Shown here piece by piece: positions 1 through 64,000 of a stretch of 64,000 nt of DNA. The translations under genes and the position numbers were made by a program. The notes beneath the pieces were generated by a model. The model had not been told where the DNA came from. It searched no databases and worked only from the letters and a program-made list of their open reading frames with translations. The first letter of the stretch is position 1, and each line of letters opens with the position of its first letter. The stretch comes from Bdellovibrionales bacterium (GTDB lineage: Bacteria > Bdellovibrionota > Bdellovibrionia > Bdellovibrionales > UBA1609): NCBI GenBank assembly GCA_965261545.1, contig CBDHDF010000011.1, positions 768,001 through 832,000 of the forward strand. Reading direction: 5' to 3'.

Positions 1-205
1 GATTTGTAACCTGAATTCTACAAAAATGGTAACAAGGTTCAGGTCTAAAGTCTAGAAGCTGACTTCAGAACAAATATAACGTGGTTTCAGACCTCTTTTG
101 AATTGAAAGAATTCAAAATCATTGTTACCATTGGTAACAATGTCTTATTTACATGAGCAAAAGAGAAACGGTAAAATTGTAACTGCTCACGGCTTGGCGA
201 TCTAC

Positions 206-370
206 TGCTGAATTTCACGAAATAGTCCCTATGGAGTGTCTCCCGATGGCGTCTTCAAATATCTGCTTTTGCATGGATTCTCCTTAAGTCGTCTTTCTTT
301 GCCTAAATGAACTTCCAGATATGGCTACTTTGATGGATTGAGAGGTTATGCGATCCATAATAGCTTCACA
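206..370 (-). mobile_element. Internally deleted, diverged relic of IS21-B (terminus plus istB 3' end)
   Basis: TGCTGAATTTCACGA matches the terminus at 51170. Bases 221-370 align, with mismatches, to ~51610-51770 (end of istB). The ~425 bp in between are missing. Confidence 0.75.
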
Positions 371-654
371 GATGACTTCCAGGAAATCATTCTGGACCGA
401 TACTCAGCGAGAAAAAGCACTCTTATTACCTCCAATCGTATCATTGAAGATTGGGGAAAGTGTTTGGGCGATAATACCGTGGCCTCTGCCATCCTGGATC
501 GCCTTCTCCACTGCAGCCAACTATTAAAATTTGAGGGAAAAAGCTACCGATTGAAGGAAGCTTCAAACCGACTTGTTAAGATAAAAAATTAAAGGTAGGG
601 TGAGCCCATCTTGTCAGATCGCCCTAAATGGATGGTTTTGATCCGCCCCTCGGG
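371..654 (+). pseudogene. istB: 3' fragment of an IS21 IstB ATPase plus the element right end (IS21-C type)
   Basis: Reads DDFQEIILDRYSARKSTLITSNR...WGKCLGD...AILDRLLH...FEGKSYR, the IstB C-terminus, stopping at 592. Bases 611-655 resemble the IS21-C left end (53754-53826) in inverted orientation. Confidence 0.8.
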
Positions 655-674
655 ATCTATGGAAAGAAAATTTT

Positions 675-1724
675 TTACTTTTTTGGGAGAGCCTTGATTT
701 CGTCTTCAGAAAGCCCTGTTGCTTCGGCTATCTCCAAAGCTTCCTGTCCTTTTAAAATCATCTTTAAAGCAATGGCCTCTCTCTCTTTCCTTCGCCCTTT
801 TTCAAGCCCTTCTTCAAGCCCTCTTTCAAGCCCTCTTTCAAGCCCTTTTTCAAGCCCTTTTTCAAGCCCTTCTTCACGCCCTCTTTCAAGCCCTTTTTCA
901 AGCCCTTCTTCACGCCCTTTTTCACGCCCTCTTTCAAGCCCTTTTTCAAGCCCCTCTTCATGGGCTGTGTCGATCTGTGACAAACGATCTCGACGCTGCT
1001 TATCTTCAGCTTCAAGTCGCTCTCGCATAAGTTCGTCTTGAGACAAGTTCCACAAATTTTTGACGGCTCTTCCCATGTCCCTTCCTTTTTTGGCTAGCTC
1101 TTGGCTGGTTTGTTGATTCAGCTCATCCGATCTCTTTAAGAAATAGCACCACGCTTCACGCTGGTCAACAAGGCTGTCTAATCTGCCAATGAACTTGTTC
1201 AATTCTACAATGACAAATTGCATACCATCGGTGAGTCTCAAATGAGGGTGTCTATCCTGCCTCATGCTGCATGTGTGGTAATAATCGTTGTCCTTGCGTA
1301 GCTCAGGAAGGTCCACAGTACTGAAAACAAGGGAGTAAACAGTTCTTAATTTCTCGTATTTTTCTCCTTCTTTCACTTGATTGGAGTAGACCCGTCCCGC
1401 ATAGGCAAGAAGGCGATTTGTAAGGTCTCTTTGGGAGACGGTTTGCATTTCCACGTTCACAGTTTCATCTTCGACCCATTCCCCACTGGATAATTGTCGA
1501 GAGATACGAAGCTTCATATCCAAGATGAAGGTTTTTCCCGAAGGCTTGCTCGCCTCTGAAGAGTTTTCTTCGGCATCTAACAACTGAACATGTTCCACCC
1601 GACAACCGGGTGGCAAAGGAAGAAAATCTTGCAACAAAGGCTTGAGCAAGTCCTGGTCGTGCTTAAAAAATGCTTTAAAAGTGTTATCAAGGGTTAAGCA
1701 AAGGGGAGGGAGGAATTTTTTCAT
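675..1724 (-). CDS. Rpn family recombination-promoting nuclease / PD-(D/E)XK nuclease-like putative transposase
   Basis: Has D-x-x-FK-x-x-F at the N-terminus, ILD...VNVEMQ...R...Y-x-x-x-x-Y, and VELNKF. It ends in GLEK/GREE repeats and an IAEATGLS-type HTH tail. Confidence 0.9.
   Translation of the reverse strand: MKKFLPPLCLTLDNTFKAFFKHDQDLLKPLLQDFLPLPPGCRVEHVQLLDAEENSSEASKPSGKTFILDMKLRISRQLSSGEWVEDETVNVEMQTVSQRDLTNRLLAYAGRVYSNQVKEGEKYEKLRTVYSLVFSTVDLPELRKDNDYYHTCSMRQDRHPHLRLTDGMQFVIVELNKFIGRLDSLVDQREAWCYFLKRSDELNQQTSQELAKKGRDMGRAVKNLWNLSQDELMRERLEAEDKQRRDRLSQIDTAHEEGLEKGLERGREKGREEGLEKGLERGREEGLEKGLEKGLERGLERGLEEGLEKGRRKEREAIALKMILKGQEALEIAEATGLSEDEIKALPKK
794..960. repeat. 12-bp tandem repeat encoding G(L/R)E(K/R/E) units in the Rpn C-terminus
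   Basis: About 14 imperfect units of the GCCCTCTTTCAA / GCCCTTCTTCAC type. Confidence 0.9.
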
Positions 1725-2003
1725 AAGTAAAAATTATGCATCTTGCTTTGGAGTAAAGTCAATGGCTGTTTTCATTTACAGTTGTAGCCTACAACTCTCT
1801 CCCCGTACTTTTTAAACGACTTTTCTGATCTCCGGGCATACGATATAGGCCATATGATTTCATTGGTTTTGTCTTTGGCATCTCATTTTCTCTACGAAGA
1901 TGAACCGCAGCCCGAGGGGCAGACCCGGAGGGCCGCAGAGAGAACTCTCCTCGGTATATCTCGTGGAGCATCTTGCATACTTTGTTGATTTTTTTGAAAA
2001 AAC

Positions 2004-2251
2004 GTAACTGCTCGTACCCCTTCTACACCAGACTTTTAGCCTAAAGACCATTTTTATACTAAAGTATTGATTCTCAAGCCTCCCCATTTAATAATTCTTT
2101 CGTGAATACAAGAAAACAATCCTTACGAAGCGAAATTGAAAACCTCCAGAAGGAATCTAAGAAGATTCTTTCTGACAAGAGTATCCCACGAGAGACTAAA
2201 CTATTTATTCAGTCCATGCTGACCATTCTCACAGTTGTAGTGACTTTATTT
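2004..2251 (+). pseudogene. Relic of an IS66 (ISBst12-like) element: left end plus first ~50 codons of TnpC
   Basis: GTAACTGCTC terminus at 2004. A GTG at 2102 opens MNTRKQSLRSEIENLQKESKKILSDKSIPRETKLFIQSMLTILTVVVTLF, which resembles the helical N-terminus of single-ORF IS66 transposases, then breaks off. Confidence 0.55.
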
Positions 2252-2331
2252 GGGTGTGCTAACGATATACTGTAGATTATATACCCACAGCGTCAATTTG
2301 TGCCCTCTTCAATCAGCATTTAGTCATAGGT

Positions 2332-3748
2332 CAATGCCGTTTCCTTAAGCCACCACACCCCTCTGCCTCTGCGTTAAGCTATTTCTTTTAAAAGAACTCC
2401 CAGCCCTTTTGATAGACCTTTCATAGCTTCTTTTGAAGTGCCTCCTCTTCTCCATTGAAATCTTCATCAGCAACTTTATCTGCTTCCTAAATTTCTGATA
2501 GAGCCCCGCAACAAAAAGAGGGATGCTATCCATTATGAAATCAAGAATCAGTTTAAAGTTAGGTTTTTTGTAGTCATTTTTCACCAACTGATTCACACTG
2601 TCTTCATCCTCATTTATGCTCATTTGAATCTTTGTATAATTGAAGAGCCAAAAATAAGAATACAGCTCTTGCAATATTCCATTAAGGCTTGTTGAGTGCC
2701 ACTGCTCCATTTTCATTGTCGATGTAAAATCACGAAATGTCGTTTCTATTTCCCAACGACGAGAGTAAAGAGCAACCATATCCTTCTTGTCCAAGGAGCC
2801 ATGCGGAAGATTAGTGGCCAAAACAGAGAACTCCCCAGTCTTTGGGTTTTTATACTTATAGAGATGAATGACCACCCCCTCAATAACCATTTGTGAATAC
2901 CAACCTGGGCCATTAAATAAATTTACGATGGGGATAAAAGTAGAGCCTCGCTTACAACGCGCAATAAAGAAGTTACTGGCTTGAGCATGGGCCTTAATAA
3001 TCTCTGTAGATAAATAAAGCCTATCGTAGAGAGTTATGCTATTACTCTCAAAACTACCTATCATTTGAATAGCATTGGCGATTTCGTTGAGAGCGGGAGA
3101 AAAGCAAAGATTCTTTGTCACACCCGATAAAACGTCATAAGCATGAGATAGATACATACGTAAGAAATGAGTTTCCATCTCATTTGGGCAAGGGTACCCA
3201 CAATAACCCTCCTTTAAAAGATCTTTAGAGCGAGGAAGTGCTAATTGGTCGCCATCTATGGCATAGATATAAAAACCATGAAACGTTTTTCTCAATGGTT
3301 CGTAGTCTGTAATCAGAGATTCAAAGATATCTTTGAAAAATAGGTAAGAAATACTTTGACGTATCTTGCTGAGACTGCTTTTGACTGGCATGAGAAGCAG
3401 GTCACCAAAATAAGTCCATACCGTCTTAAGAGCGATTTGGTAGCCTTCGTAATTTGTTCCTGAAATAAGATAGATAATGGTAAAAAAGAAAATTTGAGGA
3501 TTAAATTTTCGATTCCTTTTTTGTTTTTCTGGATCGACAAGGTGCTCTGGCTTGAAGGAAGAATCAAGTTTTGGTAGAATAAAATGGTCATCTGTGACGC
3601 GAACTCGTCATTTGGGGGCTTTCGAGATCAATATTGGATTGCATGTGACTTACTCCTTGGTTGAGGGTTGGGTGTAAAATAAAACAAGTCTTATTCTTGT
3701 CGATTTATCTAATGATTTCAAGAGATTTTTCTTAAGGAAACGGCATTG
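2332..3748 (-). mobile_element. IS4-family element A, copy 1 (1417 bp)
   Basis: Perfect 18-bp terminal IRs CAATGCCGTTTCCTTAAG. Near-identical to the copies at 18753 and 28245. No target duplication here. Confidence 0.93.
2345..3391 (-). CDS. IS4-family DDE transposase (open frame extends ~70 codons upstream of this ATG)
   Basis: AIDG, YDRLY and YSRRWEIETTFRDFT (YREK-like) motifs. Confidence 0.88.
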   Translation of the reverse strand: MPVKSSLSKIRQSISYLFFKDIFESLITDYEPLRKTFHGFYIYAIDGDQLALPRSKDLLKEGYCGYPCPNEMETHFLRMYLSHAYDVLSGVTKNLCFSPALNEIANAIQMIGSFESNSITLYDRLYLSTEIIKAHAQASNFFIARCKRGSTFIPIVNLFNGPGWYSQMVIEGVVIHLYKYKNPKTGEFSVLATNLPHGSLDKKDMVALYSRRWEIETTFRDFTSTMKMEQWHSTSLNGILQELYSYFWLFNYTKIQMSINEDEDSVNQLVKNDYKKPNFKLILDFIMDSIPLFVAGLYQKFRKQIKLLMKISMEKRRHFKRSYERSIKRAGSSFKRNSLTQRQRGVVA

Positions 3749-5684
3749 ACCACCTTGTGGAGTCCTACAGAGAAAAAGGCAAATCCAAAAAACGCATGCT
3801 CATGTCCTTAGGTAAGGCTGGAGAAGGAGGAGAGGATAAGATTAATAGTTTGGCGCAGGCCGTATCCCGCCACCGAGAGCTTCTCACTGTGAGTCAATTG
3901 GCTAAGGAGCTTTACATCGAAGAGACTTTCATTTTGGGTCCCTTGCTGATTTTACAAAAGTTGTTTGATCAACTGGGTATCAATAAGACCCTCAAAGACA
4001 TAAAAGATTCTCATGAGAAAGTTCAATTTGATTTATGTAAGGTGATTTTTACCTTAGTTGCCAGCCGATTTATTGCTCCTAGTTCCAAGTTAAAGGTTTT
4101 TGAGTATTGGCAAAAATCTTTTTACCCAGACATGATTAAGGGTGATTTGAGTCTCCAGCATATTTATCGGTCTATGGACTTACTTGCCTCCCATAAGGAT
4201 GAAATAGAGAACTCGCTTTATTGGGTGGGGCGAGATTTATTTAATTTCCAAGTAGACATTGTGTTGTATGATTTAACAACCTTACGCTTCGAGAGTACAA
4301 GAACAGACTTAGGGAAACTTCGTCAATTTGGCTATAGTAAAGAGAGACGATCAGACTGCACCCAAGTTGTCTTTGGTTTGTTGGTGAATCGGGATGGCAT
4401 CCCTTTAGGTTTTGAGGTTTTCCCTGGTAATACTTTTGAAGGCAAGACGCTTTCAGATATTGTTGATAAAATGAGAAAAAAGTTTAATGTACGCCGTTTC
4501 ATTTTTGTGGCTGATAGGGGGCTTTTATCAAAGGCTAATACTGACAAACTCAGTGAGGATCAAAGCGAGTTTATTGTTGGTATGAAGCTTGGATCTTTAA
4601 AAAAAGAAAAGAAACAAGAGGTCTATGATTTAAATCGTTTTAGCTGGGTATATGAGAATGAGCTTGCTGTTTACGAAACAGACCATGGGGGGCATAGATG
4701 TATTGTGACTTGGTCTAGGAAAAGAGCAGAGAGAGATAAAAAATCTAGAGAATCCCTTCTTGAAAAGATCGAAGGAAAACTATCTTCTAAAGGTGTTCAG
4801 TCTAGTACTTTTGTTTCCAATAAAGGTTATAAGAAATATGTAAAGATGGCTGACGACAAAAATAAAAAACCTGAATTAAATGCAGAACAAATAGAATTAG
4901 ATGAAAAAATTGATGGTTTTTTTGCCGTCCTTACAAATGTCAAAGACTTGACGGCAGATGAGATTATTATCAACTACAAAGAATTGTGGAAAATTGAAGA
5001 TGCTTTTGGTGAGTTAAAAGGGACTTTGAAAACACGTCCTGTTTTCCATTGGACAGACCAGAGGATTATTGGACATTTAACTCTATGCTTTTTAACTTAT
5101 CTTTGTGAGGCCCACCTTGTTAGCTGACAATTAAAATGCCCCACCGTCGCCAATGAAAAGTGGCCACTTTTCAGAGGAGGACCTATGGTGATTTTTGGCA
5201 TTGTCAACCGAGACGCATATAATCAATTGATATTACTCATAAAAAGGCTCCGAGCTGATAAGAACTCCTTTTGGGTTCTTGTCGACCTGGAAAGGGGCTC
5301 CGTGTTGGAGAGTCCTTCCATGACAGCCTATTCAGGTTCCATATTTGTCATTTGTAGACTGTTTCTGGATTTCAATGAGGTTAAATATATAGTCAAGAAA
5401 AGCCTGTTTAGGCTGTGCCCATTTTCTAAAGTATTTAAATTCCACAAGATTCCAACATTTGCCTCAATTTTCATGGAATTTCTTTCTGAAGACAGGCTTC
5501 CCTTAAAGCCGTCGCCAATTAAAATGTCCCACTTTCAATATGGAGGTTGTCGCCAATGAAAAGTGACCAATCTTCAGGGAGTGTTCAAATACTAGACAAT
5601 GAAGTCTCTTCTTCTGATATAGATACTAAGCTCACAGAGTCCCTCCCTTTTGCAACTCAAAAGGTTAGCAATGAGGAGGATCTT

Positions 5685-7181
5685 ATGATTAGTCAATACA
5701 CTTTCGGCCGCATTCGTGACCTGAGTCACAGTGGTAAAAATAAGACAGAAATATCTCGTGAATTAGGGATCAATCGTAAGACGGTGCGCAAGTACTGTGA
5801 GTCCAACACCCCACCGAAGTACAAGGCGAGGTCCAAAAGAACTCGCCCAGATCCCCTTAATGGATATATGGATCGGGTGAAGTACTTTTTGAAGTTGAAC
5901 CCAAGTAACACCGCCCGTGAAATATATGAGCTATTAGTTGAGGAGGGTTATCGTGGGAGTGAGAGAACGGTTCAGAGAAGAGTTTGTGAGATTCTTGGTT
6001 CTCGCCCCAAGGAGCGTTTTTTCAGCCAAAGATATGATCCTGGAGAACAGGCTCAGTTTGATTTTAAGGAGAAGGTTGCTTTACCATTTGCCGATGGTGT
6101 TCAGATCGTTCATCTCCATTTTGGAACATTGCCTTGTAGTGGCACCTGTTGGGTTCGTGCCTACCCCTTTCTTGTCTATGAGTGTTTCATCGATGGGGTG
6201 CATGCTTTTTTTGAAAAGATAGGTGGGATGAGTGCGAACATCCGTATTGATAATTTATCTCCCTGTGTGAAGAAAGTTCTTAAAGGAAATCAGCGAATTT
6301 ACACCCAATCTTTTGATCGAGCCATCCAATACTATGGATTTAAGGTTCTTCCCTGCCGCGCAGGGAAGGGCTCTGACAAGGGAGATGTGGAGCGTGATAT
6401 TCGAACCTTCAGTTCTCGGATAAAAAATATTGTTAGAAACAAAGGAATTGTTTTTAAAGACTGGGATCATTTGAATCAGTTTTTAGAGTCTTATATGGAT
6501 CAGCATCAGAGTGACTCCACCAAATCTCGCTTTGAGGAGGAGGCCAAAGTTCTTAAGCCTTTGCCTCCACGAGATGAAGATATTCTCTGTAAGGTGAATA
6601 TTTGTCAAAGTAATGGTTATGGGACTTTGAGAATAGGTAAAACCACATATTCCATACCTGATGAGGTGATCCAATCTCCCTGTAAAACCGTACAGGGTCC
6701 CTATCATGTCACGATCTATCGTGCAGGAGGGAAGCAAGAAATTGTCGCTCGCCATCAAAGAAAACCTGATGGGGAGCATAGTCTTCTTCTTGAACATATC
6801 CTTCCTTCTTTAGTTCGTAAGCCGCAAGCCATGGTAAGATGGGCTCACCGATCCATTCTTTTTCCAACAAATGTGTTTGAAAATTTTTATCAATACCTCA
6901 AGCAACAAGATTCAAGCCGTGCCGAGCATGAATATTTAAGAGTTATCAACTTGATTCAGCATGTGAGTTGGCAGGACTTATCTACAGCCATGGAGCTTCA
7001 ATTAGAAAGTCGTGAGATTTTCGACTTTAAATCCATAAAAGATTTGCTCTTAGGCAATCCCACCAAAATTAATTTGAATGACCAACAAAAACCACTTCAA
7101 CCTAGATTGTCTCAATATGACAGTCTTGTTCCAAACATAGGAGGTTCTCATAGGTGTTCGTGGTTTTTTATTCTTTCATAG
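5685..7181 (+). CDS. istA: IS21 transposase IstA (C-terminus extended 10 aa by the IS4-B insertion)
   Basis: N-terminal HTH (ISRELGINRKTVRKY), PGEQAQFDF, DNL and KGDVER motifs. GAGGAGG RBS precedes the ATG at 5685. Confidence 0.9.
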   Translation: MISQYTFGRIRDLSHSGKNKTEISRELGINRKTVRKYCESNTPPKYKARSKRTRPDPLNGYMDRVKYFLKLNPSNTAREIYELLVEEGYRGSERTVQRRVCEILGSRPKERFFSQRYDPGEQAQFDFKEKVALPFADGVQIVHLHFGTLPCSGTCWVRAYPFLVYECFIDGVHAFFEKIGGMSANIRIDNLSPCVKKVLKGNQRIYTQSFDRAIQYYGFKVLPCRAGKGSDKGDVERDIRTFSSRIKNIVRNKGIVFKDWDHLNQFLESYMDQHQSDSTKSRFEEEAKVLKPLPPRDEDILCKVNICQSNGYGTLRIGKTTYSIPDEVIQSPCKTVQGPYHVTIYRAGGKQEIVARHQRKPDGEHSLLLEHILPSLVRKPQAMVRWAHRSILFPTNVFENFYQYLKQQDSSRAEHEYLRVINLIQHVSWQDLSTAMELQLESREIFDFKSIKDLLLGNPTKINLNDQQKPLQPRLSQYDSLVPNIGGSHRCSWFFILS

Positions 7182-8420
7182 CAAGACCTTTTTAGCCATA
7201 TTCATTGATGTTTTTCGCCGTCGGTAGTTTGTGTCATAAATTTCATGGGAGAATATCTTGATCTTCTCTATCAAAATATTTAAATACTTTTGAGATGAGC
7301 TTAGGAGATATTTGATAAAATCAGAGGCTAATAAGACGGTAACCTTAGCAACTCTTTGAAACGATGTGGAGTCATTTTGTTCCTTATTGAGTTTAGTTCT
7401 TCCTATCCTCAAAACAACACTTGATGTGAGGTGAGCCGCTAATGAAGCAAGAAGAAGACTCTCTATGATATTTTGATCGTTTGAGGTGATCTGATTTGCA
7501 TTCAAAGAATTCTTACAAGATTTGAAAATAAGTTCACATTGCCAACGTAAACGATAAATTGGATATATGGACTCCGCTGCCACATCTAAATTCGTGCAAT
7601 ACCAATGATAGCGTTTTTCGGAGGAATTCCAGAAGCCTACAATTCTCAAACTTACCCATTTACCATTGGACAAGACACTGCCTATAAATTCAACAACATC
7701 GTTTTTTTTCTTGAGTTTAATATCAGAGAACTCTTTTCCAACATAGTAATCTGGCAAACCTTCAACAACAGCATCAATAAGAATAGAGGCATTTGACTTC
7801 ACTCTAGACAAGAAAAATCCTTTAGCTTCATGAATAGATGACAATAAGCCATAGTCCCAATATCCCAAATCAAAGATGACTAATTTTCCAACGAGTTCCT
7901 TTATATCAGGAAAGCACTTCCTATCGTTAGTGGAAGACGGAGTTAATTCGAACCAAGTCATTATACCACTGAATAAACTGAAACAAGCGTGCCATTTAAT
8001 TCCTGCGTTTGTTCTTGTCCCTGGAAAATTCTCAGATGCTCCATCCCAAAGGCTTATTGTGCTTGAGTCAACAAGAAGAACGTCTGAGACTCCCAGTTGT
8101 AATAATATGGCTTTGCTTCCATGAAAAGCTCCATGAGATAGCTTTATCATGAGCATTTCAACCAGTTTACTCAGAAGCTTTTTTAATCTTTTTCTAGAGA
8201 GTCTTTCCCAGAAGCTGTGTCTTTCAATTCTTAACCCTAAATGACTTATCATAAACCTCCTAATCCCCTCTATTGAATATGTCTTAGAGTCTCCCTGGAA
8301 TGACAAGACAAGAGCCACAATAAACTCAAGAGGTGGAATGGTTGCCCGAGAGTCCTTTTCAGGAATAACTTTCTTGAAACATTTTTTGATCGTTTTAAGT
8401 GTTTGAGCTTCCGTGCTCAT
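7176..8420 (-). CDS. IS4-family transposase
   Basis: LVDSST, FDLGYW and YRLRWQCELIFKSCK motifs. Confidence 0.92.
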   Translation of the reverse strand: MSTEAQTLKTIKKCFKKVIPEKDSRATIPPLEFIVALVLSFQGDSKTYSIEGIRRFMISHLGLRIERHSFWERLSRKRLKKLLSKLVEMLMIKLSHGAFHGSKAILLQLGVSDVLLVDSSTISLWDGASENFPGTRTNAGIKWHACFSLFSGIMTWFELTPSSTNDRKCFPDIKELVGKLVIFDLGYWDYGLLSSIHEAKGFFLSRVKSNASILIDAVVEGLPDYYVGKEFSDIKLKKKNDVVEFIGSVLSNGKWVSLRIVGFWNSSEKRYHWYCTNLDVAAESIYPIYRLRWQCELIFKSCKNSLNANQITSNDQNIIESLLLASLAAHLTSSVVLRIGRTKLNKEQNDSTSFQRVAKVTVLLASDFIKYLLSSSQKYLNILIEKIKIFSHEIYDTNYRRRKTSMNMAKKVLL

Positions 8421-8525
8421 ATTTGCCCCCTGCGTTTAAAAAATAAAAATTTCCTCCAATTAATCTTGACCTATTAAGATACTAACGCGAGAATCATTAA
8501 GTCTGTAGATAACTCACTTGTATCT

Positions 8526-8849
8526 ATGCGGATTCATTGTATTCGACAGGAGCAAAAAATAGCAATGATTTTTGGACTTTTAATATTACTTTCTTTGGGA
8601 TCCTTTATATCTCTTTTTATTTCCTTATTGGTATTTGGATTTGGTTATTTACTGGCACTCATCCTCCCATTAACTCAGATGCAAGCATCTTATTTGTTTT
8701 TTGCTTCACTCACACTTTTGGTTCTTACATGTATTTTTATGATGCTCATATCTCAATTTAAAAATCGTTACTTTCACCAGAATCTAGGAGATATTCTTTT
8801 TGATAATTTGGATGAGGATTTGGAAGATGAAAAGAAAAAAAAATTGTAA
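8526..8849 (+). CDS. Small hypothetical membrane protein carried inside IS4-B
   Basis: Two hydrophobic stretches and an acidic-then-basic tail. The true start may be the ATG at 8565, after AGGAG. Confidence 0.55.
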   Translation: MRIHCIRQEQKIAMIFGLLILLSLGSFISLFISLLVFGFGYLLALILPLTQMQASYLFFASLTLLVLTCIFMMLISQFKNRYFHQNLGDILFDNLDEDLEDEKKKKL

Positions 8850-9177
8850 CTGAAGATATGTCGGCATCACAGCAGAAAAATGACCAAAGCGAAAAAATTG
8901 AAAGAAATCAATCCTGTCCATGCGGAAGTGGAAAGAAATTTAAATTCTGTTGTTCCCAAAAGTCCACAGTTCTTTCGTTACACAATTAAGTCTCTTAAAA
9001 CACATGGCTTGTCGTGGATATCAAATGTCAATCTGCGTCCATTTCTCAAAATACCATCTATAAATATTTATAAATCGCCCACTTCCCTCTATGTAAAAAA
9101 GGAGGCTTGAAAAGTATTTCCATTAATTCGGAATTAAAATTAGAAAAAAACCACGAACACCTATGAGGAGGTTCTTA

Positions 9178-9960
9178 ATGAATCACGAAGAACTTATAGG
9201 TTCTCTTAAAAAACTCCGACTTCCAGCGATGGCGGATGAATATGTTGCAACGGCTAGAGTTGCCGAAAAAACAAAAAAGACGTATGAACAGTATTTAGGT
9301 ATACTCGTTCAAAATGAGCTTGCTGACAAGCATTCCCAGAGAGTGAAAAGATTGCTTAAGGGGGCCAAGCTTCCTCAACTTAAATCACTCCAAACTTATA
9401 ACTTCCAGAAAAGAACGGGAGTGACAGCTCAGAAAATTAATCGGATGGCAGAGGGAGAGTGGGTCAGAAAAGCCTGTAATGTTGTGTTTTACGGAAGCTT
9501 TGGAATGGGGAAAAGTCATTTGGCCATGTCCCTAGTTCGTTCACTCTGTGAACAAGGCTATCGATGTTTATGGGTCACCACTCATGAACTTATTGAAACA
9601 ATGCGTGAAAGCAAGAAAGAACTCTCATTGAATGCTCTTTTTAAGAAATTAGACCGTTTTGATCTTATTGCTTGTGATGAACTTGGCTATACAGCTTCCT
9701 GCACAGAGGGTGCTGATCTTTTCTTTCAATTCATATCTCAGCGATATGAAAGGAAAAGTCTCATGATCACTACAAACTTAACTTACTCTGAATGGGATAA
9801 GGTGTTTCTTAACCCTATTACCACCGCTGCTGCTGTTGATCGAATTATTCACAACTGTGAAACCCTCAACATTGAAGGAAAAGAAAGTTGGAGAACCGAA
9901 TCCGCAAAAGCCAAGTCTAAACAGAGCAAAGAGGAAAGTTCAACCAAAGAAGTTCATTAG
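9178..9960 (+). CDS. istB: IS21 helper ATPase IstB
   Basis: LRLP start, Walker A GSFGMGKSH, DELGY, ITTNL and AAVDRIIH motifs. Confidence 0.95.
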   Translation: MNHEELIGSLKKLRLPAMADEYVATARVAEKTKKTYEQYLGILVQNELADKHSQRVKRLLKGAKLPQLKSLQTYNFQKRTGVTAQKINRMAEGEWVRKACNVVFYGSFGMGKSHLAMSLVRSLCEQGYRCLWVTTHELIETMRESKKELSLNALFKKLDRFDLIACDELGYTASCTEGADLFFQFISQRYERKSLMITTNLTYSEWDKVFLNPITTAAAVDRIIHNCETLNIEGKESWRTESAKAKSKQSKEESSTKEVH

Positions 9961-9987
9961 AGATCCCCACTTTTGGGGAAGGAACTC

Positions 9988-10085
9988 GCCAGTTATCCAC
10001 AAAATTTATCCACAGCAGCACTGCGTTGCTAGACATCGGGGTCACAGCCGCAGTGTCGCCATGGATAAATTTATGGATAACTGGC
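9988..10085. repeat. DnaA-box hairpin module (copy in IS21-A #1)
   Basis: Inverted arms GCCAGTTATCCACAAAATTTATCCACA ... TGGATAAATTTATGGATAACTGGC, with two perfect TTATCCACA boxes. Confidence 0.85.
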
Positions 10086-10573
10086 TTTTACCGTACTATT
10101 TGCTCGTCACTCTCGCGGAGATTTAGACATTAGCTGCGCCAAGGAATCCTGAAAAATACTCCATTTACCTCTGCCATAGGGCTGAAGGATGCATTTGGGG
10201 TCATGCCAAAAGTGGTGGGTAGAAAATCATTCCTCAGAATCTTGTGGCATAGTCCGAGTTAAATGATGAGCAAAATAAAGACACTTGACTAAACTCTGAA
10301 CGAAGAATAACTAAATCAGTACATCATCAACTGGCCGTTTTTCATTGGCGACGGCTTCTAAAAATGGCCAATTTTAATTGGCGCCTAACACACCTTACAA
10401 AATGTTTAAGAGATAAGAAGATGAACCTAAAAAGCCCAGCCATAGGCATTGGTCATGTTAAAGAGCGACCTTTAACTGTTGTAGAGGCCATGAGGGAACT
10501 CAAGGAAGTTAGGGCTATCCCTGTTAAAATTCGTGATCAAGTCATTTGGACCCGCACAGATATCACTGGCAAT

Positions 10574-11199
10574 GTGTGCCACGAAGTCACGGAGGTGACA
10601 TGCTGATGTGAAGATGGAGGTAGGTCCTCCGCACTCGGATTTCAGGATTTGAGTGCAAACAACCTTGCTGCTGCATGGGAGGCAAGGCCCTTGTAGTGAG
10701 CGAGCAAGGAAAAGGCCGTAGTAAACGGTCATGTAAGTACTAGGGAGATGAGCGAAAGCAAACCCACCGACGACGCATCGAAAGATTAACAGTCGCGTCA
10801 AAACCGAAGGAAGGTTGTCTCCGTCGGGATAAGTCTAGAGGAAGCCTGATGACCGATCTAGACGGCGTGCGGTGTATAGGGGGCATGAACCTAGTACAGG
10901 CTTCGTATCGGAACGTGGGAACCTGCTGGTGGATGATAAGGGAAACGCTATAAGGGAGACCCCCGAAGTGCTAAATACCGATGCCACCAACCAGGGGCAG
11001 AGTGATTCGTAGTAGTGATGAAGTTCTTGTAATGAGAATGGAGCGAAGGGGTCACATGATTTATGGAAGTAGTCAGGCCAACTTGGTTATGCTGAGGAGG
11101 AGCCTAATGAAACGGAAAATCATAGGAGCCGTGTGAGGGGAGACTTTCAAGCACGGTTCTGTGAGGGGCAGTGGGGGAAGTTCCCACTGCCTACTCGAT
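10574..11199 (+). ncRNA. ORF-less group II intron (IIB, class D/RmInt1-like), 626 nt
   Basis: 5' GTGTG and 3' ...TACTCGAT. Domain V is GAGCCGTGTGAGGGGAGACTTTCAAGCACGGTTC; domain VI is a hairpin with a bulged A. It is precisely absent, with no duplication, from the IS1634 copy at 62842/62843. Confidence 0.93.
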
Positions 11200-11342
11200 G
11201 CCAACTCCTTATTTAAAGCCGCAGGCGTCCCCATCCCTCCCAGAATCCTTAATGCCCACAAGTGTGGATAAACAAAATACAACTATATGCGTTAATCCTT
11301 TAATATCATTCGTTTGACGCAGATGCTGCTGTCAAACTCGGG

Positions 11343-11486
11343 AGTTGCTGATGAAGATTTCAATGGAGAAGAGGAGGCACTTCAAAAGAAGCTATGAAAG
11401 GTCTATCAAAAGGGCTGGGAGTTCTTTTAAAAGAAATAGCTTAACGCAGAGGCAGAGGGGTGTGGTGGCTTAAGGAAACGGCATTG
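11343..11486 (+). mobile_element. IS4-A 3' end fragment
   Basis: Matches the last 144 bp of IS4-A, including the IR CTTAAGGAAACGGCATTG. Confidence 0.9.
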
Positions 11487-11576
11487 GCTACAAGGTAGTG
11501 CTAGCCTGCATTTCTCACAAACTAAGAAATGCTCTTCCATTTTCCAGAAAGCTCCCCATGACACACCAGTGCGTGG

Positions 11577-12527
11577 CTATTCAGAAATTTCCATTTTAGA
11601 CCGTATTTTTTTAATGAGTTTTTGCTCCAGTTGTCGAACGGCCTCTCGGGTAATTCCGTATTGATCCCCCACCTCTTGAAGAGTCATGGGACTGTCAGAA
11701 AGCAGACGCTCAGAAAGAAGAAACTTCTCTCGCTCATTGAGTTGTCCCTTGATTTCTTTCAATTGATTCTTCAGCCTTAAAAGCTCTTCAAAGCGAGAAA
11801 GGGCTTCCACGGGGCTTTCTTCATTGTCTTGCTGAAAATCCAAAAAAGTCATACTTCCCTCTCCCTGGTGCACGGGAGTATCTAAGCTGAAATCATGGCC
11901 TGACATTCTCATGGTCATGTCCTCAACCTCCTTTTCTGAAACTCCCAAGCGGCCGCTCAATAAAGCTACCGAAGCCTCATTTCCCATTTTTTCCAACTCC
12001 TCGCGATGCTTCTGAAGTTGATAAAAAAGTTTTTTTTGATTTTGTGTCGTTCCAATTCGCACTAGTGAATACTGCTTCATCAAATACTCTTGAATATATC
12101 CACGAATCCACCACACGGCATAGGAGATAAGTCGCACTCCCTTGTGGGGGTTGAACTCCTTTACAGCATGCATAAGTCCCACGTTACCCTCCTGTATGAG
12201 GTCGATGAGTTTCGCTCCAAACCGTGAGTACTCCATAGCCACTTTGACAACAAAGCGAAGATTGGCCGTGACAAGGGCTTCTGCAAGCTTGGGGTCACCC
12301 GTTTCCTTATATTTTATGGCAAGCTCTTTTTCTTCTTCTCTGGTGAGTACAGGATACTTGCGAACCTCTGCCATATATTGGGCCACGGGATCGGAGGGAG
12401 CTAGAGCCTTTGTACTCGAAGAAGACGAGGGCGACATCAGGGGCTTCAACGGAAGCTGAGACTTCTTCTTTTTCTTTTGGCTGAATCCTTGAGAAGAGTT
12501 CACTGTTTTCAATATTTGTTTCTTCAT
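11577..12527 (-). CDS. rpoH: RNA polymerase sigma-32 (RpoH/SigB-family) factor
   Basis: Region 1.2 Y-x-x-EV-x-K-YPVL, ANLRFVVK, DLIQEGNVGLM, RLISYAVWWIR, RpoH box-like TTQNQKKLFYQL and region 4 TLQEVG-x-x-YGITREAVRQLE. Confidence 0.85.
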   Translation of the reverse strand: MKKQILKTVNSSQGFSQKKKKKSQLPLKPLMSPSSSSSTKALAPSDPVAQYMAEVRKYPVLTREEEKELAIKYKETGDPKLAEALVTANLRFVVKVAMEYSRFGAKLIDLIQEGNVGLMHAVKEFNPHKGVRLISYAVWWIRGYIQEYLMKQYSLVRIGTTQNQKKLFYQLQKHREELEKMGNEASVALLSGRLGVSEKEVEDMTMRMSGHDFSLDTPVHQGEGSMTFLDFQQDNEESPVEALSRFEELLRLKNQLKEIKGQLNEREKFLLSERLLSDSPMTLQEVGDQYGITREAVRQLEQKLIKKIRSKMEISE

Positions 12528-12583
12528 TTCAATATTTCTTTACTTGCTCTATGCTATAGGGGGCCATCGCTGAGCAGATCAAA

Positions 12584-12889
12584 CTACATAAGCAGCTTGT
12601 TTAGTTTCTCCTCTAGCTTACTTTGAATAGGGCCTCGAAGAAGCGCCAGCCGCAGGGGAAGCTTGACAGTCACAATAACACGGGACCCATCACCCTGGGC
12701 CACAATATCCATAGAAGCTTTAAAATGGCGGCTGGATATGGAGCCAGCAAGTTTTTCTCGACAAAAATCATAGGAAAAGTCGGGGTCTAGCCTCTTAAGA
12801 TCCCGATCTGACTGTAAAAGACTAGACACTTTATCAAACACTTCTTCAGGATGATACTTTGTTGTGATTTCCACAGTAATGTTGCGCAT
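12584..12889 (-). CDS. Small conserved protein, polyhydroxyalkanoic-acid-system (PHA_gran_rgn)-like
   Basis: 101 aa with a V-x-LP-x-x-L-x-L-x-x-G-x-I-x-x-x-L C-terminal pattern; family assigned from memory. Confidence 0.55.
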   Translation of the reverse strand: MRNITVEITTKYHPEEVFDKVSSLLQSDRDLKRLDPDFSYDFCREKLAGSISSRHFKASMDIVAQGDGSRVIVTVKLPLRLALLRGPIQSKLEEKLNKLLM

Positions 12890-12990
12890 ACATATAAACT
12901 ATTCTCTGTTGAGAGCGGTGTCCAGCAGTGACTTAGACAGACATAAGTTCCTAGCCTACATTTCTCACCCCAGATTGCAATGCTGCTTCC

Positions 12991-13863
12991 TTAAGCCATA
13001 CTTTTCAAGTAATAAGCTAAATCCTTTTGAATTTTTGGATTCTTCAAACCAAATTCAATATTTGCCTTGAGATAACCCAGTTGATCGCCAGCATCAAAGC
13101 GCTGTCCTTGGACTTCAATAGCCTCCATTCCATGGCTCTGTGCCAATAATGTCATACCATCTGTGAGCTGAATTTCACCATTTTTTGTAGGTTTTCCATA
13201 TCTAAGACATGTAAAAATGTGGTGATGAAAAATATAGCGACCAGGGAGTGCGAGTTGACTAGGAGCTTCTTCCATAACAGGCTTTTCAACCACAAATTCC
13301 ACAGTATAGCGAAAATCTTCTATTCTTTGATGTTTGATAATCCCATATTTGTGGACCTCGCTTTTTTCTACTGGGGTAACAGCCACTGTGGAAACCCTAT
13401 TTTTGTCCCAATTTTGGATAAGTTGCCCTATGACAGGTATCTCTTCTGGGGGAGTCCACATAATTTCATCACCCAACAGAACAGCAAAAGGTTCCTCTCC
13501 AATAGCAGGCTCACCACAACAAATGGCATGCCCTAAACCTAGAGGTTTGTCCTGACGAACAGGCGTAATACGACACATAGACTCTATTTCTTTGAGCATC
13601 TTGAGGGTTTCTTGCTGACCATTTTTATCTAAGTGGTCAGCAAGACGGGGAGTTGGTTTAAAGAAATCTTCAAGGCTCTCCTTGCCCTGGCGTGTAACAA
13701 GGATAATTTCCTCAATGCCAGCTCGTACAGCCTCCTCGATGACATAGAGAATAATGGGGCGGTCAACAATGGGCAGCAATTCCTTGGGCACTGTTTTTGT
13801 TACTGGAAGAAACCGAGTTCCCAACCCCGCTGCGGGAATAAGAGCCTTTTTCACAGAACCCAT
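12991..13863 (-). CDS. galU: UTP--glucose-1-phosphate uridylyltransferase
   Basis: KKALIPAAGLGTRFLPVTK-x-x-PKELLP, Q-x-x-PLGLGHA, LLGD, VEKP, GEIQLTD and RFDAGD motifs; GGAGG RBS. Confidence 0.96.
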   Translation of the reverse strand: MGSVKKALIPAAGLGTRFLPVTKTVPKELLPIVDRPIILYVIEEAVRAGIEEIILVTRQGKESLEDFFKPTPRLADHLDKNGQQETLKMLKEIESMCRITPVRQDKPLGLGHAICCGEPAIGEEPFAVLLGDEIMWTPPEEIPVIGQLIQNWDKNRVSTVAVTPVEKSEVHKYGIIKHQRIEDFRYTVEFVVEKPVMEEAPSQLALPGRYIFHHHIFTCLRYGKPTKNGEIQLTDGMTLLAQSHGMEAIEVQGQRFDAGDQLGYLKANIEFGLKNPKIQKDLAYYLKSMA

Positions 13864-14034
13864 CTGACCTCCTATGGTATATCAAGTATCTCAAATATCT
13901 CATTCAAGTATCTCAGCTTTTCCTGGCCCTCTGCCTTTCGTCAAGTCAAGATAATCTTTATTATACGCTTTTTTCGGCGAAGTAAAGAGGGGACTGTCTC
14001 AAATTCTTCCTCAAAAATTCCGATAACTTAACTG

Positions 14035-15429
14035 ATGAAGAATAAGAAATCTAACTCTCTTGCCAGCGAACTCATGGAGGATCTTTTAGAAGAAGATTTG
14101 TCCCAGGTGACTCTCGATGAAAGTGAAGCTAAAGGTATCAATAAAAGCAGGGGGGAGAACGAAAATAAAGACCAAGGTGAAAGTCAAGACCAAGACAAAA
14201 GTAGAGTCCAAGGCAAAAGGAATAAAAAAGCTTCCAGCAAGAAAATACAAAAACAAGAGCTAGATGGTACAGCAACAGCTTTACTCAAACTCTCTTCATT
14301 AAAAAAAAACATTGAGTGGAGAGTAGAAGACCTTTTAATTGGCGAACTTGCTGATGAATCTCTAACTGATGAATCCATAGAAGTAATTTCTTCCTCCAAA
14401 AAACAAGAAAAACCAAAAAGGCTTTCAGTGGCTTCAGAGATATCCACAAGATTATCCTCAGAGGACCAAACGGTGACACAAGCAACGCCCCTCACAAAAG
14501 TCAAAAGATTAGAGAAACCCCAATCCATCACCAAGAGAGCCACAAAAACGACTGAAAAGAGCACAAAATCACCTCAAACTCCAAAGACTACGGAAGACAC
14601 AGAGGCCATAAAGCCACTTCGTACACCCAAAAAAACAAAAATAGAGAAAGAGCCTTTCTCTAAAGAAGAAATCAACCACGAAAAAACTCTTCCCATAAAC
14701 TCTTCTTCTCATTCACCCCTGTTATTTCATTCTTATCCCAATGAAAATCAAAGGGACACAACAAAATCAAGTCTCACCTCTCCTTTTTTGCCGAAGGCAC
14801 CTCATTTGCACCACTATAGCTCATCTTCTGATTTATCATCAACAGATGTAGCTCTTGTGCAATCCCAACACCTAAAGGTAGCTCAAGAAAAAATATTAAC
14901 CCTTGAAGACGAAATCGACACTCTCAGGATCGAAAATGAAAAATTAACCGCCGCCGGTACAAACCTTAAAGATAGAAATGAAGAACTTACAGCCCAATTA
15001 GAAGAAATCCATAAAATAACACATGAAGAAGTCGATCAACTCACTAAAGAAAAAGAAATTATATCCAAGATATTAAAAGAAAGAGAAGAAGAAATAAATA
15101 AGATCACTTCTGAAAAAAAGAATCTTGAAACACGTTTGGAGTCAAATTTTAGGAAAATACGAGTTAGAGAAAGAGATTTAGAAAATCGTCTAGAGCTTAT
15201 AAAAATGGAACATATGGCAGTTAACCATAGAAAAGATGAAGTTGTATTGAACTTAAAAAGACAAGTTGATCAGCTTTCTTTAGAGCTTGATAATTTTAGG
15301 AATAAAGGACAAAGCTTAAATAAACAACTTAATGAAAAGAAAGAAGCCCTACAAAGAACAGTGAAAGCCCTGCGATTAGCTCTCCTTATGCTCGAAAGTG
15401 GGGATGTTTCATCAAAAAAGATTAGCTAA
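14035..15429 (+). CDS. Hypothetical protein: disordered N-terminus and long C-terminal coiled coil
   Basis: 464-aa ORF with a heptad-rich C-terminus ending RTVKALRLAL. Confidence 0.75.
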   Translation: MKNKKSNSLASELMEDLLEEDLSQVTLDESEAKGINKSRGENENKDQGESQDQDKSRVQGKRNKKASSKKIQKQELDGTATALLKLSSLKKNIEWRVEDLLIGELADESLTDESIEVISSSKKQEKPKRLSVASEISTRLSSEDQTVTQATPLTKVKRLEKPQSITKRATKTTEKSTKSPQTPKTTEDTEAIKPLRTPKKTKIEKEPFSKEEINHEKTLPINSSSHSPLLFHSYPNENQRDTTKSSLTSPFLPKAPHLHHYSSSSDLSSTDVALVQSQHLKVAQEKILTLEDEIDTLRIENEKLTAAGTNLKDRNEELTAQLEEIHKITHEEVDQLTKEKEIISKILKEREEEINKITSEKKNLETRLESNFRKIRVRERDLENRLELIKMEHMAVNHRKDEVVLNLKRQVDQLSLELDNFRNKGQSLNKQLNEKKEALQRTVKALRLALLMLESGDVSSKKIS

Positions 15430-15501
15430 TCTATAAATTAAATATAAATAGAGGATAAACACAAACTAAATACATCTAAAAAGAAAGTAAAATATAGAAT
15501 T

Positions 15502-16596
15502 ATGAGAAAAAAAATAAAACTCGTTCTAAGTGATTTACATCTTGGCCTGGGAAGTCTCCTAGAAGATGGTCGACCCAACCCTCTAGAAGAATTTAATTAC
15601 GATGAAAAATTTTCTGAATTTATTGACTATTACTCTAGAGGAAACTTTGAAGATTATGATATTGAAATTATTTTTAATGGAGATATTTTTAATTTCTTAC
15701 AAGTTGACTACAGAGACCACTACCTCACAGTTATCACAGAAAGTATTACCTTAGAAAAAATGAAATTTATCATAGAGGGTCACCCCATATTTTTTCAATC
15801 ATTAAAAAAATTTTCTAGCCAAGAAAGAAATATGATAACATTTGTTGTTGGGAACCACGATCAAGGCATGTTGTGGCCAAAGGTCAGGGCTCATTTAGAC
15901 ACAGCCCTAGAAACAACAATTCGTTACAAGAATATTGCTTATTTTTTTGATGGATTTCACATTGAGCATGGACATATGCACGAGGCGGCCAATAGATTTG
16001 ATTCTAGAAAGTTTTTTTTAAAAAAGAATCTAGCAGAACCTATTTTAAATCTGCCTTTTGGCTCTTATTTCTTTGTTGATTTCGTACTCAAATTGAAAGA
16101 AAAAAATCCCAATGTTGACAAAATAAGGCCTTTTAACAAGATGGTAAAATGGGGCCTTTTTAATGAAACACTTCTGACTGTAAGTGGAATTTTTTCTCTC
16201 CTACTGTATTTCATTCGTTCTACGTTTTATAAGCCTCTTCGCAAGGGTTCTTGGCCCATACAAAAAATTATAAATGTTATACTGGAAAGTGCCGTCTTTC
16301 CCGACCTTAGTGGAGCTGCTCGCCAAATTCTTACCGATGAGAGAGTGCATACAGTTATCTTTGGTCATACCCACGTTTACCAATATCGACAATTTCCGGA
16401 CGGAAAAGAATATTTTAATACAGGGACTTGGACCGAAATGACCTCTCTTGATATAGGAACGCTAGGACAAGCCACTCGACTGACCTATGTCCTCATTGAG
16501 TATCCCAAAGGTACAACTGAAGGTGCGCGCCCCAGAGGCCGGCTCAAAGAATGGGTTGGTTACCACAGAGTTGAAAAAGACATCATTTCCTCTTAA
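15502..16596 (+). CDS. Calcineurin-like metallophosphoesterase (LpxH-like fold)
   Basis: SDLHLG, NGD, GNHD, EHGH, FGHTH and NTGTW motifs. Confidence 0.9.
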   Translation: MRKKIKLVLSDLHLGLGSLLEDGRPNPLEEFNYDEKFSEFIDYYSRGNFEDYDIEIIFNGDIFNFLQVDYRDHYLTVITESITLEKMKFIIEGHPIFFQSLKKFSSQERNMITFVVGNHDQGMLWPKVRAHLDTALETTIRYKNIAYFFDGFHIEHGHMHEAANRFDSRKFFLKKNLAEPILNLPFGSYFFVDFVLKLKEKNPNVDKIRPFNKMVKWGLFNETLLTVSGIFSLLLYFIRSTFYKPLRKGSWPIQKIINVILESAVFPDLSGAARQILTDERVHTVIFGHTHVYQYRQFPDGKEYFNTGTWTEMTSLDIGTLGQATRLTYVLIEYPKGTTEGARPRGRLKEWVGYHRVEKDIISS

Positions 16597-17290
16597 CTTT
16601 CTCGTAACTGCTCACCCTTGCTCTTCTGACAAGATGAGAAATATAGCCTACATTCCGCACTTTTAAGGCGCAAAAAGTTGGAGTCAGTTGTCTTTAATTT
16701 CAATCACTTAGGAAACTTTTATCACTTCCAAGGTGTCTTTGACATACCTTTTTGCGCAATCAAAGCGACCTTTTTTTCTAAGACTCTTAATCTCTTAATT
16801 CTTCGGCGACACTCTTCAGCTTCCTCCTCTGTTACAATGCCATTCGTCTATGAAAAAGTATGTCAAGAAAATATACCTATCCATGTTGCAAAAAATTACC
16901 ATCTTTTGCTGCATACGGTCACCCGTCCTTCCGAAATCTCTCACCAAGTTCTTTCTAGCACTTCTTCTTCATGGTTAATGGCTTTTTATTTACATCTCTA
17001 AAACAACATATTCCTATGATTCGTCTATTTGGACACTCTTAATTCAAGACCGGTTGGAAAATGCTCCTTCCTACAATCTTCAATTTGGGTCATCGTAAAT
17101 GTTAAGGAATAGAGGACGTACTAATCGTTTAAATGAACCTTTATGGCTATCGAATGGATTGAGCTATCTATCCTCACCTCATAATAAAGTCATTGTCTAC
17201 TTTTCGCTATATGCTTAAAGAACTACTGAGATTTTTATGAGGCTGTTTTAATATATTTTACATTTTTGTATTTCCTGTAGGGTTTAAATT

Positions 17291-20200
17291 GGGACTGTAA
17301 AAATAATTGTGTAACTGCAATTTTTTTCTTAAATCTTAAAGCCACTTATGTGGCTCCACTCCTGGTAAAAAGCACAGTCCCATATTATTCGTCAATGTAT
17401 AATTGACATTTTTTCCTTCAAGCGATTTTGTCAGTCAGAATGCATTATAAGTTAATGGGGAGGTGGACATCTTCGCTGGTCTATATAATTGGCCTCTTTA
17501 GTTACTCTGGACTTTTGATTGTATTATGGAGCCGTAATGGGATCATATCAGAACTGGAAAGAACTCAAATAAATAATTATCATCTTGGTTGAAAAAAAAT
17601 CAGCAATGGCTCTCTCAAAAAAATGGAAATTCCAATCTCATCAAAGGGTTCATGTGTTTAGGTTCCCATACTATATTACCCCCTTTTTTTTATTTTTTTT
17701 AACTTAGGATATTCGAGAAATACCAGAATTGGGATGAAATATGAAAAAAAATGGGAACCCAAATCTGCACCAAGAGGGCATGTATTTAGGTTCCCATACT
17801 ATATTACCCTAACCATAGTCTCGGTATTCCAGTACTTCTGTCAACGCCTTAGAGGGGCTTTTAAGCCCCCTTATAAGGCAGGTGGTGGACCTTATTAAAA
17901 AACTTAGTTGTCAAAACGGTCACCGTATTCAATGGCAAACCTGTTCATGGCTGGCTTCCAGTTGTGTAATGGTCGTGTCCATCGCTTAGAGGCCATTTTT
18001 ATCGCTAAATATACAACTTTTAAAGCCGACCGATCACTGGGAAATATCTTACGATTTCTGATCGCCTTGCGGATCACGCTATTTAACGACTCTATGGCGT
18101 TTGTGGTATAAAAAATCTTTCTGATTTCATCCGGATAATCGAAAATAGTGATGAGATTGTCCCAATTCCTACGCCAAGACTTTTCAATATTCGGATACTT
18201 TGAAGACCACTTGGTACAAAATTCCTCAAGGGCCTTTTCAGCTTCTGTCAGAGTCGTAGAGCCATAAATGGACTTGAGGTCTTGGGCGACAGCTTTCATA
18301 TCCTTGGAAGGAACATAGCGAAGGGAATTGCGGACCATATGGACAATGCACAGTTGTACTTTAGACTTGGGAAAAGCCGCTGAAATGGCTTGAGGAAAAC
18401 CTGTAAGACCATCTACAGAAAATATAAATACGTCTTTCAACCCTCGATTTTGCAGCTCAGTCAAAACACTCAACCAAAACTTTGAACCCTCATTTTCAGA
18501 AATCCATAGGCCCAACAAGTCTTTCTGACCCTCCTCTGTAATACCAAGAGCTAGGTAAATCGCCTTATTAATAACTCTCTTGTCTTGATGGACCTTCACC
18601 ACGATACAGTCCAAAAATACGATAGGGTAAGTGCTATCCAAGGGGCGGTTCTGCCAAGCCGTAACTTCATCAATAACAGCATCCGTCACGTTGGCTATCA
18701 CTGAGTGGGATATCTCTGCACCATGGTAGAGGTCTTTGATAGCTCCTTGAATCAATGCCGTTTCCTTAAGCCACCACACCCCTCTGCCTCTGCGTTAAGC
18801 TATTTCTTTTAAAAGAACTCCCAGCCCTTTTGATAGACCTTTCATAGCTTCTTTTGAAGTGCCTCCTCTTCTCCATTGAAATCTTCATCAGCAACTTTAT
18901 CTGCTTCCTAAATTTCTGATAGAGCCCCGCAACAAAAAGGGGGATGCTATCCATTATGAAATCAAGAATCAGTTTAAAGTTAGGTTTTTTGTAGTCATTT
19001 TTTACCAACTGATTCACACTGTCTTCATCCTCATTTATGCTCATTTGAATCTTTGTATAATTGAAGAGCCAAAAATAAGAATACAGCTCTTGCAATATTC
19101 CATTAAGGCTTGTTGAGTGCCACTGCTCCATTTTCATTGTCGATGTAAAATCACGAAATGTCGTTTCTATTTCCCAACGACGAGAGTAAAGAGCAACCAT
19201 ATCCTTCTTGTCCAAGGAGCCATGCGGAAGATTAGTGGCCAAAACAGAGAACTCCCCAGTCTTTGGGTTTTTATACTTATAGAGATGAATGACCACCCCC
19301 TCAATAACCATTTGTGAATACCAACCTGGGCCATTAAATAAATTTACGATGGGGATAAAAGTAGAGCCTCGCTTACAACGCGCAATAAAGAAGTTACTGG
19401 CTTGAGCATGGGCCTTAATAATCTCTGTAGATAAATAAAGCCTATCGTAGAGAGTTATGCTATTACTCTCAAAACTACCTATCATTTGAATAGCATTGGC
19501 GATTTCGTTGAGAGCGGGAGAATAGCAAAGATTCTTTGTCACACCCGATAAAACGTCATAAGCATGAGATAGATACATACGTAAGAAATGAGTTTCCATC
19601 TCATTTGGGCAAGGGTACCCACAATAACCCTCCTTTAAAAGATCTTTAGAGCGAGGAAGTGCTAATTGGTCGCCATCTATGGCATAGATATAAAAACCAT
19701 GAAACGTTTTTCTCAATGGTTCGTAGTCTGTAATCAGAGATTCAAAGATATCTTTGAAAAATAGGTAAGAAATACTTTGACGTATCTTGCTGAGACTGCT
19801 TTTGACTGGCATGAGAAGCAGGTCACCAAAATGAGTCCATACCGTCTTAAGAGCGATTTGGTAGCCTTCGTAATTTGTTCCGGAAATAAGATAGATAATG
19901 GTAAAAAAGAAAATTTGAGGATTAAATTTTCGATTCCTTTTTTGTTTTTCTGGATCGACAAGGTGCTCTGGCTTGAAGGAAGAATCAAGTTTTGGTAGAA
20001 TAAAATGGTCATCTGTGACGCGAACTCGTCATTTGGGGGCTTTCGAGATCAATATTGGATTGCATGTGACTTACTCCTTGGTTGAGGGTTGGGTGTAAAA
20101 TAAAACAAGTCTTATTCTTGTCGATTTATCTAATGATTTCAAGAGATTTTTCTTAAGGAAACGGCATTGCTCCTTGAATATCCCTGGTCGTCATTCCCCT

Positions 20201-20606
20201 CGCATAGAGGGTCAGAATACTGTCTTCAAAGCCCTCAAGACGAGTCTTGCCTTTGGGAATGACTTGGGGCTCAAAGGAGGCACTTCGGTCACGGGGGACC
20301 TGAAGCTCCACCTCGCCTTTCTCTCCCTTTATGGTCTTTCTACTGTAACCATTGCGAGTGTTGGATTTGCGGGTCTCAGACTTCTCATGCCTCTCATAAC
20401 CTAGGTGATCGTCCATTTCCGCATTAAGAGCTGTCTCTAAAACAACCTTCATCAGTTGACCCGTTATGTCGGATAAATCCTTTTGGGTCTTGACGTTCTT
20501 CGCTAGTTCCTTGCCTATTGTCTTGATATCCATTTTGCCTTCTCCTTTCAGGATGATAGTTCATCCTAATATGATTCGGCAGTTACACAAAATAGTTTAC
20601 AGGCTC
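17291..20606 (-). mobile_element. IS256-family element, copy 1 (1889 bp), transposase split by IS4-A
   Basis: Imperfect 28-bp IRs GGGACTGTAAAAATAATTGTGTAACTGC / GAGCCTGTAAACTATTTTGTGTAACTGC. The tnp halves are 17904-18752 and 20170-20533. No TSD. Confidence 0.92.
18753..20169 (-). mobile_element. IS4-A copy 2
   Basis: Same IRs; 10-bp TSD CTCCTTGAAT; transposase ORF at 18766-19812. Confidence 0.95.
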
Positions 20607-21964
20607 TCTATGCCATTTTTCTGGCAAGTCAGGAGAAAGCTTCGGTTTCTACAAAATGTCTTGGCTCCCATCAACGAACGAAAGCACCCAGATATTTTCT
20701 GCTGAACTTTGGTCATTCTCAGATCATTTTCTGCTATATTATTCGTAAATGGAACTATGGGGTCCTTCATAAATAGCAAGGTATCATCTTCAAAGTTTCT
20801 CAGTCGATCTAGTAAATTTCTAGATTTGGATTGTTTAACCTTTCCCTTCTTTTTTTTCTCTGTCCTCTCCATTAATGGAGATTCCTTTTCCCCTTCGAAG
20901 AGAATATTTCGATATTTCTCTTTGTAATATTCAATTCGGTCTTGTGAAAGGCATTGGTTCTGCGTATCGTGCACCTCTTTGTTTATTGTCTCTAAAAGAG
21001 ACTTCATTTCTTTTGCCCATTTTTGATCATCTTGCTCCCAAGCTCTTTGAAGCTCCCTTAAATGGTGCGCATTGCAAAGGGCATGAATGCAGGAAGTATA
21101 TGTATAATAAGGTTTCCAATGGTCATGACAAACAATCCCTGTGTATTTTGGAAGAATTCCCATGCGATCCATAGCCTCTGCGCCTCTTTTTTCGTCCACC
21201 TGATAGAGAACCACAGTATCATTGGACAAGAGGTGAAACCACAGCCTCTTCCCATTAACATTCACTCCAGTTTCGTCAGCATGAATCAAAGGTGAGTTCA
21301 GAAGAGTTTCCTTTGCCCACTCCTCAAAAGCTTCCAGAGCCTCAAAGGCAGATTTGTTAAAATTGTGTACCGTAGATCCAGCAAGCGATAGACCCCATTG
21401 ATTAAAGTAACTTGCGACTCGAAGATGAGGGATTAACTGAAACTGGGACATATAAACTGAGTGAGCTTTCACAGAAGGGCCATATTGAGTTGGGTTATTG
21501 ATTCCTTCTGGAAAACCTGCAACCCACTGATTCCCATCTTGGTCTTCGAGGATTTCTCCTTGATACTCCGTGACATGCACAGAAAGGTCTACCTCAAATA
21601 CTTGACGCTTTTCAACTCCAGAAGAAATGTAATCACCTGGAGGAAGTTCCTCTTTATTAATAGAAATGAACTCCACCTTGTCTGGAGTATCCACGGGTTT
21701 TAAAGTAGCTCCTTCGTGTCCGGGTTGTCCTCCTGGCTTCTTACCAGTTTCTTCCTTAGGTTTCTTTTTAGGGCCATTCGGATCTTGAGAAGGGGCAATA
21801 CTACTGTTTTGACTATTTAATTTTTTTTGATTTACTAGAATAGTGATGATTTTGATCAACAACTCAATGGCCACAATAAAAGCGGGAGAAAGGGACTTCT
21901 CTTTCTTAAGAAGCTTCCTGATTTTATTTATGGCTGAAGACACGTCAATATTTTCTATTTTCAT
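20597..21964 (-). CDS. IS66 TnpC-like transposase, C-terminally clipped
   Basis: NSSIAPS, GGQPGH, HADETG, CNAHHLREL and PFTNNIAENDLRMTKVQQKISGCFRS motifs. The stop codon is supplied by the IS256 end. Confidence 0.88.
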   Translation of the reverse strand: MKIENIDVSSAINKIRKLLKKEKSLSPAFIVAIELLIKIITILVNQKKLNSQNSSIAPSQDPNGPKKKPKEETGKKPGGQPGHEGATLKPVDTPDKVEFISINKEELPPGDYISSGVEKRQVFEVDLSVHVTEYQGEILEDQDGNQWVAGFPEGINNPTQYGPSVKAHSVYMSQFQLIPHLRVASYFNQWGLSLAGSTVHNFNKSAFEALEAFEEWAKETLLNSPLIHADETGVNVNGKRLWFHLLSNDTVVLYQVDEKRGAEAMDRMGILPKYTGIVCHDHWKPYYTYTSCIHALCNAHHLRELQRAWEQDDQKWAKEMKSLLETINKEVHDTQNQCLSQDRIEYYKEKYRNILFEGEKESPLMERTEKKKKGKVKQSKSRNLLDRLRNFEDDTLLFMKDPIVPFTNNIAENDLRMTKVQQKISGCFRSLMGAKTFCRNRSFLLTCQKNGIESL

Positions 21965-22238
21965 ACTTACCTTATGAAAATATTAACATGCCTTTTTTTC
22001 ATTAAAAAAAATGCACTAGGATTCGTTCTAAGAAGCAAAAGGAATGAGAAGTGCCCCCCGCGACCTATGTTTCACAATCTTTCAATACTATGGCTCTCAG
22101 AGAGTTTAAGGCATATGCAGGAACATATTCGATAAAGAACAAATGAAAGAGGTCGTTTGCTTCAAAAACTTGTCAAGAATTTTTATACTTTTTTTAAAAA
22201 AATTGTTCGAATTAATGCGGCACCCCCTGAATAGTTAC
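20607..22238 (-). mobile_element. IS66-family (ISBst12-like, single ORF) element, right end removed by IS256
   Basis: Left terminus GTAACTATTCAG at 22238. The element runs directly into the IS256 end at 20606. Confidence 0.85.
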
Positions 22239-22410
22239 TTTTCTTGTAGACTTTGATCTTAAAGACCCCCAAATTAACGGTATTGACTTCATCAAGAAAA
22301 ACAAGCTCCAACACATTTCCTTACTTGTCACCAGCAACTACAGCGATCCCACCTTGATCAAAGAGTGCGAGCAAAGCCAAATCCGTATCCTACCCAAGGT
22401 TCTTGTTTAG
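22239..22410 (+). pseudogene. 3' remnant of a receiver-like domain (hybrid kinase / response regulator)
   Basis: Reads FLVDFDLKDPQINGIDFIK...SLLVTSNY...LPKVLV*, a D...G...T...K receiver pattern, cut by the IS66 end. Confidence 0.6.
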
Positions 22411-22845
22411 CTGCTTTCAAGTAGGTTTTCTATAGTTTTCTTCCTTTTGCTTGAAAGAGTATAGTTCCTTGCTTGTCATTATATTGAAAAATTTAAAAAA
22501 TTCGAGCGTAATTTTACTCCATCCATCTTAAGCACTGTGAGACAGGGTCACAACAGACATAGACTTAGGAATTAAAACTGGACTTCAAGGCTTAATTCTT
22601 GGTTTTGGCTTCGCCAGGTTAGGGATATATTTGTTAATCTTCAACCGGACCGATCATCAAGGTCTAGATTTATAAATCAAAGTTAAACATTAAACCATAG
22701 AGTAGTAAGATGATTTTTGGTAATTTAGTAAAACGCTCATGAATTTCCCATTTATATCGTCTTGCAATTTTGATACGATCGACCAGGGAATCTAAAGATG
22801 ATACCTATTTAAATGGTAGGTGGGGTTAAATTTCAAATCTTATAG

Positions 22846-25098
22846 GTGTTAAAACTTGTGCAATCAAAATCAAAGGGTGTAACTTACTACGCTCACACAT
22901 CTGAAACTGAAACCGGAGACTCTAATCCGGATAAATTGAGCTGGAACCTACTTGCTAAACACTTACGTAATGTGGGGATTAAGGCAGAAAAATTTGCAGA
23001 ACCTTTGCTCGCTAATGCGGCTAAACAAGCTGGATTGCTTCATGACTTAGGTAAGTATCGAATTCAATTTCAAGAATATTTAGAAGGTAAAATTCCAGGG
23101 TCAGAAAACACTCACCATGCAGTATATGGTGCCGCCTTGTGTTTTAAAAGAGGTTGGGTGGGGCCATCTTTTGCCATTGCTGGACACCATGCAGGCTTGC
23201 ATAATCGGAGTGATTTAAAGAAGTTGGTTTGTGGAAAAAAATACAGCGCCATGGATCAACTAAGTTCTTTGGAAGAGTTGTTTGAAACTGAATTGGAAAA
23301 GATACCCAGTGAACTAAATGAACCAGAATTTGCTAAAAAGGAAGACAAAGCTATTGCTGAATTCTATGTGCGCATGTTATTTTCTTGCTTAGTAGACGCA
23401 GACTTTTTAGATACGGAGCAGTTCAAAAATCGACGGGAACGATGTCCTTTGAAAATAGATTCTGAGTTAATGTTGAAAAGATTGCAAACGCATCATAGTA
23501 AGTTTGACTCTTCAAGAGAAATCAATCAGTTACGTAGTGGTATATTTCAAGACTGTTTAAGAAAGGCAGCAGAGCCAAGAGGATTTTTTTCCCTGACCGT
23601 ACCCACAGGGGGTGGCAAAACCTTCTCCAGTATGGCCTTTGCTGTAGAGCATGTACGGCGTCACAAAATGCAAAGAATCATAGTAGTGATACCTTACTTG
23701 TCAATTATAGAGCAAAATGCCTCTGAATATAGAAGAGTATTAGATCCAGAAAATAAAGGTATCGTTATTGAAGATCATTCGTCAGTGGGTTCCAAGGATG
23801 ACGAGGAAGAACAAGGACGAACTCTAGAGGAGATGGCAGCAGAAAATTGGGAAGCACCCATAATTGTCACTACTTCGGTACAATTTATCGAATCGCTCTT
23901 CTCGAATCGAACCTCAAAGTGTCGAAAGCTACACAATATTGCAAACTCTGTGGTGCTGTTGGATGAAGTACAGACGCTTCCTTCTCATTTGCTTGATCCG
24001 CTTCTACATGTGCTGCGAGATCTCAAGGAAAATTATCGCACGAGTTTTGTTTTATCTACTGCCACTCAGCCTTCTTTTAAATACAGTACGTCGTTAAAGA
24101 ATGGTTTTAAGGCAAGAGAGTTGCAAGAAATTGTTTCACAGCCTGACAAACTATTTCAAAGACTAAGACGAGTAACCTACGAAGTGAGGTCTGAAACAAA
24201 TGATTGGCCAGAGTTAGCCGAAGAGTGGGAGACCTGCCCTCAAGTCCTAGGGGTGGTCAACACTCGTAAGCAAGCAGTTGCATGGTGGGAGTTCTTGAGG
24301 AATCGTCACTTGAAAGGCATTTTCCATCTTTCTTCAGCTATGTGTGCTGATCACCGGACTGAGGTTCTAGGAAAGGTGAAACGGTGTTTGGAAAACAAAA
24401 AGTCTTGCAGACTAGTAGCTACACAGGTAATCGAAGCAGGGGTAGACATTGACTTTCCATTGGTTTATCGAGCTTTGGGGCCGCTAGATTCGATTGTACA
24501 AGCCGCTGGACGGTGCAATCGTGAAGGGCGGTTGAAAAAGGGGCGCATGATTGTTTTTAAACCAACAGATGCCAAATTGCCCAAGGGTGTGTATTCTGTA
24601 GCCACAAACATCACGGCACGATTGCTAAGCCAGCCGAAACATTTATCTACGGATGATTTATCTAGAGATCCGTCTCTGTTCAGCTGTTACTTTAACGAGT
24701 TGTTTCAATATGTACCAACAGATCATCAACATAGAAGAGAATCTTCCATTCAAGAGGATCGAGAGGCATTGCGTTTTCGTGACGTAGCTGGCAAGGCAAG
24801 AGTTATTACTGATGATACTCAACCTGTAATTGCTCCAAGGGTGAAGGCTTTAGAAGAAGTGAACAAAATACGAAAACGCCCCCAAGCAAGTAGTTCTCGC
24901 TTTACTCGTGGGGATTTACGCAACTTACAACGATTTATGGTGAACCTACATAGAAGAGACTTCCAGCAGCTAAATACAATGGAACTGCTTCACCCACTTT
25001 TGCCCGGTATGGAGCTATGTGTGTTAGATAAAGCAGCTTACCATGAATACCTTGGTGTAATTATTGACCAGCGACCAACTGAGGACTTCTTATTATGA
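22846..25098 (+). CDS. cas3: CRISPR type I Cas3 HD nuclease-helicase
   Basis: YAH, LHDLGK, HHAG and LVDAD (HD domain); VPTGGGKT, DEVQ, STAT and QAAGRCNREG (SF2 helicase). Confidence 0.96.
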   Translation: MLKLVQSKSKGVTYYAHTSETETGDSNPDKLSWNLLAKHLRNVGIKAEKFAEPLLANAAKQAGLLHDLGKYRIQFQEYLEGKIPGSENTHHAVYGAALCFKRGWVGPSFAIAGHHAGLHNRSDLKKLVCGKKYSAMDQLSSLEELFETELEKIPSELNEPEFAKKEDKAIAEFYVRMLFSCLVDADFLDTEQFKNRRERCPLKIDSELMLKRLQTHHSKFDSSREINQLRSGIFQDCLRKAAEPRGFFSLTVPTGGGKTFSSMAFAVEHVRRHKMQRIIVVIPYLSIIEQNASEYRRVLDPENKGIVIEDHSSVGSKDDEEEQGRTLEEMAAENWEAPIIVTTSVQFIESLFSNRTSKCRKLHNIANSVVLLDEVQTLPSHLLDPLLHVLRDLKENYRTSFVLSTATQPSFKYSTSLKNGFKARELQEIVSQPDKLFQRLRRVTYEVRSETNDWPELAEEWETCPQVLGVVNTRKQAVAWWEFLRNRHLKGIFHLSSAMCADHRTEVLGKVKRCLENKKSCRLVATQVIEAGVDIDFPLVYRALGPLDSIVQAAGRCNREGRLKKGRMIVFKPTDAKLPKGVYSVATNITARLLSQPKHLSTDDLSRDPSLFSCYFNELFQYVPTDHQHRRESSIQEDREALRFRDVAGKARVITDDTQPVIAPRVKALEEVNKIRKRPQASSSRFTRGDLRNLQRFMVNLHRRDFQQLNTMELLHPLLPGMELCVLDKAAYHEYLGVIIDQRPTEDFLL

Positions 25099-25850
25099 AA
25101 GACCACTATGCTATACACCTGAGAGTTTGGGGCGACTGGGCTTGCTTTACTCGCCCTGAAATGAAAGTCGAGCGTGTTAGTTATCCAGTTATGACACCTT
25201 CTGCCGCTCGGGGTATCTTGGAGGCCGTTTTCTGGGAACCACAAGTCTGTTATTACATTGATACTATCCGGGTGGTAAAACGTGGTCTTTGGACTTCAAT
25301 TCGGAGAAATGAAGTGCAAGCAGTCATCAGCATGAAAAATATTTGTCAATGGATGGTAAAGCCAGAGAATTCCTCACCAATTCAGGTAGAAAGCAATCGT
25401 ACTCAGCGCAACATGTTGGCACTGCAAGAGGTGGAGTACATCATTAGTGCTGAATTACATACCACGTCTTTAGCGAACCCCAAGAAAGACTCCTCATTAA
25501 AGTATTTTTCTGAGTTCAAGCGTCGTGCCCAGCAAGGCAAATGTTTTCACCGACCTGCCTTAGGTATGCGTGAATTTGCTGCGGATTTTGAATGGGTAAG
25601 TGATCCTAAGATAGCCTGGAAACAACGAGCCAATGAACTGAGCATAAATTGTCAACAGCCCGATGAAGACTTAGGCTTGATGCTCTATGATGTTTTTTCA
25701 CCGACAAATCGTATCCATGGTTTTCGTTGGGGCCAACACAATGAATTTATTGGTAAGCTAGTCAAACCTAAGCCTTATTTTTTTCACGCTAAAATTAAAG
25801 ACTCCACTTTGACTTGTCATCCTAATCAAATCGAAATACTTAACCAATGA
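25095..25850 (+). CDS. cas5c: Type I-C Cas5c (Cas5d)
   Basis: GDWACFTRPEMKVERVSYPVMTPSAARGILEAVFW, RRNEV and GKCFHRPALGMREF motifs. Confidence 0.96.
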   Translation: MKDHYAIHLRVWGDWACFTRPEMKVERVSYPVMTPSAARGILEAVFWEPQVCYYIDTIRVVKRGLWTSIRRNEVQAVISMKNICQWMVKPENSSPIQVESNRTQRNMLALQEVEYIISAELHTTSLANPKKDSSLKYFSEFKRRAQQGKCFHRPALGMREFAADFEWVSDPKIAWKQRANELSINCQQPDEDLGLMLYDVFSPTNRIHGFRWGQHNEFIGKLVKPKPYFFHAKIKDSTLTCHPNQIEILNQ

Positions 25851-25854
25851 AGAG

Positions 25855-26299
25855 TTGCTAATGCTATTAAAATATTTGAATGATTTTTCAATTTCTCGAA
25901 ATCTTCTTGATGACTTGGCTTTTACACGTAAGGAAGTGCGCTGGATCATTACTTTAGATGAGGCTGGAAACCTCATTGGAGAAGGACCAGTGGAAACTGA
26001 GGGAGGAAAGAACCAGGGTAAGGCATTCGAATGTCCAAGGATACTGGGCTCCAAAGTGGCCGGTGGTGTGGCTGAGTTCTTGGTAGATAGCATTACAGCC
26101 GTGTTTGCTTTAGACACAAACTTAGAAGAATTAGGAAAAAAAGAAGAGAAGAAGCGGGAGAAGCGGCAGGAAAACAATCGTAAGAAGTATGATAATTTCT
26201 GGGCACAGATTGAAAGAGCCCAGCAGCAAACTTTCAACTCATTACTAAAAAGCCTATTGACCTTCAAGTCCAAGATAGCAGGAAAAGAGCCATCCTTTT
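25855..26299 (+). pseudogene. cas8c: Cas8c (Csd1) 5' fragment, truncated by IS256
   Basis: Lies after cas5c and has a WII-x-LD-x-x-G-x-L...P-R...FL-x-D N-terminal pattern. Only ~148 codons precede the IS end. Confidence 0.8.
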
Positions 26300-28188
26300 G
26301 GGACTGTAAAAATAATTGTGTAACTGCAATTTTTTTCTTAAATCTTAAAGCCACTTATGTGGCTCCACTCCTGGTAAAAAGCACAGTCCCATATTATTCG
26401 TCAATGTATAATTGACATTTTTTCCTTCAAGCGATTTTGTCAGTCACAATGCATTATAAGTTAATGGGGAGGTGGACATCTTCGCTGGTCTATATAATTG
26501 GCCTCTTTAGTTACTCTGGACTTTTGATTGTATTATGGAGCCGTAATGGGATCATATCAGAACTGGAAAGAACTCAAATAAATAATTATCATCTTGGTTG
26601 AAAAAAAATCAGCAATGGCTCTCTCAAAAAAATGGAAATTCCAATCTCATCAAAGGGTTCATGTGTTTAGGTTCCCATACTATATTACCCCCTTTTTTTT
26701 ATTTTTTTTAACTTAGGATATTCGAGAAATACCAGAATTGGGATGAAATATGAAAAAAAATGGGAACCCAAATCTGCACCAAGAGGGCATGTATTTAGGT
26801 TCCCATACTATATTACCCTAACCATAGTCTCGGTATTCCAGTACTTCTGTCAACGCCTTAGAGGGGCTTTTAAGCCCCCTTATAAGGCAGGTGGTGGACC
26901 TTATTAAAAAACTTAGTTGTCAAAACGGTCACCGTATTCAATGGCAAACCTGTTCATGGCTGGCTTCCAGTTGTGTAATGGTCGTGTCCATCGCTTAGAG
27001 GCCATTTTTATCGCTAAATATACAACTTTTAAAGCCGACCGATCACTGGGAAATATCTTACGATTTCTGATCGCCTTGCGGATCACGCTATTTAACGACT
27101 CTATGGCGTTTGTGGTATAAAAAATCTTTCTGATTTCATCCGGATAATCGAAAATAGTGATGAGATTGTCCCAATTCCTACGCCAAGACTTTTCAATATT
27201 CGGATACTTTGAAGACCACTTGGTACAAAATTCCTCAAGGGCCTTTTCAGCTTCTGTCAGAGTCGTAGAGCCATAAATGGACTTGAGGTCTTGGGCGACA
27301 GCTTTCATATCCTTGGAAGGAACATAGCGAAGGGAATTGCGGACCATATGGACAATGCACAGTTGTACTTTAGACTTGGGAAAAGCCGCTGAAATGGCTT
27401 GAGGAAAACCTGTAAGACCATCTACAGAAAATATAAATACGTCTTTCAACCCTCGATTTTGCAGCTCAGTCAAAACACTCAACCAAAACTTTGAACCCTC
27501 ATTTTCAGAAATCCATAGGCCCAACAAGTCTTTCTGACCCTCCTCTGTAATACCAAGAGCTAGGTAAATCGCCTTATTAATAACTCTCTTGTCTTGATGG
27601 ACCTTCACCACGATACAGTCCAAAAATACGATAGGGTAAGTGCTATCCAAGGGGCGGTTCTGCCAAGCCGTAACTTCATCAATAACAGCATCCGTCACGT
27701 TGGCTATCACTGAGTGGGATATCTCTGCACCATGGTAGAGGTCTTTGATAGCTCCTTGAATATCCCTGGTCGTCATTCCCCTCGCATAGAGGGTCAGAAT
27801 ACTGTCTTCAAAGCCCTCAAGACGAGTCTTGCCTTTGGGAATGACTTGGGGCTCAAAGGAGGCACTTCGGTCACGGGGGACCTGAAGCTCCACCTCGCCT
27901 TTCTCTCCCTTTATGGTCTTTCTACTGTAACCATTGCGAGTGTTGGATTTGCGGGTCTCAGACTTCTCATGCCTCTCATAACCTAGGTGATCGTCCATTT
28001 CCGCATTAAGAGCTGTCTCTAAAACAACCTTCATCAGTTGACCCGTTATGTCGGATAAATCCTTTTGGGTCTTGACGTTCTTCGCTAGTTCCTTGCCTAT
28101 TGTCTTGATATCCATTTTGCCTTCTCCTTTCAGGATGATAGTTCATCCTAATATGATTCGGCAGTTACACAAAATAGTTTACAGGCTC
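26300..28188 (-). mobile_element. IS256-family element, copy 2 (intact)
   Basis: Near-identical to copy 1; no TSD. Confidence 0.94.
26913..28115 (-). CDS. IS256-family transposase
   Basis: RNGY, VPRDR, LYARGMTTRDI, FLDC, VDGL, QLCIVHMVRN and TTNAIESLN motifs. Confidence 0.96.
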   Translation of the reverse strand: MDIKTIGKELAKNVKTQKDLSDITGQLMKVVLETALNAEMDDHLGYERHEKSETRKSNTRNGYSRKTIKGEKGEVELQVPRDRSASFEPQVIPKGKTRLEGFEDSILTLYARGMTTRDIQGAIKDLYHGAEISHSVIANVTDAVIDEVTAWQNRPLDSTYPIVFLDCIVVKVHQDKRVINKAIYLALGITEEGQKDLLGLWISENEGSKFWLSVLTELQNRGLKDVFIFSVDGLTGFPQAISAAFPKSKVQLCIVHMVRNSLRYVPSKDMKAVAQDLKSIYGSTTLTEAEKALEEFCTKWSSKYPNIEKSWRRNWDNLITIFDYPDEIRKIFYTTNAIESLNSVIRKAIRNRKIFPSDRSALKVVYLAIKMASKRWTRPLHNWKPAMNRFAIEYGDRFDN

Positions 28189-30233
28189 TGGATGTGTCAT
28201 GAATATTTTGATATTCGTGCTTTTGGCGGAGTCCTCTCTACAGGCAATGCCGTTTCCTTAAGAAAAATCTCTTGAAATCATTAGATAAATCGACAAGAAT
28301 AAGACTTGTTTTATTTTACACCCAACCCTCAACCAAGGAGTAAGTCACATGCAATCCAATATTGATCTCGAAAGCCCCCAAATGACGAGTTCGCGTCACA
28401 GATGACCATTTTATTCTACCAAAACTTGATTCTTCCTTCAAGCCAGAGCACCTTGTCGATCCAGAAAAACAAAAAAGGAATCGAAAATTTAATCCTCAAA
28501 TTTTCTTTTTTACCATTATCTATCTTATTTCCGGAACAAATTACGAAGGCTACCAAATCGCTCTTAAGACGGTATGGACTCATTTTGGTGACCTGCTTCT
28601 CATGCCAGTCAAAAGCAGTCTCAGCAAGATACGTCAAAGTATTTCTTACCTATTTTTCAAAGATATCTTTGAATCTCTGATTACAGACTACGAACCATTG
28701 AGAAAAACGTTTCATGGTTTTTATATCTATGCCATAGATGGCGACCAATTAGCACTTCCTCGCTCTAAAGATCTTTTAAAGGAGGGTTATTGTGGGTACC
28801 CTTGCCCAAATGAGATGGAAACTCATTTCTTACGTATGTATCTATCTCATGCTTATGACGTTTTATCGGGTGTGACAAAGAATCTTTGCTTTTCTCCCGC
28901 TCTCAACGAAATCGCCAATGCTATTCAAATGATAGGTAGTTTTGAGAGTAATAGCATAACTCTCTACGATAGGCTTTATTTATCTACAGAGATTATTAAG
29001 GCCCATGCTCAAGCCAGTAACTTCTTTATTGCGCGTTGTAAGCGAGGCTCTACTTTTATCCCCATCGTAAATTTATTTAATGGCCCAGGTTGGTATTCAC
29101 AAATGGTTATTGAGGGGGTGGTCATTCATCTCTATAAGTATAAAAACCCAAAGACTGGGGAGTTCTCTGTTTTGGCCACTAATCTTCCGCATGGCTCCTT
29201 GGACAAGAAGGATATGGTTGCTCTTTACTCTCGTCGTTGGGAAATAGAAACGACATTTCGTGATTTTACATCGACAATGAAAATGGAGCAGTGGCACTCA
29301 ACAAGCCTTAATGGAATATTGCAAGAGCTGTATTCTTATTTTTGGCTCTTCAATTATACAAAGATTCAAATGAGCATAAATGAGGATGAAGACAGTGTGA
29401 ATCAGTTGGTGAAAAATGACTACAAAAAACCTAACTTTAAACTGATTCTTGATTTCATAATGGATAGCATCCCTCTTTTTGTTGCGGGGCTCTATCAGAA
29501 ATTTAGGAAGCAGATAAAGTTGCTGATGAAGATTTCAATGGAGAAGAGGAGGCACTTCAAAAGAAGCTATGAAAGGTCTATCAAAAGGGCTGGGAGTTCT
29601 TTTAAAAGAAATAGCTTAACGCAGAGGCAGAGGGGTGTGGTGGCTTAAGGAAACGGCATTGTCTCTACAGGTAATCACATGAAAGGATCTTCTTGGGGAC
29701 AAGTACGAGGGCCGGTACAATTTACTTTTGCTCAATCATACCACCGCATTACACCATTGGAGATTTCCATAACTCGTTGCGCCGTGACTAAAGAAGACGA
29801 TATTAAAAAAGAACGAACTATGGGTAACAAACACATTATACCTTACGCCCTTTACTCGTCTAAGGTTTATGTATCTCCTGGATTTGCTGAGCGCACCGAA
29901 TTTACAAATTCTGATTTTGATATCCTCTTAGGTGCAATCAAGAATATGTTTGAGCATGACCGTTCAGCTGCTCGTGGTGAAATGATAGTGCGTGATATAT
30001 ATGATTTTAAACATATTGGCACTCAGCATAAAAATAACATCGAACAAAATAAGCGTGAAGCTCGCCTCGGATGTGCCCATGCTCACAAGCTCTTTGAGGA
30101 AGTCAAAGTAGAGTTAAAGGATGGTGTAGATTCTCCTCAATCTTTTTCTGATTATAAAATTAAATGCGACTGGAATAATAAAGATCCCAAATACGAAGGC
30201 GTGAAATTACAGACAATTAAAGACATAAAATGA
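28189..30233 (+). pseudogene. cas7c: Cas7c (Csd2): 5' end deleted and remainder split by IS4-A
   Basis: Removing IS4-A joins WMCHEYFDIRAFGGVLSTG to NHMKGSSWGQVRGPVQF...ITRCAVT...MFEHDRSAARG. Confidence 0.92.
28245..29661 (+). mobile_element. IS4-A copy 3
   Basis: Same IRs; 10-bp TSD TCTCTACAGG; transposase ORF at 28602-29648. Confidence 0.95.
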
Positions 30234-30889
30234 ATGATAAAACAAATTTTCTGCTCACTCCTCCACTTGATAGCGGCGAGAGTATTATACCTCTCTCCTC
30301 TATTAACCAATTTCTTTATTGTTCTCGTCGGGCAGGACTTATGTATGTGGAAGGCGTCTTTACTGATAATGAGCATACAGTTCTTGGCCGCCAGCTTCAT
30401 AAGGAAGTCGATACTTCTGGCTATGCAACCATTAAAGGCGTGACTTTACTTCGTGCTTTGCCTGTTTGGTCTGGTCAATTTGGGCTTAGTGGCAAGTGCG
30501 ATATTGTCGAACGCCATCCTGATGGTACATTATTTCCTGTCGAGTTCAAAAAAGGTCGACGCCGGAAGTTCGGTAACGATGATGCCCAACTTTGCGCTCA
30601 GGCCATTTGCCTTGAAGAAATGTTTGGTCGAAGTATTCACCGAGGTGCTATTTTTTATTTTAAAACCAAGCGTCGCCGGGAAGTAGAATTTACCGAGGAA
30701 TTACGCTGTCTCACCAAACAGGTGATCAGAGATATGCACCAACTGCTATTAGAGAAAGTTATGCCACGGGCCGTGCATAAACCTCAGTGTTCGGAGTGCT
30801 CGCTTTTTGGAAGTTGCATGCCTGAAGTCACAAGTATTCCGCCCGCACTAGCTAAAGCTAGTCAGGCAGTATTTGATACAGATGATTAA
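30230..30889 (+). CDS. cas4: Cas4 exonuclease
   Basis: YC-x-RR, GKCDIVE, PVEFKKG, QLCAQAICLEEM and C-x-x-CSL-x-x-x-C-x-P motifs. Confidence 0.95.
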   Translation: MNDKTNFLLTPPLDSGESIIPLSSINQFLYCSRRAGLMYVEGVFTDNEHTVLGRQLHKEVDTSGYATIKGVTLLRALPVWSGQFGLSGKCDIVERHPDGTLFPVEFKKGRRRKFGNDDAQLCAQAICLEEMFGRSIHRGAIFYFKTKRRREVEFTEELRCLTKQVIRDMHQLLLEKVMPRAVHKPQCSECSLFGSCMPEVTSIPPALAKASQAVFDTDD

Positions 30890-30927
30890 TACTTTTGTTA
30901 ACTGTTAAAGGAGGTCAAACAATCACT

Positions 30928-31998
30928 ATGGCTATTATTCAAAATACCCTTTATTTGACAACACCAGGGGCCGCAGTTGTTAAGGATCATTTAACACTTC
31001 GGGTTGAAATTGAGAAAGAAACTCGCCTAATTGTACCCATTCATCACTTAGAAAGCATCTGTGCATTTGGGCGAGTTGTAGTGACACCTCCAGCTATGTC
31101 TTTGTGCTGGGATCATCAGGTAGCTATACATTACCATACAGAGAACGGCTACCTCTTGGCACAAGTATTGGGGAGCGGAGATACACGCTACTTGTTACGT
31201 CGGGCTCAATACTCCACAGCAGATAGTCCAAAGGGTGCTGCCCACATAGCTCGCCAGTTTGTTGCTGGAAAGCTACAAAATTCACGATCCAATGTATTAA
31301 GGGCAAAAAGGGAAGCTGATGATAATGCAGATTATAAACAACTCGCAAAAGCTGCTGATGAACTTGCTCAGATTATCCGCCGCCTTAGTCATCATCAACT
31401 CACTGACAAGGGTTGTTCACTCCGGGAGATGCTTGATCCAATTCGAGGGTTAGAAGGATTGGGTGCCAAAATTTATTTTTCAGTACTTCAATACATGCTC
31501 AAACAACAGCGTGAAGACTTTCGATTTGTAACCCGTACTCGGCGCCCACCTCAGGACCGAATCAATTGTCTACTTTCCTTCATTTATGCTCTAGTTCGCC
31601 ATGATTGTTTGGCTGCATTAACAACCGCTGGACTGGATCCATATGTTGGTTGGCTTCATGTAACACGTGCCGGACGACCGGCTTGTGCTCTTGACTTGAT
31701 GGAAGAATTTCGACCTTGCTTAGCAGATCGTTTAGCATTAACCCTAATCAATCGCCGCCAGATCGAGCCTAAACATTTTTGTGAACGAGAGGGTGGTGCT
31801 GTAGAATTTACCGAACGAGGTAGAAAGGAGGTTATTCAAGCTTGGCAGCGGCGCAAGCAAACGGAAGTGAAACATGCTCTATTCAAAGAGTCTATTCGCT
31901 TAGGGCAGGTGTTTAGCATCCAAGCTAAGTTATTAGCAAGGAAACTACGTGGGGATATTCCTGACTATATCAGCAATTCCCGTCGAAAAATAGTTTAG
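30928..31998 (+). CDS. cas1: Type I-C Cas1; last 5 residues replaced through an IS insertion
   Basis: NTLY, RGLEG, RRPPQD-x-INCLLSF-x-Y, GLDPYVG-x-LH and LDLMEEFRP motifs. The native end (AFIPK*) lies at 33623-33641. Confidence 0.94.
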   Translation: MAIIQNTLYLTTPGAAVVKDHLTLRVEIEKETRLIVPIHHLESICAFGRVVVTPPAMSLCWDHQVAIHYHTENGYLLAQVLGSGDTRYLLRRAQYSTADSPKGAAHIARQFVAGKLQNSRSNVLRAKREADDNADYKQLAKAADELAQIIRRLSHHQLTDKGCSLREMLDPIRGLEGLGAKIYFSVLQYMLKQQREDFRFVTRTRRPPQDRINCLLSFIYALVRHDCLAALTTAGLDPYVGWLHVTRAGRPACALDLMEEFRPCLADRLALTLINRRQIEPKHFCEREGGAVEFTERGRKEVIQAWQRRKQTEVKHALFKESIRLGQVFSIQAKLLARKLRGDIPDYISNSRRKIV

Positions 31999-33613
31999 GC
32001 CACAGTAGTGGCTTCCAAAAGATTCGCCTCAAAAAGAGTTCGTAGACTTTTGCCTAAGTATCTGTTTGAATATTTGTTGTTGCACATCAGACCAAGGAGG
32101 GTTCGTCATGTCGCATCAACATTTTAGAAAAGGTCTATCCGCTTCAGGAATGTATTCCCTGCTACACAGTAAATCTCTTGCAGTTCCAGATATAAGATCG
32201 CAGCGTCCCCATAGGATTCCTCTGAGCGATGCCATTATGTCATCTGTGGCAATGTTTGCCTTGAAAGATCCATCCATGCTTCAGTTTTGTGATCGTGTCC
32301 ATGACCCAGTGGCAAAAAACAACCTACACCATTTGTTTCAAATAGGCCAAATTCCTAGTGATACGGCTATGCGAGAGATTTTAGATCCTGTTCCAACCCG
32401 TGAGTTTCAAAATTTTTTTAAATCTTTGTTTACCGTAGCTCAAAGAGGGAAGGTTTTGGAGGGTTACCCATATTTGGGTGGAAAATATCTTCTCAGCATT
32501 GATGGAACAGGTGCCTTTAGCTCCTCGACTATTCATTGTGAGAATTGTTGTATAAAGAATCATCGTGATGAGACGAAGACCTACTATCATCAAATGTTAG
32601 CAGGAGTGATTGTTCACCCCGATAAGAAACAGGTTATACCTATTGCTCCAGAGCCCATTTCAAACACAGATGGATCGAGCAAAAATGATTGTGAGCGTAA
32701 TGCAGCCAAACGACTCCTTGAAGATTTTCGCAGGGAACACCCTCACCTTCCAGTGATTGTTATTGAGGATGGATTGGCTTCCAATGCTCCTCACATCACT
32801 CTTCTTAACGAATTAAAATTAAGTTATATTTTAGGCTGTAAGATGGGGGACCACAAAGTTTTATTTGAGTTTGTAAATGGAGCAGATAGCTTAGGAACAG
32901 TTTCTCACTTCACCGTGGTAGAGAATGGAGTGACACATGAATTTCGATTCATAAATGATGTTTCACTCAATGATTCAAATCCTGATTGTCGAGTGAATTT
33001 TATTGAATACAAAGAAACGAAAGCAAACGGTAAGGTTCAGCACTTTAGCTGGGTGACTGACATTGAGATCAACGAAGACAACATAATGCAAATAATGAGG
33101 GGGGGAAGAGCACGCTGGAAGATAGAAAATGAAACATTTAATACGTTAAAGAATTTGGGTTACAACTTTGAGCACAATTTTGGCCACGGCAAGCAAAATT
33201 TGTGTAACAATTTAGCCGTGATTATGATGCTGGTATTTTTAGTGGACCAACTTCAACATTTGGCCTGTAAATTGTTTCAAAAGGCGGTAGAAAAAGAGAG
33301 GAGACTATCTTATCTATGGGATCATATGAGGGGGTATTTCCATACCCTATACTTTAAAAATTGGCAGGAACTCCTCGCCATAATGGCTTATGGGATTAAG
33401 CCTATTGCTGCCTCAGATGTTTTCGACACATCATGAGCAGCCATTTTTCTCAAAGTGCCCCAAAGAGTTTAACGTATTTGCCCTAAACTAAAGTCTGGAC
33501 ATTCGCCTCTAAATGGCGAAGACGGGGAGGTTTACCTTATTCGATGCAGTGCAATTCTCACACTGAGATTTGGAGGAATTTCAATGTTTTTTCAAGCTCG
33601 GCGGGAATTTCTG
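31971..33613 (+). mobile_element. ISNCY-like DDE element
   Basis: IRs CAGCAATTCCCGTCGA / TCGGCGGGAATTTCTG; 9-bp TSD TGACTATAT. Confidence 0.9.
32108..33436 (+). CDS. ISNCY-family transposase
   Basis: SIDGT, KNDCERNAAKR, EDGL and GRARWKIENETFNTLKN-x-GY-x-FEHNFGHG motifs; AGGAGG RBS before 32108. Confidence 0.88.
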   Translation: MSHQHFRKGLSASGMYSLLHSKSLAVPDIRSQRPHRIPLSDAIMSSVAMFALKDPSMLQFCDRVHDPVAKNNLHHLFQIGQIPSDTAMREILDPVPTREFQNFFKSLFTVAQRGKVLEGYPYLGGKYLLSIDGTGAFSSSTIHCENCCIKNHRDETKTYYHQMLAGVIVHPDKKQVIPIAPEPISNTDGSSKNDCERNAAKRLLEDFRREHPHLPVIVIEDGLASNAPHITLLNELKLSYILGCKMGDHKVLFEFVNGADSLGTVSHFTVVENGVTHEFRFINDVSLNDSNPDCRVNFIEYKETKANGKVQHFSWVTDIEINEDNIMQIMRGGRARWKIENETFNTLKNLGYNFEHNFGHGKQNLCNNLAVIMMLVFLVDQLQHLACKLFQKAVEKERRLSYLWDHMRGYFHTLYFKNWQELLAIMAYGIKPIAASDVFDTS

Positions 33614-33829
33614 TGACTATATTGCTTTTATTCCAAAATAAGGCTATATGAGGTAAAATATAAAGCCCCTTTCTTTTGGGGCTCCAAAATTCTCTAAAGG
33701 AAACCATCTCCAACTATGACTTTGTATAGAGGAAAAAAAGAAGAGGAATTAACCTCTAGTGTGGTGGGTTAACTTAACAATTAACTGCTCACACTTGTTA
33801 TAAGGATCTCTACCTTATTTTAGAAGGAT

Positions 33830-34168
33830 GTGTCAGTGTTCATTTTAATTACCTATGATGTTGCTACATCGGATAGGGCTGGGCAAAAACGGTTACGCCG
33901 TATAGCAAGAACTTGTGAAGATTATGGCGTACGAGTCCAAATGTCAGTCTTTGAATGCCAAGTGGGAGGAACTGAGTGGGCAAAATTAAGGGGCCGCTTA
34001 CTTGAGGAAATTAATTATAAGCAAGATTCTCTCAGAATCTATCATTTGGGGGAAGGTACTAGGAATAAGATTGAACATCATGGGACCAAGGAGCCTCTTA
34101 ATTTGAGTGCTCCATTAATTTTGTGGCTATATCCGAGTTTCTCGGAGCCTAAAGTCCAAATTCCCTAG
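33830..34168 (+). CDS. cas2: Cas2, full coding sequence read through into ISL3 (14-aa extension)
   Basis: LITYDV, RLRRIA-x-x-CEDYGVRVQ-x-SVFEC and DSLRIY motifs. The native stop T|AA is split by ISL3. Confidence 0.94.
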   Translation: MSVFILITYDVATSDRAGQKRLRRIARTCEDYGVRVQMSVFECQVGGTEWAKLRGRLLEEINYKQDSLRIYHLGEGTRNKIEHHGTKEPLNLSAPLILWLYPSFSEPKVQIP

Positions 34169-34265
34169 GGAAATAGCTAAAAACTGGATGTACAGGTTAT
34201 TCCTAAGATTTGTACATAAAAACACGGAGGACAGGGCTACCAAATCACTTGTGTGGAGAGCCGCC

Positions 34266-34357
34266 GTTATCCACAAGACTCACCCACAGCAGCGCTGCTT
34301 TATTGTGGCTCCGAGGGCCATAGCCGCAGCGTCGCCATGGATGAGTCTGTGGATAAC
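34266..34357. repeat. DnaA-box hairpin module (copy in ISL3)
   Basis: GTTATCCACAAGACTCACCCACAG...CATGGATGAGTCTGTGGATAAC. Confidence 0.85.
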
Positions 34358-34425
34358 TGACTCATCTTGGCGGAGTTAGTATGGGGAGGTGAATTGGAAA
34401 AAGAAATGTTGATCGACAATAAAAA

Positions 34426-35691
34426 CTATAATGTACAAAAACGCTTGGGGAAACTTCCAACAATATCCAAATCCCCAGCACACAAGTAAATCATATTCTC
34501 AAAACCCTGTAGGTTCTTAAATCCTGAAGCCCGATTTTTTATGATCTTTAGAAGGCGATTGATTCCCTCAGCCTTGGCATTTGTGACAGGATCTTTAATG
34601 AAGGAAAGAATATTTTCTTGGTGCTTCCTGAGCATCAAGGCAAACTTTTTCATAGAATCAATGCGTGATCTTAAGGCACGAGTGATCCAGGCATTCAGAA
34701 AATTCGCAGCATGACCTGGACTCACATAATCCCAGAAATGCTCAAAATTATCTTTAAGCAGCCATGCTCTGAATATTTTATTGTTAGATTTCTCCATGAG
34801 GTTAATTTTACGAGTTTGGGCCTTACTACGAGAGGATGAACTGTAGGCTATCAACCAGCGAGTTCCCTTAATAGCCTTTCTGTCCTTCTTGCAGGCATCT
34901 CTCCAAATTTCTTTTCTCACCTCATCCACAGCCCTGTTGAGGGATTGAATAATGTGAAATTTGTCCAAAACGAGAGTAGCATTCTTACAATGCTCCTTGA
35001 TAGAGGAGATGTAGCCTTGAGCCATATCACAACAAGCCACTCTAATTTTGTCTCGCTGATATTGGCTGAGTTCCTTTGTAAAAAAGGAGTCTATTGTCTC
35101 CTTACCCTTACCTTTTCCAATCCAAACGACACAGCCTTTCTTCATGTCGTAAATCAAGGTAATAAACTTCCTTCCCTTAGCATAAGAAATTTCATCGACT
35201 CCAATGACCTCCAAACCACGAATTTTGTGACCATCTCGTTCCCTGTGGATGATTCGATGAATAAGATCAGATAAGGTGGATGTGGGTATCTTGACAAGCT
35301 CTGAAACGGCTTTTTGGGTCATCTGCTTGGTCAGGGTCAGAATTGTTAGTTCCAGACGATAGGTGACTCGACTGAAGTGGTCGGCCCAAGGAATTCTCTC
35401 CATAATACGACCATGAGTGGGACACAGAACTTCCTTCGGAGAATAATGGAAATAAATGGGGGTACCGCACACGACGATATCTCGCCACACTCTTTCTTCT
35501 AAGCATCTAAGTATCTTACAGCGGCGTCCACAATGAGGACAGCGGCAGCCATTCTTATGGGGTTTAACCCCTAAGTGAAGTTCTTGATTTCGATTTTTAA
35601 ATTTAACCCAAGTCACTTTTAAGAATGATAATTTCAACATCTTTATAATAAACTTATTCAAGACCATGGCATCTCCTGTATTATTTTCCAA
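34426..35691 (-). CDS. ISL3-family transposase
   Basis: CPHCG zinc finger, GVDEIS, CDM, DKFHI and TNAKAEGIN-x-x-x-K motifs. Confidence 0.95.
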   Translation of the reverse strand: MENNTGDAMVLNKFIIKMLKLSFLKVTWVKFKNRNQELHLGVKPHKNGCRCPHCGRRCKILRCLEERVWRDIVVCGTPIYFHYSPKEVLCPTHGRIMERIPWADHFSRVTYRLELTILTLTKQMTQKAVSELVKIPTSTLSDLIHRIIHRERDGHKIRGLEVIGVDEISYAKGRKFITLIYDMKKGCVVWIGKGKGKETIDSFFTKELSQYQRDKIRVACCDMAQGYISSIKEHCKNATLVLDKFHIIQSLNRAVDEVRKEIWRDACKKDRKAIKGTRWLIAYSSSSRSKAQTRKINLMEKSNNKIFRAWLLKDNFEHFWDYVSPGHAANFLNAWITRALRSRIDSMKKFALMLRKHQENILSFIKDPVTNAKAEGINRLLKIIKNRASGFKNLQGFENMIYLCAGDLDIVGSFPKRFCTL

Positions 35692-35853
35692 TAAGTAAAT
35701 TAAGAGATTAAACCATGGTTTTGTTATGGGTAAAGTAATGAGGGGGATAAATCATGGAAATTGAATTATTTTCTTGGTTTTTAATGCGGTAATTCTGCAA
35801 CGTCGAAATTAGGCCCATTTTCTGTTGAGAAACTCGGATATACCCAATTTTGT

Positions 35854-36035
35854 AATTGGTGCGAAGGTAAAGCTACAGTGATTTCCCATTACTTTCGCAA
35901 TATCCAAAAACTTATAATTAACAACACCTTATGGTGAAATCTAGGTGTTCATATGGATAAGAGAATGCATGTGAAAAGAGGTTCGCATATTTATACATGT
36001 AATTGCTTGATATTTCTCTGGTTTTTTTAACCAGG
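35854..36035 (+). promoter_or_regulatory. Putative CRISPR leader
   Basis: AT-rich non-coding stretch between the native cas2 end and repeat 1. Confidence 0.6.
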
Positions 36036-36430
36036 ATCTCCCCTGACTGCGGTTGGGGGAGCGGATTGAAACTATAGAATTCTTTCGTCAACTGATCCAT
36101 TACATCCCATCTCCCCTGACTGCGGTTGGGGGAGCGGATTGAAACACGCAGGACTTCTTGCATTCTTGCTGTGCCGAGGAATCTCCCCTGACTGCGGTTG
36201 GGGGAGCGGATTGAAACTTTTGTAGCATAATCGCTAAGTCCGACGCATCTTATCTCCCCTGACTGCGGTTGGGGGAGCGGATTGAAACTGCGCTGGTTGG
36301 CGTAGCTCTTCGATGAACGCTATCTCCCCTGACTGCGGTTGGGGGAGCGGATTGAAACCCGTCATCACGCACGTCAAAAATGACAAGCAAATTATCTCCC
36401 CTGACTGCGGTTGGGGGAGCGGATTGAAAC
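36036..36430 (+). CRISPR. CRISPR array: 6 identical 37-bp repeats, 5 spacers (36, 35, 34, 33, 35 bp)
   Basis: Repeat ATCTCCCCTGACTGCGGTTGGGGGAGCGGATTGAAAC at 36036, 36109, 36181, 36252, 36322 and 36394. It is palindromic and ends ATTGAAAC. Confidence 0.98.
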
Positions 36431-36514
36431 ATATATAATTTCCCATCTATCTTGCATAAGTGGCCAAACTCCTCTCACTGAAATTGAAGAACTCCCCAAT
36501 TCTACACTTTAAGT

Positions 36515-36949
36515 TTATTTCTCTGAAATGCGATTTGAAAGAAGTCCCACAGCGAGGGCAAAAGAGACAGAGCGATTCCAGCGCAATATGGAGCGGTAGT
36601 TCTCATGAACTATATATGCTGTATATGCATCTGGCTCTGATCGTGCCTGTTTTTTATTCAAATTCTTATGCAAACCTTTGTGAGGCCATACCATGGAGCC
36701 CATGAAATTGCTCTTAGATAAGTTGCTCCCATTGATCTTCCTAATACCTAGAGTCTGCCATTGAGAAAGTGTTTTTTTCACCCTTAAGTTGGCTAGCCTT
36801 TTGTCGAACTTCCTAGGAAGGAGGACAGCTCGGCCCCAAGCTTGTTTCTTCTGCCATTTTGCATGAGCTAAGAAATTGGCCGCTGAAGCAAATATATCAG
36901 GGAGATTATTCCAGATGTCACGCTTGCCATCACCATCATGGTCCACGGC
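36515..36949 (-). pseudogene. Lytic murein transglycosylase (MltB/SLT_2 family) 3' remnant
   Basis: AVDHDGDGKRDIW...ASAANFL...W...WG and NYRSILRWNRS-x-x-FALAVGLL; the 5' part is replaced by IS21-A. Confidence 0.85.
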
Positions 36950-37379
36950 TGTTAGGCGCCAATTAAAATTGGCCATTTTTAGAAGCCGTCGCCAATGAAA
37001 AACGGCCAGTTGATGATGTACTGATTTAGTTATTCTTCGTTCAGAGTTTAGTCAAGTGTCTTTATTTTGCTCATCATTTAACTCGGACTATGCCACAAGA
37101 TTCTGAGGAATGATTTTCTGCCCACCACTTTTGGCATGACCCCAAATGCATCCTTCAGCCCTATGGCAGAGGTAAATGGAGTATTTTTCAGGATTCCTTG
37201 GCGCAGCTAATGTCTAAAGCTCCGCGAGAGTGACGAGCAAATAGTACGGTAAAAGCCAGTTATCCATAAATTTATCCATGGCGACACTGCGGCTGTGACC
37301 CCGATGTCTAGCAACGCAGTGCTGCTGTGGATAAATTTTGTGGATAACTGGCGAGTTCCTTCCCCAAAAGTGGGGATCT

Positions 37380-38162
37380 CTAATGAACTTCTTTGGTTGA
37401 ACTTTCCTCTTTGCTCTGTTTAGACTTGGCTTTTGCCGATTCGGTTCTCCAACTTTCTTTTCCTTCAATGTTGAGGGTTTCACAGTTGTGAATAATTCGA
37501 TCAACAGCAGCAGCGGTGGTAATAGGGTTAAGAAACACCTTATCCCATTCAGAGTAAGTTAAGTTTGTAGTGATCATGAGACTTTTCCTTTCATATCGCT
37601 GAGATATGAATTGAAAGAAAAGATCAGCACCCTCTGTGCAGGAAGCTGTATAGCCAAGTTCATCACAAGCAATAAGATCAAAACGGTCTAATTTCTTAAA
37701 AAGAGCATTCAATGAGAGTTCTTTCTTGCTTTCACGCATTGTTTCAATAAGTTCATGAGTGGTGACCCATAAACATCGATAGCCTTGTTCACAGAGTGAA
37801 CGAACTAGGGACATGGCCAAATGACTTTTCCCCATTCCAAAGCTTCCGTAAAACACAACATTACAGGCTTTTCTGACCCACTCTCCCTCTGCCATCCAAT
37901 TAATTTGCTGAGCTGTCACTCCCGTTCTTTTCTGGAAGTTATAAGTTTGGAGTGATTTAAGTTGAGGAAGCTTGGCCCCCTTAAGCAATCTTTTCACTCT
38001 CTGGGAATGCTTGTCAGCAAGCTCATTTTGAACGAGTATACCTAAATACTGTTCATACGTCTTTTTTGTTTTTTCGGCAACTCTAGCCGTTGCAACATAT
38101 TCATCCGCCATCGCTGGAAGTCGGAGTTTTTTAAGAGAACCTATAAGTTCTTCGTGATTCAT
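37380..38162 (-). CDS. istB: IstB ATPase
   Basis: As 9178-9960. Confidence 0.95.
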   Translation of the reverse strand: MNHEELIGSLKKLRLPAMADEYVATARVAEKTKKTYEQYLGILVQNELADKHSQRVKRLLKGAKLPQLKSLQTYNFQKRTGVTAQQINWMAEGEWVRKACNVVFYGSFGMGKSHLAMSLVRSLCEQGYRCLWVTTHELIETMRESKKELSLNALFKKLDRFDLIACDELGYTASCTEGADLFFQFISQRYERKSLMITTNLTYSEWDKVFLNPITTAAAVDRIIHNCETLNIEGKESWRTESAKAKSKQSKEESSTKEVH

Positions 38163-39628
38163 TAAGAACCTCCTATGTTTGGAACAAGACTGTCATATTG
38201 AGACAATCTAGGTTGAAGTGGTTTTTGTTGGTCATTCAAATTAATTTTGGTGGGATTGCCTAAGAGCAAATCTTTTATGGATTTAAAGTCGAAAATCTCA
38301 CGACTTTCTAATTGAAGCTCCATGGCTGTAGATAAGTCCTGCCAACTCACATGCTGAATCAAGTTGATAACTCTTAAATATTCATGCTCGGCACGGCTTG
38401 AATCTTGTTGCTTGAGGTATTGATAAAAATTTTCAAACACATTTGTTGGAAAAAGAATGGATCGGTGAGCCCATCTTACCATGGCTTGCGGCTTACGAAC
38501 TAAAGAGGGAAGGATATGTTCAAGAAGAAGACTATGCTCCCCATCAGGTTTTCTTTGATGGCGAGCGACAATTTCTTGCTTCCCTCCTGCACGATAGATC
38601 GTGACATGATAGGGACCCTGTACGGTTTTACAGGGAGCTTGGATCACCTCATCAGGTATGGAATATGTGGTTTTACCTATTCTCAAAGTCCCATAACCAT
38701 TACTTTGACAAATATTCACCTTACAGAGAATATCTTCATCTCGTGGAGGCAAAGGCTTAAGAACTTTGGCCTCCTCCTCAAAGCGAGATTTGGTGGAGTC
38801 ACTCTGATGCTGATCCATATAAGACTCTAAAAACTGATTCAAATGATCCCAGTCTTTAAAAACAATTCCTTTGTTTCTAACAATATTTTTTATCCGAGAA
38901 CTGAAGGTTCGAATATCACGCTCCACATCTCCCTTGTCAGAGCCCTTCCCTGCGCGGCAGGGAAGAACCTTAAATCCATAGTATTGGATGGCTCGATCAA
39001 AAGATTGGGTGTAAATTCGCTGATTTCCTTTAAGAACTTTCTTCACACAGGGAGATAAATTATCAATACGGATGTTCGCACTCATCCCACCTATCTTTTC
39101 AAAAAAAGCATGCACCCCATCGATGAAACACTCATAGACAAGAAAGGGGTAGGCACGAACCCAACAGGTGCCACTACAAGGCAATGTTCCAAAATGGAGA
39201 TGAACGATCTGAACACCATCGGCAAATGGTAAAGCAACCTTCTCCTTAAAATCAAACTGAGCCTGTTCTCCAGGATCATATCTTTGGCTGAAAAAACGCT
39301 CCTTGGGGCGAGAACCAAGAATCTCACAAACTCTTCTCTGAACCGTTCTCTCACTCCCACGATAACCCTCCTCAACTAATAGCTCATATATTTCACGGGC
39401 GGTGTTACTTGGGTTCAACTTCAAAAAGTACTTCACCCGATCCATATATCCATTAAGGGGATCTGGGCGAGTTCTTTTGGACCTCGCCTTGTACTTCGGT
39501 GGGGTGTTGGACTCACAGTACTTGCGCACCGTCTTACGATTGATCCCTAATTCACGAGATATTTCTGTCTTATTTTTACCACTGTGACTCAGGTCACGAA
39601 TGCGGCCGAAAGTGTATTGACTAATCAT
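38162..39628 (-). CDS. istA: IstA transposase
   Basis: As 5685-7181; TAATG stop/start overlap with istB. Confidence 0.93.
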   Translation of the reverse strand: MISQYTFGRIRDLSHSGKNKTEISRELGINRKTVRKYCESNTPPKYKARSKRTRPDPLNGYMDRVKYFLKLNPSNTAREIYELLVEEGYRGSERTVQRRVCEILGSRPKERFFSQRYDPGEQAQFDFKEKVALPFADGVQIVHLHFGTLPCSGTCWVRAYPFLVYECFIDGVHAFFEKIGGMSANIRIDNLSPCVKKVLKGNQRIYTQSFDRAIQYYGFKVLPCRAGKGSDKGDVERDIRTFSSRIKNIVRNKGIVFKDWDHLNQFLESYMDQHQSDSTKSRFEEEAKVLKPLPPRDEDILCKVNICQSNGYGTLRIGKTTYSIPDEVIQAPCKTVQGPYHVTIYRAGGKQEIVARHQRKPDGEHSLLLEHILPSLVRKPQAMVRWAHRSILFPTNVFENFYQYLKQQDSSRAEHEYLRVINLIQHVSWQDLSTAMELQLESREIFDFKSIKDLLLGNPTKINLNDQQKPLQPRLSQYDSLVPNIGGS

Positions 39629-40439
39629 AAGATCCTCCTCATTGCTAACCTTTTGAGTTGCAAAAGGGAGGGACTCTGTGAGCTTAGTATCTATATCAGA
39701 AGAAGAGACTTCATTGTCTAGTATTTGAACACTCCCTGAAGATTGGTCACTTTTCATTGGCGACAACCTCCATATTGAAAGTGGGACATTTTAATTGGCG
39801 ACGGCTTTAAGGGAAGCCTGTCTTCAGAAAGAAATTCCATGAAAATTGAGGCAAATGTTGGAATCTTGTGGAATTTAAATACTTTAGAAAATGGGCACAG
39901 CCTAAACAGGCTTTTCTTGACTATATATTTAACCTCATTGAAATCCAGAAACAGTCTACAAATGACAAATATGGAACCTGAATAGGCTGTCATGGAAGGA
40001 CTCTCCAACACGGAGCCCCTTTCCAGGTCGACAAGAACCCAAAAGGAGTTCTTATCAGCTCGGAGCCTTTTTATGAGTAATATCAATTGATTATATGCGT
40101 CTCGGTTGACAATGCCAAAAATCACCATAGGTCCTCCTCTGAAAAGTGGCCACTTTTCATTGGCGACGGTGGGGCATTTTAATTGTCAGCTAACATTCCT
40201 GGCATTTAAAGCAGGAGATCCTCCCACAGGTGGTGGCTACTTGCTTGAATCGACGCAACATCCTGTTGCGGATCTTTCAGTCTCGGGCTCCTGCCCTCGC
40301 CCCTCAGCCCCAGGGGGCTTTCGGGTACGACTGAAAGATTCTTAGTCTCGATTCCACATTGAGAGGAGATTGAGAGGAGCGTCCTATCCAGTGGGACTTT
40401 ATTTGGCCCCTCAGGGAGAATAACTACCGACCATGTAGT

Positions 40440-41243
40440 TTAAATAAGTTCTGTGGCGGCTTGGCGAACATGTTCTTCTGTAATTTGTTCTTCAGAAGCT
40501 TTCATACATGCAATCAATGAACCTCTGGCAATCAAATTGGCTTTTCTTAGCAAGCCTCCAGAGCCCTGCCAAATGGCTGTGACAGCATTATCTGTCATGA
40601 GTTTATTCTTGATTCCAGAGATTTTAAGGTGATGATCTAGATAATTTCTCATATTTTCTTCATTAAGAGCTGGTAGGTGAGCGTGGGTCATCACACGAGA
40701 AGCCAAGGGCAGAGAAGTTCTATACTTCAATTTATCAAGAAGGTTATTCTGTCCCACCAAAATAAGTGAGAATCTTTTTTCAGAATCAAAGTTGAATTGG
40801 TTAATCGTATGCAATTCAGCAAAGACATCGACTCTCAATAAGGATGCCTCATCAATGATAACCACAATTTTATTTCTTTGTTGTTCTAATATTTCTGAGA
40901 TGGCTTCTTTGAATTCCTTAAGAAGGAAGGACCTATGGTTTCCTCTTAAATTTAAATTTATACTCCAACACAATTGTCTATATAGCTCACTGGTTGAGCC
41001 ACTGTTCGCCGTCACATAACAGCTGTTAATTTCAGATTTGTGGAATTGATCTAAACTCCATCTCATGGCGGTGGATTTTCCGGTGCCAACATCGCCGGTG
41101 ACGACCATAATTCCACCAATGGAAAGAACATAATCCAATCTCTCTTTCACTGCCATTGTTCCAGGTAAAGACATAAGGTCTTTGGATTTAAGATTGTCAT
41201 TAAAAGGAGAGAACTTCATTCCAAAATATTCAATGTATTTCAT
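40440..41243 (-). CDS. ExeA-family AAA ATPase (TnsC/IstB-like role)
   Basis: YFG-x-K-x-x-PF, TGDVGTGKST, IIDEA, LILVGQ and SGG-x-x-R-x-x-N motifs. Confidence 0.9.
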   Translation of the reverse strand: MKYIEYFGMKFSPFNDNLKSKDLMSLPGTMAVKERLDYVLSIGGIMVVTGDVGTGKSTAMRWSLDQFHKSEINSCYVTANSGSTSELYRQLCWSINLNLRGNHRSFLLKEFKEAISEILEQQRNKIVVIIDEASLLRVDVFAELHTINQFNFDSEKRFSLILVGQNNLLDKLKYRTSLPLASRVMTHAHLPALNEENMRNYLDHHLKISGIKNKLMTDNAVTAIWQGSGGLLRKANLIARGSLIACMKASEEQITEEHVRQAATELI

Positions 41244-42538
41244 TTCTTCCCTCCTGTTTTATCTCCTGAAAATAATTCTCCTGATTTTGGTTTTGTCTCT
41301 TTCGTGGCAGAAGTCACCTTTCCATTGCGACCCAAGTAAAAATTCACATGCCGATCCAATAAATTGGCCTGACCAAAGCTTCTTCCATCAAAGAAAATTT
41401 CAACATCTTCGGGAGTCTCTCTGTGGAACTTGAGTTCCACTCTTCTATCGATCAGGTCTACGGGAGCTTCATATATGGTTCCATTCAAATGAAAAGTTCG
41501 ATCCTTTTTAACTCGTCGAAATTGAATAAATCGAAAATAGTCCAATAGATTGGGGGGAGCGGGACGAACACACTTCATATTTTTACGGAATTTCGCCAAT
41601 GGAGTTTCGCCAGTGGTTCCATGAACTTTGTGGTGATAACTCTCCACCCAGTCAGAAAATACCTCATTCAGTTCTTCAAGGCTCAAGGTTTTTTCATCGC
41701 AGCGAGGAAAGAAGTTTTCCCGTACATATCGAAACCAACGCTCCACTTTCCCCCGACCCTGAGGAGTATAAGGAGGAGTGTGAATAATCTGAATACCCAA
41801 GGAAGCTGTGACCTGTTCCAAGTTTATAGCCTTAAAACAAGCCCCATTATCGATATAAAGCTTTTGAGGAAGCCCCCTCTTCTCAACAGCTTTCTTAAGA
41901 CAATCCTTCATATTCTCAAGCCTTTCGGACTCATAAAACTCCCCGTGGGGAATGATGCGAGAATTGTCATCCAATATGGCAATGAGGTAGGATTTTACTT
42001 TCTTTCTCTTTTTGCCAACCACAATGGGGCCATGAAGAACATCTGACTGCCACATTTCATTGGGAGACGAAGCTTCAAAGGACCTACGATCTGTGGACTC
42101 TTTTTGTTGCAATTTGTGATGCTTTAAAAATCTATAAAGCACACTCATATTGATCTCTTCATTGGTACCAATAGAGCCGCGCTGACGTAGAGCATTGACA
42201 AGGGCTATGCCTGTAAAATGTCCCTTTGCCTTCATGATCTCTTTAATGACCACTTGGAGAGATTCATCAAGACTTCTAAATTGACCTTGATCCTTGCGAT
42301 CCGATGGCATAAGCCCCTCTAATCTATTGCCCGATCCCTTGTAGTCTGCAATCCATTTTTTTATGGTGGAACGACTCACACGAGTCGATGATGAGTAGGG
42401 AACACGATAGCTCTTGGAAGATTTTTCCGTAAGCAATCTCTCTTTTTCTCCATATTCAAGGCGCAACCCTGTAACAAATTCAGAAATCACTCCGAATCTA
42501 AAGGTGGCAACCTCCATTTTCTTGTCCTTATCAGCCAT
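41240..42538 (-). CDS. DDE-type (rve) integrase/transposase with Mu-transposase-like C-terminus
   Basis: PNEMWQSD, ILDD-x-SR, GLP-x-KLYIDNG and PY-x-PQGRGKVERWF motifs. Confidence 0.92.
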   Translation of the reverse strand: MADKDKKMEVATFRFGVISEFVTGLRLEYGEKERLLTEKSSKSYRVPYSSSTRVSRSTIKKWIADYKGSGNRLEGLMPSDRKDQGQFRSLDESLQVVIKEIMKAKGHFTGIALVNALRQRGSIGTNEEINMSVLYRFLKHHKLQQKESTDRRSFEASSPNEMWQSDVLHGPIVVGKKRKKVKSYLIAILDDNSRIIPHGEFYESERLENMKDCLKKAVEKRGLPQKLYIDNGACFKAINLEQVTASLGIQIIHTPPYTPQGRGKVERWFRYVRENFFPRCDEKTLSLEELNEVFSDWVESYHHKVHGTTGETPLAKFRKNMKCVRPAPPNLLDYFRFIQFRRVKKDRTFHLNGTIYEAPVDLIDRRVELKFHRETPEDVEIFFDGRSFGQANLLDRHVNFYLGRNGKVTSATKETKPKSGELFSGDKTGGKK

Positions 42539-42673
42539 TTTGACCTCTCTTTCTTTGATTTAATTTCCGTTATTGGAAATCTTTCTTGAAATAAGAGATA
42601 CACAACTTCCTGACTCTTTGTTAATGACAAGAAACGGTAGGTTGAAAATAAATGGGAGCACTGGCAAACTTCG

Positions 42674-43123
42674 TTAACCAAAAATGTCCAGGTTTTTCTC
42701 TTGATAAAAGGCCACTGTGCTAAGTGGATCTTTTTCTTTCATCAGATTATAAGCCTTAGCGTGATTAAGAAGTTTTTTCAGCCAGTGCCCCGCTCTTTGC
42801 CTCGTTGTCCAAAGGGGCCATGCCTTGGGAATCTTGGGGTGCAGACGATGTCGTAATGCTTCGAAAATACGAGACTTTGTCTCTTGAAAACGACGCCAGA
42901 ACGACTTGGGTCTTGTCGTTATAACACTGTGGCAGTGAGGACACCGCCAGCGCTTGAGGTAGACCGCTTCAGAGCATGCAAAAAAGTATCTCTTCACATA
43001 GCCATGGCCCCAGAGCTTCTCACTTTTACAGCCGGGATTTTGGCACTTACATGGCCTCTTCCAATTGTAATTCTTACCTTCTTTTACAAGGTCATCCGTT
43101 GATACAAAAGTAGCTAAAATCAT
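42674..43123 (-). CDS. Small zinc-ribbon protein (DUF6431-like) upstream of the integrase
   Basis: C-x4-C...HG-x-x-x-R...R-x-x-C-x-x-C...P pattern; GGAGG RBS. Confidence 0.7.
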   Translation of the reverse strand: MILATFVSTDDLVKEGKNYNWKRPCKCQNPGCKSEKLWGHGYVKRYFFACSEAVYLKRWRCPHCHSVITTRPKSFWRRFQETKSRIFEALRHRLHPKIPKAWPLWTTRQRAGHWLKKLLNHAKAYNLMKEKDPLSTVAFYQEKNLDIFG

Positions 43124-43265
43124 AACACCTCCTGATGCAGAGTATTAAACTCATGGGGAGGTTATGACAAGACTTAGTCAAGGGAATGTAATAATTCTCT
43201 AGGGATGGTCAAAGAAAAATAAAAAATAAAGGCGAATTCTAGTCAGAATAAAGTATCGTATAACA

Positions 43266-43574
43266 GTGTTGGAACTGGGGAACCTACTGGTGGATGTTAA
43301 GGGAACGGCTATAAGGTGGAAACCGAAGGGCAAATACCGATGACACCAGATAGGGGCAGAGAGACTCGTAGTAGTGAAGAAGGTTCTGTAACGGAGCTGG
43401 AGCGAAGGGGTCTCCTAATATGTGAGGAAACACTAACCAGTCGGACACTCTGTGGTCCATTTAAATGGTTTACAATAGTGGAACCTCGCAAATATTAGAG
43501 GAGCCGTATGACGGGAGACTGTCACGTACGTGTCTGTGAGGGGCAGTGGGGGAAATTCCCACTGTCTACTCGAT
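43266..43574 (+). ncRNA. 5'-truncated ORF-less group II intron (late DI to DVI)
   Basis: Aligns with 10910-11199. DV is GAGCCGTATGACGGGAGACTGTCACGTACGTGTC; DVI ends TACTCGAT. Confidence 0.87.
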
Positions 43575-43586
43575 TCGGAAAATACT

Positions 43587-45941
43587 TTAACCACCATCAT
43601 CGAATCCACCGTCATTAATACTCCAACCACGACCACTCAGGACACTTCGTGCATTAGTGGCACTACTATTGTATTTTGAATTTCCACCATGGAATGAGAT
43701 ATTATTCTGTTGTGAGGTGGTGTGGATTTGGTTGAGCAGACTGCTGTATATTGCCGTGGGAAGGGTGAGCCCTTCAAGCATGTCACTCATGTCTGTGACA
43801 CTAAGGAAATTCCATTGAGTCATATCGGGTTGAGCCATTGGGGCTTCCCTAAACATATAACTCATGTATGTGACATTGGAAACATTCCAATCGCTGACAT
43901 CGGGATTGGCAACAGCTGCCCCAGTAAACATCGCTCCCATGTATGTGACATTGGAAACATCCCAAAGGCTTACGTCGGGATTGGCAACATCTGCCCCGGC
44001 AAACATCTGTCCCATGTATGTGACATTGGAAACATCCCAAAGGCTTACGTCGGGATTGGCAACATCTGCCCCAATAAACACCCCTCCCATGTTTGTGACA
44101 TTGGAAACATCCCAACCACTAACATCGGGATTGCCAGCTTCTGTATATGCAAACATATAGTTCATATTTGTGACGTTGGAGACATCCCAATCGCTGACAT
44201 CGGGATTGGCAACATCTGCCCCAGAAAACATAGATTCCATGTATGTGACATTGGAGACATCCCAAAGGCTTACGTCGGGATTGGCAACATCTGCACTAGA
44301 AAACATAAAACTCATGTCTGTGACCTTGGAAACATCCCAACCGCTGACATCGGGATTGGCAACACCTGCCCCAAAAAACATATAATTCATGTCTGTGACA
44401 TTGGAGACATCCCAACCGCTGACATCGGGATTGGCAACATCTGCCTCAAAAAACATATAATTCATGTCTGTGACATTGGAAACATCCCAACCGCTAACAT
44501 CGGGGTTGGTAACAACTGCCCTATTAAACATACTACTCATATTTGTGACCTTGGAAACATCCCAATCGCTGACGTCGGGATTGGCTGTTGTCGCCCTTTC
44601 AAACATATTACTCATGTCTGTAACCTTGGATGTATCCCAGCGACTCACATCGAGATCGGCCATATATGCCTGATCAAACATAGAGCTCATATTTGTGACA
44701 TTGGAGACATCCCAATCGCTGACGTCGGGATTGGCCGTTGTCGCCCTTTCAAACATATTACTCATGTCTGTAACCTTGGATGTATCCCAACCTCCAACGT
44801 CGAGATGAATAGATTCTGTATATCCAAACATAGAACTCATGTCTGTGACCCCAGAAACATTTCCTCCACTTAGATACTCAAGGGCCTGGCATTGCCTAAA
44901 GGCTCCTTTTAAACTCCGCCACCCCACATCTCCTAGATCTTTCACAGAAATGAGTTTTAACCTATGTGCTGTCGCCTCTGTCCTGAAATTCCAAGCCTCA
45001 AGGGTCCCCGAAATGGTGACAGTGTAATCTCCAGCTTCGGCGTAAATATGAGTGATATCGTTGTCATCATGGGACGTGATCTCACTGGAGGAATCATCCC
45101 CCCAATCCACAGTAAAATTATACTTGTATCCTGAGGGCAAGGGGAGAGCGATGGCTTCACTTGCTTGAGAAGTTCTCCAAACAGAGACAAAGAAAGAGAA
45201 CCCTCCATCACTGATACTCCACCCTCGTTCTTTTAAGAGTTGTCGGATATTTTCAGAACGGCTGTCGTACTTAGAGTTTCCCCCATCCAATGTGAAATTT
45301 TCCTGGGTGGAGGTTTCATAAAGTCGCTGAAGGAGTGTGTTATAGACCCCTGTGGGAAGGGTGACTTCACTGAAAGTCTCATCCATCTTTGCCAAAAGAG
45401 CAAAATTCCATCCACTGAAGTCTATTTTCTTTATAGAAGTCGCTCCTTTAAACATGCGATCCATGTTTGTGACATTGGAGACGTCTCCTCCCCCTATTTG
45501 ACGAAGGTTGCTGCAACCCTCAAAGGCTCCCTCTAAGTTGATCCACCCCATATTCCCTAAGTCGGTCACAGAAATAAGTTTGTCTTTGCTCCCACTGTTG
45601 TTGAAATACCAAGCCTCAAGCTCCCCCGAAATAGTGATGCTGTGGTCTCCAGACTCGGCATAGGTATGAGTGATATCGCTGTCATCATGGGATGTGATTT
45701 CACTAGAGGCACCATCACCCCAGTCCACAGTGAAATTATAATTATACCCTGGTCGCAATGGAAGAGTGATGGACTCATTTTCACTGGACAAACGCCACAC
45801 AGAGATAAAGGAAGAAGCTGCCTCAGAAGGAGTTTGTTTTGTATCACCACAGCCTAAAAGACTCGCCATGGTCAGGCCAACAGAGAGACCCATGGTAAGT
45901 AAAGGTAGGGTGCATCTTGCAAAAGTTTGTAGTGGAGTCAA
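43587..45941 (-). CDS. BspA-like / DUF285 repeat surface lipoprotein with two PKD-like domains
   Basis: Lipobox LLGC, two FTVDWGD...ITH-x-Y...G-x-x-x-x-TISG modules and about 14 25-aa repeats of the WDVSNVTxMxxMF type. Confidence 0.9.
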   Translation of the reverse strand: MTPLQTFARCTLPLLTMGLSVGLTMASLLGCGDTKQTPSEAASSFISVWRLSSENESITLPLRPGYNYNFTVDWGDGASSEITSHDDSDITHTYAESGDHSITISGELEAWYFNNSGSKDKLISVTDLGNMGWINLEGAFEGCSNLRQIGGGDVSNVTNMDRMFKGATSIKKIDFSGWNFALLAKMDETFSEVTLPTGVYNTLLQRLYETSTQENFTLDGGNSKYDSRSENIRQLLKERGWSISDGGFSFFVSVWRTSQASEAIALPLPSGYKYNFTVDWGDDSSSEITSHDDNDITHIYAEAGDYTVTISGTLEAWNFRTEATAHRLKLISVKDLGDVGWRSLKGAFRQCQALEYLSGGNVSGVTDMSSMFGYTESIHLDVGGWDTSKVTDMSNMFERATTANPDVSDWDVSNVTNMSSMFDQAYMADLDVSRWDTSKVTDMSNMFERATTANPDVSDWDVSKVTNMSSMFNRAVVTNPDVSGWDVSNVTDMNYMFFEADVANPDVSGWDVSNVTDMNYMFFGAGVANPDVSGWDVSKVTDMSFMFSSADVANPDVSLWDVSNVTYMESMFSGADVANPDVSDWDVSNVTNMNYMFAYTEAGNPDVSGWDVSNVTNMGGVFIGADVANPDVSLWDVSNVTYMGQMFAGADVANPDVSLWDVSNVTYMGAMFTGAAVANPDVSDWNVSNVTYMSYMFREAPMAQPDMTQWNFLSVTDMSDMLEGLTLPTAIYSSLLNQIHTTSQQNNISFHGGNSKYNSSATNARSVLSGRGWSINDGGFDDGG
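43780..44860. repeat. 75-bp tandem repeats encoding DUF285 units
   Basis: Recurrent TGTGACATTGGAAACATCCCAA...TCGGGATTGGCAACATCTGC at a 75-bp period. Confidence 0.92.
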
Positions 45942-46145
45942 AGCTTACCTCCTCCGCTCATATTTTCTTCTTTTCACCTTTTTTCTTCTCAACTTGATAC
46001 AAGAATATGTAATATATATTATATGTGCACTCTGGTTAAGGTGAAAACGCTGACTTGGATTTATGGACTTTATAAATAAGAGGATCGAAGGAAATCCTGC
46101 TCAAGGTCATGGCCTCTAACCCACATTTCTCACAAAGATATACTG

Positions 46146-46238
46146 GAGTTCTGACTGGATATAGCCATAAAATTTACTGGAAAGGCACTACCGAGGCCCA
46201 TGCCCTTTGCCTATTATTTTTATATCCAGTCAGAACTC
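46146..46238. repeat. 93-bp element bounded by perfect 18-bp inverted repeats (MITE-like)
   Basis: GAGTTCTGACTGGATATA ... TATATCCAGTCAGAACTC. Confidence 0.7.
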
Positions 46239-46267
46239 ACAATATTTTTATTCACATCTCTTGATCT

Positions 46268-46714
46268 CAATGCCGTTTCCTTAAGAAAAATCTCTTGAAA
46301 TCATTAGATAAATCGACAAGAATAAGACTTGTTTTATTTTACACCCAACCCTCAACCAAGGAGTAAGTCACATGCAATCCAATATTGATCTCGAAAGCCC
46401 CCAAATGACGAGTTCGCGTCACAGATGACCATTTTATTCTACCAAAACTTGATTCTTCCTTCAAGCCAGAGCACCTTGTCGATCCAGAAAAACAAAAAAG
46501 GAATCGAAAATTTAATCCTCAAATTTTCTTTTTTACCATTATCTATCTTATTTCCGGAACAAATTACGAAGGCTACCAAATCGCTCTTAAGACGGTATGG
46601 ACTCATTTTGGTGACCTGCTTCTCATGCCAGTCAAAAGCAGTCTCAGCAAGATACGTCAAAGTATTTCTTACCTATTTTTCAAAGATATCTTTGAATCTC
46701 TGATTACAGACTAC
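46268..46714 (+). mobile_element. IS4-A 5' fragment, truncated by IS66
   Basis: Matches the first 447 bp of the copy at 28245. Confidence 0.92.
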
Positions 46715-46795
46715 GTAAATCATCCAGGAACCCCGTCTTTCAATAATTTGAAGGTGTAATAGACTGAATCCATAACCACTTACGAGGAGGTAAAT

Positions 46796-47092
46796 ATGGA
46801 TTTAGAGATTTTACACAAGAAATTGAGCAGACTTCGAAGTCTTGGGTTTTGGCCTATGAAGACAAAGGCCAATCATTTTAATTTTTTGGTTGTTACTATT
46901 GACAAAAATATTCGACCAGAGATGAAGGAGTTTCTTCACAAAAAGATCATTCACTTAGAATTTGAAGACGACCAAAATATTGATAGTATTCCTCTAGAAC
47001 GGCTTGCATTACTTGATGCTGTTGGCGTTGCACACAAAGTTAAGGGGCATTTAAGGCTAGCTGTATGGGAAGTCGTCAAGCCAAATGGATAA
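46796..47092 (+). CDS. Hypothetical protein inside the IS66 right end
   Basis: 98 aa with a strong GAGGAGG RBS; convergent with tnpC. Confidence 0.6.
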   Translation: MDLEILHKKLSRLRSLGFWPMKTKANHFNFLVVTIDKNIRPEMKEFLHKKIIHLEFEDDQNIDSIPLERLALLDAVGVAHKVKGHLRLAVWEVVKPNG

Positions 47093-47100
47093 AAAGTTTG

Positions 47101-48753
47101 TCACATATGCAATAAATCGTCTTTATTTTCGTTGGGAGGATACAAGATCTTGTATTGAGAGGGTGTATATGGATTTTTGCCTTGATGGATATCTTGGACC
47201 AGTTTTTTGAAATACTCCCTTGGATTGACCTGATTGAGTTTGCATGACTCTACCAAGGAGAACAATATGGAGGCTGTTTCAGCCCCTCTTTTAGAGTGCG
47301 TTCCATACCATGTCTTGCGCCCCACCACAGGACTGCGAAGCTGTCGTTCTTGGCAATTATTGTCAATGGGCAAGCCGTGGTGGTGAGCAAACAAAGTCAA
47401 GCCTTTATAGTTTCTGAGAAGATATCCCATGGCCTTGCCCATAGAGCTTTTGGAAGAGTAGCCCCCCATATCTTCCATGGCCCGCACCTTCATCTTCTCA
47501 AATAGACAGAGCATAAGCCTTTGAGCACGCAGGAATTTATCACAGCCTTGCTCCCCATTCTTGGCTATTTTTGCCAGACGATAAATCTTTCCATAGATAT
47601 TCACAAAATATTGGGCACACTGGGATGGATCTGGCTCTTTGTTCAAGTTCGCCACCACGGCCTCCCTGAACTTTCTCCTCGCATGGGCATTGCAGTACAC
47701 ATTGTAAAGTTTCTTAAATTCTTCTTTATTTTCTCTGTCTTTCCGGTATTGATTCACTTCTCTCACTGTTTTGCTGTAGCCAGAAAAAACATCACTGACC
47801 AAATATTCACACTTGGAGTTCTTTATCATCTTTGAAGACACATCCCCAGAGCGAGTGTTGTGTATTTCAAAATAACTCGTCTTTGTATTGGAAAATCCCC
47901 ATAAATACCAACTCTTCCCCCCATTTCTCTCAAGCATTTTGTGAGGGGTTTCATCGGCATGAAGAACCTGGCTGCTTTGAATCTCTTCTTTGAGCTTATC
48001 GTAAGCTCCTTTTGTAAAGTCGGCCACATGGTGGGTCAACTCTATGAGACTTTGGGGAGGTAAGCCTTCGAGCCCAGCTCTTCCAGCTATGGCCCCATAG
48101 CGCTCTATGGGAATGAGGTCACAGTATTTGGTCAAAGACACATCCAACATCATTTCATCGCTGTAAGAACTCTTTGGTTTGATTCGAGGGGGGGTAGAAG
48201 CGGTTTTAAGACTCCCGTGACAACGGCCACAGTTATATTTGTGGCGTTTTTGTCTAATAATAAGATATTTGGCAGGAACCACGGTGAGGTACTCACTGGC
48301 TTCCGTAAGACCTGAGTCCTTCATCTCGGCCCCACAGCAAGTGCATTTGGGAGGTTCTTGAAGCTCCACCTCTTGTTCAACAACGGGGGCATTGGGATAT
48401 CTTTCCGAGGGGAGCTGGATACGCTTTTTTCTTTTTTCATCCTTGTCAGAAGTAGAATTTTGAAACGAAGCTGGGTGGGATGAATCTTTCTTATTATCTG
48501 GAGATTCCTTTTCTGAGCTTTTGCCAAAAAGCTTGTTCTTTAAAAGAATATATTGCTCATCCACCAAGAAAGTTTTTTGCTTCAGTTCTCCATGGAGATT
48601 TCTTAAGTCTTTGATCTCTTTTTGCAGCTTGCGGATGGTGTGCTCGGCTTCTTGGAAAAGGTAAACAACTTCACCTTTTTTTATCAAGTCAAATCGAGTC
48701 TTTGGAACAACTTTGAAAAGATCTTCTTGGCTCATAAATAAAAGGATAAACAA
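47101..48753 (-). CDS. tnpC: IS66 transposase TnpC
   Basis: LFGKSSEK, CTCCG, HADET, C-x-AHARRKF and IDNN-x-x-ER-x-LR-x-x-VVGRK-x-W motifs. Confidence 0.93.
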   Translation of the reverse strand: MFILLFMSQEDLFKVVPKTRFDLIKKGEVVYLFQEAEHTIRKLQKEIKDLRNLHGELKQKTFLVDEQYILLKNKLFGKSSEKESPDNKKDSSHPASFQNSTSDKDEKRKKRIQLPSERYPNAPVVEQEVELQEPPKCTCCGAEMKDSGLTEASEYLTVVPAKYLIIRQKRHKYNCGRCHGSLKTASTPPRIKPKSSYSDEMMLDVSLTKYCDLIPIERYGAIAGRAGLEGLPPQSLIELTHHVADFTKGAYDKLKEEIQSSQVLHADETPHKMLERNGGKSWYLWGFSNTKTSYFEIHNTRSGDVSSKMIKNSKCEYLVSDVFSGYSKTVREVNQYRKDRENKEEFKKLYNVYCNAHARRKFREAVVANLNKEPDPSQCAQYFVNIYGKIYRLAKIAKNGEQGCDKFLRAQRLMLCLFEKMKVRAMEDMGGYSSKSSMGKAMGYLLRNYKGLTLFAHHHGLPIDNNCQERQLRSPVVGRKTWYGTHSKRGAETASILFSLVESCKLNQVNPREYFKKLVQDIHQGKNPYTPSQYKILYPPNENKDDLLHM

Positions 48754-48759
48754 ATATTT

Positions 48760-49152
48760 TTAAAGTGACAACTCTTGACTCATTGGGAATATTTTTTTAG
48801 CAACTTTTTTTATCTCCAAAGGACTTTCTATAAACCTTTTTTCTAAATTCGCTCCCTCAAAAAATAAACCAAACTCGGCCTCTGTTAATACAATTTCTTT
48901 ACTATGAAAAGGATTGATCCTAGAAAATGTTCCCTGCTCAAGACGCTTGGATAAAATTACCAATCCTGTGCCATCATAGTACAGGCACTTGCACGACGTA
49001 CGACGGCGGTTGACAAACAAAAATAAATGACCCGAAAAAGGGTCCTTGTCTAAAACTGTCTTGGCTCGATGAAATAAAGAATCATAAGAAGCCCTCATAT
49101 CTGTGGGCTCCTTACAGACGAATATTTTGGTCCTGCGGTTCAAAGCTATCAT
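48760..49152 (-). CDS. tnpB: IS66 accessory protein TnpB
   Basis: PTDMR-x-S-x-D-x-L, DPFSGHLFLF-x-NRRR and KRLE-x-G-x-F motifs. Confidence 0.93.
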   Translation of the reverse strand: MIALNRRTKIFVCKEPTDMRASYDSLFHRAKTVLDKDPFSGHLFLFVNRRRTSCKCLYYDGTGLVILSKRLEQGTFSRINPFHSKEIVLTEAEFGLFFEGANLEKRFIESPLEIKKVAKKIFPMSQELSL

Positions 49153-49154
49153 GA

Positions 49155-49797
49155 CTTGACTTCGTGGTCGTTTTTATACACAACACTCCTTAATTAAATT
49201 CTTATCTACAGATTTTAAAATTAGTTTTTGGCGTTTACTAAGAATGACTGTTCTAATAAATTGATGTTTTTTCCTTTTATCATATAAATAAACCCTATAC
49301 ATACTTTCTAAATCTTTAAGAGCCTTTAAAGGAGAAATATCCATATCTTTCAAATGCATCCTCAGGATAGAAAGTATTAAATAAGATAAATAACAGATAA
49401 AAACATGTGCAACAACTCTATTTGAAAGCCAATGACGTACTGGACGCAAATTAGATACTCCCTTCAAAGTACGAAAAGATTTTTCTACTATATCTTTATC
49501 AAAGTATAGTTTTATCATTTCTTTGTTTTGAATATTTTTTGTGCAGAAAAGGCAAAAATATCCATCAATCTCTTCGTCACTCTCCAATATATTTTTCCTT
49601 ATCCTTCCTGAGGGGGTAAAATACTTTTCTAAACATGCCTTAATAGGTTTCCCTTTAGATAATGATTTTTGAGCATGCTGTATCTCACGATGACGAGACT
49701 CTTGTATTTCAACTCTTTTCCGATCATTATAACAAATAGCCAACTTTCCTTTAACTCTGTTAAATGAATAGTCTACTTTTTTTATATAGAATACTCT
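49155..49797 (-). pseudogene. 3' fragment of a third IS1634-like transposase with its end
   Basis: Y-x-x-K-x-x-VEKSFRTLK...RPVRHW...RV-x-AHVFIC-x-LSY motif; cut by IS4-B. Confidence 0.85.
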
Positions 49798-51169
49798 CAT
49801 AGGTGTTCGTGGTTTTTTATTCTTTCATAGCAAGACCTTTTTAGCCATATTCATTGATGTTTTTCGCCGTCGGTAGTTTGTGTCATAAATTTCATGGGAG
49901 AATATCTTGATCTTCTCTATCAAAATATTTAAATACTTTTGAGATGAGCTTAGGAGATATTTGATAAAATCAGAGGCTAATAAGACGGTAACCTTAGCAA
50001 CTCTTTGAAACGATGTGGAGTCATTTTGTTCCTTATTGAGTTTAGTTCTTCCTATCCTCAAAACAACACTTGATGTGAGGTGAGCCGCTAATGAAGCAAG
50101 AAGAAGACTCTCTATGATATTTTGATCGTTTGAGGTGATCTGATTTGCATTCAAAGAATTCTTACAAGATTTGAAAATAAGTTCACATTGCCAACGTAAA
50201 CGATAAATTGGATATATGGACTCCGCTGCCACATCTAAATTCGTGCAATACCAATGATAGCGTTTTTCGGAGGAATTCCAGAAGCCTACAATTCTCAAAC
50301 TTACCCATTTACCATTGGACAAGACACTGCCTATAAATTCAACAACATCGTTTTTTTTCTTGAGTTTAATATCAGAGAACTCTTTTCCAACATAGTAATC
50401 TGGCAAACCTTCAACAACAGCATCAATAAGAATAGAGGCATTTGACTTCACTCTAGACAAGAAAAATCCTTTAGCTTCATGAATAGATGACAATAAGCCA
50501 TAGTCCCAATATCCCAAATCAAAGATGACTAATTTTCCAACGAGTTCCTTTATATCAGGAAAGCACTTCCTATCGTTAGTGGAAGACGGAGTTAATTCGA
50601 ACCAAGTCATTATACCACTGAATAAACTGAAACAAGCGTGCCATTTAATTCCTGCGTTTGTTCTTGTCCCTGGAAAATTCTCAGATGCTCCATCCCAAAG
50701 GCTTATTGTGCTTGAGTCAACAAGAAGAACGTCTGAGACTCCCAGTTGTAATAATATGGCTTTGCTCCCATGAAAAGCTCCATGAGATAGCTTTATCATG
50801 AGCATTTCAACCAGTTTACTCAGAAGCTCTTTTAATCTTTTTCTAGAGAGTCTTTCCCAGAAGCTGTGTCTTTCAATTCTTAATCCTAAATGACTTATCA
50901 TAAACCTCCTAATTCCCTCTATTGAATATGTCTTAGAGTCTCCCTGGAATGACAAGACAAGAGCCACAATAAACTCAAGAGGTGGAATGGTTGCCCGAGA
51001 GTCCTTTTCAGGAATAACTTTCTTGAAACATTTTTTGATCGTTTTAAGTGTTTGAGCTTCCGTGCTCATATTTGCCCCCTGCGTTTAAAAAATAAAAATT
51101 TCCTCCAATTAATCTTGACCTATTAAGATACTAACGCGAGAATCATTAAGTCTGTAGATAACTCACTTG
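49798..51169 (-). mobile_element. IS4-B copy 2 (intact transposase ORF 49825-51069; passenger end removed by IS21-B)
   Basis: Near-identical to 7149-8520. Confidence 0.93.
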
Positions 51170-51685
51170 TGCTGAATTTCACGAGTTTGACCCACTGAAT
51201 TTCACGAAGTTTGACCCACCCCTCAGTCAGTCAATTTGAGGTCCAATTTTGAATTTCACGGTGGCTCAAACTTTGTCAATTTAAACCTTCTTTTTTCTGC
51301 TGACTCAGTAACTTTTACACCCTCAATGTCACGATGTCCCAACGGTGGGTTAAGGCTTATTTGCCAGAATGTTAGATGCCAACTAAAATTGGCCACTTTG
51401 TCATTGAGAATCTCGGCCCTTCCCATTTTTGAGGTTTCAATGGAGGGTTTTTCGATGGGGATGTTGAACCCATGGCTCAAAATGGCAGAGAATAGCGAGC
51501 CAGTTATCCACAAATTTATCCATGGTGACGCTGCGTCTGTGACCCCGATGTCTATCAACGCAGCGCTGCCGTGGGTAAATTTTGTGGATAACTGGCGGGT
51601 ACATGATTCAATAGTTCCGATGGAGTGTCTCCCGATGGTGTCTTCTGATGGTGTCTTCTAAGGTCTGCTTTTGCATGGATTCTCC

Positions 51686-52414
51686 TTAAATCGTCTTTCT
51701 CTGCCTAAATGAGCTTCCAGACATGGCTATTTTGATAGCTTGAGAGGTTATGCGATCCATAATAGCTTCACAAACGATGGGATCCCCAATGACTTCACTC
51801 CAATTTTTTATTGGAAGTTGGGTTGTAAGAATGAGGCTCAGGTCAGGGCCTCGTTCATCAATCACATCGTAAAGGTCTTGATATTGGCTGGAGGTAAGGG
51901 GTTTGATACCAAAGTCATCCAACACAAGTATAGAGATTGATTTTAGCCTTTTAAGGAAGTTTAGATATGTCCCCTGGGCTCTTTCTAAGTTGAATTTTTC
52001 AACAAGAGTATTCATTCTGAAGAACTGAGTGGAAAAACCCTGGCGACAGGCGTGATTGCCTATGGCACAAGCCAAATATGACTTTCCAACACCTGTTGGG
52101 CCAGAGATAATTATATTTTGACCTCTTTGAGCAAATCTCATAAGGGCTAGATCACTCAAAACTCTTCGATCGACTCCTCGGCTGGGCTTGGTTTCAAAGG
52201 CCTCAAGGCTTGCTTTTTGCTTCAAAGCTGCTCTTTTGATAAGTCTTAAGACCTTCTGATTGTCACGATGGATTTTTTCGTCCTCAAAGATGACATTTAG
52301 AAAGTCCTCGTAACCAAGATCCTGCTCCTCAGCTTCTTTGAGCCTCTGGCTCAAGGTTGCTAAAACTCCCCTCATTTTTAATATCTCTAATAAATTTTCT
52401 GTTTGTTTAATCAT
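51686..52414 (-). CDS. istB: IstB ATPase
   Basis: GPTGVGKSYLA, LDDFG, TTQLP and AIMDRI motifs. Confidence 0.93.
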   Translation of the reverse strand: MIKQTENLLEILKMRGVLATLSQRLKEAEEQDLGYEDFLNVIFEDEKIHRDNQKVLRLIKRAALKQKASLEAFETKPSRGVDRRVLSDLALMRFAQRGQNIIISGPTGVGKSYLACAIGNHACRQGFSTQFFRMNTLVEKFNLERAQGTYLNFLKRLKSISILVLDDFGIKPLTSSQYQDLYDVIDERGPDLSLILTTQLPIKNWSEVIGDPIVCEAIMDRITSQAIKIAMSGSSFRQRKTI

Positions 52415-52495
52415 TTTCTTCTCCTATACGACCTCTCTTATGGAGGTCAAAATGACCCGTTAGGTGGTTGAGAACCACCCACCGGGGCTATGTGA

Positions 52496-53753
52496 TTAGT
52501 GGCGGCAAGCATTCTCCCAGTGCTCTGAACCTCTTAAATTTTCATTAGGTTGACGGCAGACTCTTGGCTCCTCTTTTCGATGACTTTTTGCTGAAATGAC
52601 TTTCTCAACTCCACGAACCCTAATGTCACTTAAAGCTGCATCTACAAAAAATGAGCAAGCCTGCTCCAAAGAAGCTGTTGAATACCGTTTTCTTAGATTG
52701 AGTATCCCCTGAACACGACGAAGATACATAAGCGGATGGCGAGGCTCTTTGATAAGCCGCTCGGCAACTTTGTGAATGCTTTCTCCAAGGCTTGATGCCT
52801 CTTTAAGTACATTTTGTGGCGTTTGCTCTAAAATGGGCCGGTGGGACTCAGGGAGATGAGATTTTGTCGTAAAGTAGCGCCCTCGACTGCCCTGGGGGAT
52901 GTGATGTATCGCCACCCGCTCTAATTCTGAATAAACCTCCAAGCATTGTTGGCTAATACGAATATCTAATTTCTTGCCGCGATGCTTATAAGGAACAGAG
53001 TAAAAATTGTAGTTATATTGAATGTGACAATCCGGATGAACCTTGGCATGCTTCCAGAATCCACTCTCATAGCGTCTTTCAGGAAGAGGATTCAATTTTG
53101 ACTTCTCAAAAGATTCAAACTTCTGTCGACGACTCAACCCATACTTTTTTTGAATACGATCATTGAAAATAGCTGCCAAATGCTTCAACTCAGCGTTGAT
53201 GTCTGCTAGAGAATACATTTGTCGCTCTCTTATCTGGGGCCAAGACCAGCGCCAAAAGACTCCAAGGGTATTTTCGATAAGACTCTTGTCTTTGGGATGA
53301 GATGGCCTCATCGCCAAAGGAGCCACATTGTAGTGATCACACAAGAGGTGAAACTCAGAGTTAATATCGGGATCATAAGTATCAGCTCTTGTCACTTGAA
53401 CCTTTGCGTTATCAAAAGCAATGGTTCCGGTCACACCACCAAAAAACTCAAAACCAGAAGCTATGGAGGAAAAAACATCTTCCCGCTGCTCTGTTAATGT
53501 GGCGCAGGGAAAGAAAAACTGACTCGATGGAAGTATCATCCCAAATAATCGACATTGGATGAACTCCCCAGTCTTGGTATCTGTATAGCCAAAACAAGAG
53601 TCTTTTCCCTTATAGTCAAATTCACTCCGCTCACCAGGGGTGAATGTCTGGTGCATATCAAGCTTTATACTTGGGTGCCTCCGACGAAACTCTCTCCAAA
53701 AAGAAAGATAACTCACACCGTCAATCTCGGACTGAATATGTCGCTCCCAGTAA
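52496..53753 (-). pseudogene. istA: IstA lacking its N-terminus
   Basis: PGE-x-x-EFDY, DNAK and P-x-DK-x-x-IE motifs. The frame stays open to the IS21-C junction, with no HTH N-terminus. Confidence 0.85.
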
Positions 53754-53871
53754 TCCCGGAGGGGAGGGCAAACCAGGCCATTTGTGGGCGGGCAAACCAG
53801 GCCATTTAAAATTTAATATCTGACAAGGCGTATTGTAAAATACCTTCTAGAAAACAACCTGGGAGGGAAGG

Positions 53872-55535
53872 ATGAACGTCTTGAATAAACAAAAACAAGA
53901 AGAGATATTAACATTAATTATAGCAGGTCACTCATTTCGTAAAATAGCGAAAAGGCTACATGTAGGTCGATCTACGGTTTCAGAGTATGCGAAAGCCCAT
54001 AGGGTCATTGCCAAAAAGGGGCGTACAGGAGGTATAGAGCCAAAATCTCCAGCCTTTTCGGTGTGCTCAGAAGCAGAGTCATGTTCATCTTCATGTTCTC
54101 CTGAAATTTGCTCTGCGGAGCCTCCAAGCCTTCCTGTGGCCCAGTTCGAAAAGCCCAAGGAAGTTTCGGTCTCCTCCACAGAATTCAATCAGCAGGTTCT
54201 TCTAGGGGAAGCCACCCCCCCCCTTAGAAACGCCTCCATCTTCCCCTATAGGATCAGGCTCAGCATGTCTTGTCGTGTCTGATGGGGCTTCCATGCACTC
54301 CTCCGCCTGCCTCACGCGCCCATCCACAACCATGGTGGAACCGATGGCTGCTCCCACAGAAACTGGATCCACGGACTGTATAGAACCACCTGGATTGAAA
54401 AAATCTCTTAAAGATAAAACCTCTCAACGCCCCTTATGTCATCAGTCGGCTTGTGAGCCCCACAGGGCTTGGATTGAAAATCAGGCTTTGAACTTAGAGC
54501 GCAATCGAATGGCCATCTACCAAGATTTAGTGGAGAAATTTGGTTTTTCTCACTCCTACGACAGCGTGAAAAAATTTGTAAGGAAGCTGAAGAAGAGTAC
54601 TCCCAAACGCTATGATCGCTTGGATTTTCCCCCCGGAGAGGAAGCCCAAGTGGATTATGGCCAAGGGGCTCTGACTGTTCACCCCCGGACAGGCAAATAT
54701 AGGCGGCCTCGCCTTTTTGTGATGACCCTCAAGTACTCTCGTGCCTCTTTTCGCAAGGTTGTTTGGAAGTCCAGCCAAGAGACGTGGAGCAGACTCCATG
54801 AGGAGGCTTTTCATTATTTTTTGGGCTGCCCTCAATATGTCGTCTTAGACAATCTCAAGGAAGGTGTTATTAAGCCAGATATCTATGAGCCAACGCTGAA
54901 CGCCGTTTATGGCGCTGTACTGACTCACTACGGGGTCGTTGCTGACCCGGCAAGAGTTCGTGATCCTGATAGGAAAGGAACCGTTGAGCACGCCATTCAC
55001 CACACCCAAGACACAGCACTGAAGGGTCGTTCATTTAAAACCATTGAGGAGCAAAATGAGTGGCTCATGCACTGGGAGCACACTTGGGCTCGCCCTCGGG
55101 TTCATGGTCGCACCAAGCGAGTCGTTTCTGAGATGTTTGAAGAAGAGAGCCCCTTTCTCAAAAAGCTCCCCCAAAAGAAATTTGATTTTTTTAAACAAGA
55201 GATACGAACAGTTGCAGACGATGGGCTCATTCAAGTGGGAAACAGTTACTATTGCGCCTACCCTTCTGATCTAAAGAGCCAAGTCATTGTGCGTATTTAT
55301 GATAAAGACATAGAGATTATGGACCCTGCTACGATGAGTGTTATCCGCCGCCACCAAAAAGCCACTCTCCCGGGGAGTCTCTCTTTGCTAGACAAAGATC
55401 GTGTTTATAATCCATCTCGCCATGTAGAAAATATTTTAGCTGATGCGGGTCAGATTGGCCCTCAAACAAAAGCTTTTTGTCAGTCATTACTCAGGGTGGA
55501 TGAGAGAGTTGGAAACAGGCAGATGCGTGGGGTGT
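53872..55535 (+). pseudogene. istA: IstA of IS21-C (frameshift at a C9 tract, then interrupted)
   Basis: HTH in 53872-54282; PGEEAQVDYG, DNLKEGV and KGTVE in the next frame. Confidence 0.85.
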
Positions 55536-58500
55536 TGTTAGGCGCCAATTAAAATTGGCCATTTTTAGAAGCCGTCGCCAATGAAAAACGGCCAGTTGAT
55601 GATGTACTGATTTAGTTATTCTTCGTTCAGAGTTTAGTCAAGTGTCTTTATTTTGCTCATCATTTAACTCGGACTATGCCACAAGATTCTGAGGAATGAT
55701 TTTCTGCCCACCACTTTTGGCATGACCCCAAATGCATCCTTCAGCCCTATGGCAGAGGTAAATGGAGTATTTTTCAGGATTCCTTGGCGCAGCTAATGTC
55801 TAAAGCTCCGCGAGAGTGACGAGCAAATAGTACGGTAAAAGCCAGTTATCCATAAATTTATCCATGGCGACACTGCGGCTGTGACCCCGATGTCTAGCAA
55901 CGCAGTGCTGCTGTGGATAAATTTTGTGGATAACTGGCGAGTTCCTTCCCCAAAAGTGGGGATCTCTAATGAACTTCTTTGGTTGAACTTTCCTCTTTGC
56001 TCTGTTTAGACTTGGCTTTTGCCGATTCGGTTCTCCAACTTTCTTTTCCTTCAATGTTGAGGGTTTCACAGTTGTGAATGATTCGATCAACAGCAGCAGC
56101 GGTGGTAATAGGGTTAAGAAACACCTTATCCCATTCAGAGTATGTTAAGTTTGTAGTGATCATGAGACTTTTCCTTTCATATCGCTGAGATATGAATTGA
56201 AAGAAAAGATCTGCCCCCTCTGTGCAGGAAGCTGTATAGCCAAGTTCATCACAAGCAATAAGATCAAAACGGTCTAATTTCTTAAAAAGAGCATTCAATG
56301 AGAGTTCTTTCTTGCTTTCACGCATTGTTTCAATAAGTTCATGAGTGGTGACCCATAAACATCGATAGCCTTGTTCACAGAGTGAACGAACTAGGGACAT
56401 GGCCAAATGACTTTTCCCCATTCCAAAGCTTCCGTAAAACACAACATTACAGGCTTTTCTGACCCACTCTCCCTCTGCCATCCAATTAATTTGCTGAGCT
56501 GTCACTCCCGTTCTTTTCTGGAAGTTATAAGTTTGGAGTGATTTAAGTTGAGGAAGCTTGGCCCCCTTAAGCAATCTTTTCACTCTCTGGGAATGCTTGT
56601 CAGCAAGCTCATTTTGAACGAGTATACCTAAATACTGTTCATACGTCTTTTTTGTTTTTTCGGCAACTCTAGCCGTTGCAACATATTCATCCGCCATCGC
56701 TGGAAGTCGGAGTTTTTTAAGAGAACCTATAAGTTCTTCGTGATTCATTAAGAACCTCCTATGTTTGGAACAAGACTGTCATATTGAGACAATCTAGGTT
56801 GAAGTGGTTTTTGTTGGTCATTCAAATTAATTTTGGTGGGATTGCCTAAGAGCAAATCTTTTATGGATTTAAAGTCGAAAATCTCACGACTTTCTAATTG
56901 AAGCTCCATGGCTGTAGATAAGTCCTGCCAACTCACATGCTGAATCAAGTTGATAACTCTTAAATATTCATGCTCGGCACGGCTTGAATCTTGTTGCTTG
57001 AGGTATTGATAAAAATTTTCAAACACATTTGTTGGAAAAAGAATGGATCGGTGAGCCCATCTTACCATGGCTTGCGGCTTACGAACTAAAGAGGGAAGGA
57101 TATGTTCAAGAAGAAGACTATGCTCCCCATCAGGTTTTCTTTGATGGCGAGCGACAATTTCTTGCTTCCCTCCTGCACGATAGATCGTGACATGATAGGG
57201 ACCCTGTACGGTTTTACAGGGAGCTTGGATCACCTCATCAGGTATGGAATATGTGGTTTTACCTATTCTCAAAGTCCCATAACCATTACTTTGACAAATA
57301 TTCACCTTACAGAGAATATCTTCATCTCGTGGAGGCAAAGGCTTAAGAACTTTGGCCTCCTCCTCAAAGCGAGATTTGGTGGAGTCACTCTGATGCTGAT
57401 CCATATAAGACTCTAAAAACTGATTCAAATGATCCCAGTCTTTAAAAACAATTCCTTTGTTTCTAACAATATTTTTTATCCGAGAACTGAAGGTTCGAAT
57501 ATCACGCTCCACATCTCCCTTGTCAGAGCCCTTCCCTGCGCGGCAGGGAAGAACCTTAAATCCATAGTATTGGATGGCTCGATCAAAAGATTGGGTGTAA
57601 ATTCGCTGATTTCCTTTAAGAACTTTCTTCACACAGGGAGATAAATTATCAATACGGATGTTCGCACTCATCCCACCTATCTTTTCAAAAAAAGCATGCA
57701 CCCCATCGATGAAACACTCATAGACAAGAAAGGGGTAGGCACGAACCCAACAGGTGCCACTACAAGGCAATGTTCCAAAATGGAGATGAACGATCTGAAC
57801 ACCATCGGCAAATGGTAAAGCAACCTTCTCCTTAAAATCAAACTGAGCCTGTTCTCCAGGATCATATCTTTGGCTGAAAAAACGCTCCTTGGGGCGAGAA
57901 CCAAGAATCTCACAAACTCTTCTCTGAACCGTTCTCTCACTCCCACGATAACCCTCCTCAACTAATAGCTCATATATTTCACGGGCGGTGTTACTTGGGT
58001 TCAACTTCAAAAAGTACTTCACCCGATCCATATATCCATTAAGGGGATCTGGGCGAGTTCTTTTGGACCTCGCCTTGTACTTCGGTGGGGTGTTGGACTT
58101 ACAGTACTTGCGCACCGTCTTACGATTGATCCCTAATTCACGAGATATTTCTGTCTTATTTTTACCACTGTGACTCAGGTCACGAATGCGGCCGAAAGTG
58201 TATTGACTAATCATAAGATCCTCCTCATTGCTAACCTTTTGAGTTGCAAAAGGGAGGGACTCTGTGAGCTTAGTATCTATATCAGAAGAAGAGACTTCAT
58301 TGTCTAGTATTTGAACACTCCCTGAAGATTGGTCACTTTTCATTGGCGACAACCTCCATATTGAAAGTGGGACATTTTAATTGGCGACGGCTTTAAGGGA
58401 AGCCTGTCTTCAAAAAGAAATTCCATGAAAATTGAGGCAAATGTTGGAATCTTGTGGAATTTAAATACTTTAGAAAATGGGCACAGCCTAAACAGGCTTT

Positions 58501-58781
58501 TCTTGACTATATATTTAACCTCATTGAAATCCAGAAACAGTCTACAAATGAGAAATATGGAACCTGAATAGGCTGTCATGGAAGGACTCTCCAACACGGA
58601 GCCCCTTTCCAGGTCGACAAGAACCCAAAAGGAGTTCTTATCAGCTCGGAGCCTTTTTATGAGTAATATCAATTGATTATATGCGTCTCGGTTGACAATG
58701 CCAAAAATCACCATAGGTCCTCCTCTGAAAAGTGGCCACTTTTCATTGGCGACGGTGGGGCATTTTAATTGTCAGCTAACA
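55536..58781 (-). mobile_element. IS21-A copy 3 (intact; istA 56748-58214, istB 55966-56748)
   Basis: 3246 bp, near-identical to copy 2. The flanks GGTGT / GGTGG form an imperfect duplication. The hairpin module is at 55841-55938. Confidence 0.95.
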
Positions 58782-58974
58782 GGTGGTGTCCTTGGCTAAA
58801 AAATATCACTCTGATCTTATTGAAAAAGCAGCCATTCAGGCTGTGAGCAGAGGGGTCTTATCTCTTAGGGTCTTTAAAAGGCTTGTTGAGGAACTACAGC
58901 CCCCTGTGGATGAGAAAAAGATGGAATCCCACCTCACCCAAGACCACGACATCATTCGAGCACCATCCGAGTAT

Positions 58975-60873
58975 CCTGAAATCCCTAAAAGTTGTAACTA
59001 GGTGTAGGACTTAAGTCCTGATTATTGTCTGAGAAGGCCTTCACTTTGATTAAGAGATTGTCATCTCTTCAAAAGCATAGTTACAATATTAACGATGTCA
59101 TACACTTTTGAGCAAAAAAATAAGGGAAAAACCTATGTCTATAAAGTTGAAAGCTTTTGGGACAAGGAAAAAAAGCAGGCCAGGCAAAAACGCATCTACC
59201 TTGGAAGAAAGGATGAGTTTACAGGTCAAATTAAGACCAAAAGAAAAAAGATTCCCATAGGCTCCTATAATGTGGGAGCCTTATTTTTCTTAGAGAAAAT
59301 ATGCGAACAACTAAATCTTCTAAAAACATTGTCTAAAATTTATCCAGATAATTACGAACATTATTTGCATTTAGCTTTTTTTAAAATAATCAAAAGAGAG
59401 CCCTTTTATCTTTACGATATGTGGTGTCAAGAAGCTTATGTTTCAAAGAAAAATTTTATGTCGTCACAAAAAATAAGCAATCTCTTATGTGATCTTGGGA
59501 GAGATCAAAAAAAGATAGAATCTTTCTTTAGCGAATGGATAAATCAAGTGAAGGGTTCTGGTACGGTAATGTTTGACATCACATCCTTTTCTTCCTACTC
59601 TATGAATAATGAATTTTTAGAGAAAGGTTACAACAGAGATGGAGAGAATCTCGAACAAATAAACTTAGGTCTGATAAGTAGGAAATCTGAAGACAATAAA
59701 ACTCATACGCCTATAGCGTACAGAATCTATCCTGGAAGTATACCGGATGTCAAAACTTTATCGAATATTATTGAGATCATAACAAGTTATAAATTAGATT
59801 TAGATTGTTTAGTTATGGATAAGGGTTTTTCTAGTGTAGAAAATATTAAGGGACTGCATCGTAAGGAATTGAAGTATTTGATACCCATGAGTTTTAGAAC
59901 AAAACTCTCAAGAGAGCTTGCTGTGGCTTTAAATGAGAAAATAAAATCTCCATCATGCTCTTTTACTTTTAATGAGGAAATTTATTCGCATTGCAAAGAA
60001 TCAATAAAAATCGGAGGATTTGATTGTACGGCTCATATTTTCTTAGACAAAGAAAGAAGGGTTTATGAGGAATCTGTGTTAATGAAAGAGTTGCTTGATT
60101 TTATGAAACTCTTTCTTGAGAAAGATTTGAAATCAGAAGAACAAGCTAGTTCCTATATGAAAGAAACTTTAGGAAATAAAAAAAGGTTTCTCAATATCTC
60201 TGATTGCACTCCATTTAAGATTTCTTTAAATGAAGAAAATATTAATGAAGAATCTTCTACGCTGGGTATTATGATATTAATTACAAATAGTCATGATTTA
60301 AAGAAAACAAATATATTGAGTTTATATCGAAACAAAGATATCATTGAGAAAGTATTTTTCTCATTCAAGCATGATATTAATGGAAGGAGAAGTCGAGTTC
60401 ATTCTCTCATGAATATGAGGGGAAGCATCTTTATTAATTTTCTCTCTTTAATTTTAATTTCACATATTGATACTGTTATGAAAGATAAGAAGTTATATAA
60501 AAAAATGTCTAAAATAGAAATTTACAAAATGATGGACCGATTAAAATTTTATGAATTAGCTACAGGTGATCTGATGCTTGGAGAGCTGTCTAAAAAACAA
60601 AAGGATATTTTTTCAGCCTTCCAAATAGATGGGCTTCCCAAGACAAAATGATGTTTTTTATCTGTTTCAAATGTGACGGTGGCTGTGGCTACCACTATGC
60701 CTCATCTATCCAATGGGGACGAAGAGGACCTTTCGCAGCAAATTCTTATGAATCATATTAAATATATTAATACTATTAAACCTCTCAAACCGTTGACAGC
60801 AGCCAATTCCATAGGAAGAGAGGAAAGTTAACGCAATACATTAAACCTAGTTACAACTTTTAGGGATTTCAGG
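58975..60873 (+). mobile_element. IS1634-like element B
   Basis: 29-bp IRs CCTGAAATCCCTAAAAGTTGTAACTAGGT; 6-bp TSD GAGTAT. Confidence 0.93.
59095..60651 (+). CDS. IS1634-family transposase
   Basis: FDITS-x-SSYS, GYNRD, QINLGL, MDKGF and YRNKDIIEK-x-F motifs. Confidence 0.9.
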   Translation: MSYTFEQKNKGKTYVYKVESFWDKEKKQARQKRIYLGRKDEFTGQIKTKRKKIPIGSYNVGALFFLEKICEQLNLLKTLSKIYPDNYEHYLHLAFFKIIKREPFYLYDMWCQEAYVSKKNFMSSQKISNLLCDLGRDQKKIESFFSEWINQVKGSGTVMFDITSFSSYSMNNEFLEKGYNRDGENLEQINLGLISRKSEDNKTHTPIAYRIYPGSIPDVKTLSNIIEIITSYKLDLDCLVMDKGFSSVENIKGLHRKELKYLIPMSFRTKLSRELAVALNEKIKSPSCSFTFNEEIYSHCKESIKIGGFDCTAHIFLDKERRVYEESVLMKELLDFMKLFLEKDLKSEEQASSYMKETLGNKKRFLNISDCTPFKISLNEENINEESSTLGIMILITNSHDLKKTNILSLYRNKDIIEKVFFSFKHDINGRRSRVHSLMNMRGSIFINFLSLILISHIDTVMKDKKLYKKMSKIEIYKMMDRLKFYELATGDLMLGELSKKQKDIFSAFQIDGLPKTK

Positions 60874-60882
60874 GAGTATGCC

Positions 60883-61072
60883 ATCTACTGGGATTTACAT
60901 GCCAACAACGAAATCTACCACTCACCCTTACACCCTCAGCCTAGCACCAACCTTACTTAATCCACCCCCCAACCCCTCTTCTAGAGGAAAGGAGCAATCA
61001 CAATGCCAATGTCACCCACAGAAATACAAGAGACTCTCAAAAGCCTTAAGCTTATAGGCATGTTTGAAACAT
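60883..61072. repeat. 190-bp direct repeat flanking IS1634-A (second copy at 62986-63175)
   Basis: ATCTACTGGGATTTAC...GTTTGAAACAT occurs immediately before and immediately after the element. Confidence 0.93.
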
Positions 61073-62985
61073 CCCGAGTTTGACAGCAGCATCTGCGTTA
61101 AAATGCGAAATTTCCAGAAATTGGGGTTGTACTGAAATATAATGGTAGCTGCTGGAAAAATTAAAATTGACGTAAAAAAAGTGTAGAAAACAAAATAGGA
61201 TTTTATCGTTTTAAATATTGATATATCATAGAAATATGTAGAAAATATCCTCATGTACATCCAAACGACTAAAAACTCAAAAGGTCAGTGCTACTACCAC
61301 CTTGTGGAGTCCTACAGAGAAAAAGGCAAATCCAAAAAACGCATGCTCATGTCCTTAGGTAAGGCTGGAGAAGGAGGAGAGGATAAGATTAATAGTTTGG
61401 CGCAGGCCGTATCCCGCCACCGAGAGCTTCTCACTGTGAGTCAATTGGCTAAGGAGCTTTACATCGAAGAGACTTTCATTTTGGGTCCCTTGCTGATTTT
61501 ACAAAAGTTGTTTGATCAACTGGGTATCAATAAGACCCTCAAAGACATAAAAGATTCTCATGAGAAAGTTCAATTTGATTTATGTAAGGTGATTTTTACC
61601 TTAGTTGCCAGCCGATTTATTGCTCCTAGTTCCAAGTTAAAGGTTTTTGAGTATTGGCAAAAATCTTTTTACCCAGACATGATTAAGGGTGATTTGAGTC
61701 TCCAGCATATTTATCGGTCTATGGACTTACTTGCCTCCCATAAGGATGAAATAGAGAACTCGCTTTATTGGGTGGGGCGAGATTTATTTAATTTCCAAGT
61801 AGACATTGTGTTGTATGATTTAACAACCTTACGCTTCGAGAGTACAAGAACAGACTTAGGGAAACTTCGTCAATTTGGCTATAGTAAAGAGAGACGATCA
61901 GACTGCACCCAAGTTGTCTTTGGTTTGTTGGTGAATCGGGATGGCATCCCTTTAGGTTTTGAGGTTTTCCCTGGTAATACTTTTGAAGGCAAGACGCTTT
62001 CAGATATTGTTGATAAAATGAGAAAAAAGTTTAATGTACGCCGTTTCATTTTTGTGGCTGATAGGGGGCTTTTATCAAAGGCTAATACTGACAAACTCAG
62101 TGAGGATCAAAGCGAGTTTATTGTTGGTATGAAGCTTGGATCTTTAAAAAAAGAAAAGAAACAAGAGGTCTATGATTTAAATCGTTTTAGCTGGGTATAT
62201 GAGAATGAGCTTGCTGTTTACGAAACAGACCATGGGGGGCATAGATGTATTGTGACTTGGTCTAGGAAAAGAGCAGAGAGAGATAAAAAATCTAGAGAAT
62301 CCCTTCTTGAAAAGATCGAAGGAAAACTATCTTCTAAAGGTGTTCAGTCTAGTACTTTTGTTTCCAATAAAGGTTATAAGAAATATGTAAAGATGGCTGA
62401 CGACAAAAATAAAAAACCTGAATTAAATGCAGAACAAATAGAATTAGATGAAAAAATTGATGGTTTTTTTGCCGTCCTTACAAATGTCAAAGACTTGACG
62501 GCAGATGAGATTATTATCAACTACAAAGAATTGTGGAAAATTGAAGATGCTTTTGGTGAGTTAAAAGGGACTTTGAAAACACGTCCTGTTTTCCATTGGA
62601 CAGACCAGAGGATTATTGGACATTTAACTCTATGCTTTTTAACTTATCTTTGTGAGGCCCACCTTACAAAATGTTTAAGAGATAAGAAGATGAACCTAAA
62701 AAGCCCAGCCATAGGCATTGGTCATGTTAAAGAGCGACCTTTAACTGTTGTAGAGGCCATGAGGGAACTCAAGGAAGTTAGGGCTATCCCTGTTAAAATT
62801 CGTGATCAAGTCATTTGGACCCGCACAGATATCACTGGCAATGCCAACTCCTTATTTAAAGCCGCAGGCGTCCCCATCCCTCCCAGAATCCTTAATGCCC
62901 ACAAGTGTGGATAAACAAAATACAACTATATGCGTTAATCCTTTAATATCATTCGTTTGACGCAGATGCTGCTGTCAAACTCGGG
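61073..62985 (+). mobile_element. IS1634-family element A, intact copy
   Basis: IRs CCCGAGTTTGACAGCAGCATCTGCGT. Confidence 0.95.
61253..62914 (+). CDS. IS1634-family transposase
   Basis: YDLTT-x-x-FE, GYSKE-x-RSD-x-x-QV, PGNT, VADRG and YKELWKIEDAFGELK-x-x-L-x-x-RPVFHW motifs. Confidence 0.94.
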   Translation: MYIQTTKNSKGQCYYHLVESYREKGKSKKRMLMSLGKAGEGGEDKINSLAQAVSRHRELLTVSQLAKELYIEETFILGPLLILQKLFDQLGINKTLKDIKDSHEKVQFDLCKVIFTLVASRFIAPSSKLKVFEYWQKSFYPDMIKGDLSLQHIYRSMDLLASHKDEIENSLYWVGRDLFNFQVDIVLYDLTTLRFESTRTDLGKLRQFGYSKERRSDCTQVVFGLLVNRDGIPLGFEVFPGNTFEGKTLSDIVDKMRKKFNVRRFIFVADRGLLSKANTDKLSEDQSEFIVGMKLGSLKKEKKQEVYDLNRFSWVYENELAVYETDHGGHRCIVTWSRKRAERDKKSRESLLEKIEGKLSSKGVQSSTFVSNKGYKKYVKMADDKNKKPELNAEQIELDEKIDGFFAVLTNVKDLTADEIIINYKELWKIEDAFGELKGTLKTRPVFHWTDQRIIGHLTLCFLTYLCEAHLTKCLRDKKMNLKSPAIGIGHVKERPLTVVEAMRELKEVRAIPVKIRDQVIWTRTDITGNANSLFKAAGVPIPPRILNAHKCG

Positions 62986-63105
62986 ATCTACTGGGATTTA
63001 CATGCCAACAACGAAATCTACCACTCACCCTTACACCCTCAGCCTAGCACCAACCTTACTTAATCCACCCCCCAACCCCTCTTCTAGAGGAAAGGAGCAA
63101 TCACA

Positions 63106-63465
63106 ATGCCAATGTCACCCACAGAAATACAAGAGACTCTCAAAAGCCTTAAGCTTATAGGCATGTTTGAAACATTTGAGGCTCGAAGCTACCAACACAC
63201 ACAGAATCAACAAAGCCTCCAAGAGACCTTCTCATTGCTCTTACAGGATGAAAAGGACTTCAAGAAAAGCAAAAAATGTGAGAGGCTCCTCAAAGCATCC
63301 AAGCTCACGGAAGAGTCCACCCTCACCGGCTTTGATTGGAATTTTAACCCAAAAATACCTAAGCCAATGATCTTGGAATTAATGAACTTGAAGTTCATCA
63401 AGCAGGGGGAGGGAGCCTTGCTTATTGGCTCCCCTGGAACTGGAAAAAGCCACATTGCAAAAGCT
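63106..63465 (+). pseudogene. istB: IstB 5' part of IS21-C, truncated by IS4-A
   Basis: LK-x-LKL-x-GM, FDWNFNP and GSPGTGKSHIA motifs. Confidence 0.88.
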
Positions 63466-63791
63466 CAATGCCGTTTCCTTAAGCCACCACACCCCTCTGC
63501 CTCTGCGTTAAGCTATTTCTTTTAAAAGAACTCCCAGCCCTTTTGATAGACCTTTCATAGCTTCTTTTGAAGTGCCTCCTCTTCTCCATTGAAATCTTCA
63601 TCAGCAACTTTATCTGCTTCCTAAATTTCTGATAGAGCCCCGCAACAAAAAGAGGGATGCTATCCATTATGAAATCAAGAATCAGTTTAAAGTTAGGTTT
63701 TTTGTAGTCATTTTTTACCAACTGATTCACACTGTCTTCATCCTCATTTATGCTCATTTGAATCTTTGTATAATTGAAGAGCCAAAAATAA
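63466..63791 (-). mobile_element. IS4-A 3' portion, interrupted by ISL3
   Basis: Begins CAATGCCGTTTCC and matches 2332-2657. Confidence 0.9.
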
Positions 63792-64000
63792 GGCTATATC
63801 CGAGTTTCTCGGAGCCTAAAGTCCAAATTCCCTAGGGAAATAGCTAAAAACTGGATGTACAGGTTATTCCTAAGATTTGTACATAAAAACACGGAGGACA
63901 GGGCTACCAAATCACTTGTGTGGAGAGCCGCCGTTATCCACAAGACTCACCCACAGCAGCGCTGCTTTATTGTGGCTCCGAGGGCCATAGCCGCAGCGTC
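63792..64000 (-). mobile_element. ISL3 copy 2 (runs off the window)
   Basis: Matches 34125-34333, including the start of the hairpin module at 63933. Confidence 0.92.

Follow-up and report, generated by a model that had tools for sequence, protein, structure and literature searches.

Background

Among described systems, the closest to the element reported here is the A-site of the ABC primosome, which we take to come from plasmid R6K near its gamma origin. This ssiA-type signal is a hairpin of single-stranded DNA whose stem contains a DnaA box, a plan that our element would share. When such a box hairpin forms on single-stranded DNA coated with SSB, DnaA binds it and loads DnaB, and priming by DnaG follows (PMC6127211). 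Likewise, the single-strand origins (sso/ssi) of plasmids and of ICEBs1 are optional, strand-specific folded priming signals (PMC4595007; pIGMS31 preprint 10.1101/2022.12.05.519187). In the literature searched these origins are described for plasmids, phages and ICEs and not for the copy-out circles of insertion sequences (ISs); the module proposed here would be analogous to them in that it may prime the second strand on the single-stranded form of a mobile element.

The outer end of IS50/Tn5 has a DnaA box. There, as here, a DnaA site lies inside an IS, but it is a single duplex box on the transposase-binding end, with no hairpin and not common to several families, unlike the element of this study. 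REP/BIME repeats with their RAYT partners are imperfect palindromes behind stop codons, as is our element, which is however much longer, restricted to IS interiors and accompanied by no intact RAYT partner that we could find.

The IS families IS3, IS21, IS110/IS1111 and ISL3 form circles, presumably by copy-out transposition (bioRxiv 10.1101/2023.06.07.543989). Host replication, for which the flanking 3'-OH serves as primer, processes the figure-eight intermediate, whose conversion to a double-stranded circle is left, in the sections of the source drawn on here, to "host replication and repair machinery" (PMC9333248).

We investigated a stretch of 64,000 nucleotides (the window) from a Bdellovibrionales bacterium (GCA_965261545.1, contig CBDHDF010000011.1, positions 768,001 to 832,000), in which an earlier note, made from the sequence alone, had described a DnaA-box hairpin shared by IS21 and ISL3 elements and had likened it to the R6K A-site. 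Using profile searches, structure prediction and comparative genomics we found that this hairpin is a portable module of IS ends. We put at about one half the probability that it is a strand-specific DNA hairpin that, once single-stranded, attracts host DnaA and so primes the second strand of a copied-out IS circle.

Results and Discussion

Architecture and location of the module

All six copies that the earlier note had placed in the window were recovered at their positions, those of IS21-A copies 2 and 3 as reverse copies (Table 1). Each is an imperfect palindrome of 92-98 bp that starts GTTATCCA and ends TGGATAAC. Each arm carries two box-like 9-mers at a pitch of 12-13 bp, and in each type two of the four are the perfect DnaA box TTATCCACA; the boxes read TTATCCACA on the 5' arm and point to the loop, not to the stem base. 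The note had assigned perfect boxes to the outer arms. Their presence stands at two of four per type, but in IS21-A both lie on the same arm (9993 and 10006), the opposite arm bearing CATGGATAA and TATGGATAA. In all four host types the hairpin is situated 27-80 bp 3' of the last stop codon, well interior to the element ends. IS21-A copy 1 is itself split by another IS at about 7149-9165.

Table 1. Positions of the hairpin module and associated features in the window
Feature	Position	Strand	Remarks
Hairpin module, IS21-A copy 1	9988..10085	-	G-T wobble-folding strand = minus, antisense to istB
Two perfect DnaA-box 9-mers in tandem, IS21-A copy 1	9993-10001 + 10006-10014	+	13 bp pitch
Two degenerate boxes, other arm of IS21-A copy 1	10060..10080	-	10060-10068 with tandem wobble; 10072-10080 with one mismatch
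istB of IS21-A copy 1	9163..9960	+	Hairpin begins 27 bp past its stop
Right terminus, IS21-A copy 1	10379..10390	+	Left terminus at 5118
Hairpin module, full-length IS21-A copy 2 (36950-40195, genes on minus)	37255..37352	+	Wobble strand = plus
Hairpin module, full-length IS21-A copy 3 (55536-58781, genes on minus)	55841..55938	+	
Hairpin module, IS21-B	51499..51596	+	91% identity to IS21-A module
istB of IS21-B	51686..52414	-	NCBIfam
IS21-A-like right-end repeat within IS21-B	51370..51399	-	87% over 30 bp; between hairpin and own IS21-B end at 51170
Hairpin module, ISL3 (element 34125-35845)	34266..34359	-	Wobble strand = minus, sense to transposase
ISL3 transposase	34426..35691	-	NCBIfam ISL3
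About 180-bp segment common to ISL3 and IS110 of the same genome (C7:186332 region)	34210..34383	.	
Second ISL3 hairpin copy, cut by window end	63933..64000	-	ISL3 right end at 63792

An oriC-like origin was rejected as an identity for the module, whose core is GC-rich, the genome having a separate oriC-like region at C4:31645-31870. An intrinsic terminator was also rejected, given that a run of four Ts follows only the IS21-A stem and none is seen in the other hosts. Nor does the module belong to a known Rfam RNA family, a match to an annotated family having been among the outcomes that the note foresaw: no match in the window reached the gathering score, and local matches were sub-threshold only. 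The host has an intact dnaA, behind which the oriC-like box cluster lies, along with priA and dciA. The names of its IstB relatives suggest that it belongs to the Bdellovibrionota.

Census of the module in the genome

A profile made from four window copies and run over the 4.3-Mb genome (4.32 Mb) gave 216 matches at 110 loci. The 106 loci that were typed all lie within an IS or IS remnant, namely IS21-A (60, of which 56 full), IS21-B (19, 18 full), ISL3 (23, 20 full), IS110 (3) and an ISL3 end remnant (1), and of the four untyped loci one is a chance match and three are 25-bp halves of copies split by an intron. NCBIfam models confirm the IS21 (IstB included), ISL3 and IS110 carriers, with the IstA of IS21-B scoring 148 against a cut-off of 160; the families named in the note were therefore correct, and IS110 is added to them by the census. 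Every full-length IS21-A (33/33, mostly 3,246 bp, 26 with target duplications of 5-6 bp) and every full-length ISL3 (15/15, 1,721 bp, 14 with target duplications of 8 bp) contains the module. Contigs of four sequencing runs yielded no additional hairpin variant.

The palindromic form of the module, its presence in several ISs and the Y1 transposase fragments of the genome would all suit an independent MITE or a REP-like repeat that inserts into ISs. We consider this explanation highly improbable and already largely refuted. No copy lies outside ISs or their remnants, no free copies with their own duplications, which the note had named as a refutation, were found, the position is fixed per IS type, and a flanking duplication of the module's own is missing in 19 of 20 distinct flank contexts, all of which agrees with the note's description of a portable cis module in IS ends. 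Further, the Y1 matches are short fragments away from the listed hairpin positions. A REP/RAYT system was likewise rejected, only Y1 fragments (58-95 aa of open frame) being found and no module copies outside ISs.

The genome has 298 perfect TTATCCACA boxes, of which 202 reside in the module, so that two thirds of all perfect DnaA boxes in a cell can be carried by about 100 ISs. Outside the hairpin, 38 of 96 perfect boxes are those of IS1634 (window 61253-62914 and 37 other places), in which the box overlaps the stop codon, and the IS110 of this genome has one perfect box just 5' of its transposase gene. Among the other repeated transposase families listed (which include other IS21 types, an IS256 and rve-type elements), no such box pair was detected 3' of the genes. 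Repeated segments make up about 1.64 of the 4.32 Mb, with dozens of IS types, and other circle-forming ISs have expanded in this genome without the module. The GC skew is scrambled, and hairpin orientation has no bias relative to local skew or replichore.

Exchange of the module between unrelated ISs

The modules of IS21-A and IS21-B are 91% identical over 103 bp, whereas only 52 of 206 aligned residues agree between the two IstB proteins. The boundaries of this homology are sharp at the stem ends, and are seen likewise in contigs of two studies. The statement in the note that the neighbouring sequences are unrelated does not hold throughout: ISL3 and an IS110 elsewhere in the genome share about 180 bp at 84% identity, a segment that is oppositely oriented to the transposase in the two elements; a weak alignment of IS21-A with ISL3 continues past the stem for about 20 bp; and an IS21-A-like right-end repeat lies behind the IS21-B hairpin, from which we infer that IS21-B probably captured an IS21-A-type end. 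That the module is portable and has been exchanged between the unrelated IS21, ISL3 and IS110 elements is supported by the data. At window 206-300 there is also an IS21-B-like right end (206-240) that has no module; it occurs in four copies with one identical flank and is probably a segmental duplicate.

The module was found in none of 22 IS21-A relatives (one of them without downstream sequence, and the duplicate locus L062 excluded), 18 IS21-B relatives, 29 ISL3 relatives from the phylum and six from plasmids (seven of the ISL3 loci with <40 bp downstream), and any such module is missing in 11 of 12 IS110 relatives, several of all these loci ending at contig ends. Two IS21-A relatives (L034:2296-2360; L053:1670-1735) have, at the corresponding place 3' of istB, a twin-hairpin module of another kind, and one ISL3 relative (L141, from G189) has a lone perfect DnaA box five bases past the stop codon.

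Broader searches gave a similar picture. There was no copy in plasmids by blastn and no match to a strict pattern in 185,579 species genomes. Five weak matches came from 40 relatives, the two inspected being dnaA-dnaN box clusters; both metagenome pattern matches were dnaA-dnaN origins, and the ten viral ones were phage box clusters without IS genes. A scan of viral contigs via transposases returned no relatives. The pattern did not find the module in 400 genomes of the phylum, and a covariance model of the window element (R1) had one weak match, inside a gene, in 120 genomes of the order. No copy was thus found in any other genome searched; since repeats often remain unassembled, we describe the module as not found elsewhere rather than absent. 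In line with the note, which knew of no account of the element, a literature search (outside subscription journals, ISfinder notes and supplements) turned up no report of hairpins with DnaA boxes at the 3' ends of ISs.

These distributions bear on the idea that a plasmid-type priming hairpin was captured once and then spread by nested insertion and recombination, with no present benefit to the ISs. It would account for the many relatives that lack the module, for the captured IS21-A-like end of IS21-B, for the four module-free ends at 206-240 with their one identical flank, and for the negative searches of the 400 genomes by pattern and of the 120 by model, with its one weak in-gene match. It sits poorly with the sharp IS21-A/IS21-B boundaries at the stem ends, with boxes and wobbles that are maintained despite spacer change, and with a related hairpin in the same slot of two other IS families (see below), and on balance we think it unlikely.

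Fold, covariation and strand bias

Structure prediction for six strands gave z-scores of -4.5 to -9.2, none of 200 shuffles being equally stable. Over seven variants the stem has 32 pairs, with 96.9% of the 224 cells paired and one invariant A-C. Four changes in it are double-sided and four single-sided, and all of the latter retain a G-T pair. The spacer swap to which the note drew attention (AAATTTA/TAAATTT in IS21 versus AGACTCA/TGAGTCT in ISL3) is real. The compensating stem changes that it deduced survive as the four double-sided ones, but they come from seven kin sequences with few events, three of the four falling on a single branch (IS21 versus ISL3/IS110), and the evidence from covariation is therefore only suggestive; arm-to-arm conversion can also produce double-sided changes in palindromes.

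Of the seven non-Watson-Crick positions, six form G-T pairs on the same strand (binomial p 0.06). This wobble strand, which is the sense strand of ISL3 but the antisense strand of IS21 and IS110, folds better in 7/7 variants, both as DNA, by 0.7-3.9 kcal/mol, and as RNA. The outer box is fully paired within the stem in six of the seven variants, with one G-T in IS21-A, and the inner box has wobbles; the outer box cores are invariant, and boxes and wobbles were retained while the spacers changed. Among 50 ungapped of 54 IS21-A copies, variable sites number 0/98 in the hairpin versus 29/592 in the flanks (Fisher p 0.025), a difference that is not significant against the non-coding flanks alone (p 0.13).

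The one-strand G-T bias suggests that the form in which the module folds and acts is a particular single strand rather than ordinary duplex DNA. The note had favoured a function at the DNA level because the orientation to the transposase is opposite in ISL3 and IS21. That orientation is as it reported and does argue against a role in the transposase mRNA; the strand bias adjusts the conclusion, in that it points to a single strand rather than to the duplex.

A DnaA-binding regulator in duplex or cruciform form, with four inward boxes that block read-through both ways, tie transposition to DnaA or titrate DnaA, is in our view rather unlikely. DnaA can serve as a transcription roadblock, and the position 27-80 bp past the last stop in all four hosts, the 202 of 298 perfect boxes held by the module and a 12-13 bp tandem pitch that resembles the dnaA-dnaN region of a relative (L003) are what such a regulator might present. 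Yet duplex binding requires neither the spacer pairing nor the strand bias, both of which are seen, and titration would follow merely from copy number.

The G-U bias and the better RNA fold of one strand could also reflect control of the stability or processing of the transposase mRNA by an extended stem in a transcript, either antisense or 3', and five of seven mapped 5' ends of a group II intron lie in the wobble strand. This role at the RNA level is very doubtful: ISL3 has its wobble strand in sense orientation, IS21 and IS110 have theirs in antisense, the invariant DnaA-box cores are left unexplained, Rfam gives no match, and a consensus scan found one promoter-like site against 0.6 expected. 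The intron sites share sequence with two non-hairpin sites, so that pairing by sequence accounts for them.

The intron in question is a 645-nt ORF-less group II intron (C11:1055948-1056592 of this genome; its 3' part also in the window at 43266-43574). Its seven mapped 5' ends comprise five at one position in the hairpin wobble strand and two in the right end of IS1634, and all the sites share an ACGCA..TGCTGCTG-like sequence (one in variant form), which indicates that it homes into IS ends. As all seven sites share a sequence, we do not regard the insertions as evidence that the target is folded. Another type of group II intron (window 10616-11199), 71% identical to the first and located in an IS1634 end, has several copies, two of them in tandem.

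A related hairpin family on IS110, IS3, plasmids and R6K

One of the 12 IS110 relatives (G276, locus L189; same order) has a branched hairpin directly past the stop codon, with box-like motifs in reverse arrangement and G-T pairs again on the antisense strand. An IS3 gene on a Legionella antarctica plasmid (L198) is likewise followed directly past its stop by a hairpin 85% identical to that of G276 and with the same antisense G-T bias. Further relatives occur on a second Legionella plasmid and in intergenic regions of small Oceanimonas and Aeromonas plasmids. Such DnaA-like hairpins behind IS110/IS3 genes and on Gammaproteobacterial plasmids were found here, and we came across no printed description of them. 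No counterpart of the IS3-type hairpin was found in E. coli genomes, and a covariance model of the family (R2) had one weak match in 100 phylum genomes and none in this genome.

A model of these five hairpins (G276, the two Legionella plasmids, Oceanimonas and Aeromonas), with R6K left out, was run over 92 sources (396 kb) and returned as its single non-self match R6K 25893-25972, on the wobble strand (E 2.5e-5, a rough value); within R6K this site scores 35 bits versus 11 at the next. The R6K hairpin had been chosen beforehand, ahead of the model search, on its TTTTCCACA box. The candidate hairpin (25909-25956) has TTTTCCACA at the stem base and lies upstream of the pi gene, near the gamma origin; at E up to 1 the hairpin of this site is present on 48 plasmid records, on 24 of them over most of its length. 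In the joint family of ten aligned members, whose structure was set by hand from R6K, 10 of 20 pairs have a double-sided change, as against 0/500 shuffles. The identification of R6K 25893-25972 with the A-site is our own, and makes it a candidate unconfirmed in print; in PMC6127211 the box of the A-site bears the name "R1", and the 9-mer at the R6K candidate site is not exactly that one.

The window element and the related forms have in common, on the wobble strand, the helix TTATCCATGG/CTGTGGRTAA, with identical tandem T-G/G-T and an identical T-G or T-A position. Scored against the family profile, the window helix fits best in a permuted topology on the wobble strand in 5/5 variants (pair-profile test, p 0-0.005 versus shuffled pairs, 0.001-0.10 with the boxes kept in place). 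The loop of the window element thus closes the other end of the common helix, and the box polarity is reversed. Model R1 matches the G276 hairpin weakly (E 0.01) and has no match at R6K 25893-25972 at E up to 1. Hence the comparison with R6K runs via the IS110/IS3 hairpin family and not through a direct match, and we describe the window element as one that would work like an A-site but do not class it as one.

The R6K candidate site resembles the window element in its tandem T-G/G-T helix CTGT/ATGG and in its one-strand G-T bias. The window element differs in its two boxes per arm, its 32-pair stem and its reversed box polarity, and is without the basal box that the R6K site has on its 3' arm, with a mismatch and with its CACA end toward the single-stranded flanks. 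Moreover, the ABC primosome was defined with DnaC, whereas the window element sits in ISs of a DciA-type host. The IS110/IS3 hairpin is like the window element in its slot past the transposase stop, its exchange between IS families, its wobble helix and its antisense wobble strand, and unlike it in its R6K-like topology and its branched 140-nt form with side arms. The likeness to the R6K A-site drawn in the note accordingly gains support through the related family, which matches R6K, and is weakened by boxes that face the loop, by the DciA host and by the many relatives that have no module.

A proposed role in priming the second strand

Replication through the figure-eight would displace the bridged strand. 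That strand would then require a fresh primer, which the hairpin would provide through DnaA. On the displaced strand it may fold and present its stem to DnaA, whereupon helicase and primase would synthesize the complementary strand. The displaced strand is predicted to be the antisense one in both IS21 types and the sense one in ISL3, and the module would be an optional booster and no core part of these ISs.

For priming of this kind speak the position of the module in IS ends, its exchange, its long stem, the one-strand G-T bias, the invariant outer cores and the family-shared helix. Against it, the box polarity is the reverse of that in the R6K-type hairpin and a basal mismatch box is not in the equivalent place; most close IS relatives, and other expanded circle-forming ISs, are without the module; there is no replichore bias; and the exact form has no homologue in any collection searched. 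IS110 may also excise without replication.

If DnaA does prime the second strand, a swappable IS-borne hairpin would name the missing priming step and predict which strand is displaced, and the A-site, instead of a curiosity of one plasmid, would become part of a covarying family present in two phyla, in ISs as well as on plasmids. We advance a wider proposition more tentatively, as possible though short of even odds: that copy-out ISs carry and trade DnaA-dependent single-strand priming signals, that these belong to a family with two topologies that includes the R6K A-site, that in this genome an IS burst carried the inside-out form through IS21, ISL3 and IS110, and that the folding strand marks the donor IS end.

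Other observations

Patterns for the reverse arrangement of boxes gave 0, 4, 0 and at least 121 matches in viral contigs, and those inspected (the 4, and 80 of the 121) were phage box clusters, as classed by ORF starts without a family scan. Many small phage contigs (L021-L030, L088-L091, L202-L281) have DnaA-box clusters in inverted arrangement, often close to contig ends or to terminase-like genes.

The window has several other features. IS256 (17289-17900 and 26298-26910) has a 600-bp 3' non-coding end with a 65-bp direct repeat and hairpins of its own. A type I-C CRISPR-Cas locus (22846-36430) is disrupted by several ISs, with the cas8c/cas7 region split and an ISL3 inserted between cas2 and the 6-repeat array. 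Finally, the region 43587-45941 encodes a DUF285 (BspA-like) repeat protein with a PKD domain and 75-bp repeats.
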